A stretch of DNA of 64,000 nt, taken from assembly GCA_030141605.1 (NCBI GenBank), contig JAQGDQ010000410.1, positions 124,001 through 188,000 on the forward strand, written 5' to 3'. The DNA comes from Tubiluchus corallicola. Lineage: Eukaryota; Animalia; Priapulida. The notes below the pieces were generated by a model, which saw only the letters and a program-made list of their open reading frames with translations, was not told where the DNA came from and did no database searches. The position numbers and the translations under genes are program-made. Below are positions 1 to 64,000 of this stretch, in pieces (the first letter of the stretch is position 1; the number at the start of each line of letters is the position of its first letter).

Positions 1-578
1 ATAGTTGGGCTAGTCCAGTTTATGCTAGCCCTGGGTATAAAATGATCTAGGCTAGAATATACCCCCTAGCCCAGAATATACCCCTCTTTTCCAAATCAAA
101 TAACTTATTATTATTTACTTATTTTTTATTATTATCTTACTTTTATTATTTTTATCATTTTTACTAGTAAAGTGGTATTGCCCATGATCCCACATAGTGT
201 ATCAAATGTAATTCCAGGAGTGCAAGCACAAAATAATTTAACATCTATATCAATGAAAGACTGTTTTATTCAGCACCAAACAACTAAAAGCTTATCTACG
301 TGAATATTAATATAAGTGTACATTCGATGACAGTTACAAAAAATTATTTTCCATGCTACCATTATAATTATAGAATAATTGAGTTTAGCTCTCTGTATCT
401 GAAGTAGGTATTACAAGTATTACATACAGTCATGGTAACTGTCTATATTAACAGTATTTGCAACTCCAAAGCAAAAAAATGTTTTTATAGGGTATATACC
501 CCGGGGATTTATTCTGGGCTAGGCTAAACTATACCCGGGTATATTCTGGAGGGGGCGTAATCTGGGCTGTTACACCGG
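1..578. mobile_element. MITE-like non-autonomous DNA element, left end cut by window start
   Basis: GC-rich subterminal repeats (ctagccc/gggctag, atatacccc/gggtatat) occur at 1-85 and in mirrored orientation at 490-578 around an AT-rich core; the block ends abruptly at ...ctgttacaccgg. Family not assignable. Confidence 0.5.
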
Positions 579-1205
579 CATTTAATGTTTTAACATTAAT
601 TAGAAACTACTAAAGCTACAAAGTTGTCAAAAGTAAATGTACTGTAATAATTACACCATAAAATTTCAACTTTGCAGACTACTTGTTTCTAATATTATTG
701 TAATCTATCAATCGGCACATTTTCCCTGCGCCACTAGATATAATGTTTATAATTTTGGTAAATCTCGGGAGGCTGACCAGATAACTTAGGGCCTTTCACC
801 ACTCCTATATTATAAATTCATAATAAGTTTATACTATTACAACCAGAGCTTTAATTTTTTATTTGCCCTGTTGTACTAACCTTATATCATAATGGTGAAA
901 ATTCTAATTCTAATTTTGAATGGACGTCTTTATCACGATTCTTAGAAAACACAACAATTAAGGAAGACCATGCCTGCTCAGGCAACGTACATTAAAATGC
1001 TTAAAACCTTTACATACCTGTATTAATGTTAATCTGTGTGCAAAAAAACAAATGGAGCTAAAAATTACACAGTTGTCAATAAAGTCCAAATTGTAGTAAC
1101 GATATGATAATAAGACAGAAAAGTAAAAATGAAAACAGTACTGAAAACCGAATTTATTATAGTTGTAACACAGATACGTACCTAATGGTTTGCAACCGAA
1201 TCGTT

Positions 1206-1937
1206 TTAGCATGTGTATTCGAGAGTTAGATAAAAGTTCAAACTGGGGTATCCCTCGGAACAGCATGGATAGTGAAGAACATTTCGTTCTCCAGTAGTTT
1301 GCACAACATGCCAGCAGTGATGCGGCGTGTATTCAGAGATGTCAAATCCTTCTGTACCTTCGTAAAGATGCAGATCCATCAAAGTCTCATCGTAGGTCCA
1401 CGAACCTACTCTTACAGAAAACGTTGTGGTTTCTTCAAGGGAAAAGTGGGAAGCGTATACTCTGAACTGAACTGGTGGGACCCAAAGAGCTCTCCCGTCC
1501 GAATAGACAATGACTTCTGTATGCTGGTGGTGGGGAAAGTAATCAACGTCCAACCCATTAAACAAGCTCATGTCTGGAGTCCATATTTGCTTTTCGCAAA
1601 ATTTAATTCTCTCAATTCCATCATAATGCTCCGGATCCCATCTCAGTCTATGGTCATGCCATTGTAAGGTTGCCCAGCCAAGCAATGTCAACTCTTGACT
1701 GCCCGGATTTACGTTGATGTGCTTCAGCGCAACCCTGAAGTCGACATTTACTGGCGCCTTGTCCTCTCTAATTGGAATAGCACGCTTTTCGTAGTGATGT
1801 TCCAGATCTTGAAAAAGTTGGTAATATTGGTGTTCTTCGACATGATCTAATTCATCGTCGTGATCATGCCTAGCTATGTAAGCTGACGCAGCAGCTACTA
1901 AGCCAGCAAACAGCAAAACAACCAGTATTTTACTCAT
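1206..1937 (-). CDS. Secreted AChBP-like protein A (nAChR-alpha-type ligand-binding domain, no transmembrane domain), 243 aa, intronless
   Basis: True ATG at 1937 (MSKILVVLLFAGLVAAASA signal peptide); the ORF track start at 1970 is a GTG. Motifs: LGW (loop D), WHDHRLRWDP, IWTPDMSLFN (loop A), LWVPP, GSWTY (loop B), HYPCCSEGY (loop C). Stop where TM1 would begin; AATAAA at 1158-1153. Confidence 0.93.
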   Translation of the reverse strand: MSKILVVLLFAGLVAAASAYIARHDHDDELDHVEEHQYYQLFQDLEHHYEKRAIPIREDKAPVNVDFRVALKHINVNPGSQELTLLGWATLQWHDHRLRWDPEHYDGIERIKFCEKQIWTPDMSLFNGLDVDYFPHHQHTEVIVYSDGRALWVPPVQFRVYASHFSLEETTTFSVRVGSWTYDETLMDLHLYEGTEGFDISEYTPHHCWHVVQTTGERNVLHYPCCSEGYPSLNFYLTLEYTC

Positions 1938-2009
1938 CTTAGTTGCTCCTGTTAGCCAAAGCAGAAACACTCCTTAACAAGTTTGTAGTCTGCTGGGGAG
2001 CTTCCTGGT

Positions 2010-2233
2010 TATTGGGTTAGATTCTCCACGAGTTCCGCTTTTGCTGGCTTTCTCAGGCACGGTAGTTTGGCTTCAGAAGTGCCCACGTGATCTCAGAACT
2101 TTCAGCTTGTTCGTTCCTGGTCCTCCTTATTGGGTTAGATTCTCCACGAGTTCCGCTTTTGCTGGCTTTCCCAGGCACGGTTGTTTGGCTTCAGAAGTGC
2201 CCACGTGATCTCAGAAACTTTCAGCGTGTTCGT
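2010..2233. repeat. Near-perfect tandem duplication of ~110-117 bp just upstream of AChBP-like gene A
   Basis: ttattgggttagattctccacgagttccgcttttgctggctttc...gtgcccacgtgatctcagaa..ctttcagc occurs at ~2010-2115 and ~2127-2233. Each copy contains CACGTG. All three minus-strand frames have stops. Confidence 0.9.
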
Positions 2234-2548
2234 GGTCCTCATTCTATTTGTAATTTTGTTCTTGGCTTCTTTTTCAAATGCACACGTTTTTGCCACCAAC
2301 TATTTTGATAATAATTATTTTCAACACCGTGTGTTTTTAAAAATATTTTTCTAAAGCTTATCTTTTATTTACAACAAATGAACGTGTCTAACCTATTTGT
2401 ATTATGTTTCACTGAAATTTTTTAGCGTACGTTTGTAAATTTGTGTACAGTTTAGGTTAAGTAGCTAGTTGAGTTTATTTAAAGCCACCTTTGTAATTTA
2501 GTTCTGTTGTTTGTACTTAACTGTATTATACCTACCTGCAGTGGTTCT

Positions 2549-3283
2549 TTATTCACATCCCGGTTTAAGTTGTAGAGATAGGTTGAAATTTGCAGAAGCA
2601 TATGGCTCAAGACAACATGGATAGTAATCCACTTTTACTGCAGAGTTATTTTCCACGAGCTCCCAGCAGTGATGTGGCACGTAATCAGAAAGTTCGATTC
2701 CCTCTCTCCCACCGTAGAGCTGTAGATCCATTTTTCCAGCATCGTATGTCCAAGAACCAAAGTGGACAGTGAAAGTGAAGGGCCCTTCCAAAGAAAAAAG
2801 TGGAGCATACACTCGTAACTGAGCCGGTGGTATCCAAATAGCATTTCCGTCGGAGAAGATGATGATATTCACAGAGTGGTGAGGAAAACGGTCAAGATTC
2901 AAACCGTTATACAAACTCATATCTGGAGACCATATCTGACTTTCACTAAACTGAACGTTAGTAATTCCATTGTACTTGTCAGGGTCCCATTTCAGTCGAT
3001 GATCACGCCATTTTAGGTTTGCCCAGCCCAACAGAGCTAGCTCCTGGGCAACCCGATCTACTTTGATGTGCCTGAGTGTAAAACCAAACTCGACTTTTAC
3101 TGGTGATCCATCGTCTCCAACTGGAATGGCACGCTTTTCGTAGTGATGTTCGAGATCCTTATACAACTTAAAGATACCGTCGTGCTCCTCCTCATGCTTA
3201 GTATCATCTCGATATGTTTTTATTACTGCAGAAACAAGAGGTACCACTGTAATAAGCGTTAAAACAATTAGTATCTTCTTCAT
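2549..3283 (-). CDS. Secreted AChBP-like protein B (paralogue of A), 244 aa, intronless
   Basis: Signal peptide MKKILIVLTLITVVPLVSA; motifs LGW, WRDHRLKWDP, IWSPDMSLYN, IWIPP, GSWTY, YYPCCLEPY; no TM segment; AATAAA at 2479-2474; collinear with paralogue A. Confidence 0.93.
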   Translation of the reverse strand: MKKILIVLTLITVVPLVSAVIKTYRDDTKHEEEHDGIFKLYKDLEHHYEKRAIPVGDDGSPVKVEFGFTLRHIKVDRVAQELALLGWANLKWRDHRLKWDPDKYNGITNVQFSESQIWSPDMSLYNGLNLDRFPHHSVNIIIFSDGNAIWIPPAQLRVYAPLFSLEGPFTFTVHFGSWTYDAGKMDLQLYGGREGIELSDYVPHHCWELVENNSAVKVDYYPCCLEPYASANFNLSLQLKPGCE

Positions 3284-3382
3284 ATTAACAATGGTTCGAT
3301 GAGTTTCCAGGCAATAACTACGGTTGTGTCGAGGCAGTTCAAAGTCGTGGAAAACTCTAGCGGATATTCAAGGCCCACCTTC

Positions 3383-3391
3383 TATATATAA
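3383..3391 (-). promoter_or_regulatory. Putative TATA box of AChBP-like gene B
   Basis: Minus strand reads tTATATAtag about 100 bp upstream of the ATG at 3283. Confidence 0.45.
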
Positions 3392-3810
3392 CTTCGTTTT
3401 CTTGCAAGGCGTTCAACGGGCACCGATGAAACGAAAATGAACAGCTTTGAAATTTACGGTTGTGCGGGTATTAATTGTTATTTGTTTTTCTTAATTATTT
3501 TTAAACCACACATTGCACCAAAAACTTCTGCGTATCTAGTTTCGTCCTACACTGAAGACGTTAACAAAATTTTCACCCTCTACAACTATGATGCCTTCAT
3601 CGGGATTAGGGCACGCAGCAAGATAGACAGTTTAACATAAAAAAGAAAACCAAAGAAAATGATTCGAGTACAGTTTATATTTAAATTCAAATGTATGTTT
3701 TTTGCTATTGGACGACTGGGTATTGACATTCAGTTTATTTACAAAAACTAATACTTGCCAAGATTCTTGAATTAATAACAATTACTCTGAGCGTGTACAA
3801 AAAGCGCACT

Positions 3811-6800
3811 CTACCTGCAAGCTGAGTAAACGGCGTCGCAGAACTCCTCACACACTTTCAGATACTGGAATATGTAGAACTGATTTTGATTTGGTGCGCA
3901 TATGTAGCACATAAGAAAATTCAAGTGCCGAGTGCAGTCTGCGGTGGCACCTTTCAGTGGTTGCATTGTTTCAAATAATATCTGTAAGCAAAAATAACAC
4001 AAATCAATAAAATTATAAGAACTGCTTCAAGGCACTAAATGATGACACAAACTCAACATTAATTAAATTTTGATACCTAGCTTGAATGTGAAAAGATTGG
4101 ATAAAGCCTGGATTTGAACCACGGACCTTCTGCTTTCAAGGTATAAGATTTGAGGCTACAGCTCCGACGACGACACCGTTTGCGGCGATCTATACATCAA
4201 ACGAAAGGTCTCGATCTAGTGTCGTGCCATTGGGGGTTTATTTTTCGAATCGGGCCCACCGGGACGAACGGGGGGCGAAAAAGTTCTAGTAGCGCCTGGT
4301 GGGACTCTCGGAAGGAGATATATAGCTCTTTAGAAAGAGGTAGAACAGGGCTACAAGATGATGTGGGCTATATTTTAGGACACGTCCACCAAGAGGAGTG
4401 CCGGCGAGTTAGTTAGATATTCTATTTTCGGCAATTTTTGCTTGAAAAACTGCTGACGCAAAGCCATTGTTCTGACGTCATCCATCATACTCTGTCTATA
4501 ATCTTATAACTTTAATTCAGTAAAAGCTGCTACTGGCTTTGCATTGTAAATGAGGACTATGTAGGATGTTCGCGTATTATTGATTATAAGTGGATTTATA
4601 AGCAAATTTTTTTGCGGGGCCTTTGCTAGTATAGAGTTAAAGGCGATAAATTCAAATTCAAAAGTCTTTGACCATTTTTCACATTAGTATGTAATTTGTG
4701 GCCGAGGAACTCGACCCAAATTGCTACTCATATTCTTCTGGATGTTGTTTATGTTGTCGTCATTGTTACTGCTGTCACTGTTGTTGTTGTTATTGGGGAT
4801 GAACTTTTGAAAAAAGCCCAATACCTTATACTTTGCGAATTTGCAATAGGTGGTCATAAAATTTCATACGAATATACTAGGAAGCATTCTGCTTTGATTG
4901 AGTCTAACGGGGTCGTATTTTCGATCCGCCATTTCGAATGGCGGCAATGACATTTTTGAAAAATCCTCAAGACTCTGCGAATTTGCCATAGGTCATCATG
5001 AAACTTCACAGGAATATACTAGGACAAATTCTGTATCGATAGACTGAGTAAGCTTTTCGACAAGCTATCTTCGATTGTGGGTATTGACGTCGTTTTCTAA
5101 TCCACCGTCTGAAGTTGAGTGAATCCCTCAACCAATAGTTCGAATTCAATTTGTTCTTTGACTATCGGTGGATTCACTGATTAAGTTGGAATCAGTTAAA
5201 AATGTAATAACTATAAAATTTAATTGAAAATCGTCTTAATAAATGAAAATCGATAATATGCCATATTTTATTGTGGACTTTGACGTCATCCACTGACTTG
5301 TGTTTAGTGAGACCCTTACCAACCGTTCAAGTTTAACTCGTTTCTTTAATTGTTTGGATTTACTCGCTTAGTAATATATATTCTTTATATATATATATAT
5401 ATATATAATCTCACATAATGATTGCTTTGCATGTAATACATAATAGGGTAAGTAGTGCTATTTACATTGGTATATACATTATGTTGCACTCAAAACCGTT
5501 ACAAGCTTTAAACCTATGCATTTATATTTATATCTAAGCGTTTCATATGCACTACCGTCAGAAAGTGCTGCATAGCAGTCTCTTCCTATAGTGAATCATA
5601 TTTTGAGTAAACTGATGAACTGCCATTTAGCTTAAACGATTATTTTGTGTTTTTATAAAGCTTGAGTTGTCAGAAGGAAACTTCAGTCCGACTATTCTCA
5701 TAAACATCAATATGCCCATAAGCCACTACAAACGTTTCAGCAATAATATTCGCCATCACCAGTGTAACCTAAAATGTGGAAAATAATTTGCCATAATTAG
5801 CGTACCCTATGGACTTTTTGGAAATGACATTTTGGTAAGCTAATTGTGGCTAATTTTACACATATTTGATTACACTGACGATATCAAATGTTATTGCCAA
5901 AACGTATTGTTGAGCATTATAATAGTTGTTCGTTGTTTATGGACCAAGAAATTTGTTTGGATTCAAGTAACAATGATATTTGTGATTGTTTTTGATGTTT
6001 ATGAGCTTGTTTATAAGGAAATGATAAGTGCTCCATAAACAAAAGTCAAGCAGTAAGCAGAGCTCAAATAACTTTAAGCGCATTTAGCAAAACGTTTCAG
6101 ATTTATGTGCAAAAGTCATCGTCATCATTAGTAATGAAACGTGTAAAAAAGAAAGGATCTATTTGGAATACGTTGTGTTGAAAAACGTTTCACACCAAAA
6201 GCACCTGTTTCACAATAGAGCCACAATATTAAATTGTTTCTCAACACCAGATGCAAAAGATAGGTCCAAAAGAACATGCTGCATAGGGTTTGATCCAACG
6301 AAAAAAGTCTGATTTACCAATGTTACACTAAGCAAGCTGTAAATAACGAAAAGTTCCCGCAACGTATTCTAACTACTGCTGTAACTTCAAGAACAAATAA
6401 GAATTTCAGAGCCTTTATGACTGCAGTTAATCGGTGCAAAATTCGACCTAGTGAAGTTTCGTAGCGATCCACTGGGAACTAGTGGAGCATTAGGCGTTTT
6501 TGCCAAAAGTCATCCCCAACAACAACAACAACAACAACAACAACATCCAGATGAGTAAAACAGGCCCAGATCCTCAACCAAAAACCTTGACTACACACAC
6601 TGCCGGAGAGTTTCACAACAGCGTTGGCAATGTAGCACTTTAGCAGAGTTAAGCCTGGAGCGATATCTAGCTACGTTATTAATAATTAAACCAGAAGAAA
6701 TGATGCACACATGGTCATCATGCTCAAACATTAACTGAGTGGGTGCATTTCTAGCAGCTCACCACCTCTCAGTATGGCAGTATGGCTTCATAATAGGATC

Positions 6801-9063
6801 ATTTCCTCTGAAAATGACGACTCCCATAGGAATGCTATTGTACAATTGCTGCAAGCGAGTGCCTGTAACACCTACTGGAATTCTGGCTTCATGACTTAAT
6901 TGGCAAAACCATTCAATCAGGAGCATACTAGGAGTATACTCGAATATTGATGTCACCTAACCTATACTAATCAGCTAAGCTAGCTGCTTAGTCTAATTGC
7001 CCAGCACACTGCTATACAGTTAGTGATTCGTCATACAGGGTAAATGTAATTGTGAGATAATTAATCAGACGAAACGTGATTAGCTTTTTAGCTTCTGTAC
7101 TACTGTAGTTGAAGAAACAGTGTTTTGGAACATTGGTTCAATCTAATAGATAAATTTCTGATTAAACGTATTTACTAAAACTGAAGGGTGGATAGCTTTC
7201 TGACAGATCGACTAGTCAGTAGATCAGTTGCGTGGGTACTGATCTGCTGATAAGGTTTTATTGGTTTGGTAGTTGTGCGGATGACTAGTAGAACAAATCT
7301 GTTAATTAGCTTGCATGTACTTTTGCTTTTAGCTGGTTTATCAGCAAGTTGATTAGTAGGTTGGTTGTCTCTTTGGTAGATTTGGTTGATCAGTCATATT
7401 TTACTAGGTGCTCCCCGGCGGTCATGTTGCTCGCGTGGAGGGGGGCTGCTTTACTTGGCTACCTGATTCTTAGGTTGGTCTGGTTAGTCGGATCAGATGG
7501 TTTTTCGGTGGATTGGGGAGACCATTTGATTGGTTAGTCGGCCACTTTCACTAGGTATGTTGAAAACATAGTTTCTCGAAGTGAATTCAAACGTTTCTTT
7601 TCGTTTGCAAAAAGAGACATGTATGCATCTAATTAAGAATTGGAGGTTGTAGAGATTCAAAGCCGTAAGACAATCCTGTTCAGTGACTTGGGGTAATGAA
7701 CCTCCCTTTATACCTAGTTACTTTCTTTCTTCGTAATTGACAACCTGTCTTTACTCCTAGTTACTTTCTTTCTTCATAATTAGCAACCTGTCTTTACACT
7801 TAGTTACTTTCTTTCATCATAATTAACAACCTGCCTTTAATACTTAGTTACTTTCTTTCATCGTGATTAACAGCCTGCCTTTACACTTAGTTACTTTCTT
7901 TCATCCTAATTAACAACCTGTCTTTACTACTAGTTACTTTCTTTCTTCGTCTTAACAACCCGCCTTTACACCTGTTACTTTCTTTCTTCGTAATTAACTT
8001 ACCTTTGCTACTAGTTACTTTCTTTCTTCGTAATTAACAACCGTAAAATGATATGTGAATAGTCTAAATCCTCTTTGACTAGCTTAATAGTTAAAATTAA
8101 AATGGTGTAAAGTGCCTAGTTTCCTACCTGTGTGCACATTAACAGCGTTAGACTGAAACTATGTTAAAATGATGTAAAGTGCTATATTGAAGTTAAAATG
8201 TTAAGTTTTTATATAGTTTACTATGTTATTAAAGATAACGTGTGTGTAACGTCTTTACTAAAACTGTATATGTTACATTATCATTATCGTCGTCTCTAGT
8301 GCAATAGACATATCATGATTGCCTTTTAATTTTGTTTTTAGTTTTATTTTACAGAGTGAAACAGAGACGTAGTTAACACACACACGCGCGCGCGCGCACA
8401 TACACAAACATACATAAGCGCACGCTCTAAATAGTTTTCCAGCTTTTAACGTTAACGTTGAACGAGTAAATTAAAAAAATAAAAATTTCTGCATATTAAA
8501 ACAGTAAGGAGCAGGATTTCCGATAAGGTACTCCCCCGGTTGGTTTATTTTTCGGTGGGGGAAAGGGGCTTGGTTACCGCTTGGTTGCTTAGGTTGTTGA
8601 TTGAATGTTGGGCAACTAATTGTCTAGATGAAAACATTTGACTGCTGTTTGACAAGTTTCTGACTGAGGGTATCTAGCACATATAATACTGATGCCCACA
8701 ATCAGAAACTTATCAAACAGCAGTCAAAGGTTTTCATATATTATATCATATTATATCATATATCATACATAATGGTGTTATGATAGACCATAGCAGCAAA
8801 AGCACTACGAAAGTACTGTTCGCTGTTAAAGTTACATCACTATTAATTTTCTTTACCCTGATCTCGTTTGGCAAACAGCAACTTTTCTTTTTGTACCAGG
8901 TGCAATTCTGTAGGTCCTCTTGAGGTTCTGGGGCTCTGTTTCCAAAGTACGAGCAGAATTCATTCGGCTCGGCATGCGGCTGGGCTGCCTTAACCTCCGC
9001 CATACTAGCGTCGACTGATCGTAATTCAAAGTTCAAGAACAGAATGAAAATTGCAGGGAACAT
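3811..9063 (-). CDS. Secreted cysteine-rich protein of the folate receptor / riboflavin-binding / HHIP-N / NPC1-N fold family (at least 2 coding exons)
   Basis: Exon 1 9063-8857 (signal-peptide-like start, CSYF..NCTWY..SCC, donor AGG|GTAAAG, phase 0) joins in frame to exon 2 starting 3981 (ttacag|ATA): DCTRHLNFLMCYICAP..VCEEFCDAVYSACR. The Cys spacing C..C..CC..C..CxxC..CxxxC..C matches this family. It ends either at TAG 3813-3811 or at the donor AG|GTAGAG at 3815. Confidence 0.8.
4030..4165 (-). mobile_element. tRNA-derived SINE-like element
   Basis: Minus strand has a B-box GGTTCAAATCC (aagcagaaggtccgtggttcaaatccagg) followed by ...tatcaaaatttaattaatg...tttgtgtcatcatt, which is shared with the copies at 29035-29290. 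Confidence 0.6.
4693..5035 (+). mobile_element. Helentron-associated (HINE/DINE-1-like) non-autonomous element, copy A
   Basis: Head, then a degenerate (GTT)n, then ggggatgaacttttg, then two ~150-bp imperfect tandem units (tgcgaatttgc.ataggt..cat.aaa.ttca...gaatatactagga) with a ccgccatt/aatggcgg palindrome. The head is homologous to 6420-6585 in reverse orientation. Family assignment is inference from architecture. Confidence 0.5.
6420..6585 (-). mobile_element. Second copy of the 4693 element head with pure (CAA)n
   Basis: Reverse complement reads ...ttactcatctggat(gtt)n ggggatgacttttggcaaaaacgccta, matching copy A. Confidence 0.55.
7701..8043. repeat. Minisatellite, ~42-43 bp unit x ~8 (intron 1 of the Cys-rich gene)
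   Basis: Unit approximately cctgtctttacacttagttactttctttcatcataattaacaa, head-to-tail with no spacers. Confidence 0.92.
8628..8737 (-). other. ~110-nt imperfect hairpin (tiny MITE or pre-miRNA candidate)
   Basis: atgaaaacatttgactgctgtttgacaagtttctgactgagggtatctag ... ctgatgcccacaatcagaaacttatcaaacagcagtcaaaggttttcat: ~49-bp arms with a short loop. Confidence 0.75.
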
Positions 9064-10594
9064 GATGGTTAAAACGAATGTAACTGCATGGTTATGTCAA
9101 CTGATTATACAACTGTCATAGTTGGCAATGTTGGGTAATCCATATTCCGTTCTATATGCGTTTTCAAGCGACAAAGGTGGCGCCAAATATATTTTGTCCA
9201 CTTGCACGACTACACACAATCTCTTTCTACTCAGTTGTTTACATATTTTTTAAATTTTTTCACATTTGTATCACATATGCAGTTTATATTGGAATAAATA
9301 ATTTTCCACAATTTGAACGAGTTAAGGCAGAACTAAGACTCGTGGAAAAATTACACATGTATTGCATTTCAATGTTAAAGGTTACAGCAGCACTGTAATT
9401 TCAACTAAGCAAAACACGTAAAATTGTGAATATCGTTTCTCACACTTTGCTAAATTGCTTGGTCTCTAAACTTATAAAATGCACAGCCCGGGTGGACTTC
9501 ATGGTTGCATATCAAATTACAGGTGTGAATTCAAGCAAATAATATCCCTTGAGCTGCACGCGAGCAGAAAATTACACTCCGGCTTCCTCCCAGCTGAAAT
9601 ATACTGATAACTACTCGTGAGTCGACAATGGCCAATGGCTTCAGCATAGCGTGTTACAGTGTTATAATGCTCAGTTGCAATGTTACTCAGCCTACAGACT
9701 GCATACAATAGTCACATTTACCTAGATAAAAGAATAAAAAGAGAAATCGTATAAACACACGAAAGCAATACTAAATTAGAGTCTGAAAATGTTTTCCCTC
9801 CACTGGGACTGGCGCCCAAACATTCAGCTTTTCAGGCAGCTATGCTAACCGAAAAACATATTAAACTCTCACAACAGTACTAATGATAATAAAGATTACA
9901 TTTGTAAAATGTTACTACCAGCAGCACAGGAATGCAGGGATAGTGACGACGACGACCTGGGCATCAGCGACTGTAACATGAAAAGTATGTTCAGCGTGAA
10001 TGCCTGTTATCCCGATTATATAGGAAATTCTAGTAGATGTCATTGCTGTAATGTTGGGTTTTGGAGGCGCCACAATTATAATATGCATGTCACGCATTTC
10101 CACATTATCATGCAGTAAATCGATATTAATGTAATAAACGAAATGTCATCTTGTTACGGCAGTCATACTAGCTACGCATACAGTAAAAATTAATTGTTGA
10201 GAATATTGCACCCTAGCTAACACGATGTAGAATTGGCGTATTAAAGTGCTTGAATATTTTACAAACAAAAATGTCATAAATCTTCGAAAATGTATCAAAA
10301 TTTTTTGTTATTTTTGAACAGATTACAAGTAAGTTACAGGTATAAAAGGACTATTGTAAAACCATTATTGTTTGACGCTAGTTAAAGAATTTAATATTAC
10401 AAAACCTATGCAGCACTATAACATACTGAGTTCAAAATTTCAAAACTGTTATTCAGTAACCATTGCATAAATAGTTGACTTTTTGAACATCGTGTATATA
10501 GTCAGAATTTATTTATGACATCCATATTATTGAGTCACTCAACTATACGCGCAGTAAAAAATAACTGTTACATCTTGGGCAGTATGCTAGAGAA

Positions 10595-10858
10595 TTATTA
10601 GAAAGTGCCGCAATTAAAACAATGTAAAAACACAACGTTTCAAAGCGGTGCTACGGTTTGTCATCAGGTCCAAAAAAAGAAAAAACGGTCACATACGGTA
10701 ACAGAAAAATTAAAAAAACGAAAATATAAAAAATACGCAGAAAATATACCAATGTCGTTATGTGATTATTGACACTTGATGATCATTTGATGATAAACTA
10801 CAGCAGCGGTTTGAAGCGTTTAGCTTTTCCATTGTTTTAACAATGTGACTTTAATAAT
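10595..10858. mobile_element. Inverted pair of ~70-bp arms, each with a decayed hammerhead-ribozyme-like core (Penelope-like terminal remnant)
   Basis: Minus 10667-10636: CTGATGA c AAACCGT AGCA CCGCTTT GAAACG. Plus 10788-10819: TTGATGA t AAACTAC AGCA GCGGTTT GAAGCG. The flanking arms are mutually complementary. Confidence 0.5.
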
Positions 10859-13059
10859 TAATACTGTTCTTATCGTTAAGAATTACATTTGTATTATGCT
10901 GCAAAATATTACAGCAAAATCGTCAAAATGCACCAATATCACGAATACGCACCATTAGACATTCCAAAACGTTATTTTTAGTTCTCTATGTCAACTTGCA
11001 GTCTGATAAATTTACTGATTAACGTTAATTAATGACTCAATGCGCGGTGCCACGCAGTATACACATAGAAAGTATTGGCCATTCCTGTGTTTACTGTAGC
11101 TCTATCTCAGAAATTTTCACATTTGGCAAATCATAACAATTGCTTTAATCACCAAGCGACATTCAACGTAACATTTATTCACAGAAAGTGAAGTAAAGAG
11201 CAAAAAGCCCATTCATATTTCACACGTATCGCACGGAAAATTCACCCAGGCTGCCATGTTGAAGCTGCAGAAGTCAGTCAGCGTCAATAATACCAAAATT
11301 CCGTGCTTTTATCTAATCGATAACACTCTCCCATCACATGTTCAGAAGCTTGATTAATGGTGTTTAGGTATTAGTCTATGTAATAATATGGCTTCTAAAG
11401 GAACGTAAAGGTTTCAGGGACGTTTCTTAAACAGAAGTCTTATGTGCTTTTGTTTGAAATTTTTGGTCAAAAATTCTGATGCGCTAGTCTAACGATTCAG
11501 ATTACCTTTTCAAAATAGAATTAAACAATTAAAGTGAGTGTAAACATTTCTCCTTTTTGGTCCTAGATGGCACCGCTTATCTTGTACGCAACGCATTGCT
11601 ACATGTTCAATGTGACGTCCGTGACGTCAGTCTGGAATATAAGAACTACCGAACAGCATTGCAACCCCTTCTAATATAGTTGAACTGTACTCTAGTATGA
11701 TTTTGTGTATGTCTCACACTTAGGCTGCATTAATAGCTTAATTTAGCTAATTGCTTATGTTAATTGAATGAGTCATTAGTTAATTACTCATTAAGCGAAT
11801 TTATCTACTATAATAAAGCAAGTTGTGACTGTACATATATGAGCATGCACCTAGTTAGCTCTGGGAAGGATCACACCTCATACCTGTCCTGGATCTTCTT
11901 TACAAGCAAGTAAGTGATTGGTCATACGCTCAACTGAACAGGCTATCTAGCCAATTAATCGTCGTGTTATAAGACGAGGTCATCCAGTTTTACCTGTTCT
12001 AGAAATTGAAGCCATGTTCAACACGGTGCGTCGAACGTGCTAAGCCAGTGAAGTCGTCGAATATGACTTCCGTCGAACATTTATTAATAATCGAAGTCAA
12101 GACTTAATTAATGTGGCGACAGAAAGTGATTAAAGGGCACTGACACACCAAAGGGTTAGGTGTTCGAGCCGTGAGGCGAATACACCAATAAGCTGGCTAT
12201 TATTCGTTATTTGACTTACTGCTGTAAACGGAAATTCAGGAGATCTGGTACAGAAACAACCAGGCGGTGACCAGACGTATGAATGGTAGTTCCACGAGCT
12301 CCGCGGGTCAGGACTCCACTGCACTCCACTAGGATTGGAGAAGTAACCACTTACGACTTCGGTACACCTGACAAGCATTGTAGAAGTGGCCACGTAAGAT
12401 TCCACCCCCTGCTCGAGCTTAGGAAGAGTAACTGCTCAAGATTCCACGAAGTTCGCATAACCGGTTAGTCACGTTATTCCAGTTTTCAGAGTGATGGAGG
12501 ACGCCAAACGTTGGAATCCGACCGCTTCCGACTGCAGTCACTACAACTGATAAGTATACTTACCTTACATCCTTCTCCCTCACCTGGGTTGGGCTAACTA
12601 GTCTTCTGTTTATCTTAGATTATCTAAAAACGTCGTTTGTAATTATAACAACTTTGTTGTTGCTTTGGATTGTTTTTTTAGTTCTTATTATCTCATTAAA
12701 CCAAGAATTTATCGGTAATATTAAAAATTGTTTTGTTTGCTTCTATTCGGAATACATGTCTGTGAACTATGCTTAAATGGAAAGATTCACTGAACCCACG
12801 TGTCAGCACGCATCAGAAATTAGTAGGAAAAAAAGTGTTTGTGGTGTCGTAGCGAAAGCGCCCCATATCACAGGTGGTGACACCGCATATCACATTCAAC
12901 GTGCGTCACCAAAGCTTATTAATATAGCTTATTAATTAAGTGACCAACGCAAATAGAAAGCGCTAATATTCGGCGGCATGACATATTCGCCGAATCGGCC
13001 TAAGAAAAAACTACAAACTAGCTATATCACAGTTATCCAGTTTCGCAGTTCATATGAAC

Positions 13060-13092
13060 TATTTAGTACTGTGCTGCTGCTGCATTTACTAT

Positions 13093-13126
<34 letters not shown>

Positions 13127-13290
13127 TCTGCTGCCGCTGCCGCTGCCGCTGCCGCTGCCGCTGCCGCTACCGCTACCACTACCACTACTACCACTACCAC
13201 TACCACTACCACTACCACTACCACTACCACTACCACTACCACTACTACTACTATCACCACCACCTACAACCACCACCACCACCACTGCCC
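13060..13290. repeat. Compound microsatellite (CTG)n-(CCGCTG)n-(CCACTA)n-(CTA)n-(CCA)n
   Basis: Directly visible; explains the four low-complexity ORFs at 12978-13401. Confidence 0.95.
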
Positions 13291-15064
13291 CTTTTGCTTT
13301 TATTTCTACTGCAACACAAACACTTTTTGCTTGTGTCAATGCAAGATTTTAACTTTCGTTACTACGAAATAACGTTGTACATTAATCGCCGCAGCTATTA
13401 AATTTAATTCTCTTGGGGCGCCTGCTCTCTTTTCCCGAAAGCTCAATCAAAATTTCAGACAAACTTGGCTTCATTCATTTTCATATTCCATGCTTTTACT
13501 GGTTCGCAAGCTGAGACGTGAGAAGGAGATGCTGTTGCAAGAACTGTCAATGTCAAATGTATACGCTCTGAATGAATTTGAAAATGTCTTCACCTATGAA
13601 TAATAAGTATGGCAAATTGAGAAGCCCACAGACGCAAATGTTTCAGTAAAAATCGGGCGAAAGTGATTACAGCCTGTCAACTCTGAGATGTGATGCAAAC
13701 AGTTTCAGTGAACTATAGGCGCTCGATTCCTAAACAAAATAAAAAAATTGCTCGGTGCACAAAATCATGCCCTAATATTGTTTTTAAAACACTCTCAAAG
13801 AACACAGTAACACAGTAATTTACTGAATCGTCTGAGACATGTCTGTCAGTTGATTTGTTGGCCAAGAGGCCGGAATTTGATGGTTGAATGCCGTTTATTT
13901 CCTTTTCAGCAATATTTGCAGATTCAGTGGCTGACTGGTTAATGGCTGATTCTTTTATTTAACGACTTTTTGTGAAAACTTTTGGGTTGGTTTCGTGATG
14001 CTTAGCTGGTCAGTTCAGTTGGTTGGTTATTAAACTGACGTATTTGTTGATTGGTTACAGCTGATTAGTTGGTTGGCTAGCTAGTCGCAGAATGGTGGAG
14101 ATTCGTCAATCAGTCGGTCAGCCACATTTTTGTTTTCATTTAAATTTATCAGTTTTTTTAGTGTACAGTAGAAGAAACAAGAGGATCAGGAAAGTAGAAA
14201 TCCTGTAAAGATACTGTGCGACGTCCCTGAGTCTTTCTGACTCTCCATGGATCCTGTTATACTGTCCACATACAATAGTAAATCGCAAAACCAAAATATT
14301 AAAACACGGACTGAGATATAGGTTTCAAACGGGTATGTTGTCTCTAAGACACAGCCAGCGTGAGGATGTCTCTGTTAATTTTTACATGAATGAAAGGAAA
14401 TTGCCGAACACTTCTTAATTTCTGAGACGAGACTGGTGACTGCTGCTCGCTGCCACCTAGTGCACGTTTTGGAAGATCTTGCTTCCGAAAAACCATTGGC
14501 AGCTTGCGCCTACTAGTGCTTAAATGACAAACTGCGCCTGAAGCCCTCGCGGAGTGATATACTAATCAGTGATACGGTCTAACAAAACGCCGACTGCAGC
14601 TGTCTAGATATGCAGGGTGCAGAATTCAGTCAGCAGCTGGAACGTACAAACGCAATCAAAGCTGAGAAGAACTTATATTAATTATTATTTTATAAAAGAA
14701 ACTCATATTCTCATTATATTTTTATACGTGTTTATTTTTTCACGGACAGTCCTTGATTTCTTATGTAACATGTAAGTACTATCTTTTTGCACATCTGCGA
14801 ACTGTTATTTTAATATTCATTGTGTAATAGCGTTATCGCTGAATTTCTATAGTTATTATTAACTCTGTTACATGTTAAGCAATGTGTTACTGGACATTAG
14901 TCCTGTTGCAGTACTGTATTGAAACCTATAACGCTAAAGAGCCTAGACTTAAGTTTAAGAATATACAACCATTTACCAATTAAAAAATTGTTTAAACCAT
15001 GGATAAGGCAGATGCTATGATATTAAACTTGTGCGCTGTGCGTGGAGTAGACATCGAAACTATA

Positions 15065-15365
15065 ATTCCCCTCCCTCCCAAAATGTGCTGGCATTTTACT
15101 TTTAAATTTTGTGAACACAACACTGCAATGTGCTTCACTGGCAAGGGATCGTGAGAGTTCGAAAATTTTTGGATCCTAATTGCAGCGTGCATTTCACAGC
15201 ATTGAAACTATCACCCCCTTCTCTCCCGCAGTGTCTGCCCTGCTGGCTTCAGACCTTTTACTTTTAAATCTTGAGAATGCAACACTTTGCAATAAGCTTC
15301 ACAGACGTAAGGGGTCATAACAGTTTGTATTATTTTTGGATTCAAATTGCAGTATTCGTTTCACC
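15065..15365. repeat. Diverged tandem duplication, ~150-170 bp x2
   Basis: tgctggc..ttttacttttaaat..tg.gaa..caacact..gcaat..gcttcac...tttttggat.c.aattgcag...tttcac occurs twice. Confidence 0.65.
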
Positions 15366-15486
15366 AAAAGTAATGCAAAATGATATCAAATGAATGTGGA
15401 ATTAATGAGCTCACGTCATACCCAGAGCGATCATTATCAGAAATACAGTGTGCATGAGTGGTCGGCACATATAGGCTACAGGGTAG

Positions 15487-15487
<1 letters not shown>

Positions 15488-15571
<84 letters not shown>

Positions 15572-15588
15572 TGTGTGTGTGTGCGCGC
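15488..15588. repeat. (GT)n(GCGT)n(GT)n microsatellite
   Basis: Directly visible. Confidence 0.95.
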
Positions 15589-18500
15589 GGGGGAGGGGGG
15601 ATTAATGATGTAAATTATCGTTAAAACAAATGGGAATTCAACTCTTGAACACCTGAGCCAAGAAAATGTTGTTAAATTTAGTGAGCTCACTTTAGCATCC
15701 TAGTTTGTAGTTAGTTAGTTTGTGTTCTAGTGAAGTTGTGCTTGGATAGGTATAATTGTTGTGTGTGCGTTTGTGTGTATGCGCGCGCTAGTGCGTGCGT
15801 GTGCGTGAGTGATATGCCACAGCTGACGGTTTTTTGTATAAAAAACATAGCAACAGCGTCAGCTATGGTGGAATGATGCTATGGTTTATTGCTATATTTG
15901 ACGTTATATTGTTGTTTAGCTTTTTCATTAGTAAAATCTGTGAAAATCAATACATATATATATATATATAGTATATACATATATTTAATGTTGGTGAACA
16001 TCAATGTATATTCCATGAATTTCCATGGTACCAGCCTGCAGGGATGCACTTATGTGGCTGATCACACTCAAACACTGGAGCTTGGTAACAAGGCTTGCGT
16101 CATTCGCGCAGCTGGCATAACGAGAACGTGCATTCATCCTCTTCTAAATTTATAATGTCAATTCGACACTTGTTTCGATTGAATGAAGCCGTATAAAAGG
16201 GATATGAAAAGACGTGACAAGAAATTGATGGGAAAGCTCTAACAAAGGTTTAAGTTATTAAGGACCTCGTTGCAAAAGTTAGAGCAGTGAAAATAAACCT
16301 ACGTACTAGTATAACATAATGCCACAGACCACCATATTGTAGTCTTACATCATATTACTAGCATCACAGATTTCAACCTATTGCGTTAAAAAACAAATCG
16401 CACATCTTTCGAATGAGTCTGATTGCAAAGCTCCCTACAAAAATGCTCACTAACTACGAACTAAGGAAACGCGCATTAGAATCGTATGTAATAAGAAAGT
16501 AAACTAATGGAGGCTTGGAAAGTAAAACGCTCTCGATAAAATGCTCTAATTCTGAAATTAATAAAACGAGCTGTAAAGCGAAAAACTTAAAGACTATAAC
16601 AGAAAATAAAAGTCTAAGAATATTAAAGATATGTAAAGTGAACAAAAAAGATATGGCACAAATTGACCAAAGAATTAAAACTGCTAAAGGATTAAAAGGA
16701 ATAAAAGTTTGTCAGCCACTACTATTCTTATTAAAAACGACAAGCATATTATTTAAACAGGAACAAATTCTCAATACAGGATGTGCAAAGTAATAGATCA
16801 GTTTAACAAATATGCCGAAGTGGCATCATTGAAGTATAAAGGGCGCGTAACAAGAACTGCATATACTAATTAAGTATACGACTATCTGACTATCGATGTA
16901 TCTAGTTATCTGACGAAGAGTACCGGAGGTCGCCAACTCGTCATACATCAAATTTCGTAGTTGAAATGGCTAAACCAATGAAAAATCAATGGGTGCCGTT
17001 CAACAGTGTTTAATTTTGTTGAATTCATCAGTAAACTGAATTCGCCCTAGCGTAATGGTGGGGCTAAACCAAGTTATATTAGATGAGGAGCACTTAATGA
17101 ATCTGGCTTCCCTTGCGATTGAAAAGCTGAGCCCAGCTGCTAACGCACTCGCAACAATTTTGAAAATTTTAGTGAATGTTACTGGGGAAAGGTGGCGAGT
17201 AAATAGCCAAGTAGTCACACTCTGTACTTTGCTGTAAGAATTAAGCAGCAAATGGGCTGATTAGTAGATTGGAAAGGTGCCAGAAAAACTGCTTATGAGC
17301 TATTTCGTATGATGTACTACTGCCTTTAACTATGTTTTTTCGTTGACAAACGATGTGTAAGAACGTTACTAGGACACCTCTCAAACGTGGCTCAAAATAT
17401 TTGCCTTCTTAGAGCATAATTCTTCATAATAGCATGGATTCAGCGTCACAACCAATGATTATCACCTGTAAAAAAGGGCTATTAAATATAGGCATGCAGC
17501 TTGCATAACTGTACGAAGTACTCGTTTTTAATTAAAACTCAAACAATACGACTTCTAAATAAAAAGCTAGAAGAACGTGTTTCCTGTAATAGAATCAGAA
17601 ATTTTGCATTCCCGTTGTCTTTCCATGATTGCCCGAGCCTCAGCGTACTCTATGAACTGTCAAACAAAACGGTATGCAAACATTATCACTTTTTAATTGC
17701 TCAAATTTTTATTTCGCCTCATAAACTGCGAGTGCTTGAGCAATGAAATAAAAGTGTAAAAGGCTTTTGAATCACCTGGTATAAATGTCTATATTTCCTC
17801 CTGGTAGGCCGTTACAGCTATGGCTTGGTATTAACTATATGCATGCGGTTTGTATCCTTCATAGCGTTTGATCACGGTTCAATTAGTGAAGCAAAAGAGG
17901 CCAGCACTAATGGTTAGATAATCTGAAACCAACGTCAATATATTGTAAACAATGCCAGCATGTTGTAATTAGTGCTATCCTAGTGTAACAAATGACCATA
18001 TTGAAACTGTAAGGAGTACTGCACGTGGGAATTCAAGATATTGTACACGTTCGCAGGGTGCGCCCTCTGTTACGTGATATCACCAATCTTCGGGTGAAGG
18101 GCTTGCTTCTTACAGCAGTTTATTTAGAAATTTGACAAGGCGAAATCAAAATAGAAAGCTTAAAAACTGAAACTTTCTGCTTTTCGAATTTGGACAAAAC
18201 TGGACTATACGAGGCGTACGCTGGATTCCCAACAATAGCCGTCTGTAAAAACTAAATCTATTATGAGCTTCATAGATTTATAGCTTCACAGACTTTAAAC
18301 CATCCATGTTTTTCAAACGATTCAACTTTCTTCTCTGTTTGGGAGGTTGATTGTACTCTGGTCATATTGCATGTAATCAGACTTTTTAGATCTAATATTG
18401 TGCCCACGAGAAAACATACGCTATCTTCCCATTTCTTAGCGTCGCCCCATGTACATCGATTTGGGACGTCGACGCTGCACTAGTTCCAAGCGGTTCGCTC

Positions 18501-21500
18501 AATAACGCACCAGTCGCAAGCGGAAACCTATTTAGTTTTCAAATGTCACGTAGATTTGCATGGATGACGCGCATAGAAGCGTTTTCCATTACAGCAATTC
18601 AAATACAGGCAAGAAATAATTACGACAGACAGTGGCAGGATGTCTGAATGTCAAATTGAGATTCGTCATAACACTTGGATTCATATGTTTATGCCTGATT
18701 CAGCTAGTGTAAAATCTTTGTAAGGCTTCCGATGCTAGTAAAGGCAAGAAATGTCGCTAAAATGGCAATAATCCGTCAAACTGTCAAAGACATATTTCAT
18801 ACATATAATGCATGTATAGCTAGTTCTTCAATTTCTAGACCTCAGAATACTGCTGTTTATCGCCTAGAAATTACAGTTATATAAACACAAAATCTGCAAG
18901 CCTTTTAAAAAATGAGAAAAGAAGTAAATAGGTTGCTTATCCCAAAAAAGCTCTTTGGCCTGCATTGCCCATAAAAGTGAACACAGTTAAGCCGAGATGA
19001 GTTATCCAAATCGAGTGCTAATATCATCAACACATTTTTGGTTTTAAAGTTTACGTCTGAATTTATCAGATATCAAATTGCCATTTCGAAGAATGTAAAC
19101 ACTTTACTTTATGTCCTAGCAAGGATTTTCACCAAACTGTTTTTTAGGATTTGAAAAACTAGGGCAGGATTTCCTAGAGTTTTAATCTTGGTAGCAACTA
19201 AACCTAGGGGTGGAAATGACGATTTCCAAATTTGATTTTAACACTTGTTATATTGCAAGCAGATCTTACATAGAAATATTTTGGATTAATTTTTATCAAA
19301 TTGCATCGTAGTCCAAAATCTATATCAGGTTAATGAACATTCCTGTATGGTTTAATATTGATAAACATCACTACCAGTTGCATCTGAAAGCACTGTACAT
19401 TAATGACATTGATATTTAGGTGGAATGGCGTCCATATAGTCTGAGACGGTCAACTGTCAATAACATTATTACTGTCGTGCTTTTGGTCTCTGCTGTTAGC
19501 GTCTATCTTTTAGGTAGAAAAAACAAGATTTTGACGAAAAATGGCACTTAGAAAAAGTTAAAGTCCTTGGCAAGAAACTGGTGTATTTCAAGTCAGCTGC
19601 TATGTAGCACGTGAGTACTAAAAGCATCTCAAGTATGAAAATCAAAGGCTGACATAGATCACAATGCCATTGAAAACAACTTGAAGGTGACTCGTTTCAG
19701 CATTAGCCGAATCAAACATGGCAGCATTTAGTCAAAAATTTTCTTCTTAGTATTTCCAACCGTACGGAAGAGATCTGCTGATTGTGCAGCTTGTCGATGT
19801 GCTTTATGAAACTCATTAACGATACTGAAGCTACATACCAGTTAGACAATGCAACAATGAAAACAAGCTAAAGTGTTCTCAAAAATAGCTTTAAAAACTC
19901 TGACGTTTGATTTTGGGCACGCTTTTGTAGTCACGTTTTCAATGTATTAGCAGCACTTTTCTAAATGCCCCGTGGCTTTTAACTAGCGTGGCGTTGTCAG
20001 TGTGGAAATTTCCATTAACTAATTAGGGCATAATAGTACCACGTCGTATAGAGTTACCCACTCACGGCCAAAGAGAATCAGGAAGCGAGAGTACAATTAC
20101 ATTCTGAACTATAACAACAACGTGATGAAGAGAAGCTTTACATGCATTACAAAAACACTGACATGCGGGAAAAAATCTGTTATGCCTTTCAAGGAAGCGA
20201 AACCCCCTAACAGTTAAACGTAATGCAAATTAAAATAGCTTTGTCTGGAAACGTTTATGAGAACACACTTTAAAATCCCTTTTCTTCCCCTACAAAATCA
20301 TGTACAGTGTTGAGCGTTCGCCGGTTGGGCCCTGAGGTTACAGATACAAGAGTCGTGATTACATACAGACTGGGTCTGCACCAAAAAGGAGAAGTTTCTT
20401 TTAGATTTCGAAATGTTTCTCGGTAATATTAATAACGCAGGTTGTTCTATTTTACTGATTATTAAGTATGTCAACATTAATAGACATTTCTAGTAATTAT
20501 GTCAATCTAAAACCGAGGAGGAAGCTTAAACTTGAGCGGCTTTAAAATACACGCCGGCATTCGCTTGTATCATCTCGAGGGCGTTAAATTTCGTAATAAG
20601 AATTGTACTTGCCATCGAAATACTCAGATACTTTCAGGCTCTCATATTTGGTCACATGGTTTAGCATATATGCACTTGACAGACTTATGGCATGAATTCT
20701 GAATTTTTCCCGATGGATTAGATGGAAGCTGTTCAAACGATGAGAGAAAAATGGAAAACGCGTGTATGACAGTTCTTATCGATCAACCTCAGCAAAAATA
20801 ATCAGCATTTCTGTCCCCGTTGGAAGATGTGGGCGTCATGCTCGTCATTTGAAGCCAAGGAAACTACCGCTTGCCTGAAAAACAACTGTGCTGCAAAATG
20901 CCAGATGGTAACTAACGCGGCGATTTTGTTGAAACTAGCACTTTGATTGAGATACCACTTTGGTGAAAATAAACACGTCAGTGTTATTTTAGAGTAAGAA
21001 TGCGTTTCGAGGCATGCGCCTATGCTTAACAATTGCACAAAAACTAAGCAAGAGAAAAGCCCTATTCAAACTGTAAGTGTAATTTTTATTGGTTCATATT
21101 ACACTTTAATGCTAATTTGCGTTACTTTCAATTTTGTTTATCTTTACCCATGTAAATATGTGTGGGTACTTTTCATGACGAAATAAACATATTCTAGTCC
21201 TCTACGTTCATACTGAACACTTGTGCGGCGGAAAAAGAGGTTTACTGCTCGCACCAACGGCAACGATGACAACGATGATTGTGGTGTCAATGATAGTAGT
21301 GGCGGTGACTGGGAAGGTATTAGCAATGATGATTATGCGTGGTGATAAGATGACGAAGTGGATCACAATCATGCGACGATATTGGAAAAATGGCCCAAAT
21401 TTGTCGAATTTCCAGCGTTAACAAAATTGTTTCATTTTCTAAGCCCACCACATCACTCATCCATTCGTGTGGACCATTAACAGCAACTACTGACAAAGGG

Positions 21501-22199
21501 TTTAAGCGTAGTTATATGATTATTACTCCCTTCTGTACTTAGCTGTAAGCTGCCCTGACTCACTGTAAGCCAGGCACTTAGTGCGCACTGTAAATATGAG
21601 ATGATAAGATTTATGCGGGTAATGTGAAACAGTAACTGAAAAATTTGATAAGCAGATTGATCAGTCGATGAGTCGGTCGGTTGGTTCGTCTGCCTCTTTG
21701 TCTTTTAGTAGCTTATACAGTAGTGGGTCAGTCAGTCAGCCAAACAGTTAGTCAGTGATTCTATTGCCCTGTCAGTTAGTCCGTCAGTTTGCAAGTCAGT
21801 CAGTTAGTTAATCAGCAAAACTCACGTAAAAGTTATAGGCCTAAATTTCGGAGTACCTTCTGAGAGACAACATTTATGCTGACCTCGGCGATAGCTGCAT
21901 TTTACTAGATTTTATGGGCAACCGCATTTTCTGCACAAAACCTACAGCATTCGGAGATTAAGTTTAAACCTTCAGTAACTGCTCCAAGTGGACTTTTGTA
22001 CATCCACCCACTTCTCTTTCCAGTTGCATGCCTCCAGCTTGTCTGACGTCAAGCAAGAGAGAATTAATACCGCTGGCTTCTAATTACAAGTGGACGTCAA
22101 TAATCTATTGCTTTTGTAAAGGGCAAACTTCATCTCTAATGAATAGCTCAATAAAGGCAGCGCCACGTAACAAGTTCTTTTAGCCGCCTCTGTAATTCC

Positions 22200-22445
22200 A
22201 CCTCCCCCTCTCTCTCCCTCTGTTTCCCTTCCTCTCTCTTCTCTCTCTCTCTCTCTCTCTCTCCCCTTCTCTTCCTCTCTCTGTCTCTCTTCATTGCTGT
22301 CTTAATCTATTCTTCTTACCTTATGTCTCATTCTTTCTCCTATTCCTTTTACTTATCAGTGCTTAGCTTCTCATCTGTAGTGATGATTATGATGATGAAG
22401 AAGAAGAAGAAAAAGATGATGATGACGATGATGATGATGATGATG
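22200..22445. repeat. (CT)n-rich tract followed by a (GAT/GAA)n tract
   Basis: Directly visible. Confidence 0.85.
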
Positions 22446-23204
22446 CTGACAGACATATATGACTCCAAATACAATCTTATTCTTTCGAGGCTTTCTTGAG
22501 AGGAGGAACTACTTTTTAGTCGACTCCGTGGTTAGGTATGCCAGTTCAAAGTACTTGTTTACTTTCTTGTTGAACACTAATACTGGAATGTTGCTATTTA
22601 AGCAACCAAGCATTTCATTAATGAGCGAACGTAGTCAACCAAGACCTCTAAAACTTCACCAAGTGCTGCGCGGTTAGGTCGTTTTTTGTACACAGTGTTC
22701 CAGAAAAGAGCAAAAACGCCATTTTGGAGGTTTTCACCTTCCGTTTTCAGAGACACATGTAGAAAAAATTTCCTAGCGGTATTCGGTCCTTCATAAGTCC
22801 TAATCAGTTAGTATGTGACTCTGGACAAACAACTTGCCAGGAATCGATAGACTTGAACTGATACTGAATAGACGGTATGCGTTGACTAATTAATATTTAT
22901 CACTGCAAGAACTATTCGATCCGGGTTCTGGATGCATTGCAGACATACTATTGCGGACAAACTACTATTGATACATGCTGTAAGGAACTGACATATTCAC
23001 CTCGATTATTCTGTTACTGTTCCAAAGACTGTCCCCTGTTTTTTATGATTGGTCTAAACTTATTCGCATAAGTTGTGTTGCGTCGTTAAAAAAACACGGT
23101 CAGCATCTTTCAAACCATAATACTTTATTATTAGGCATCCTGGAAGCTGGAATTCAGCACTCAGTGGCAGAGCTCATTAAATGGCCTTCTATCACAGTTA
23201 GTCC

Positions 23205-23245
23205 TCTGTCGGTCAGTCAGTCAGTCAGTCAGTCAGTCAGTCAGT
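23205..23245. repeat. (GTCA)n microsatellite
   Basis: Directly visible; degenerate relatives occur at ~21660-21815 and ~14000-14120. Confidence 0.85.
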
Positions 23246-23989
23246 AAGCAAATACGTAGTGGTGGTGGGCCTGGACTCTGTTTACTGAAAAAGCTAATCC
23301 TCAGAGATGAGATGCTAAATTGACAGAGGTATCGCAGCCACGTTCAGATATGAAGAATATCTTCCTCGATTAAGTAAACAGCCAGAACAGCATGGCGAAT
23401 GAAACCGTCTAGATGAGTATTGACTATTGAACCCACTGGTCAGTAATACATTCACTAACCAGTCATTGTGTTGCTTAGCTTCAATCCTTACCATGACCAC
23501 TCGGCTGTAACCTTCCAAGCAAGCAAAAAACGTCGTATTTGTTTGTCCTTTGTGTGATGATCATACAAATTCAATTATTAGCGGCGTGACTAATGAATCA
23601 ATAGCTACAGAAACTACAGAGACTACTACAGTTATAGAAGATACAGACAAATGGGCACACTTCTTAGCAAACCATTACAACCACAACCTCCCCGTCAGCG
23701 TTTTAATCCTACCTGCTTTGAATATTTAGTGAACCATCTCGTTTGAAATTACATATTGCGTTCATCATTCAATTACTGTTCCCATCTTCATTCTGCAAAT
23801 TTATGAGATCTAAAATAGAGAAAATCGTGTAAAATACGATACGTCTTAATTACGTTTCGGCTTATCGTTTTTCCGAAACAATCTTTATAGCGTCATTAGG
23901 TATAATCTCACACTGTCGAATTGCGCGTAGTTCTTTCTCGCAGCGACGATTTTCTGATTTTTACCAGGCTGAGAATATTAATCGATCTG

Positions 23990-24018
23990 TGACGTCAGCC
24001 AGTGCGAGTCTGACGTCA
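23990..24018 (+). promoter_or_regulatory. Tandem perfect CRE palindromes (TGACGTCA x2), candidate Tob promoter
   Basis: TGACGTCA at 23990-23997 and 24011-24018, 21 bp apart, in a CpG-rich patch ~3.2 kb upstream of the Tob coding exon. That exon begins with a splice acceptor, so an upstream 5'UTR exon is required. Confidence 0.55.
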
Positions 24019-24838
24019 GCGAGCAGGTACTTATTTCCTTGCCAGTGTGTAATTTTAGAATTTTCTCCTAGCTTTACAAGACAGAAGAGAGAATCGGTTT
24101 CCTTATTAAGCAAGCTTTTCTGTTTTCTCTTCCGTTGTAAAAATATAAAACTGGAACTGAATAAGATTTAAACAAATCTGCTAGTCTGCGCAGTTTGGTA
24201 AACGAATGCATGCGTTGATTTTAAAATTCGTTGATCGAAAGATTCTAAATTATTGTCAGAGTTTTTGCATGGTTGTATACGTGCTTGTGTAACAATTTTC
24301 ACGGTTTCATACTAATGTTCTCATCTGCTGCTGTACGTTTAGCAAACCATCACGACAGGATAAGATTCAAAATGTTGCGCCGTTTGGGACTATGTAGGCC
24401 CTTTTTAATTTTTTAATCCGAAATTGTATTGTCAGAGTTTTTGGAATGTTACATACTTGCCGGAGTAACAATGTTGACCACAACAAATTTGTCTCTTTAA
24501 ATAATTATAACCCTCAGATCTCCACTATAATGACGAAAGCAAGCAAATACTACACCATCACCTACATTCAATTTCAGTTAAGAAAACAGTCTTAATGCTT
24601 CTGCCACCTTGAGCTACCGAAAGTCTTGTAGACCCGCATTCCCAGACGTTCGTTAACAATTATTTAACCAGCCAAAACAAGTTCAATTAATATTTCATTT
24701 CACCGTGGGATGGTTGTTGTAATCTTGCAGACGAAGTTTTGGTATTCTGTTAATAATACATGAACGAAATTCATGCATAATTGACTTAATGGTTCTCTTC
24801 TTGCAAGATATAACACTTAGTGCTTTGAGCATTGCTAC

Positions 24839-24852
24839 CTCTCTCTCTCTCT

Positions 24853-24929
<77 letters not shown>

Positions 24930-24960
24930 TCCTCTCTCTCTCCGTCCCTCTCTCTCCTTC
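24839..24960. repeat. (CT)n microsatellite
   Basis: Directly visible. Confidence 0.95.
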
Positions 24961-24964
24961 TCTG

Positions 24965-25410
24965 GAGTATATGAATTTACGCTACACCAGACAAGAATCT
25001 ATCAAATTTCAAAGCTCGCAATGGAGGCGTAGAATTCAACATAGGAACCAACTAGATGGCATAGCCACTAACATTACAACCCCAGAACTAAAGTCACTAA
25101 GCTTACCATTAAACAGTAAGCAGAGGTGCGTTGAAACCAAAGCACTAAGCTTGTTATTGAAAAGAGGAACACGGTCTTTTTTACACAGTATTGGAGAAGC
25201 AGCCACAAATGAATGCGCATGTCATAGTAGGGAAGCACAAACTTCTGACCATCTACTCTTTAATTGTAAATTGTAGTTTAGTTGACCAAGAAGCCAGAAA
25301 AATTTTTATCGATGTTCTGCCCAACCGGGTATTAAGAAAGATTTACTTTAAAAGAAACGCATTAGTTTGTGATAAATTTATACAAGTGGTAAAAGATATC
25401 ATTTACAAAA
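24965..25410 (+). mobile_element. Degenerate 3' fragment of a non-LTR retrotransposon ORF2 (CCHC zinc-knuckle region)
   Basis: Translation RSFLHSIGEAATNECACHSREAQTSDHLLFNC fits the FLHxIG..CxC..QTxxHLLFxC C-terminal motif of I/R1/LOA-type LINEs; in-frame stop at 25274-25276. Confidence 0.7.
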
Positions 25411-25412
25411 AT

Positions 25413-25430
25413 CTCTCCCCCCTCTCTCTC

Positions 25431-25462
<32 letters not shown>

Positions 25463-25475
25463 CCTCTCTCTTTCT
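25413..25475. repeat. (CT)n microsatellite
   Basis: Directly visible; closes the LINE fragment on its right side. Confidence 0.9.
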
Positions 25476-27217
25476 TTCAAACCACTTTTAAACTAGGACA
25501 AGTAATCGACTTTTATTCTAAATCATATTAAAGTTTGTATCCACCAAAGAAGCCAAATCATAAAAGCTGTTCACCATTCGCTGGCAAATATTTTGCTGAT
25601 TTATTTCTGGAAATATGTAAGCAAGAATTAGGTGTGTAACTAAATTAGATGCACTGTTGCGTCAACACGTGACCTCAAGGGAAATAACGGCACTACATTT
25701 ATTTGAGAGTATTTCACTGTTAGATAACAAGGCGTTATCACGAACACCAGCACTACCGGCTTTAATTTTCCGCTTTCCAGAAAAGACTTTCAAAATCTCA
25801 ATGCACAGCTTTGTCATCTGATTCGAAACCGCTTACTTAATTTTCGGTATCAAGTTTTTGGGTAGCTCAGTATTGATTTATAAACTTTCGTTAGGACGGA
25901 GGACGACAAATCCAACACCAACACATTACTGAAATCGCAGGAGATTTAGGGGATATATGTATTTGGAAGCGCATTTAGCACGTGCGATAAAAACTACGAC
26001 ATTTAATATGTCGACATTTGAAAGGTTAGACGGCAGTTTATCAATGTCCCATCAATACAGATTAAGCGTGCTCTATTGTTGGTGCGCAAGCAAGACGCCA
26101 TCCCAAGAAGCCTAGTGCTATTAAATTGATTTTAACCTTTTGTGCACACAGCGCTCGCTTTACTGTATCTGAAAGTATGCTCATGCAGAATGTCATAACT
26201 AAAAACAAGTTTTTAATAGACAGTAAATTTTTGCATGACCTTGCGCACTTTTCAACTTTTGAAGTCTTGCTGAATTTCTGAAGCCCGCTGCGTTCGTGGT
26301 CTGGTTCTGTTTAGCTTCTATTTACAGTACTGACATAGTACTGACGTGTTTGTGAGACCAAGAGAATGCTTTAAGAAAGCAATCTGGAAACAGATCCATC
26401 TTTAGTATGCAGAAACTCAAAAAACTTGCTTAAGACCTGAAGAATTATAAGAAAATCATCATTTATTAGTGGATATTGCATATACTCTCCTCTTTCAACT
26501 AGATGATGAGAGTTCAGATGATAAGAGATGATGGTGTACTTCCCCTGTAATATTAATCAGGTGTACACATTTCTCAGTAATATGTGTTCTTGTCTTGTAA
26601 AACAACATAATTTAGTCGTTTTCATTTAATCAATCACTGATGAGTAATAATCAGCATAAAGCAGCGGTTTTATCTTGTCCGACACACCAGTATGGGTTAT
26701 GAAAACCTGCAAAGTGTAGCATGCTCCTGTTAATAAATTCATAACAATAACCATTATAAGTAAGTTTAATTACAAAGTTCTCTGATGTGTGCATAAAATG
26801 TGCTCCATTGGTGTAATCTATAACAAATCAGATTAAGTGCTTTATAAAACTAAAATAATTTGAAACAGGGTATCGCACGTAAACATATTGCCAACTACAC
26901 GTCAAAGTTGAAACTGTGGCGTTTGTGGTAATTGATTGTACTTGCTGTTTTCAACAGATGAGATAAGATCCATTAATTAAATAGCAAGGTTATGAACATA
27001 AGTGAATGTGAACTTTTAAAAAGTTACAAATCAAATTCTCATTTATTTTATTGCAAAAATTATTCCTAGCACATGTAATTGGCATCTTCCGTACTTCTGA
27101 AGCATTCTAAACACCAACAGTCTGTGCTTGCCAAAATATTTAATTATTGTCGGCAAAAGTGATTTTACAAAAGTATTTCTTTACAGATCAGTAAACTGAC
27201 AGCTAGCTAACAAAGCC

Positions 27218-28300
27218 ATGAACGTGGAGATTCAAGTTGCCCTCAACTTTATCATCTCCTACCTCTTTAACAAGTTGCCAAGACGACGCATAAATATTTT
27301 TGCTGAAGAGCTAGAAAGAGGACTAAAGCGAAAATTCCAAGGGCACTGGTATCCCCAGTGCCCAGCTAAGGGTAGCGGGTACAGATGTGTCCGTATTGGG
27401 AAGGAACTTGATCCAGTTATGCGACAGGCAGCTTATGAAAGCGGACTTTCGGAAAACGAAATCAAGGAAAATTTGCCCAAAGAACTGGCAGTATGGATCG
27501 ATCCTGGTGAGGTGTCTTATCTTATTGGTGACAAAGGTCCAGCCAAAATCATGTACTCTGAAAACAATTGCACGGATAATAGACGAGGACCTGGTGACTG
27601 TGATAAGGATGTCAGCCTGCCAATGTGCAAGGTAAAGGCATTCAACCCAGAGGCTCAGACTTTCAAACCAATCAGTGATACTGGTGCCATGTGTAATGGC
27701 TCCACTTCTCCACAGCACGTCTACAATCCAGGAGTGGCAGCCAGTGTTGCCACACCTACCACTAACAATGTTTTCATTCCACGAGCAGGTCACGGTAGTA
27801 CTCCACAATTCACTGCTGCCAGCTTTGCACAGACGAAATTCGGGTCTACCAAGATGAAGAACGCCACACCCCGTAAGAACCTGCAGCGATCATCGCCAAC
27901 CGACTTCAACCAAGTGAAACAGCGCAACATGATTCAGGCATTCTACAACAACCAAGGATACACACTGCAGAGCCCGCGATCTATTTCTCCAAGTTTCCAT
28001 CCAGACATCAGTCCGTTTTCAATTCCGCAGTCTCTAACGCCACCAAGAGCAAACACAGTTAGTATGACATCTCCAATAGGCCTGGATACCCAGTTTGGCG
28101 AGCTGTACACCAATCATGCACAACAGCAGCTAATCAATGCCAACTTGAACCAGATGAAACCAGATCTCTTTTATGGTTCTATCATCAACAACAACATGCC
28201 ACAAGATAACAGAAAGGCTTTAATTGATGGTATCACAGGGCATCCTTCTCCTCCTTCATGTACAGGCAACCAAAATCGTCTTTTGGTCCACGCCAACTAA
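27218..28300 (+). CDS. TOB: Tob (BTG/Tob antiproliferative family; CAF1/PABP-binding deadenylation adaptor), 360 aa, single coding exon
   Basis: N-terminal BTG domain (EIQVALNFIISYLFNKLPRRR..HWYP..P.KGSGYRC..LPKELAVWIDPGEVSY) plus both Tob PAM2 motifs (FNPEAQTFKP; FTAASFAQTKFGSTK). Kozak-like gccATG; acceptor tttctttacag ends at 27186. Confidence 0.97.
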   Translation: MNVEIQVALNFIISYLFNKLPRRRINIFAEELERGLKRKFQGHWYPQCPAKGSGYRCVRIGKELDPVMRQAAYESGLSENEIKENLPKELAVWIDPGEVSYLIGDKGPAKIMYSENNCTDNRRGPGDCDKDVSLPMCKVKAFNPEAQTFKPISDTGAMCNGSTSPQHVYNPGVAASVATPTTNNVFIPRAGHGSTPQFTAASFAQTKFGSTKMKNATPRKNLQRSSPTDFNQVKQRNMIQAFYNNQGYTLQSPRSISPSFHPDISPFSIPQSLTPPRANTVSMTSPIGLDTQFGELYTNHAQQQLINANLNQMKPDLFYGSIINNNMPQDNRKALIDGITGHPSPPSCTGNQNRLLVHAN

Positions 28301-29034
28301 TGCGAAATGCCTGAATCCTATAATATTCAAGTCGTTCTAGTGAATCACTTCTTTGTATCATTGTTGTTAACATCAATATTAAAAAAGTGGCAGGTTGCTG
28401 CAGGATGTATGATTATTTTATGTAGTGACATATTTATTATTGCAATGTCATTCGTAACCAAATTAATACACTATCTGAACTCACACTGGTGTAAATGGCA
28501 TTGAGACACCAAATGCCTTGTTACACAATTTACTTATTCAGTGTTCACATCTCATCATGATGTTGTTGATGGTAACAATCTAAACCTACACCCTGGAATC
28601 TATGATATTTATTGTCCATTATTATTTCTAAGCATTATTATATAAGATACTTATTATTACATCTATTAAAATTCATATAGTTAGTAGAAGGAGGTGAGAA
28701 GTATCATAGATCGTGTACTCTTGTGGTACAGTATATTATATAGGTTTCGTAATTTTGTAATTTTTGCACTAGACTTTATTTTTGTATGGCAAATGCTTTA
28801 GTTTTTATTACTATTAACAAGTTGCAAATTTACAATAATTATTATTGTATTGGACTATGTCCTAATGTACACCTTTTCGGAAGTGTTATAATAATGTGTG
28901 ACGTCACCTGGCTTTCATGGTTTCTGTGGAACCCCAGAAACGAGCAGTATAATATTGCTAGTGTTAATAGATAAAGAAGTTAAACAAGCAGCAAAACTGT
29001 GTTAAACTAATGAATATGATAAAACAACACTTAC

Positions 29035-29290
29035 AATTAAATTTTGCTACCAAACTTAAAAGACAGTAAGCGTGAAAAAGTTAGAATATAGCCTCGATTT
29101 GAACGAAAAACCTTCTGCTTACAAAACCTAAGTGCAAAATTTTTAGACAATTAGGCGCAGCAAAAGGCCTTGTTAGCAGAAGGCCCCTGGATTCAAATCC
29201 AGACTGCGTTCCAACTTTTTTATACTTCCTGTCTTTCACGTTTGGCATCAAAATTTAATTAAATGGGATTTGTGCCATCATTACTAATAA
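29035..29290. mobile_element. Two head-to-head copies of the tRNA-derived SINE-like element
   Basis: Minus copy ~29035-29140 (gcagaagg..gttcaaatcgagg..tctaactttttcac..tgtcttt.aagtttggtagcaaaatttaat) and plus copy ~29160-29290 (gcagaaggcccctggattcaaatccag..ccaacttttt..tgtctttcacgtttggcatcaaaatttaatt); same family as 4030-4165. Confidence 0.6.
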
Positions 29291-29914
29291 TTTTGACATC
29301 AAGATGTTTTTGGTGAACAATTGTACTGATCATGGTCACAAGAATTAGCTACGATCTAACTGGTGAGTTTTCCATAATTGGAATAATGACTTTGCAAGAA
29401 GTTTTACCTTTAGATTTCAAATGACAGTACTTTCTTCGATTCGATAGAGGCTGATCCCTCTCACAGACATCATCAAGATAATGTCAGAGGCAGTTCTATA
29501 ACACTCCGTATTCTGATCGAATACAACTTGGTAAATGTCACGAGGCACGTGTGTTGATCGTGCAAACCTTTGCAAATAATACAAGCATGCAATTGGAAAT
29601 GTCAGTTGAAACAGGAGAGCGCACATTTCTGTATTATAATGCAACATTATGTGCACAGCTTTTACGAACTGTATATTGCAATTCATTAGGTCACACTGTA
29701 TGATTACCAAATATGGCAAAATTGCTACCTATTAGATGAAATACGTCTTATGTAAGATGGTGTAGAAAGCATTTACGACTGCTAGCACTCTTGATAATTT
29801 ACTGTTATTATGGTTCTGCAATTGTCGGGGTGAATTTAATATAGTCGGTGCCAGTATATCCGAATGAAGCCGCCCAGAAACTTTTTTGTATGCCCAGTCT
29901 ACTTACTGGGATCA

Positions 29915-29915
29915 C

Positions 29916-29960
<45 letters not shown>
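29915..29960. repeat. (TTA)n microsatellite
   Basis: Directly visible. Confidence 0.95.
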
Positions 29961-29962
<2 letters not shown>

Positions 29963-32900
29963 TTTTGTTGCTAAGCGCACATCACGGCTACTGAGCATTC
30001 GTGTACTTATTGAATATACGCAATTAGACGTACTAACTCAACGCATCATGATGCCAGACAATGATGCAGACTCGTTAAATGATTTTCGCGATAACTCACA
30101 GCTTCACAGGTGACAACAGGATATAATTAGAGCAGCCACGCAGCAGGCTATTATAGTTCCCTTGGGTGTAGTTTGTGGCTTTCAGGGGCAGTTATGCATA
30201 TAAAAATTCAAAATGAATGCGTCGTTCAACAACTTTTTTATCACAATTTCAACTTTGGCATGTTACTTGAAGATATCTATTTATTTGAATCACGATATGT
30301 TTCATAGATCTGTATCTGCTTTCTTAAGTGGATTAAATGTAATGAATACAGTAATAAATATATAAATGCAAGCGCTAGTCTTTGCAGCTAAATTACAGGA
30401 AAATTTTGTGGAGTATGCTAACAAATCCACGTTTCAGCTACTGTACAAAACTTTTATTTTAGCTGTAAAATTAGCATAGACATTTGTATACTTACTATTG
30501 TATATCATTAAATCTATTTTTAGTTAACTTCAAAAAGTTGATGAGGCCCTACGAAACATGTCACGGTTCAAATAAATAAATTTTAGCTTTCATTTTTTAA
30601 TCTAGTACAATGATTAGTTCTGGCTTTGCCCAATAAGTGATTGACGCATTTTTATCCAAATTACAGAGAAACTTCTGAAGTTTGTGATAGTATTACACTT
30701 ATTACTCGGTGCTTCGAAAATGCTTTTAAGTTTTTGGCAGCCCAAGTAAAATTCCTACAAAAATTAATTTGTGGTTACAGATCTGTGTTTCCCCACAAAT
30801 GGACGGTTACTTCCAACAAAGCTGCCTCTAGCTAGTTCTATTTCCTATACTGAAACGGATACCTTTCTGACCAGTTCCATTTCCTATACTGAAACGAGCA
30901 TTGCTCGTTGGGACATCTCTGCCGGTCTAGTGTCTGGGCGGTTTCATCTACCCATTTACTCTGACTGAAGGAGTTAATCATTATGTTATAATTAATCTGT
31001 CCCATTTTGTATTATTGTCGAAACTAGCAAATTTCATTATGTATGTTAATTTATGCATACTTACGTGACAAAACAGGCTGTTTCTGTATCCACGCCAGTT
31101 AAAACATCCTTTTCGTCTCATCTTAGAAGTTATCTTGAAAATTGGCAAATTCCAGCCATGTCACAACTATTCGGTGTTAGAAAGAGGCTCTGCCGCTAAG
31201 AGCTCAATACTGGATACAGGGTGTCAAATTCTTCAAAAAGTGAATTTTTAGCATTTCTGCCATTTATCAAGCAAGGCTAGCAAATTCGAGATATGCATAC
31301 ACAATTACACATACACATTCCTAGGTTATAAAAATGTCTATAACTTTTGTGTTTTTTTTCTGTGGGTTCGGTAAGCCTACAAAGATGCCACTAAAACGTT
31401 TATTAAGTTTGCTGATTCTAGTGCTTAATTTGTCAGAACTTGTCTTTTTACTGTTTTGTGGCAGGATTAGGCCTGTTGTGAATTTATTTTGAAGAGAACA
31501 GTTATTTTCAAAAGCGTAAAATATAGCGAGTATAATGACATGTGTTAAGTTTATACACTGCAAGTTTTTATAGAAACAATATTAAACAGTCTGACTTTTG
31601 AACAAGAAAGTGACAATGATTTTTAGTTTTATAGCAAAATCATAAAGACTGAGGCTACAACTAGAAAAAGTTCTACAGCTGTAATAATTTTTATTATATA
31701 AAGGGACAAGGACATCTGTCTAGGGACATTTCTTGCAACGTCAATCATCTTTTTTGATCACGTGTACAAATCTCGCTTTTATATAGCTGAAACGTTTGCC
31801 ACTATAGTGACTACATGTGGTTTCAAAAATATGCATACAAATTACTTACCTTTTTGTATGGATGAGACGTGGCAAAAATGCGCCTTTAATTTTGTAAAAC
31901 TCTAAATATACGAAAGATTTTTTTTCATTTCAACATTAAATAGACTTTAAATCTTCGTCTATACTATACTACGTGTATTAACTATCTTTTCGACCACTTC
32001 TCTTTCCCCTATATAGCCAGTAATTACCGTTAGCTAAACACATTTTTATTGCTGTATAATATTTGTTTCATAAATTTTAATTATCGAGTATACTGTGACG
32101 CAAAATCTTTCAGATTGAAGTTAATGAGGTTAACTAATTAATAACGTGATAGGTTAAAAGCAGGTTAATGATGAAATTAATTAGCTATAATATAGTTTTA
32201 TCATATAAATATCGTTTGTACGTTTTTAAGTTTGTAAGAAAATGTGCGTTTTATATATATACATATATCAATAAAGCAAAATGTGAATCAAAATCCGACT
32301 ATTGGTTTGAAATTCAAATATGAAAATCAGCTGATTTATCAACCTAGCTAGTGTGTATCCAATGAACGTATATGGTACGTATATATGTATGATAGGTAGA
32401 TACTGGGTAGGTTCGTATGAATCAGATTCATATTATTTCCGCATGTCCAAACATAAATTAGTACGATATTAAGTCGTTCAAATGTAGAAAAAGGACGGTT
32501 TGACAAGGTAGGCATTTGAGGTATAGAACCAAGACTGGAATACAATATTGTTTTCTTCACTGTAACACAATAAATGTTTCAGGTTTCTTTTCAGAGGAAG
32601 CTGTCTTATTGTACATGTAAGTTTGGTTTAGACAATTTTATTGAAGATTTAACCGCGAACTAAGTTTGAAACAGACAGTCTTACTACTGATATATGTTCT
32701 CCCCTAGTGGGAGCGAAACAACCTACGTGAGGTTTGTTAACAGCCAATGAAAGGTGCACCATTTAATAGTTACGGTGTATTTTACTTGATTGCACACTAA
32801 TTGCAATGTATAATTATCATGCAATACAGAAGGAAAATGCGTGTACGTCACGTGAGTAGGTAATTTCATACTTTTTAGGCTTAAACCGATAAGTGCATTC

Positions 32901-34331
32901 GCTTTTGTATCTGTACATAAACTTAGTATGAGACTTGTTAGTTCTTAACTCAAAATACAATTGGTTAAAATAAATCATTTTCACATACCGTATTATAGCC
33001 AAAATGTTTCAAATGCTCCTGAAATCATTGTTAGTAAAATGAGTGATTTGTAGTAAGATACACTGAAATTACATTTTGATGTAAAATAATTAAACAGTAA
33101 ATTACACTGTTTTTGTTAAAGTGAATTAAATTAAACATAATAAAATACCAATAAAATATTTTCTAAGGAATTTAGTTCGCCCTGATAAGAACTATTTTGC
33201 TATTGTATAACTAATTTACATCAGACTGCATTGTCAGTGATTGCTAGAAGAGTCGAAACGTTTTGGTTGTTATAATACAAATATCTTAATGGAATAAATG
33301 CGAGATTTTATTAAAAGATAATCCGTGCCGGTTCACTCTAGCACATGAAGCACATGCCTGCTATGTTACAATGACTAGATTAGTTGATTGATTGCTGGGT
33401 CGCACCCAATGACATTACCGCCTTAAGCAGTGACGTCATCGTGAAGCCATTTTATTCAAGGCTGTGTGTGGGTGGTATTAAACACGTAGAGCTGCGTCTT
33501 TCCACGTCGTAAACAAGAGCAAATAATGAAAATACGATTACTGTGGGGGTTTGCCTTTGAAAAAGCAAATTTCCGACAAAAATGGGTATAAAATTAGCCT
33601 TGATTGTTTTACCATTAAGTCATGGCATTATTTATACCGACATTATGTGGCTGTTTAGTTCCATTTGTTACGATTTTTCGTTGAATCATTAACAGCTTAG
33701 AGATCCTAGTTCAAATGTTACCACTTGAATGTTTCACTGCAGAAGATTTTTTTACAAAAAAAACTCATTTTAAAAAGGTGCATTATATAGTCGTTACACG
33801 TGACACCGTGAATGTGGTAACGCTAATTAACATGAAATTCATAATGCTAAACTTAATTACTCCTAAAAGCAGGGTAGCCATGCTCATGCACATTCCAGTG
33901 TTCATCATCGGCCAAAAACAACTGACAAGCCAAATATGAAGCATACATGTTACCTAGCATGTACACATTAAATTACACGTGTAAATGCATGCTCGTAATG
34001 TAGTGACCCAAAAAAGCGCTATTTCTGTATAAACCGTAAACAAATGAAGCAAACAAATATACCGCACACAATAAAGGATAATATTATAGCTAATGAATAA
34101 GCTACGTGAATGCTTGGAACACAAATAAGGTTTCATCGTGTGCACGGGCACAAAAGCCTGGCTTCATTTACTGAAGATCAGGAAGCTGATCCTTGCACTG
34201 ATGAAACCAGGCAGGAGACACGTACTACATTAATGGTTTCACATAGCGCAGATGTGGTCTGAAAGCAAAGAAGATTCTAATATTGCTCACAATAAGAGCT
34301 GCATCTTCCTATGATACATCATGATGGTTTC

Positions 34332-34575
34332 AAGCCATTAATTTTATTGTAGTATCACTCTAAACATGCCACCTATCCTTTCAGCTTACTATGATATATC
34401 ACGATAATTTCACGCCATTAATTTTATTATGCAGTCTCTCTAAATGTGCTACTTATCTGCGGTGTGTAGGTGGGGTATAGTGGTTCCTATGGTCTTTTCA
34501 GCTTACTATGATACATAACGACGATATCACACCATTAGTTTTATTGTAGTATCACTCTAAACATGCCACCTATTT
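34332..34575. repeat. Imperfect tandem repeat with three copies of ccattaattttattgtagtatcactctaaacatgccacctat
   Basis: Copies start near 34334, 34414 and 34532, separated twice by ttttcagcttactatgata. Confidence 0.75.
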
Positions 34576-35335
34576 GCGTCAGTGCAAAATTGTTCTGAGC
34601 CAGTACAAAACGTTTTTCAGGTGTTTGCTGGAAAGTTAACTATCCAGTGGGTGGCACTGGAATCATAGAAACATGGAACTGCATTTAATGTAGTATCAGG
34701 GTTAGCTTTATGAACATATGCGCCATTCTCCAGAGGAATTAGTGAACTACTAGAAATAAAGCGTTCAAACAACCCTCGTTTTGCTATATTATATGCCACA
34801 TACAGCCAATGATAAAAACACTACGTGCAACATTTGTTCTTGGAGCATTGTTGATCAAGGGTGCCAGGCGCTGGTTTACTTTGCACCACCCTAAGGCAAC
34901 CAAATCGGGCCAGACATGTCAAACTTCTGAGAATACCGATGGCATGGAATATGTTTTCGAAGTTGTGCGAGACAATTTTTTGTATAAGATTTTTTATTTA
35001 TCCACACAACCAAAAACGCGCTACGCCATATAAATTAAAACGATGTGTTAATCAAATAGCTTTCACATAGAAAATGATTTTTTAAACGAGTGTTGTCTTC
35101 CTCTTTCTCCCTCCACTGTGCCTGTGAATGTCACCAACGCTTTCGTAGTCTTAATGGCTTCATTATAATGCACACGTCCTACTTGCGCAATAATCCTTTT
35201 AAATGTCAAAGGGAAAATGCATGAGAGCGAATGATAATGATAAAATGGAGTCTTAATATATTAATTTCTATTACGGCTGTACGTCGCGCTCTATATATAC
35301 CATATACATATATATATATATCTGTATATATATAT

Positions 35336-35796
35336 ATTTAATTATCTGTTAAAGGTCGGGTCTGTAACGTTTTTTAAACTGTCATAAATATAAAAAAAAT
35401 TATATATAAATATCACCTATTTTTTGCAATACGCTGGCTTGTAGAAAGTCACATGTCCCGTCGTTGCATCACTTGTGAAACGTGTTGATTGTTACATTTA
35501 CCCCGTGTTACTTTTCGCCGTCTCCCCTTATTGATAGACTGTATATTTACATATATATATGAGATTGGTACTGATAACGACGTAAATATACAGTCTATCA
35601 ATAAGGGGAGACGGCGAAAAGTAACACGGGGTAAATGTAACAATCAACACGTTTCACAAGTGATGCAACGACGGGACATGTGACTTTCTACAAGCCAGCG
35701 TATTGCAAAAAATAGGTGATATTTATATATAATTTTTTTTATATTTATGACAGTTTAAAAAACGTTACAGACCCGACCTTTAACAGATAATTAAAT
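35336..35796. repeat. Perfect inverted repeat, 215-bp arms (35336-35550 / 35582-35796), 31-bp spacer
   Basis: The arms are exact reverse complements as read by eye, which also gives mirror ORFs 35449-35643(-) and 35489-35683(+) with identical ends. Confidence 0.95.
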
Positions 35797-36764
35797 GCTA
35801 AGCTATGAATTTTACATTAGCATTACAACGTTTATGACGTCACGTATAAGGCAAGATAAGATAAGACCAGGTAAAGTGACGTATGGTAACTTGGTAAGGT
35901 ATAGTACGGTACGATAAAATAAGATAAGCACAGCAAGGTCCTGATTAGTGGTTGCGATAATTTAAAATTAAGAAAAATTAATACATGTAAATACACAAAC
36001 ATTACGTGACCTAATACATAGAGAAAATATGCAGGAACACAAAAAAGCTAAGATTACAATCGCAAAAAGAATTAAAATAAGCAAAAAACAAGTTAAAAAA
36101 TGGAGAAATAAAAATACAAGCAATTGAAAAACAATGTCATATAACACATAATATAAAAAACAGAATGTAAAAGCAAATTAAACCAATAAAAACTTTGAAA
36201 ATAAAAAAATTAAAAAACTAAAAGAAAGCTAAAATTACAATTGCACAAAAGAACCAAGAAGAAGCAAAAAGCAAAATGCAAACAAAAGCAAATGAAAAAA
36301 TTGCATATAAGAACATATCTACTGTAATATAAAATCAAAGCGGAATATTAAAAGCAAAGTAAGCAATAATAAAAACGTATAATAATAATGACACTGAAAA
36401 TCAAAATTCACAAACAACATTTGGGATATGCCAAAAACAATTGAACAGATGAGAAAAACGTAAAAATTTATATTAACATCAAAAAGGCGAAGTTAAAAAC
36501 TCATTATAATGAATTAAAAATAAATCTCTTGACAAAAAGCTTTAAGGCGACCTTCAAACAGGTGACAATTGCTACCGTTTCGTATTTCGTTTGGCAGACT
36601 TCCATAGCTTAGCCGCCCCGTATTCTAGAGATTTTTGTCCAGCTCGTGTGCGGTATAACGGTATTTGTAGTTCATTCCTAGTGGCTTACATGGTTCGATA
36701 TTGACACGCATATTCAAAAACCAGTTTAGTTCTGTGCGCATAGTGATAATTCGTTCGCGTATAA

Positions 36765-36913
36765 CGACTCTGTTAAAGCTAGCTTTATATGAAATTTCTA
36801 AAGTGTTTTCAAAAGGCTTAAAGCCTTCAACAGTGAAGACTCTGTTAAAGCGAGTTTTTTATGAAATTTCTGAAAAGTGTTTTCAAAAGGGTTAAAGCCT
36901 TCAACAGTGAAGA
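36765..36913. repeat. Tandem duplication, ~73 bp x2
   Basis: gactctgttaaagc.ag.ttt.tatgaaatttct..aaagtgtttt.caaaagg.ttaaagccttcaacagtgaaga occurs twice. Confidence 0.85.
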
Positions 36914-37570
36914 TTCTGGTGACGACATTTAAACCAGTGTCAATTTAACCTAATCAACCGGCGAGTTACAAATCAAGTCTACTAAAACTGCCAAACAAGG
37001 CACTGCACTAAAAAGCAGAAGTCTCGATTTCTTTCGACTTCAAACAAATGAGAATAGTACACTGATTCATATCGCTATTTTTCTTCTGCTGGCAAATCAA
37101 ATCAAGTTACGTGAAGACCACGCATAATTTTATACGCAATGCCAATTATTATAGATTCCTAAATGAAAATTCGACCATAATTACTAATGACATTAGTTCA
37201 ATATTACTTAGTACATGCAAATCATGGCATCACTAGAACACATAATAATAGTTGCCTTTTAGCTACCCGTCTTTTCATCCACCGCTGGCTTCAATAACCC
37301 AGGCAAATGTCACGTCAAATCTGCACAAGCTCAGCTTTGACATTAAACCTCACGTATATATAAGCTATTCTTGTACAAGGAAGCTCATGCAATGCAGATA
37401 ACCGCAGTAATTGCAAATTCGTACAAGGTGGTCAGAAATGTAAGACGTCAAATCAAAGGCAATCACGGACTACTGTTATGGGTGTAAACACAAAAATTGT
37501 TTTTACACTTTTCCCAACAAAATCAGCCACATTAAAGTGAGTACGTGTTACATTGCTAGTAACTACCTTA

Positions 37571-37866
37571 CATAGGCGTACAAGTCGGGGGGCTGCAGCC
37601 CCCACCCCACCCGGATTCGGGCAATCACAATTTTTCGGGCACCGGCCAAATAATGAAAAAAGTAAACATTTTCACAAAAGGAAATCTCAAAATTTTTCCA
37701 TGTCGTCAAATGAAGTGCCCGAAATTCGGGCATTTTTGATCCTGGGGTGGGGATACGGCAATTCCCGACTCGAAGTTGACCTGCGCCTTTTGGGTTTATT
37801 TTTCGATTATAAGTGGCTCACCCCCCCCCCCCCCCCGCCTTGGAAAAATCGGCCCGTACGCCTATG
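37571..37866. mobile_element. hAT-type MITE
   Basis: TIRs CATAGGCGTAC...GTACGCCTATG; flanking 8-mers ctacctta / ctacaata (6/8 match, consistent with an aged 8-bp TSD); internal ttcgggca repeats and G/C runs. Confidence 0.75.
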
Positions 37867-40800
37867 CTACAATAAATTCTAGGAATATCAATTTGTGGTT
37901 GAACAAATTTACGACTGTTGCTTTTTGTAAAACCAACCGTTGCCAAAAAATGAAAAGAATAGAATTGAACGTACATTTAAACTGTGAGCCAACGTTCAGT
38001 CAAACTGTGAGTTATAAGCCAACTTCTCACTTAGTAAGCCACAAGAGATCATTAGGCGCCTGGTCAAGCTATCGACTGATAAACCAAGATCTATAGTTAC
38101 AAATGTTTCACGTTTCATTTCTTTCAGTAGAATTGATTTCAAGGAATTGATTATTCGCATCATGTACGCGTCTGGTCAAACTATCGACGAACTGTCATAT
38201 ATTATCAACCACGTTACTAATCGAAAGATTCGTTTATTTTACGCATTTATCTATTCATTCATTCTTTATTCAACCGTTTACACTCTCTTTTCACTGGCAG
38301 TTCTAACATTCATTCATTCATTGATTCAATCTTTTGCTTATTTTCTTCTTTTTTGAAACAATTTGTATCTAATTATTTCTTCATCATTTGTTATTAATTT
38401 ACTCATTTATTTATTCTTTTGAAATTTATTTATTTATTCGCTCATTCATTCATTGAGATTCTAACAAAAAAATCTGTTCCTTGTCAAGTATGTGTTTCTC
38501 TTCTAGTAAAATAAGCAAGAGGCAGATTAACATCCATTTTCACACTTCAGGGCCTGTGCATTAGGCGTTTGTTTATATAGCAACAAGTATTTAGCGAATC
38601 GATTTAAAAATGTGGCCGTGAAGTCAAAAAAGGGATGTCTGTAACGTGCTTGAAGGTATCTCATTCCTAATTCTGTACCATATGTTTACAAATCAACTGC
38701 TCGAGCTTGCACGACGCATTGCAGCCACTTCTGAATTGACGCCTCAGCCTTGTTATCTTGCCTACTTGACATATTGCAAAATCGTACAGTGTACTGACAA
38801 TCTGAGCAGGTCCAATTTAGTGCCAACTCTGCAATATTTTCTTATCGAACGCTGCGACACTAAGGTGTTCTCAGGGTAACCCGTAAAGACAGATACAAAG
38901 TTTGAGTGCCCGGAGTTATTTCTGCTACTTTTCATGCTTTTACACTGGACATTCCTAGACACAAAACAGTTATTTATAAATCCAGTGTTTCCTTTGGGCC
39001 TTTTATATGCGTAGAATTCGCACCAGAAATTTGTTAATTATAGACCTACTACAACAAAAAAAACAAAAATATCTGTTACTACTAACAAATTGCTACAATA
39101 TGGTAGTTTTCTGGGAATGTATTTATATTTTCTTTTTCTGCCAATAGCACTTTTTCCAGTGTGGCTACTGATGGAGTGAACTGTACGAAAAAAGTCCGAA
39201 AAGTCCCATTCAACACAAATATGAATGAAGCAAAAATTACATGGCAAAGTAAATAATGAGCAGTTTACCCTAAAACTGTTCTACTGAATTAAGTATCAGA
39301 CTATGGAATTAAATAGTCTTGCAGAATGCTCCAGCAGAAAATAATTCAATATCAACTTGATAACAATTATGCAGCACATTTGATTACTATTTTTGATAAA
39401 GAATAGAAGAATGTCTGCAAAAAAACTGACATGGTCTGCTTCAAAAATTCCTAACATCTTATGTAATTACCATAAAACGTTTTTACAAAGGCTTTATTTT
39501 GCTAATATCTTGATTTGCAAAATTAGAAAAAAACTACCGTAATTACTTTCTTACCTTCAACCGGAAAAAAGCAGTACCACAAAAAAATAAAATTGCCCTA
39601 TTACAAATTTACAATGACCTTGAACTACAGTACATCGCACACCTACAGAAAAAGAAATGACTACACACCTGTAACCTATATCTAGAATTTATAAAAAGCA
39701 ATAACATTACTCGCTCATTTTGTGATCATTAAGGTAACCAAACTAAAACAAAGTAATAAAATGAGAATTCAACTATCTAGTAAAGCTAAACAGCTCGGTA
39801 TTATTGACACAATTCTGACAAAAACTTTTGAATTTACACGATTGATCACGCAACATGATTTTTACTGGAGGCAGCGCAATGACCAATGGAGATGTTTAAA
39901 GCACAGAAAAAGTTGACTGCAAAAATGGACACAGAAACTGAATGCGAAAAACGAAAAAATGGTTGTTATCAAGAAATCATCGTGAATTGCATTTATTTTA
40001 CCATAAAACACTTTGTAAAATGATTTAGTGAGAACTTGGAGACATACATGGCCGGTAGCCTGCTCGTTTGGCACTTGATACATTCTGCTTAATGGACAGG
40101 AGGCTGAACAGCACATTCAACAGCCAAACTTAAATTTGAAAGCAAACCTGATGAAGTAACAGAGATGGTGTTTTTCTCTCTATAGCCAATACACAATAAA
40201 ATAATTGCTTGCTTTAAACAGATAACTATCTAATAACAACTAAGGCTTGTCCGATTTGCAGCCTCAGCCCTTGCCAACACTTTCTCACAACCAATTAAAC
40301 AGCAGTCTCGGTTCTTTCTGTTGTCCAGGTATTAAGAAAATTGGGCAACAAAAACTATGAAAAAACATTCACAAGTAAAGAACATGCATTTTAAGTTACG
40401 TGAATGCAAAGCAAAAGGTCTCGGTCTGACTTCATTCTGTAAGCATTAATGTGTCTGCAGTGCGGTGATTAAACAATCTTGATGTATTCACAGACTGGAT
40501 TTGATCCTCTGTAACATAAATCAAGTTCTGTATTACGATGAATGGCCATTGGCAATTCAGAAAATACTGGAATAAAAACTAGTATATTTTGTATCCAATC
40601 AGAACATTTTGCTGCTATCCATTAGCATCTTCAGGCCTCTGGCTGATAGAACAATCACTCTGAATTGGATTGAAATGTACATTACGGCAAGAACAGCTTT
40701 GATTTCGAATGCTAATTATTTCACTAAACTAAATTGAAAGTATGAACTACCATTTTATTGTTTGTATTAGGTTTAAGTCTGCTAATATGGAATAATATAG

Positions 40801-41604
40801 AATATGGGATCATTTAGTAGTAAATCCCATCTAAATTTTACATTATCGATAATTGCGAACATGTGCTTAGTTATTACCAAATTACAAAGATGAGAGTGGG
40901 CAATATGGAGCTGACATTTAGAGCCTTTAGGAAATGTAGCTGTCTCTGTATTAGCAATCTCAAACCAAACATGAACAGTAAAGTGGAAACTATACTTACA
41001 ATTTGGTTATGTGAAATAGTTAACATTCCATATCACAGATGTCCTTGCAATAATGTAGATAGAATGATCATTCTATCAGTGCGACTGAAGGTGCTAATTA
41101 ATGGATATTAGAGAAGTATTCTGATTGAGTATGTTTAATAAAGAAAATTCCTTAATCTACAAACTGTTAAACTGAATTCAAGAACTTAAATGATTTTTTT
41201 ACAATTTAACCAATAACAACAACTCCTCAAAGCCTTTAAAGTTCTGCAAAATCCCATTCCTAAATATAAGCTTTATTTTAATTCAAGGGTAAAATCTATA
41301 GTAAATTTCGACAGTTCAAGCCACTCAGCCCCTTCTTTACAGTGAAATGAAAAATGGCTAATTGATTTGCCAGTACTAACTACTAAAACTGCAAATGGAC
41401 TATTTATCTGCAAAAACAGTAAGAGTTTATTACACTAAAGAATGGAAACTACCAAAGAATATAACTGCAGCATACATTTTTATATTTGTAAGTGCCACAA
41501 ATGAATGGAAATGGCAGCTCATTCTTCATTGTACTGCAAACTCCTGTGCTTCAAACTGTATGACAATTGCCACTATAGCAAAATGGACTTTGAAAGACTG
41601 TATC

Positions 41605-41842
41605 ACTCATCCACTGATACTGCTAACTGCAATTACTGCTAACTGGAACCTGCAACATTCATCTAACCAGCAACTGCCGCTACTGCAACCTGAAACTTGC
41701 AACTTTCATCCACCAATACTGCTAACTGCAACTACTGCTAACTGGAACCTGCAACATTCATCTGCCAATACTGCTAACCAGTAACCGCCACTACTGCAAT
41801 ACGAAAACTTTAACTTTCATCCGCCAATACTGCTAACTGCAA
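41605..41842. repeat. ~100-110 bp tandem repeat (~2.3 units) built from actgctaactgca subunits, downstream of the SRSF2 stop
   Basis: tcatcc.c..atactgctaactgca starts at ~41607, 41706 and 41817. Confidence 0.8.
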
Positions 41843-42944
41843 ATAAAGATGTGGTGTCGCCAAAATCACTGCTTTGCTTGTACGGCAGTCTGTACGCCAA
41901 ACTGCAATAGGCAGCAACACCATTCCGCTTGTACAGCATCAACCCCACTCAGGAACACTGCACTGCACAGGTTGCTGAGCCTGAACTCTTACGCCACCGC
42001 CCCTGCTGCTGCTGCTTACACCAGCCAATCTCAGCAACATACAGCCGTCTCTGTACAGAAAAGAAAAATACTGATTACCAAATGTAAAATTTTATTTCAA
42101 TCAATGCAAATAAAGCATAAATTTTTCGTTCTTACAATACAACAAATCTTAATTATCAGTAATGTACTGTAGAAGTTCTACAAAATGGGTTCCATTAAAA
42201 AAAGAAGCAAACTGGCCATTAATAAATTTTACAAAACTGTCAAGTTAAAACTAGAGTAATATTGCAGAATTTTTGCTTGCTATCTTACGTTCAAACAAAA
42301 AATGCATGCTGAAAGTTTTACTTTTTAACTGACCAGTATTACCCCATGCCAAAACACACCAAAACCATGTTGACCAATACAACTGCTTACAATACACTTT
42401 ATAGTCAATTCAATACAGCAATAAAGTAAACAAGTTCTAAACACATTTTTGTACTTAAAATTTACCATGTTTTTTATAGTAACTGATTTACCTTATTTTG
42501 TAAATATTTGCAAGTATATATACCACAGCCTAATGCTTCTCAATTAAATTGAAAACTAGAGTTCAGCAAATTATTATATATACTACTACACTACAATCCT
42601 AACTACTAGTACTGCTATATAAGTCCATACATCTGGCAAAATGTAAGAATCACTTATTTATCTATATCATTTGGAATGCACAGAGTGCCACAAAATGGGA
42701 CAATGCCAGAAAGTACAATTTTAAAGACAATTGGAAAAGTGATAAAATTCAGAAGACCTAACCAAAACTAATTAAGACTAAAGTTATTACAAGTATGATA
42801 TGGCTATATACAGTAAAATTATAATAACCTGCTGATTATCGAAGCAACACTAAAGTGTCGTTATCCAGAATTCCCATATGAGCCAAAACCCCCAACTCCT
42901 TTGTTTAAAACGACTGCTCAAACCTAAGGAATGAAAAAGGTCCT

Positions 42945-45900
42945 TTATGTGGGGGTAGGAGATTTGGATTTAGGTGTTGGAGACCTTGACCGCGAGGAGG
43001 CAGGTGTACGTTCTCGACGCGGTGACCTGCTGTTGGATCTGCTACGATGACGTCGACGATCTTGTGATCTGGATCTAGACCTCGACTTAGATCGTGATCT
43101 TGAGTAGCTGAAAAACAACAAACAGAAATTTGGTATAAGCAACAAATGAATCTTCACTTTCAAACGCAGTTTATTTTCATTAGCCAGAGGTACTAAATGC
43201 AGTCACGGCATTACTAAATCTGAAGGTAAATTTGAGCAGCTCTAAGAGTTATTAATAAGCTCTTTATAAGCTTACAATTGCAGTTTAAATACAGGTATTT
43301 AAATAAGCCATTGTTTAACACAATTTGCAAAATTTTTTCAAGTACATCTATAAAACATAAAATGCATAAGTTTAAGTAAACAACTTTTTTCATTAAAAAG
43401 ATAAGGTCTTTAATCATAAATTCTGATTTGAACATCAAAAAGACTTGCAAACATACAATAGTGCTGTTATAAATGCTTGGAATTTATTTAGGACAACATT
43501 AAATATAGGAAAAGAAAATATCCACCAAAAAGACATATTAACAAATCTTACTTTCCACGCAAAATGTCTTCTTTAAGTATCAATTCAATGAGAAAGTGTG
43601 GACAACCTAAGTATAGGTTGTATAGCAAAGTGCAAAATAGTTATTTATGGTCTGCAGCAAACAAATGTGCTACACTCGGTATGCTCTACGCTTTGGACTA
43701 CTATATTACATAAATAATAGTAGCTTACCGCCTACGAGGAGAGCGTCTTGGAGGTCTGCGATCTCTGTACCGATCACGATCATCGGGTCTACCATAACGA
43801 GCCATTTGTACCCTCAACTCCCTACCATCCATGACACGACCATCCATAGAATCAATTGCATCTTCTGCATCACGACGATCATAATATCTAAAATAAAATG
43901 CTTCATAAATATCATTGACAGATAGAAAACAATTCTTTCACAAAACTTGGCAGACATAGATTGACAGGTAGAAAATAATTTACAATTTTTTAAAACAGTG
44001 CATTACTACTAGAGGTGAGCATCAAACATTCCAGTTTGAACGTTCGAATCGAAATTGGATGTTCGAATTAGATTCAAACGAGTTTTTTTAGTTCGAATTT
44101 GATTTGAACCCATTAATTTAGCTACATTAATTATTAGCAAATTAGCAAAATTTAGCTACAGCTTCTGTGCAGAATTTTTAACGAACTAATAGTGGTTTTA
44201 CTGCAAAAAAATGCATGATCTTTATAAGACCACTTTTTACTAGTGGTTCGAAAATTTAAATTTTCTTGGTGTCTCTATGAAAATTTCTTGCTTTTAACCT
44301 GGTTTATTTTCTTTCTACCTCTGTTGACTTTTTTTATAAACTGTGTTAATCATTAGAACACATTTCTAATACCAGTGTTTGCTCGAAACCCATCCTGGCA
44401 GTTTAGAAAAATCATCTAAAGGATACAAAACCTGCCTGCTTCAAAGTAGATAATTACCTGCAAGTTTTAACAGGAATTGGCAACGTAAAATTACACGACA
44501 AAAGTCTCCACATTTACACTCATATCAATACGTGAAATTAATAATGCAGCCTTCTTATTTTAACTGACACCCTAGTAGACACTTGCTGTCAAAATTCACT
44601 ACTGACTAGCGTGATACAAAAAAGCGGGTTTGTTTCTTTATAAACTTACGCGTTTTGCTTCGAACATTGAAACATTTCAAATTAGGCGCTGCACAGACAT
44701 CTTGTGAAAAACGAAAAATCGGGGAAGAAAGCAAAAGCGATGTCCTGTAAGAAACGACATTGTGCATGTGTGACTCTCGCTGTACTTACATGTAGGCAAA
44801 ATCAAGTAGTACGAAGATGAGACTGGTGTACTCGCATTTTGCTATTTTAGTCTTAAGCTCAAAACATAGGTTTGTCCAAATTTAATTGAATGCACTATAT
44901 TTTATAGATGAAACAAATATTAATAACGAAGTACAACGTGTAAAAGTTTTAGCATGACACTTCTGCTTTATAAATGCCTGCATTCTTTTCAAATGTGCAA
45001 ATGAGATTTCAGAGAAAAAAAGCTTAAATCTTTAAGTCAGGAAAATATTCTCAAAGTCTACAGTTTGACTGCCATTATATGACGTACATATAAGTTTTTT
45101 GTGCATTCGAGCTCCTTTATTCTACGTGTACCTGTCCACGCAGACTTTATTTCTCACCATGTCTAGCACGATAGAGGGGCGATTCTATTTGTAGCAAAAA
45201 AGGATGTTCTTGTCTATCATTACTGAGGTCCATTTTTAGTTTGAAGTAACGTGTAAAAAATTGGGAGAAATATTAAAAAATGTAAAGAAAGGGAGATTAC
45301 TGCATTAAAATCGGGGAGTAATTTAAATTGGTACGGTTGAAATGTCTTACTGCTAACCTACACTAAATATAGTTTTCATGAACTTTAGCTAGAAAGGTTA
45401 ATTATTACCTTACTTCCTGAGTATCTAACCCATAATAGTGGTTAGCAGCGTACTTGCAGCATGATTTAATTCGCGGAAGTACTCGGCACACCTATTTGTC
45501 ATACAGTCTACACACAGTTTAAATAATACTAGTACAGCGTCATCATAGTGCTCTGTATAACCGTTCTGTTCCATGTTTCCAATGCTCTGCTTGCTGGGGC
45601 CGCTGGTTATTTACTGTGCTGCAGCTGTTAACTGCCTCTTCCTTACGTGACGTCACAGCACTGAGTGTCACAGCGGGCGGTAATAGTTGTGACAGTACCA
45701 ATGGCGCTTAAGTTAAGTTAGCATATCACATAAAAGCATGCATCAAAACTGTTTTAAAAATTACGAAATATGTAATTCCGCCGCTGTAAAACAAAATAAC
45801 AAAAATATTGTCATACTCATACTCATAGGAACTTTAAGTGGTTCATACTGAATTAGTACCTAGCAGGCATGTCAAAAAGTTTGTAAAAGCCTAATAAACT

Positions 45901-46097
45901 GCTATATACCTTATAAAAGCAAAACCACGGCTGTCCCTTGTAAAGCGATCTCTTGGAATATAAATATCGCCGATGTCACCATACTTCGAAAAAGCGCGAC
46001 GTAAATCATCAGGCGTCGTTCTGTAGGTTAAGTTATCAACCTTAAGAGAAATCATTCCCTCCACATCAGGAGGTGGTCCGCGCCCACCGTAACTCAT
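42945..46097 (-). CDS. SRSF2: Serine/arginine-rich splicing factor 2 (SC35), 169 aa, 3 coding exons
   Basis: Exons 46097-45910, 43887-43729 and 43107-42945 with GT-AG junctions in matching phase (total 510 nt). Translation [63 protein letters not shown]|[34 protein letters not shown]..., the SC35 RRM, followed by an RS domain. Confidence 0.97.
44009..44110 (+). mobile_element. Probable hAT-like transposon end in SRSF2 intron 1
   Basis: TAGAGGTGAGC start followed by clustered ttcgaa/ttgaa subterminal repeats; the other end was not found. Confidence 0.4.
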
Positions 46098-47637
46098 ATT
46101 ACTCTTTTTTCACTCACTAGCAAGTATTAAAAAATTACAAAGCTTTGCCTCTCTTTACCGACTTTTCACACAAGCAGTAAACCTCGAATGAGGTTGATGG
46201 AACAACAAACCGCAAAACGCCCGACTTTGAAATTAAAGCGAAAGGGACAGTGCAGCCAAAGTATACAAAAACAAAGCAGGGAAAGTTACTGCCAGCAGTT
46301 CGCGCAGTTAGTTTCATCCTAGCGGCACAGCAGTACGGACTGTTAGCTGTTATATTTTTAATATTATTTAAAGCAAGCATAAGGCATTAAGAATAATTAG
46401 TAGTTAAAATGAAAACTATTATAATCATATCTCATAAAAATTAATAGGCTTATTTACAAAAGAAGTTAAGTAAGTTGATCATAAAGAAAGTTTGCAAATA
46501 CCTGGCTTATATAGTATTCTATTTCTGGAGAAATATTTTTTCTAAAAACATTCCTATTTAATATGTTCTTATCAGGAAATATAACTTGAAGAAATATTAG
46601 GCCTGACTTTCATGTGTAATACCTTTCATAGAAAAAACATCGATTTTTTTCAGAAGAGCAATTAATTTTTCCAGAACAAAACTTAATCTAAGCATCTACA
46701 TGTTTTGTTAATTCCAAGTTAAAAGATGTTTAAAAAGCATATAATCATACATTGGCCTTTGTTATGAGTTGGAGTTGGTTATAAAATCACGTTGAATAAA
46801 CGGAGAGGAATTTATGACATCACTCCTCTTTTTTATTATCAGTGAACAAAAAATAACAAAACGAAACATCAGGGCTGTCATCCTAAGCAGCCGGCATTAC
46901 TTCCACCTCTATAACAACCAAATAACTAGGTCAAAATCGAGTTACGGAATCAGGTGAGAAGCCAACCTGGCGCATAAATTAGTATCGGCAGGCGTGTCAT
47001 AACGCTTTATATATCATGTGTAGACGTCACTTATATTTAGCCTATTTTTTTCAAGATTCGGTTAGGCTTACGTCAAAATAAGTGTTCATTAAATACAGTT
47101 TGTTTACGTGTAAAAAATGTACTTGTACCTGTGGCTAAATCCACTGACAAGTCTTAATAAATATTATTTATTGATGGGCTTAAATTAATTGATTTTATAC
47201 AGGCCTAGATGCTAAGGGCAATCATTTTATATAGTTATATATATAGGCTCCGCTTCATAGAATCTTTGTATGTAATAATGATTGCATGTAATAGAATCAT
47301 ACATGTATGTGAGTCTGTGTGCATGGGTGTATCAAGACGCTACGACGCCCTAGGCTGACAGTTCAGTCCTACTTATTTCTACTACTGTAATTATTATTTA
47401 TATATGAAGCACCGTATGCAATTACTTGTTGTGTGCATGCGTGCGTGTACGACTTATTTATATACAAACCTACAACATAATATATGTGTAACTATATAGA
47501 TTAATTGCAGGGCACGTAAATGGGTGCAATTTTTAATGTGCCAAATTAAATTTGGAATAAATCCATTATTCCACCTCGCATTGGAATAAAACGACCAAGA
47601 AACAAATGGCAGAACCTTCAACAAAAGGAAAAGAAGG

Positions 47638-47760
47638 ATCTCTCTCTCTGTCTCTGTCTCTCTCTCTTTCTCGGTCTTTTTCTCTCTCCTCCCTCCCTTT
47701 CACTGTCTCTTCCTTTCCCTCTTTCTCGCTCTCTCTCTCCATCCCTCTCTCCTTCTCCCT
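47638..47760. repeat. Degenerate (CT)n tract
   Basis: Directly visible. Confidence 0.85.
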
Positions 47761-48909
47761 AAGAGAGGGAGGAAGAGAAAAATCAATAAATCAATAAAGA
47801 ATGCTTTACTTTTTTACATAGTAGGCAGCCCATCATGCAGTCAGCTAGCCTCTTTCCTCAGGAAGAACAATAAGATTTTACTTACAAGAAAACTGAAGAA
47901 GTATTTGCAAGTACATAATACAAACTTATTGCAATTTTTTCCCTTTTCATTAATTGTTTTCAGTTTTTCTAAAATAATAATTGCTTTTAATTGAGATATT
48001 CCTCTTTTATTAAAAACGCAAAAGTGATTTTAGCTTATCGAAATTGCGCGAATACCAACATTATTGGTGAACTGAAGAATATAGTCAATGTGCGGCTCAA
48101 AACTTTTTAATCATCCGCCGTTTGATGCCGCAAGCATAGCCGCTAATCGCAAAAACGAAATACGTAACAATAGCCGATTTTCGTCACTTCCTCTTTTTAC
48201 ACTTTGGTGCAGCAATGCAATTAGCGGTCTTTCAGTAGAACAAAATCATCCTAACCAAGTCCAAGGAGAACTAACATCTAAATAGTATAGAAATCTTGCA
48301 CTGTAATTGCAAAAAAGCATACGTAACATATTTATCCTTTACAGTTGTTCAGATTTACATTTAGATTAATAATGGTACGTTAGCCGAGCTTTATAAAAAA
48401 AATGATTAAAATCACAAGTAGGCATTCCTAAAATATATAGGGTCTGCAAAGAAAGGCTACCTGTTTCAAACACGATACAGTTCCCAATACAGCCTAAATT
48501 AAATAATCCTCAGCATAATGGTCAAACTATGGAACAGCCTCCTTATCATACATAAAATTGGTTTATGAACCCCTAACTGCTTAGCAGGAAGAAAAATATC
48601 GTATGTGTCTAGTATGAGACAATCAATTCATCATAATAGGATATACATGTCATCGTTTGACTCAATAAATAAGTAATCGGTTTGCCCAACGTGAGACATA
48701 TTTGTTTATGATCATATTGAATTTGCATCATTTCAGATGTATATGAGGCATGCTTTAGTTTTCTGTTATATGCACGTTAAGTTATTACCTTTCATATAAC
48801 ATAAGGAATTATATTCATCTGTGTTCAACATTTAACTTCATTAAGATTTAGATTCAGAATCAATTTTATTTCTTGGTTATTTCTTGTTATCGTATAATAA
48901 GAAAAAATC

Positions 48910-49225
48910 ATTCTTATTCTTATTCTTATTCTTATTCTTATTCTTATTCTTATTCTTATTCTTATTCTTATTCTTATTCTTATTCTTATTCTTATTCTTA
49001 TTCTTATTCTTATTCTTATTCTTATTCTTATTCTTAGTCTTATTCTTATTCTTATTCTTATTCTTATTCTTATTCTTATTCTTATTCTTATTCTTATTCT
49101 TATTCTTATTCTTATTCTTATTCTTATTCTTATTCTTATTCTTATTCTTATTCTTATTCTTACTCCTACTCTTATTCTTATTCTTACTCCTACTCTTATT
49201 CCTATTCTTTTTCTTATTCTTATTT
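48910..49225. repeat. (TTCTTA)n hexanucleotide array
   Basis: Directly visible; source of the NK/LF dipeptide ORFs. Confidence 0.97.
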
Positions 49226-50159
49226 GTATTTTTACTCGTAATTATCATAAGAATTAAAAATAATTATTATTATTGATAATGGCACTTAATTCATCCTGAT
49301 TCTAAACACTCAGGCATAATTAATCAGGTGACCTGCAAAGTCACGTATTTATAATTTTTGAAAAAATCCGATGTATAATTTATTTAAGTTATACTAAAAT
49401 ACAGATCTCAAGGAGGTCTTTACATTGAAAAGCAGGGTATTTGAAATTGAATGCATTGTCTTATTAATTTTGTGAATTTGTGTAGTTAAACATAAATTAA
49501 TATGATTCTGTTTTTGAAAGAAAATCTCCTAACGTTGCTATTAATATTATCATCACTGTCATCATTATCATAATCATCTGAACTTATTATCACAGTAGCA
49601 GCAGCACCATTGATCACAATTCATGTCACTATCATCAGCGGCAGCGTGTCTTCATCACTACATTTTTAATAAAGAAGTTGGAGATTTTGCCAAGTTAGTT
49701 TTTAGATGTTTAGCATTTGAATAGCCTTTTGAACTTTTTTTATTTAAATTAAAATATTAGCTATGTCAAACTTTGATTTATTTTTGACTGTTTTAACTGC
49801 TTCAAGCTTTTACTCTTCTTGAAACTTTCAAAAGTTGCAAGTTTCTAATTCACGTGACGTGAGCAAAATTAAAAATTAAAGGGTGGCATGGTCTTTGGCT
49901 GCTATAATAATTTACAGCCGTAGTTACATATCTACAAAACAAATTTGCAAACTAACCTAACGTAATATTAGTGAAAGTTGCAAAATATGCTATCTTTGCT
50001 TTCATTATTCTGTAACATCGCTCAGACTTCATATTACTTCTCAAAAAGGTTTAAAGGCATATATAACCCTAATAGACATTGAACTTTTTTAACAATTATT
50101 ATATCTACACAAATAATTCATAGTCATTACTAAATAAAAGAATTTATAAATTAAATAAC

Positions 50160-50416
50160 TTACCTTTTGTGGCAAATTTCGAAAGCGTGCAATGTCGTAA
50201 AGATCGCCATGTTTCGCGTCCCTAGCGCGAGCGAGCAAGAATGACGTACGTAGTACAGGAAGCGTCTTTGGTTACCAATGTTTGTTTACCGATCTTTGGT
50301 GAACTCGTGACTGTACTCATTACATCACTGGTCTCGCGTAACGAAAAATAGCAGTTCTTCAAATTTAATACCGCTAGTGATAAAAAAAATCAAAAGAAAC
50401 AAGTTGTACAGTAAGT
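50160..50416. promoter_or_regulatory. CpG-rich, probably bidirectional promoter and first exon(s) upstream of the ethanolamine kinase
   Basis: CpG cluster at 50190-50260; YY1-type AAACATGGCG on minus (~50214-50205); plus-strand donor CA|GTAAGT at 50411 with candidate acceptor ctacag at 51294; minus-strand donor AAG|GTAAGT at 50164/50163. Confidence 0.5.
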
Positions 50417-50779
50417 TTATAATAAAATAAATCGAATATTCGTAATGAGAGTAATATTTAAGTTGTATAAGCTTATATTACAGTGAATATTTAGCTTGAT
50501 TTTAAAATAAGTGAAACATTATTCCTAAGCACTTGAAAACAAACAAAAAGAAGGTGTTGATTGTAAAACAAAAATGGTAGTTTTTCTCAAAACTTGTTTA
50601 CTTTTAGGTACATGACTTTGCGGGTCACCGCCCCAATTTACTTCTTTGCAGTGCATAATAGTTACTGTGAAACATACATAAGACCTTTTGTTACAGACAT
50701 ACAAAAATGGTGGTACAAAAATGCGTAACCCAACAGAACAATTTATTACATCGAAGTATTGCTGGAACAATAAAGAATC

Positions 50780-50847
50780 TGCTGTTGCTGCTGCTGTTAC
50801 TGCTGCCATTGCCATTGTTGTTGTTGTTGTTGCTGCTGCTGCTGTTT

Positions 50848-50933
<86 letters not shown>

Positions 50934-50965
50934 GCTGTTGTTGTTGTTGCTGTCATTGTTGTTGC
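50780..50965. repeat. (GTT)n/(GCT)n microsatellite
   Basis: Directly visible. Confidence 0.95.
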
Positions 50966-51385
50966 TAACTCAAGATTAAACTTAAACTTAAGATTTCTTA
51001 AACCCGTAAAAGCATAAAATTAGGCATATTTTCAAATTTCGCACATCACGTAAAAATGCCCACATCGTTTTGAAATAATCCTAAATATTAATTCTAAATT
51101 ATTTTAAAAAATAATCCTATTTACTTTTTCTTTACTCTTAACGCCTTTAGAAATAGAAGCAAGCTTAAAAATAGACTACCCTGAAATTCTTCTTGGTTTG
51201 TACTTTGTCAGTGCTACCAAGGTTCAACAGCTTTGTGCTAATGACCTAGAAAACCTGCCAGACATTAAATTCAAACGCTCTGTTCATACTACAGGCCTAT
51301 AAGTCTTGACAGATTTACAGAACTATGCAGCGACTGTAGTTCGTGGCACACTGTTAACAGTGTTTGTTAAAAAATACAATGAAAT

Positions 51386-52474
51386 ATGGCGGAACACTCG
51401 ACAGATGAAGATTACGAATTACTAGATGTGAATATAGACAGTGATGAGTACAAGAATGGAGCTGTTCTTGTAGTTGAAGCAGTAAAACCAAGATGGGATA
51501 AGCGTAAACTGAATTTTCACGTTTTTACAGATGGAATAACAAACAAAATTGTGGGTGTGTACACTGACGACTTCAACGACATGATATTGCTTAGGATTTT
51601 TGGCGAGAAAACTGAAGAATTTATAGACAGAGAGGCAGAACTACGAATTATGTTGTTACTGCATAGGAATGCACTATCTCCTCCAGTTTATGCAAAATTT
51701 AACAACGGCGTGTGCTGTGGCTTCGCGCCAGGGCGATGCGTTACAAAGAACTCTGTCCGATTAGAACCAGTGAACAAGTTAATAGCAGCCACATTGGCAC
51801 GACTGCACTGTATTGAAGAAGGAGAAAACATAAAGAAGGAACCAATAGTCTATCAACGCTGCAAGGCATGGCTAGAGTTAGTGCCAGACCATTTTTCGGA
51901 TCCCGGTAATAATGATAAATACTACAGATGTATACCTAGAAAAGACGTTCTTGCACATGAGCTGGCCGAACTTGAAGCAAAACTAACAAAACTTGAATCG
52001 CCGATTGTTTTTTGTCACAACGACCTCCTGCTCAATAATATTGTTTATGACAAAGACAGAGGCACTGTGACATTCATAGACTACGAGTATGCGGGTTATA
52101 ACAACCAGGCTTTTGATATAGCCATTCACTTTCTAGAATATGCTGGGGTTGAAGAAATGGATTTTTCTCTTTATCCGGACAAATGTTATCAAATGGAATG
52201 GCTTAAAGAATACTTAATCCACTGGCAGCAATTACAGAAAGCTAGTGACCAAGTCTCACCATCAGTCATAACGCAGCAAGATGTTGAAAAATTGTACCGT
52301 CAAGCAAATAAGTTTGTACCGTTAGCTCTCTTCTTCACAGGACTTTGGGGATTACTGCAAGTAGAGAAGTCTCTCATAGATTTCGATTTTTTACAATATT
52401 CAATTGAAAGATTTCGCGAATACTTCACGAAGAAGAATCAGTTTCTTTACCATTCCGGCCCGACAGTAAAATAA
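51386..52474 (+). CDS. ETNK: Ethanolamine kinase (choline/ethanolamine kinase family), 362 aa, intronless CDS
   Basis: FTDGITNK, LLRIFGEKTE..IDR..E, Brenner motif FCHNDLLLNNI, choline-kinase motif FIDYEYA..N..AFDIA.HF.EYAG, and C-terminal IDFDFLQY. Confidence 0.95.
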   Translation: MAEHSTDEDYELLDVNIDSDEYKNGAVLVVEAVKPRWDKRKLNFHVFTDGITNKIVGVYTDDFNDMILLRIFGEKTEEFIDREAELRIMLLLHRNALSPPVYAKFNNGVCCGFAPGRCVTKNSVRLEPVNKLIAATLARLHCIEEGENIKKEPIVYQRCKAWLELVPDHFSDPGNNDKYYRCIPRKDVLAHELAELEAKLTKLESPIVFCHNDLLLNNIVYDKDRGTVTFIDYEYAGYNNQAFDIAIHFLEYAGVEEMDFSLYPDKCYQMEWLKEYLIHWQQLQKASDQVSPSVITQQDVEKLYRQANKFVPLALFFTGLWGLLQVEKSLIDFDFLQYSIERFREYFTKKNQFLYHSGPTVK

Positions 52475-53257
52475 TAAAAACAATGCCAAAAACCTTAGCT
52501 GGAAAGACAAAGCTTCGAGTTAAGGACAATTTCGTTATTATAACAAACCATGTGCTCTGTGTGCAAGGCCAAGTTGAAGAGGCTGATTAGCGCCTAAGAC
52601 AATTAAATCAAATGATTAGTTGTCGATAATAATAATATGCTTGTGCCTTAAAGTAGTTACCACTTTGGACGCATATAAAACAATGCTTGAATGTTCGCCT
52701 ACTTTGAACGTTTGACATAGCATTTCGTTTTGTGGTTTCACATTTAATATGTCATCTTAAGATAGCGCTTTAATTTATCATTGTGTTTTGCACTACTATC
52801 GTTTTCGTTTTTATAATACTTATTCAACAGAAATTGTCGTGTGTGTGCATCAAGGATGGGAAAATCTGCCGCCATCCTGTTCTAACATAACTTTATCGCA
52901 TTGTTAGTGCCACCTTCTTAAGCGACATTGCCCAACAGCCTTACTAATGAGCTAAAGGAGAAAATATATTTTCTGAGACAGCAATTATTTGTATTCCTGC
53001 TCTACTATTGCGACACAGGCAAAAAGCAATATCTCTACTTTTTTAATGACAAGGGAAATAATTGCAGTTGACAGCTTGACACTATAAGTTTTGTAGAACA
53101 CGTGATCCAATGATCGGCTTAAATAATAAGGAAATTGTATTTTAAGATTCGTTTACTTAAATATTTAAAATAACATGTTCAAGTTAGCGTAAAATTTTTT
53201 ACATTACACATGTATCTATCTCGAGCAATACATCTCTCAATGTATATAACAAATCTG

Positions 53258-56200
53258 CTAAGAATTTAATACTGTATTCTTTTGTCCTGGTGGTTCTTTT
53301 TCCAGCGATAACTTATAATTTTCTTGCTCATCCTTATAAGGTGCTCGGAGAAGATAGCTTCGTATAACAGAACAAGTCCTGAAGTCGTACTGAGCTGCTG
53401 AAATTTGGAACCGCTGCAGCTGCTGAACAACAGTTCTATATGACTGGCTAGATGTGAACCTAGGAGCACTTCCACCACGTCCTAGTGTTGACAGTGACTG
53501 ATCATTGTTCTGACAGCGACTGATCATTGACGGCTGTTCAGTTAAAAAACTACACCGACTGTACTTCAAACCCGCACCTCCAAACGGAGCAAATGCTGAG
53601 ATGGATCGACTGTGTTCATCACACTGACCATCTTCTTGATTGAGACAGGTATCAGTGGGACTGAACTCTGATGTAGTCGCTAATTGGAGTGAATTATATG
53701 TATCTTCGATCTTTCTTAGCTCTGTTTTCTCCGAAACATTTTTGTCAGCCGAGCTCTTGCTGTTGTCGCCATCAGCATTTAACTCCCGTGCGTTTTCTTC
53801 TGCCACAACCATTTGGCCGCTTGTATCACCAGCACCAAATATTTCTTCGCCTGAATTTGCTTCCTTCTGCACAGGTTCCACGCTCATATTATCTCCCGCC
53901 ACATGCATTTGCGCAGTATGAGATTGAAAATAGGAAATGATACTTCCCATAAAGGTTAGTCCTTTAGGTTTTACGATGCTGCCAATGAATGTGCGTCGTC
54001 TGGGTCTTGCATTTTGATAGAAGCTATTCTCAGTTTCTTGCATGTCTTGTTGCACAGCAGCCATTACATTTTCAACCTCCCTTAGTGAAGCCGTCATGGA
54101 CACAGTGGCTACATCATCAGCGAATCGTCCTATCGCAGGGGACAAGTTCAGCAGAGCTAGATGGCATTCCATACAATAAGCTTCAGTCAAGCTCTGCAGC
54201 AGATAGCCCAGAAATGGCAAACACGGCGGATTTTCTACGGCTTCCTTCAGTTCAACTCCGTATTTGGTTAGTCCATTGCTAGTCATAAGTTCAGAAAGAT
54301 TGCAAAACACTCTGCAATTTGTTTTAATAAAGAATTAATAAAGATCACTGAGAATTTCGTACAAAATGACATAAATTTTTAACCAATTTGCTCTTCTGTT
54401 AAAAATTACATACAGACATCCCTTTACTTATTAAGTGAGATAATACCTTTTTTTATAAAGTTCATGTATTATTCAGGATCTAACCAGTTTACACGATGCT
54501 AGCTGATGCACAATTTAACCGGGGAAATGGCAAAAATATCATTTCTTAGAAGCTTCTTAAGAAAACTTTTTCTTAAATCAAAACACTACAGAAATTAGTT
54601 TGGAACCCAGTGATAAGACGTTTAATCTGTTAAACCTTTTGAACTTTTACTATGAAACACGAGAAATTGTATTATGTAAAACTGTATCAACAAACGACAT
54701 CAACGTAAATGTGGTATATTGCACGAACCTGTATCTAGATTGGTGAAATCTACGAACTTTTGACCAAGTAACACCCAACCTCATGACCGGATAAGCTCTG
54801 ATTCCTATTAGAATTGAGCACATAGAGTGGTAGTTTTGAAGCTCATAGCATCGTTCAGCAATCTGTAAAAATTAAATCAAACGCAGCTAAGGGACAAGAT
54901 TGGAACACTTTGTAAGTATAGCTGAAATAATAACAAATTTCATTAGAACTTTGTGACTTGTTAAATGCTATTCGAAACGTACTGAGTATGTGAAAAAAAT
55001 TCGATTACTCTGCTATCAGAATCTGAATGAAATAGCAGCAAAAGATGAACAAAAAAGGCAAAACAAAAGAACAAACAAAATAAACGAAGAATAGAGGAAG
55101 GAATACGGGAAAATCGCACTAATAAACGAAAGAATAGAATAAGTAAATCAGCCTGTCTGCCAGTCCGCCCATCTCTTTACCCATAAAACCGTAAGTCGTA
55201 ATTCCATATGAATGTAAGCCATTTATTATCATTGTAATATAGTATAAAGGAAAATTACAAGCACAATTATGTTTGCAGATTTTTTAATATATGAGTTTAG
55301 TAGAAAAACTATGAATTTAATAGAAAATTTAGTAAACAAATTTAGTAAGCATATGACAATTATACACATAAATTAATACATGTATGTAATGCATACATAA
55401 AGCAATAAACACAATTCAATGGCATGCAGAATTTAGTTAGTGAACAAGATAACTGCGTTACTCAGCGGCTTATAATTAATGCAGTCTTCTATTTAAGACA
55501 GGAGGACTACAATGAGCAATGCGTTGAATCTTACCTCGTCGACCAAGCAAGTCCTTTATAAGTCTAACTTAACGCCTTAGACCTAAGGGCACTCGAAGTA
55601 TGTCAACGTGATACCCTGGTCAATTTACAGATAGTTGCGTTGTATAGGCTAAAGCCATATGTAAGATGACCTAGACTAAATACTGCCAAAGTGAATGACT
55701 ATTTATTTACACTCACCGAAATGTAGCGAGATATAATCCTTGCTCGTTTCATGTCCGAGTCACTTTGTACTATTTCTGTGGTCACGAGGTGCGAAATCCG
55801 TTTGAAAAATTCCAATGTAGCGCTCAAATTAGGAATAAAAACTGCCTGCATGTGAAAATAGGCTACATAAGTATGTATTTGGTTTAATTGTTAACAATGT
55901 GGATTTTTTACGTTTTTTAAAATTTTTATTAACTTAGTTTCAAACCTGAAGTTTGCACTGTTCGCCGCTTTATTTTTTCTAGGTAATTTATTTTCCCTCC
56001 ATGTCCAAATGAGTTATGGTAGCTGTGTTTTCTATCAGCATAAGTTTGACTGCAATTTTGGACGTTGTCATTTAGTGTGAAAATATCAGTCTGACACCTT
56101 TCAGGCAATGATTTACGTAAATTAAAGTCACTGCTACTTTGAATCCCATTGGACTTAACATTTGTAGAATAAAACCTTCAAATTCACAGAATATGCATCA

Positions 56201-57912
56201 GGAAAGGAAATTAAAAATCCTGACTATACATTCAGTTCAAAATCGTGAGATATAAAACTGAAGAATACGAAGCGCTTCCCATAAGAACTTGTTGTTATTC
56301 TTGCAAAGCTAAATCCAAAATTGAATGGAATAAACTTAAAGCTGAAAGCATTATCTTTGACATTGTTTGTCCATACATATTTAAGATAGATATTCTGAAG
56401 GCAGAGAACGACGATTTTTTGGCAATAGTTTTCATCCTACTATATTCCCTATAATTTCATTATATTTCTTGAAGACTTCTAATATGATGTTACTTACCCG
56501 ATTTGATAACAACCATTTTGGTCCATCAAATTCAGATGCTTGTATCTGAGTGAACAATTGTTTGTCAATTAGCGTAAGCTCATGCGCAATCTTATCTACG
56601 TCAGCGTCCATTATACATTTCATAATTCCACATGTTCCCCAATGATTTTCCTTGGCAAGCACCAAGGTTTGATTCGATGCTTTGGTTCCTCTTCTTAATC
56701 GGTAGGAACATTTATTGAACTTGGAAGCAAACTGGTGAAAAAATTTCTCTATGTCCTCTTCTAGATCCTCTCCTTTTTCAACTGCGCTGCTAATTGAACG
56801 TTGAAGCTCTGCTCCGACAGATTGTGGTAGTCTCGGAAAACTTAGGCAGGAGCAGACAGCAGAAGGATGCTCCCTGTTAGTCGTGTAGCCAACTGAATCG
56901 TTCACAATAGCAGTTTCTTTGTGGCATTCTTTTTCCAAAGTGTTCTGCTGCATTTCAATTAAATGTGGACTATCACGCGTCGAACTTCCAACCGTCTCAA
57001 CAGCAATACTTTCCCCTAAACTACTGTCCGAAGTGATGTGTGTAGCATGAGTACCGTACTTGATATCCATCAACTGCTTATTCACTAACTTGGAAAATCT
57101 TTCTTCTTTTGGCGTGCTATCCACTTGGTTTCTGTTGCGAATTTCACATTTGTTCTTTGATGATCTTTTTCTATTTGCTGACGCGCTGAGCATCCATGAT
57201 AGTTTTGATGCACTTGCCTGTGCTGATCTTCTACCAGACCTTAATCTTATTCTGTGCTGTTGTTTTTTTGCTGAAAAACAAAAACTAACTATTACAGCCT
57301 AGCATACACGGAAAGTAAAAACACAAAAAATGAAAATAAATTTATTTCAACTTGTTTTCCACTTGTCTGGCTTTTTTGTCGACTAAACGCATATAGGAAA
57401 TTCTGACTGCTCACGTAATTCGTGTTTTCCACCCCTTCCTGTTTATATGTGCGTTAGGCTTTATTTGAAGGTTGAAAACTGTGTTGCTGTTTAGCAATTT
57501 GGTCACTTATCATTTTTATGACAGGGAAGGAGTTCTATGCTGCAATCATGATGAGCATTTAGTTTAAGGGACTATAATATTATTTCATTGGGTAATAGGC
57601 ACCTACCTTTCCTACCCGCAGGGGAACTTGAAATAACAGCTTCAGGGTGTCGGTACGTTTTAAAAGCAGCGTCAATATCACTGTCATCATCATCTGTTGA
57701 AGGTATTTTCAAAACTCGAGTTTTCTCACTTTGTTCAATCGCAGTGTTCAGTCGCTTAACAAGCGAGTACCCTCTGAAATGTTAATCGTGTTGATAATAT
57801 TGCACAGTTGCGTACATTAATTTTTAAGCAGCAAATTTAATTTTTCCTTGCTGATTTTGCAGGTTTAGTTTGATTTGATGCGCGTTACACACATTTAACA
57901 CACACACACACA

Positions 57913-57971
<59 letters not shown>

Positions 57972-59733
57972 TTTTGTCAAAATATCAATCGACTATTACT
58001 CCTGTAATAATATCATTACATCTCACCAATTATAATTTTTAAGTGCGTTCAGAAATCGCGATCAATGGTAATAGACGTATGTAAAATACGTTTCTGGGTA
58101 ACAAATGATCTGACAAAATTTTTATTGAAGATCTGTACGACGTGAAATTTGTGCAGCAAAACACAAGCAAGAAACAGCGTTGAAATGATTAATAAGCGAT
58201 ACAAACAGTTCTAGCACGTAAGGGCAACCAGTGAGAAATGGAGTTGAATAGTCTTATCTATATCATCGACGGTCCTGGGTAATATCAATTCTTGTTAATT
58301 TCGGCTGATGAGTACTTTGCACTCATTTGCGTGAATCATATAATATAACTGGATGGTGCTTTAGATTATTACTTATATTGTACATTTTCTTGTTAACTTT
58401 ATTTTTTCAAAAAAGTAAGTACGCTTATAATAAAATAAAAAATAGCCAATGGCGGCACAAATGCATACCTTATTTTTTTCTGTTCTTTTGTTGCTTTTTT
58501 AACCGTATTTGTCGTGCGTTCCTTTGCAAATCTCTTGAGTGTGCTAAAATCCAAGTCTGATTTGACATTAGCGTGCTTTTTTATGTTAAAATTCGGCTTA
58601 AACTTCGCTTCGGTTGAAAGAAGATCAGGTAAGGATTCGAACCGCGTCACCTCTTGCCGGTTAAAGGCGAACATATACATATTGGATTTGTTTACGTAGT
58701 AATGTTGATCATCTGCTACTGTTTCTAATGCCGTTTCACTGCAACAACGGCGTATCCAAATTTGGCCATGCTGACTATAGGTCAGATTCGTAAAAAGAAA
58801 CGTTTCTGATGGACATAGAGCTACCGGAAACTCCGCCAAATTGATTTCTGTTTCCTCTTTATTGTTCGAAATCAAAGATTTGTCAAAAATGCATACAAAA
58901 TCGTTATCTTTCCCTTGTCGGTATACCAAATCAGGACTTTCGGATAATTCGTCTGTTTCAGAATCTTGACTGTCGCCATTATTGTCATCATCGTTACAGA
59001 ATGTTTCTAAAGTTTGCAAAATTACAGCTTTTTTATCTTCTTTTGTCAATGGCGGATCAGCGAAAATAAATTTATCAATCACGTCTGCTAAGTTCTCCAA
59101 CAGCTTAGTATTTTGCTTTCTTCTCCGCTGCACCCGTTTTTGATACGAATCCAGTTTGCTTTTACAAGAAGACCTTTTCTTTTTATGCTTTTTCCTTCGC
59201 TCCTGTGTATTCTTGATATTGGTCATGGACCGACTGAGCCTCTCAAAGCTTTTCTCAAATTTAGTAGACTTATTTTCCACTTCAAAATCGCTCTCACAAA
59301 ATGTAGAAGAACTGTGGCCATCAATTCCGTTCATAGTCTCTAATCTCCAGATCCATTCCTTCCAAGTAGCCCAAGGGTTCTCCATTGTATCTAGTTTGTA
59401 AAACCTCACACTTCCATTTGCTAGTCGGACTCGCATAGTCATGTTTTGTTCATCTTTCACCGAAAACCTTGCAGTACAAATGGGTGTTGTCTGGTACACG
59501 TGTTCAAGTTCTACGTCCCGGTAGTTAAATTCTGTCAGGGGGTTGTTCCTTTCAACTTTCGCAAAACTTGCCACAATAAACTTGTCTGGGCACAGACCTA
59601 AATAAACGTTTCTTTTGGGCCGGCCGTTTTTCTTCACTTCTACAAACGGTGCTTCGACCAGCACGATGTCCATGAATTCGTTGTAATCGCTGGACCAGAG
59701 CAGCTTTTGCAGCGGTTTTGCACTGGACATCAT
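53258..59733 (-). CDS. Atypical CDC25/RasGEF-domain protein with an N-terminal PH-like region, ~1173 aa, 6 exons
   Basis: Exons 59733-58469, 57773-57607, 57270-56498, 55845-55717, 54862-54729 and 54311-53258; all GT-AG with consistent phases (3522 nt). CDC25 motifs: IAHELTLIDKQLFTQIQASEF, RISHLVTTEIV..RARIISRYISIAERCYELQNYHSM, RL..TW, PPCLPFLG, ENYKLSLEKEP. Confidence 0.85.
57898..57968. repeat. (CA)n microsatellite in RasGEF intron 1
   Basis: Directly visible. Confidence 0.95.
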
Positions 59734-61384
59734 TGCCCGTAAAACGAGCTTCCGCAGATTTACCAGTTAATTGTGGTTCAAAAAGTGTTTATATTTTGTT
59801 TTTCACAGCGAGGATCAGTACACACAAGGATTTTGGGAAAGCAACTGATAAATTTTCTAGCTTCGTAACAAATGTGAAGGAAATCAAGCAAAATTTCAAG
59901 GAAAATTTCTTCAAAGAGTTTGTTACCGTAACAGCAACAGACTTTCTCTCACAGTCGTTTAGCAACAACAAGAAAAGCGTAACATCTTTTAGAACGGTTG
60001 CTCCGCGCTTATTATTAAGCCTAGGTTACTTTGCAATAATTAGTGACGCGACAAAATACGTAAACTATCTAAAGCAGACTGGAAGTTTTGTTTAATGTAT
60101 ACTGGTTAATCAGTTATGCCCATATATATTCGTGATCACAAACAGGTCAAATTAGAAAGTGCAATACTGTTGTAACTATAGTCTCTGACTTAAAGTAATT
60201 ATAGCAAAAAATTAATTGGTTGTGAATTACGTAGTTTATCTGTCAGAATGAGCCAACTATCTATGTATTTGTGAGTACAGAGTATCAGACTGGGAGACTA
60301 ATATTTGGAGTCTTGAACACCCTTCTAGTAGAATCCATGAATGCTTGTGAAATGTATTGCCTCATTTGCTTGTACTCACGTAAATACAACCAATACTTGC
60401 AATGGTGAAAAGTATTGTAATCGTTGGCATGCAGCTGAAGTATGCAAAAGCCACGTCACACATAACATAAGACAACTTTAAACAACTTATATTTTTAAAT
60501 TCAATAAGCGAATAATAATATTTTATAATATACATGTATCATACAATATTAAACAAATACTACAAGCAAAACTAATCACACTCGAGACGATTATTATTTA
60601 CTAATTTAACACCTTAAACAGATTAGATTGTTACGAAATGTATCCAGTTTACTACAAATTACTCTAAGAACCACCATAATGTTCGAGGCGTATCTTTCAC
60701 AAGACAGCCCGGTTATAGGTTTTGGGCATGCAGTCCCGGCTTACATCAAGTTTATCGTATATCACACATAGCTTCTGTCTATTAATAATTATTCCACAGC
60801 TAAACATTACAGCACAGAAATCATTTAGTTTCCGGTTACTCTAGCTAACACCCACTTTACAGTAGGTTTAATTATTAGTTTACTTTATCACGTGGTGACC
60901 TAGGAGTTTTGGTCCTTTGGGCGAGTAAGAAATGTGTATGGGGCTCCGTCTTTTCGGACAGTGTCTCTTTCAGCACTATACTAGTCATCCTAGGTCCTTC
61001 TTGTTGGCTGAACTTTAGTTAGTTACAATACTAAACTCAAAGAACTTTTTATTCTGTCTTTTATCGACATACGAGTAGCAACTTCGCACTTGACGTATTT
61101 CTCCTAGAACGTAACCATTTTTATTTTACAAATTGTATTCACCTGACTTTGGCCAGACTGAGATTTGGAACCTTTTTTGTATAACTACTCATTTCTGCTT
61201 TACATTGCTTCATTTGACGCAAAAGACGTCCTAAAACGTGTAACCCACTGTGCAGGATATTAGGATGGTTCTTTCGTCTGAACGGCTAATCCATCATTTG
61301 TTTCATTGTTAATTTTCAAATTACTCCACAATCACCGCTTTTCTTCTTTTACTCCGAATGTGAGTTTTCACCGTAGCTTCTAAG

Positions 61385-62468
61385 TTATAATTTCTTCTTG
61401 TTCATACTTGGCGGCGGTTCTTTCATTAAAGAAAGTCCATAATTTTCACGTTCTTCTAAGTAAGGAGCGCGAAGTAAAAAGCTCCTGATGTTCGAAGAAC
61501 TTCTGAATTTATAACCTTCAGAGGCTCGTTGATATAATTCTAGCTGTTCAGCGATTTGTTTATAGACATCAGAGGATGGAAAGTCTGCAATATTTCCTAC
61601 TTGCCCAAGTAATGGCAGTCTTGACGAAAGGCTCTCAATGTCTAAGTTAACATCACCAGTTTCTCTAATAACTGAACTAGAAGCCATATGTCTTCTGCCC
61701 ATTTTGTTATTGTTAAACGTGGTATTGATTTCAGGCTTTACCTTGTTTGATCCGCTCATGATAAATCTTTCGTTAGCTTCAGCTCTCTTTCCAGTCTTAC
61801 GGTCCCTTTCAGTTTTTTTTATATTTTTGTGCCCACCAGCAGTATTAGGTTCCTTCTGCAACACTGTACGTAAACTACTACTCATACTTGCTTGATTGCC
61901 ACGAAGATTGTTTGTAGGTGGATGGTAGCTCACAGAAGGCAAAACAGCTGAAAATTTCTGACCGACCACAATGTCACTGCTTTTCGTTCTATCACTTAGG
62001 CAATGAAAACAAGCTTTAAAGCACTCGCGTTTACCGCCATTCTCTACCTCAGGATCGTTTTGTCCCAGGTTGTGAATGGAGGTAATATTTGCTCGAGATC
62101 TTATAACGCTACTCCTCGTGCGATGCAAAGATCGAAGATTTGTCATCACATTGGAAAATCTCAATTTTTCGAAACTGTCAACAAAATGCGGCTCCACTGA
62201 CGTCAGATGTATTGCTTGTCTCATTGGATGCCATGGATGGTGATTTAATTCCATTTCTTTTAAACAACTATTAATGGAGGAGCGAGATTTACCGTCAGCG
62301 AAATGTCTTACTGAATCAAGCATACTATATTTGTACAACCTGACACAGGACTGCAAGAACCGTCCCAAAAATGGCAAACATGGTGGATGACTTAGCGCCG
62401 CTCTTAATTCGTTATCATAATTTGAATCAGTGACATCTGCCATCATGTCCGAAAGCTCGCAAAAACAT
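61385..62468 (-). CDS. Terminal exon of a second, paralogous atypical RasGEF gene (upstream exons lie beyond the window end)
   Basis: Acceptor ctgtag|A at 62468 has the same phase and position as in the paralogue (CFCELSDMM vs VFCNLSELM). Motifs PPCLPFLGRFLQS and QLELYQ..YKFRSSSNIRSFLLRAPY..ENYGLSLMKEPP. Confidence 0.85.
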
Positions 62469-62920
62469 CTACAGATAAAGAATTTGGTATTAGTTAATTA
62501 TGTATTTAGTTAAATATAATATTTAATTTAGCTAATTAAAGTTAGCTAAAGCATTAAAAGCTCTTAATGACTCAGTGACTTTTTGATAGCGAATTGTGCA
62601 CAGCCTGTAAGAGGAAAACCGGACGATTGTGCAGACATTAGTCAAAATAAAGTAATATAAAGCCTTATATATTAAAAACTACAACAGCTTTTTAAATCAA
62701 ACCTTAAATAATAATTACTTCGGATAGTTAAATTTGTTAAACTTTCAAATGTACGCGCAGCTCAACAAATCCACTAAGACTGGCAATGGCGCCTTTTTGT
62801 CGCATTCGCATGGCCGGCAAATAGGCTAGGGTACCACGATAAGCATGATCATGAACTGCAGTGTTCATCTGTGACGTCGGTGTGACATACAGATCATCTT
62901 CGTGACATCACATCAGCGTC

Positions 62921-64000
62921 TTATATATATATATATATATATATATAATATCTTTATTTGCCATTAAAAACAATGATGACAAACATTATACAATGCATTA
63001 AAATCATCGGGTGTACTTAACTAAAGATTTAATCACAGCACCCGATAAAATGCACAAGCACAAGCACACTAATTACCAATACGATGAGACAATGACAATA
63101 GGACGCACACAAGCATACACGATTATCAAGTACGCGTTAAAATTACATACATTAAATACTCTAAGAAGAACATTAAAATGCACTTAAAAAATTATTTGTA
63201 CATATACATAATACACGTGTCGTCAAAAGCACGAAGAATCACGTACATTAAAGCAAATTTTAATTAAAAGCAAACACTAAAAATGCACTGAAGAACATGA
63301 TTATTGATGCACATCACATATACATATCCTCAAGTGGGCACAAAATTACATTGATTCTAAGATCTTAAGAAACAGCATTATATAAAGCATAATTATATTA
63401 TTAATTATTCATGATGGCCGCGGGAAAACAAAATTGTTGTTTCGGTGTACATTATCATTGTTGTAGCTCGGTTGGTCATACCGGTTCATATAAAGAGCTT
63501 TTAATCTAGTTTTAAATTTTGGAAACGTGTCTTGTTTCTTTATGTTACTTGGGAGTGAGTTCCATAGGTAAATTGCCCATTTAGCTATGGAATTGTTACC
63601 ATATTTGTTGTTAGTCGTGATTTGTGCAATGTTGGATGTGCGGCTGTTTAGTGCAGGATTTTGAAGAAGAGGCAGTTCATTATTAGTAAATGGTACGCTA
63701 ATCTGTTTTATGTATTTGTAGAGGAAAATTAATGTGTGGTAATCCCTATGTGCTTCCAGGATTGGTATTTTCAGCGAGGATCTTGTTTGCGTAGCAGAGA
63801 AATATTTGGTTTTATTAGCAGCCTTGTGTGATTGTCCAGAAATCAGTCTGAGGCCATAATTTTTAAGAGTGCTTAATTTATTGAAGTTTTCTCTTGAAAA
63901 GTTCTGACATAAACTACAGCCATAGATATAGTGAGGCATTGCAATGTTTTATACATCTGGAATTTAGTTTGCCAATTTAGTTGCCCCCTTACTTGTCGTA
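62921..64000 (-). mobile_element. 3' end of a CR1/L2-group LINE (frameshifted ORF2 C-terminus, 3'UTR, AATAAA and (TA)n tail) in the intron of RasGEF gene 2
   Basis: ORF 63409-63939 (PHYIYG..LRLI..L.IP.LE.HR..LWNSLP..IK....FK..LK) is typical of the post-RT region; frameshift near 63940; AATAAA at 62958-62953 followed immediately by (TA)n. Confidence 0.8.

What the first reader, a model, noticed from the sequence alone, without database searches (positions are those of the whole stretch)
1206..3283. AChBP-like pair lacking the Cys-loop disulfide, with a shared substitute cysteine pair
Seen: at the Cys-loop position the proteins read PPVQFRVYA-SHFSLEETTT-FSVRVGSWTY and PPAQLRVYA-PLFSLEGPFT-FTVHFGSWTY, so both canonical cysteines are replaced by Ala and Phe in both paralogues. 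Both also carry a Cys in PHHCW (start of beta9) and a Cys at the C-terminus (LEYTC*, LKPGCE*). Established: characterised molluscan AChBPs and nAChR subunits keep the Cys-loop disulfide, and the beta9 start and beta10 end lie next to each other on the membrane-facing side. Inference: a relocated disulfide staples the base of the domain, defining a distinct Cys-loop-less AChBP lineage. The agonist cage is retained (loop D W, loop B W, loop C Y-x-CC-x3-Y; loop A is Y in B but F in A), so the paralogues may differ in ligand affinity.
Basis: partly seen in the sequence, partly recalled or inferred. Interest (0 to 1): 0.85.

Follow-up and report, generated by a model that had tools for sequence, protein, structure and literature searches.

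The report
Acetylcholine-binding proteins lacking their signature disulfide
Two tandem genes of an unidentified animal encode likely secreted acetylcholine-binding proteins that have lost the family's signature Cys-loop cysteines and carry a new cysteine pair predicted to staple the base of the domain; the loss recurs in other such proteins, but the new pair was seen nowhere else.

Summary
Observation confirmed. Two minus-strand, single-frame ORFs (A 1206-1937, B 2549-3283; 54% identical) encode a signal peptide plus a nicotinic ligand-binding domain, then stop. Both Cys-loop cysteines are gone (Ala, Phe), and both carry Cys before beta9 and at the C-terminus. Models are confident (pLDDT 94) and put the two new cysteines at adjacent ends of the beta9-beta10 hairpin, so an intrachain disulfide is likely (about 70%); no distance could be measured.

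The 'substitute' reading is weaker. Cys-loop loss is recurrent: 8 of 182 homologous domains lack both cysteines, including a Capitella teleta protein, and one clade for them is rejected (p 7e-6). The nearest relative (P0010) lacks the Cys-loop and also lacks the new pair, so the loss is tolerated without it and probably came first. The new pair sits where receptors have the gating salt bridge (alpha7 E172 with the pre-M1 Arg), not where the Cys-loop bridge was. The beta9 cysteine occurs in 0 of 182 homologues. No transmembrane exon was found, but only 1.2 kb downstream is visible. Verdict: a new variant of AChBP, of moderate interest.

The parts
1206..1937 (-). Gene A: single-frame CDS, signal peptide + nicotinic ligand-binding domain, 243 aa (frame is open from a GTG at 1970)
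2549..3283 (-). Gene B: tandem paralogue, 244 aa, 54% identical to A
1881..1937 (-). A: predicted signal peptide (hydrophobic N-terminus; no other hydrophobic stretch of membrane length)
3227..3283 (-). B: predicted signal peptide
1419..1454 (-). A: former Cys-loop, Ala162...Phe173, 10-residue loop without FPxD
2771..2806 (-). B: former Cys-loop, Ala160...Phe171
1314..1316 (-). A Cys208 (PHHCW), at the alpha7 E172 column; unchanged in the X6 relative
1209..1211 (-). A Cys243, last residue; aligns structurally to Torpedo alpha 211 / alpha7 207
2666..2668 (-). B Cys206 (PHHCW), at the alpha7 E172 column
2555..2557 (-). B Cys243, penultimate residue; the last residue aligns to Torpedo alpha 214
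1260..1265 (-). A loop C vicinal Cys225-Cys226 (canonical)
2612..2617 (-). B loop C vicinal Cys223-Cys224 (canonical)
1596..1598 (-). A Cys114, unpaired, end of beta3 (Ser in B)
1176..1184 (-). Splice-donor-like site 24 nt after A's stop (7 of 9 consensus); a second in-frame stop lies at it
2530..2538 (-). Splice-donor-like site 13 nt after B's stop (8 of 9 consensus)

Best explanation
A and B are tandem paralogues that encode likely secreted, stand-alone nicotinic ligand-binding domains (AChBP-like) without the Cys-loop cysteines, in which a new cysteine pair is predicted to form an intrachain disulfide tying the C-terminal tail to the start of beta9. Inferred order of events: freed from gating, the lineage first shortened the loop and lost its cysteines (shared with P0010). 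The A/B ancestor then replaced the acidic residue of the receptor's E172-Arg(pre-M1) salt bridge with Cys, lost the Arg and gained a tail Cys. The bond would pin the free end left by truncation before M1. It is not the structural equivalent of the beta6-beta7 bridge (that topology is recalled). The proteins would form pentamers and bind acetylcholine or nicotinic compounds at subunit interfaces, as buffers or scavengers. Shown: sequence, domain content, cysteine pattern, phylogenetic pattern. Predicted: fold and strand register. Inferred and untested: secretion, the disulfide, pentamers, ligand binding.
For: LBD only; hydrophobic N-terminus and no other membrane-length stretch; no TM exon found by 68 TM queries or their HMM in the window; AATAAA downstream of both stops. 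A possibly-RNA contig of a relative (X6, 87% alike) covers A end to end through the stop position without a joint or a loose end there. AF2 pLDDT 93.8 and 94.0; beta9 starts one residue after the PHHCW Cys and beta10 ends 2 (A) or 4 (B) residues before the tail Cys; last-block pLDDT 97 and 94 against 61-62 at the N-termini. Z about 27, rmsd 1.5 to nAChR alpha subunits, with the tails aligned to the pre-M1 segment. The PHHCW Cys aligns to alpha7 E172, which contacts the pre-TM1 Arg (PMC11335262 passage). P0010 keeps Asp/Lys at these two sites, while A has Cys/Tyr and B Cys/Leu. Cys at that column: 2 of 184, only A and B. The tail Cys is kept in both paralogues although the tails otherwise differ. 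All five cage aromatics are present, as W, F or Y.
Against: No Cys-Cys distance could be read from the models, and no control model without the pair was folded, so high tail pLDDT is only suggestive. A and B are one evolutionary event. Tail cysteines also occur in 8 of 68 other soluble-size homologues with no partner at the beta9 column. The two tail cysteines are two positions out of register. The salt bridge is missing in most soluble-size homologues anyway (acid plus base in only 11 of 69), so nothing needs to replace it. The B-like X6 contig stops matching at 2565, with 25 unseen letters where the tail Cys and stop would lie; three X6 differences near the ends of the A stretch were not listed, so tail-Cys conservation is unproven for both genes. 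The Asp of the K145-Y190-D200 triad (recalled) is Ser in both. A evolves fast: dN/dS about 0.8 against X3 (22 of 30 differences seen) and 0.4 against X6 (25 of 28 seen), so the ligand may not be acetylcholine.
Confidence: 0.6

Rival explanations
1. The new pair is a compensating substitute: the fold needs one basal disulfide, and this one took over the job of the Cys-loop bridge.
For: Both paralogues have loss and gain together; both sites are on the membrane-facing end of the domain. Cys-loop mutants impair receptors, and Cys-less proteins were argued to need another way to stabilise the fold (PMC4795631 passage).
Against: 0 of 8 other Cys-less homologues have a Cys at the beta9 column, including the sister P0010. 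The vacated positions are filled by Ala and Phe, a hydrophobic replacement in place. The pair links other strands.
Confidence: 0.15
2. The extra cysteines link chains or pentamers (face-to-face di-pentamers) instead of pairing within a chain; A's lone Cys114 could do the same on the opposite face.
For: Biomphalaria AChBP2 forms disulfide-bridged subunit dimers through a lone Cys71, and ACCBP is di-pentameric (PMC3423370 passages). Both new cysteines lie on the exposed face that would be against the membrane in a receptor.
Against: Two cysteines at adjacent strand ends of one chain and an ordered tail favour an intrachain bond.
Confidence: 0.12
3. A and B are ligand-binding exons of a membrane receptor, spliced onward to TM exons outside the window.
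For: Only 1.2 kb downstream of A is visible and no genome is held. A weak donor (6 of 9, as good as the donor of the neighbouring gene's exon) lies inside B's last Cys codon, near where the X6 contig stops matching. Two Cys-less homologues are longer proteins, one with a visible TM-like region (P0031, P0080).
Against: A has no donor above 5 of 9 in its last 100 coding nt; the strongest donors lie after the stops; the X6 contig is laid through A's stop position. E44, E172, the pre-M1 Arg and FPxD, the coupling residues, are all lost, whereas 85 of 86 long homologues keep Arg or Lys there.
Confidence: 0.07
4. The new cysteines are free or bind a metal with nearby histidines (HHC plus tail Cys), and the proteins act as metal or mineral binders like ACCBP.
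For: A has the highest His share of 184 domains (8.4% against a median of 1.8%). An AChBP variant binds amorphous calcium carbonate (PMC3423370 passage).
Against: HH before the beta9 Trp also occurs in P0010 and in ordinary receptors without the Cys. Six of A's histidines differ in X3, so they are labile. Free thiols are unusual in secreted proteins (general knowledge).
Confidence: 0.06

Closest known systems
Molluscan AChBPs (Lymnaea, Aplysia, Biomphalaria) and ACCBP
   Same: Signal peptide plus stand-alone nicotinic LBD, loop C vicinal cysteines, aromatic cage; Aplysia-type entries match at E about 1e-25. The Biomphalaria pair also differs by loop A Y/F and has extra lineage-specific cysteines (PMC3423370).
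   Different: They keep the Cys-loop bridge ('strictly conserved', PMC3423370), their extra cysteines are at other sites (C16-C64, C71), and the Biomphalaria genes have introns; the coding regions here have none.
Capitella teleta AChBP (PDB 4AFG/4AFH; P0290) and Capitella ELU06282.1 (P0076)
   Same: Annelid stand-alone LBDs. Ct-AChBP has a shortened loop (8 residues) and loop A Phe and is solved with lobeline and varenicline. ELU06282.1 lacks both Cys-loop cysteines.
   Different: Ct-AChBP keeps the two cysteines; neither has the beta9/tail pair; neither groups with A/B.
Human alpha7 and other nAChR alpha-subunit extracellular domains
   Same: Best sequence hits (E 2e-30) and same fold (Z 25-27, rmsd about 1.5).
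   Different: No TM domain here; Cys-loop, FPxD, E44, E172 and the pre-M1 Arg are all replaced.
'Cys-less' Pro-loop receptors (Jaiteh et al., PMC4795631; schistosome clade, PMC9874803); Cys-loop-less oyster LBDs (PMC6896357)
   Same: Animal pLGIC-family proteins without the two cysteines; secondary loss is described; 8 of 141 oyster LBDs lack the Cys-loop.
   Different: The receptors are membrane channels that keep the loop proline or FPxD; A and B are likely soluble, nicotinic-type, with loop C cysteines and without FPxD. No replacement pair appears in the passages read.
P0010 (unnamed, 210 aa, Logan contig)
   Same: Nearest relative: 39% identical to B, same 10-residue Cys-less loop, sister to A+B with SH-aLRT 97.
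   Different: Asp/Lys in place of the new cysteine pair; cage degenerate (loop D His, first loop C Tyr is His); no signal peptide in the record.

Membership tests
AChBP | Nicotinic-type ligand-binding domain (PF02931) with the beta-sandwich fold | tested here: met
AChBP | Signal peptide and no TM domain in the reading frame | tested here: met
   Hydropathy and stop codons; a hydropathy scan, not a signal-peptide predictor
AChBP | Transcript not spliced on to TM exons | tested here: inconclusive
   No TM exon in the window; X6 contig laid through A's stop but RNA status is a guess; 1.2 kb downstream only; B unresolved
AChBP | Loop C vicinal cysteines and aromatic cage (loops A, B, C, D) | tested here: met
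   loop A is Phe in A
AChBP (as characterised so far) | Cys-loop disulfide | tested here: not met
   Ala and Phe at both positions; hence filed as AChBP-like variant, not as a canonical member
AChBP | Homopentamer | tested here: inconclusive
   One complex prediction returned no verdict
AChBP | Binds acetylcholine or nicotinic ligands | not testable with these tools
   Needs recombinant protein
nAChR alpha subunit (channel) | Four TM helices after the LBD | tested here: not met
   (within the window)
nAChR alpha subunit (channel) | Coupling residues: FPxD, E44, E172, pre-M1 Arg | tested here: not met
Primary 'Cys-less' Pro-loop receptor clade | Membrane channel with the conserved loop proline / FPxD | tested here: not met
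   No TM domain, no FPxD; best hits are nicotinic alpha subunits. Members of that clade were not put in the tree.

The most novel reading that the evidence does not exclude
A fast-evolving, lineage-specific family of secreted nicotinic-ligand sponges in which the Cys-loop bridge was abandoned and the receptor's gating salt bridge was converted into a covalent staple on the truncated C-terminus: a natural, high-affinity AChBP pentamer with no Cys-loop at all, and a ready design for stabilising isolated nAChR extracellular domains.
Probability: 0.3. Interest if true: 0.6.

Novelty: new variant of a known kind. Interest (0 to 1): 0.38.

Why it matters
Why the Cys-loop cysteines are conserved is described as only partly explained (PMC4795631). 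A, B and P0010 give a natural series with which to test it in a soluble protein: no bridge and no new pair, against no bridge with the new pair. The survey also shows that AChBP-like proteins lose the bridge repeatedly, which fits a role tied to the membrane coupling interface more than to the fold. If the staple is real, the same two positions might stabilise isolated receptor domains. It is a structural variation on a known protein type, not a new system.

Tried and rejected
Complex prediction of three copies of B gave no verdict (median 0.22, mark 0.32); it is not used either way. No whole genome is held, so no paralogue census and no view beyond the window. No RNA holder is on record for this stretch; X6 is only guessed to be RNA. 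X3 shows no cover over B's coding region, which is no evidence of absence. Metagenome scan: 30 loci from 261 pattern matches; the 3 best that I read are ordinary full-length receptors with a Cys-loop, and the other 27 were not read. Host placement by ethanolamine kinase and Tob failed: Tob is on a long branch outside the sampled arthropods, vertebrates and hemichordates, so the phylum is open. A motif-based cysteine count misclassified rows and was replaced by a column-based one. Three look-ups of earlier findings returned nothing. Paper searches for a described Cys-loop-less AChBP listed none by title or abstract start; the library lacks most subscription papers, and the supplement of PMC6896357 that shows the oyster loops was not read.

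Full report
What is there. The window is animal DNA (36-40% GC; Tob, an ethanolamine kinase, RasGEF, RRM and folate-receptor-family exons). The phylum could not be fixed. Two minus-strand frames, B (2549-3283, 244 aa) and A (1206-1937, 243 aa from the ATG), lie in tandem. Each matches only Pfam Neur_chan_LBD. They are 54% identical, start with a hydrophobic stretch and have no other of membrane length. No third copy is in the window.

Cysteine pattern. A has Cys114, 208, 225, 226, 243; B has Cys206, 223, 224, 243. Against human alpha7, the best PDB hit (E 2e-30 and 1e-29), the Cys-loop cysteines fall on Ala and Phe. The loop is 10 residues and has no FPxD.

How unusual is the loss? I pooled the hits of three searches (7, the best 150 of 4659, and 20) and kept 184 domains that cover at least 150 profile positions, A and B included. 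Of these 173 keep both cysteines, 10 have neither and 1 (a Tubulanus protein) has only the second. The 8 Cys-less homologues are P0010, P0062, P0076, P0113, P0115, P0125 (soluble size) and P0031, P0080 (longer). P0076 is Capitella teleta ELU06282.1. On a 100-row tree (all 71 soluble-size homologue domains, every third mid-length receptor, and the Cys-less rows) the state, with the half-loss counted, needs 8 changes. On a 34-row subset that I chose after seeing that tree, one clade for the 10 is rejected (p-AU 7e-6, LG+G4). Deep branches are poorly supported, so the number of losses is rough. In print: Cys-less and secondarily Cys-less pLGICs in invertebrates (PMC4795631, passages; PMC9874803, first of three parts), and 8 of 141 oyster LBDs without a Cys-loop (PMC6896357, passages). 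AChBP loops are known to vary in length (PMC4569296, passages). I found no paper describing a Cys-loop-less AChBP (listings only).

How unusual is the new pair? Cys at the PHHCW column occurs in 2 of 184 domains, A and B. Eleven soluble-size homologues have a Cys shortly before it in a CP motif while keeping the Cys-loop, so extra cysteines near the start of beta9 have arisen elsewhere too. A tail Cys occurs in 8 of 68 other soluble-size homologues, none with Cys at the beta9 column. The nearest relative, P0010 (39% to B; sister to A+B, SH-aLRT 97), has the same Cys-less loop but Asp at the beta9 column and Lys at the pre-M1 position, and no tail Cys. So the loss is shared by three proteins and the pair by two: the simplest order is loss first, pair later. 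One outgroup cannot exclude loss of the pair in P0010.

Geometry. AF2 models have pLDDT 93.8 (A) and 94.0 (B). In A, beta9 is model residues 190-203 and beta10 210-222, with the cysteines at 189 and 224; in B, 188-201 and 208-220, with cysteines at 187 and 224. The hairpin register brings them to neighbouring positions. The last block of residues scores 97 and 94, against 61 and 62 for the first. Structural alignment places A's last residue on Torpedo alpha 211 (alpha7 207) and B's on 214. The beta9 Cys aligns to alpha7 E172 (counted on the alignment; E172 numbering also in PMC2632993, passages). High-resolution structures show E44 and E172 in contact with the invariant pre-TM1 Arg209 (PMC11335262, passage). 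A has Tyr and B Leu at 209, with Cys two and four residues on; E44 is Pro and Arg. The pair therefore stands where the gating salt bridge stood. I could not read coordinates, so the bond is inferred; I put an intrachain disulfide at about 70%. Against: a single evolutionary event, tails out of register, and acid-plus-base kept in only 11 of 69 soluble-size domains, so the site needs no replacement.

Soluble or spliced onward? Neither 68 TM-region queries nor their HMM found a TM exon in the window, but only 1.2 kb lies downstream of A. AATAAA follows both stops. Donor-like sites lie 24 and 13 nt after the stops (7 and 8 of 9; background 2.1 and 0.3 per kb; noticed after the fact), which suggests 3' UTR introns that would not extend the proteins. 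A weaker donor (6 of 9) lies in B's last Cys codon. Run X6 (guessed RNA, same species label, 87% alike) has a 776-nt contig laid on 1205-1973, that is over all of A and its stop, with no joint in the re-laid part. Cys208 and the loop C pair are unchanged in it; 3 of its 28 differences in 1205-1472 were not listed and lie near the ends, so Cys243 is unproven. A B-like X6 contig matches 2565-2697 and has 25 unseen letters towards the stop, so B's tail is open. All coupling residues are lost, whereas 85 of 86 long homologues keep the pre-M1 Arg or Lys. A channel is unlikely.

Function. The cage is intact in both. Loop A Phe is found in 25 of 184 domains, in Ct-AChBP, which is solved with lobeline and varenicline, and in one of the two Biomphalaria paralogues (PMC3423370, passages); it need not abolish binding. 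The loop C Asp column is Ser in both, as in 38 of 184. A diverges quickly (dN/dS about 0.8 against X3 from 22 of 30 differences, not distinguishable from neutral; 0.4 against X6 from 25 of 28, p 0.05) and is the most His-rich of the 184 domains. The most likely role is a secreted pentameric buffer or scavenger of acetylcholine or nicotinic compounds; this is by analogy only. Tandem intronless nAChR-like genes and LBD-only forms are described in lophotrochozoans (PMC6896357).

Verdict. A real feature and a new variant of a known kind. The Cys-loop loss is recurrent among AChBP-like proteins; the beta9-to-tail pair is new in my sample and probably a disulfide, but it is better read as a staple at the old gating salt bridge than as a relocated Cys-loop. 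Interest 0.38.

Noticed in passing
window 8749-9096(-) and 3814-4002(-): Two exons of a folate-receptor-family gene (PF03024 positions 2-39 and 57-108 of 172). No further exon was found between 3811 and the window start, so A and B may sit inside an intron of this same-strand gene.
   Followed up: partly
window 1176-1184 and 2530-2538 (-): Splice-donor-like sites just after both stop codons; possibly a shared 3' UTR intron or a relic of the exon boundary before the TM region.
   Followed up: partly
window 2003-2233: 118-bp tandem duplication (96% alike) just upstream of A, each copy with a CACGTG box.
   Followed up: no
window 1596-1598(-): Unpaired Cys114 in A only; a lone Cys gives disulfide-linked dimers in Biomphalaria AChBP2 (PMC3423370).
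   Followed up: no
window 1209-1937(-): A is His-rich (8.4%, highest of 184 domains), and 6 of the 16 seen amino-acid differences to run X3 are at histidines.
   Followed up: partly
P0003-P0007, P0049, P0112, P0117, P0121, P0138, P0150: A group of soluble AChBP-like proteins with a CP motif before beta9; P0003-P0007 also have a Cys in the beta1-beta2 region, which may form a different third disulfide at the domain base while the Cys-loop is kept.
   Followed up: no
window 4141-4630: Very high-copy repeat (summed contig depth above a million in X1) in the intron of the folate-receptor-family gene.
   Followed up: no
window 51383-52471(+); 27200-28297(+); 53261-62497(-): Single-frame ethanolamine kinase and Tob genes, and large exons of one or two divergent RasGEF-like genes; two of the long frames end in similar sequences.
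   Followed up: no
window 47-84 and 504-537: Short direct and inverted repeats bounding a roughly 500-bp multi-copy element, possibly a MITE.
   Followed up: no
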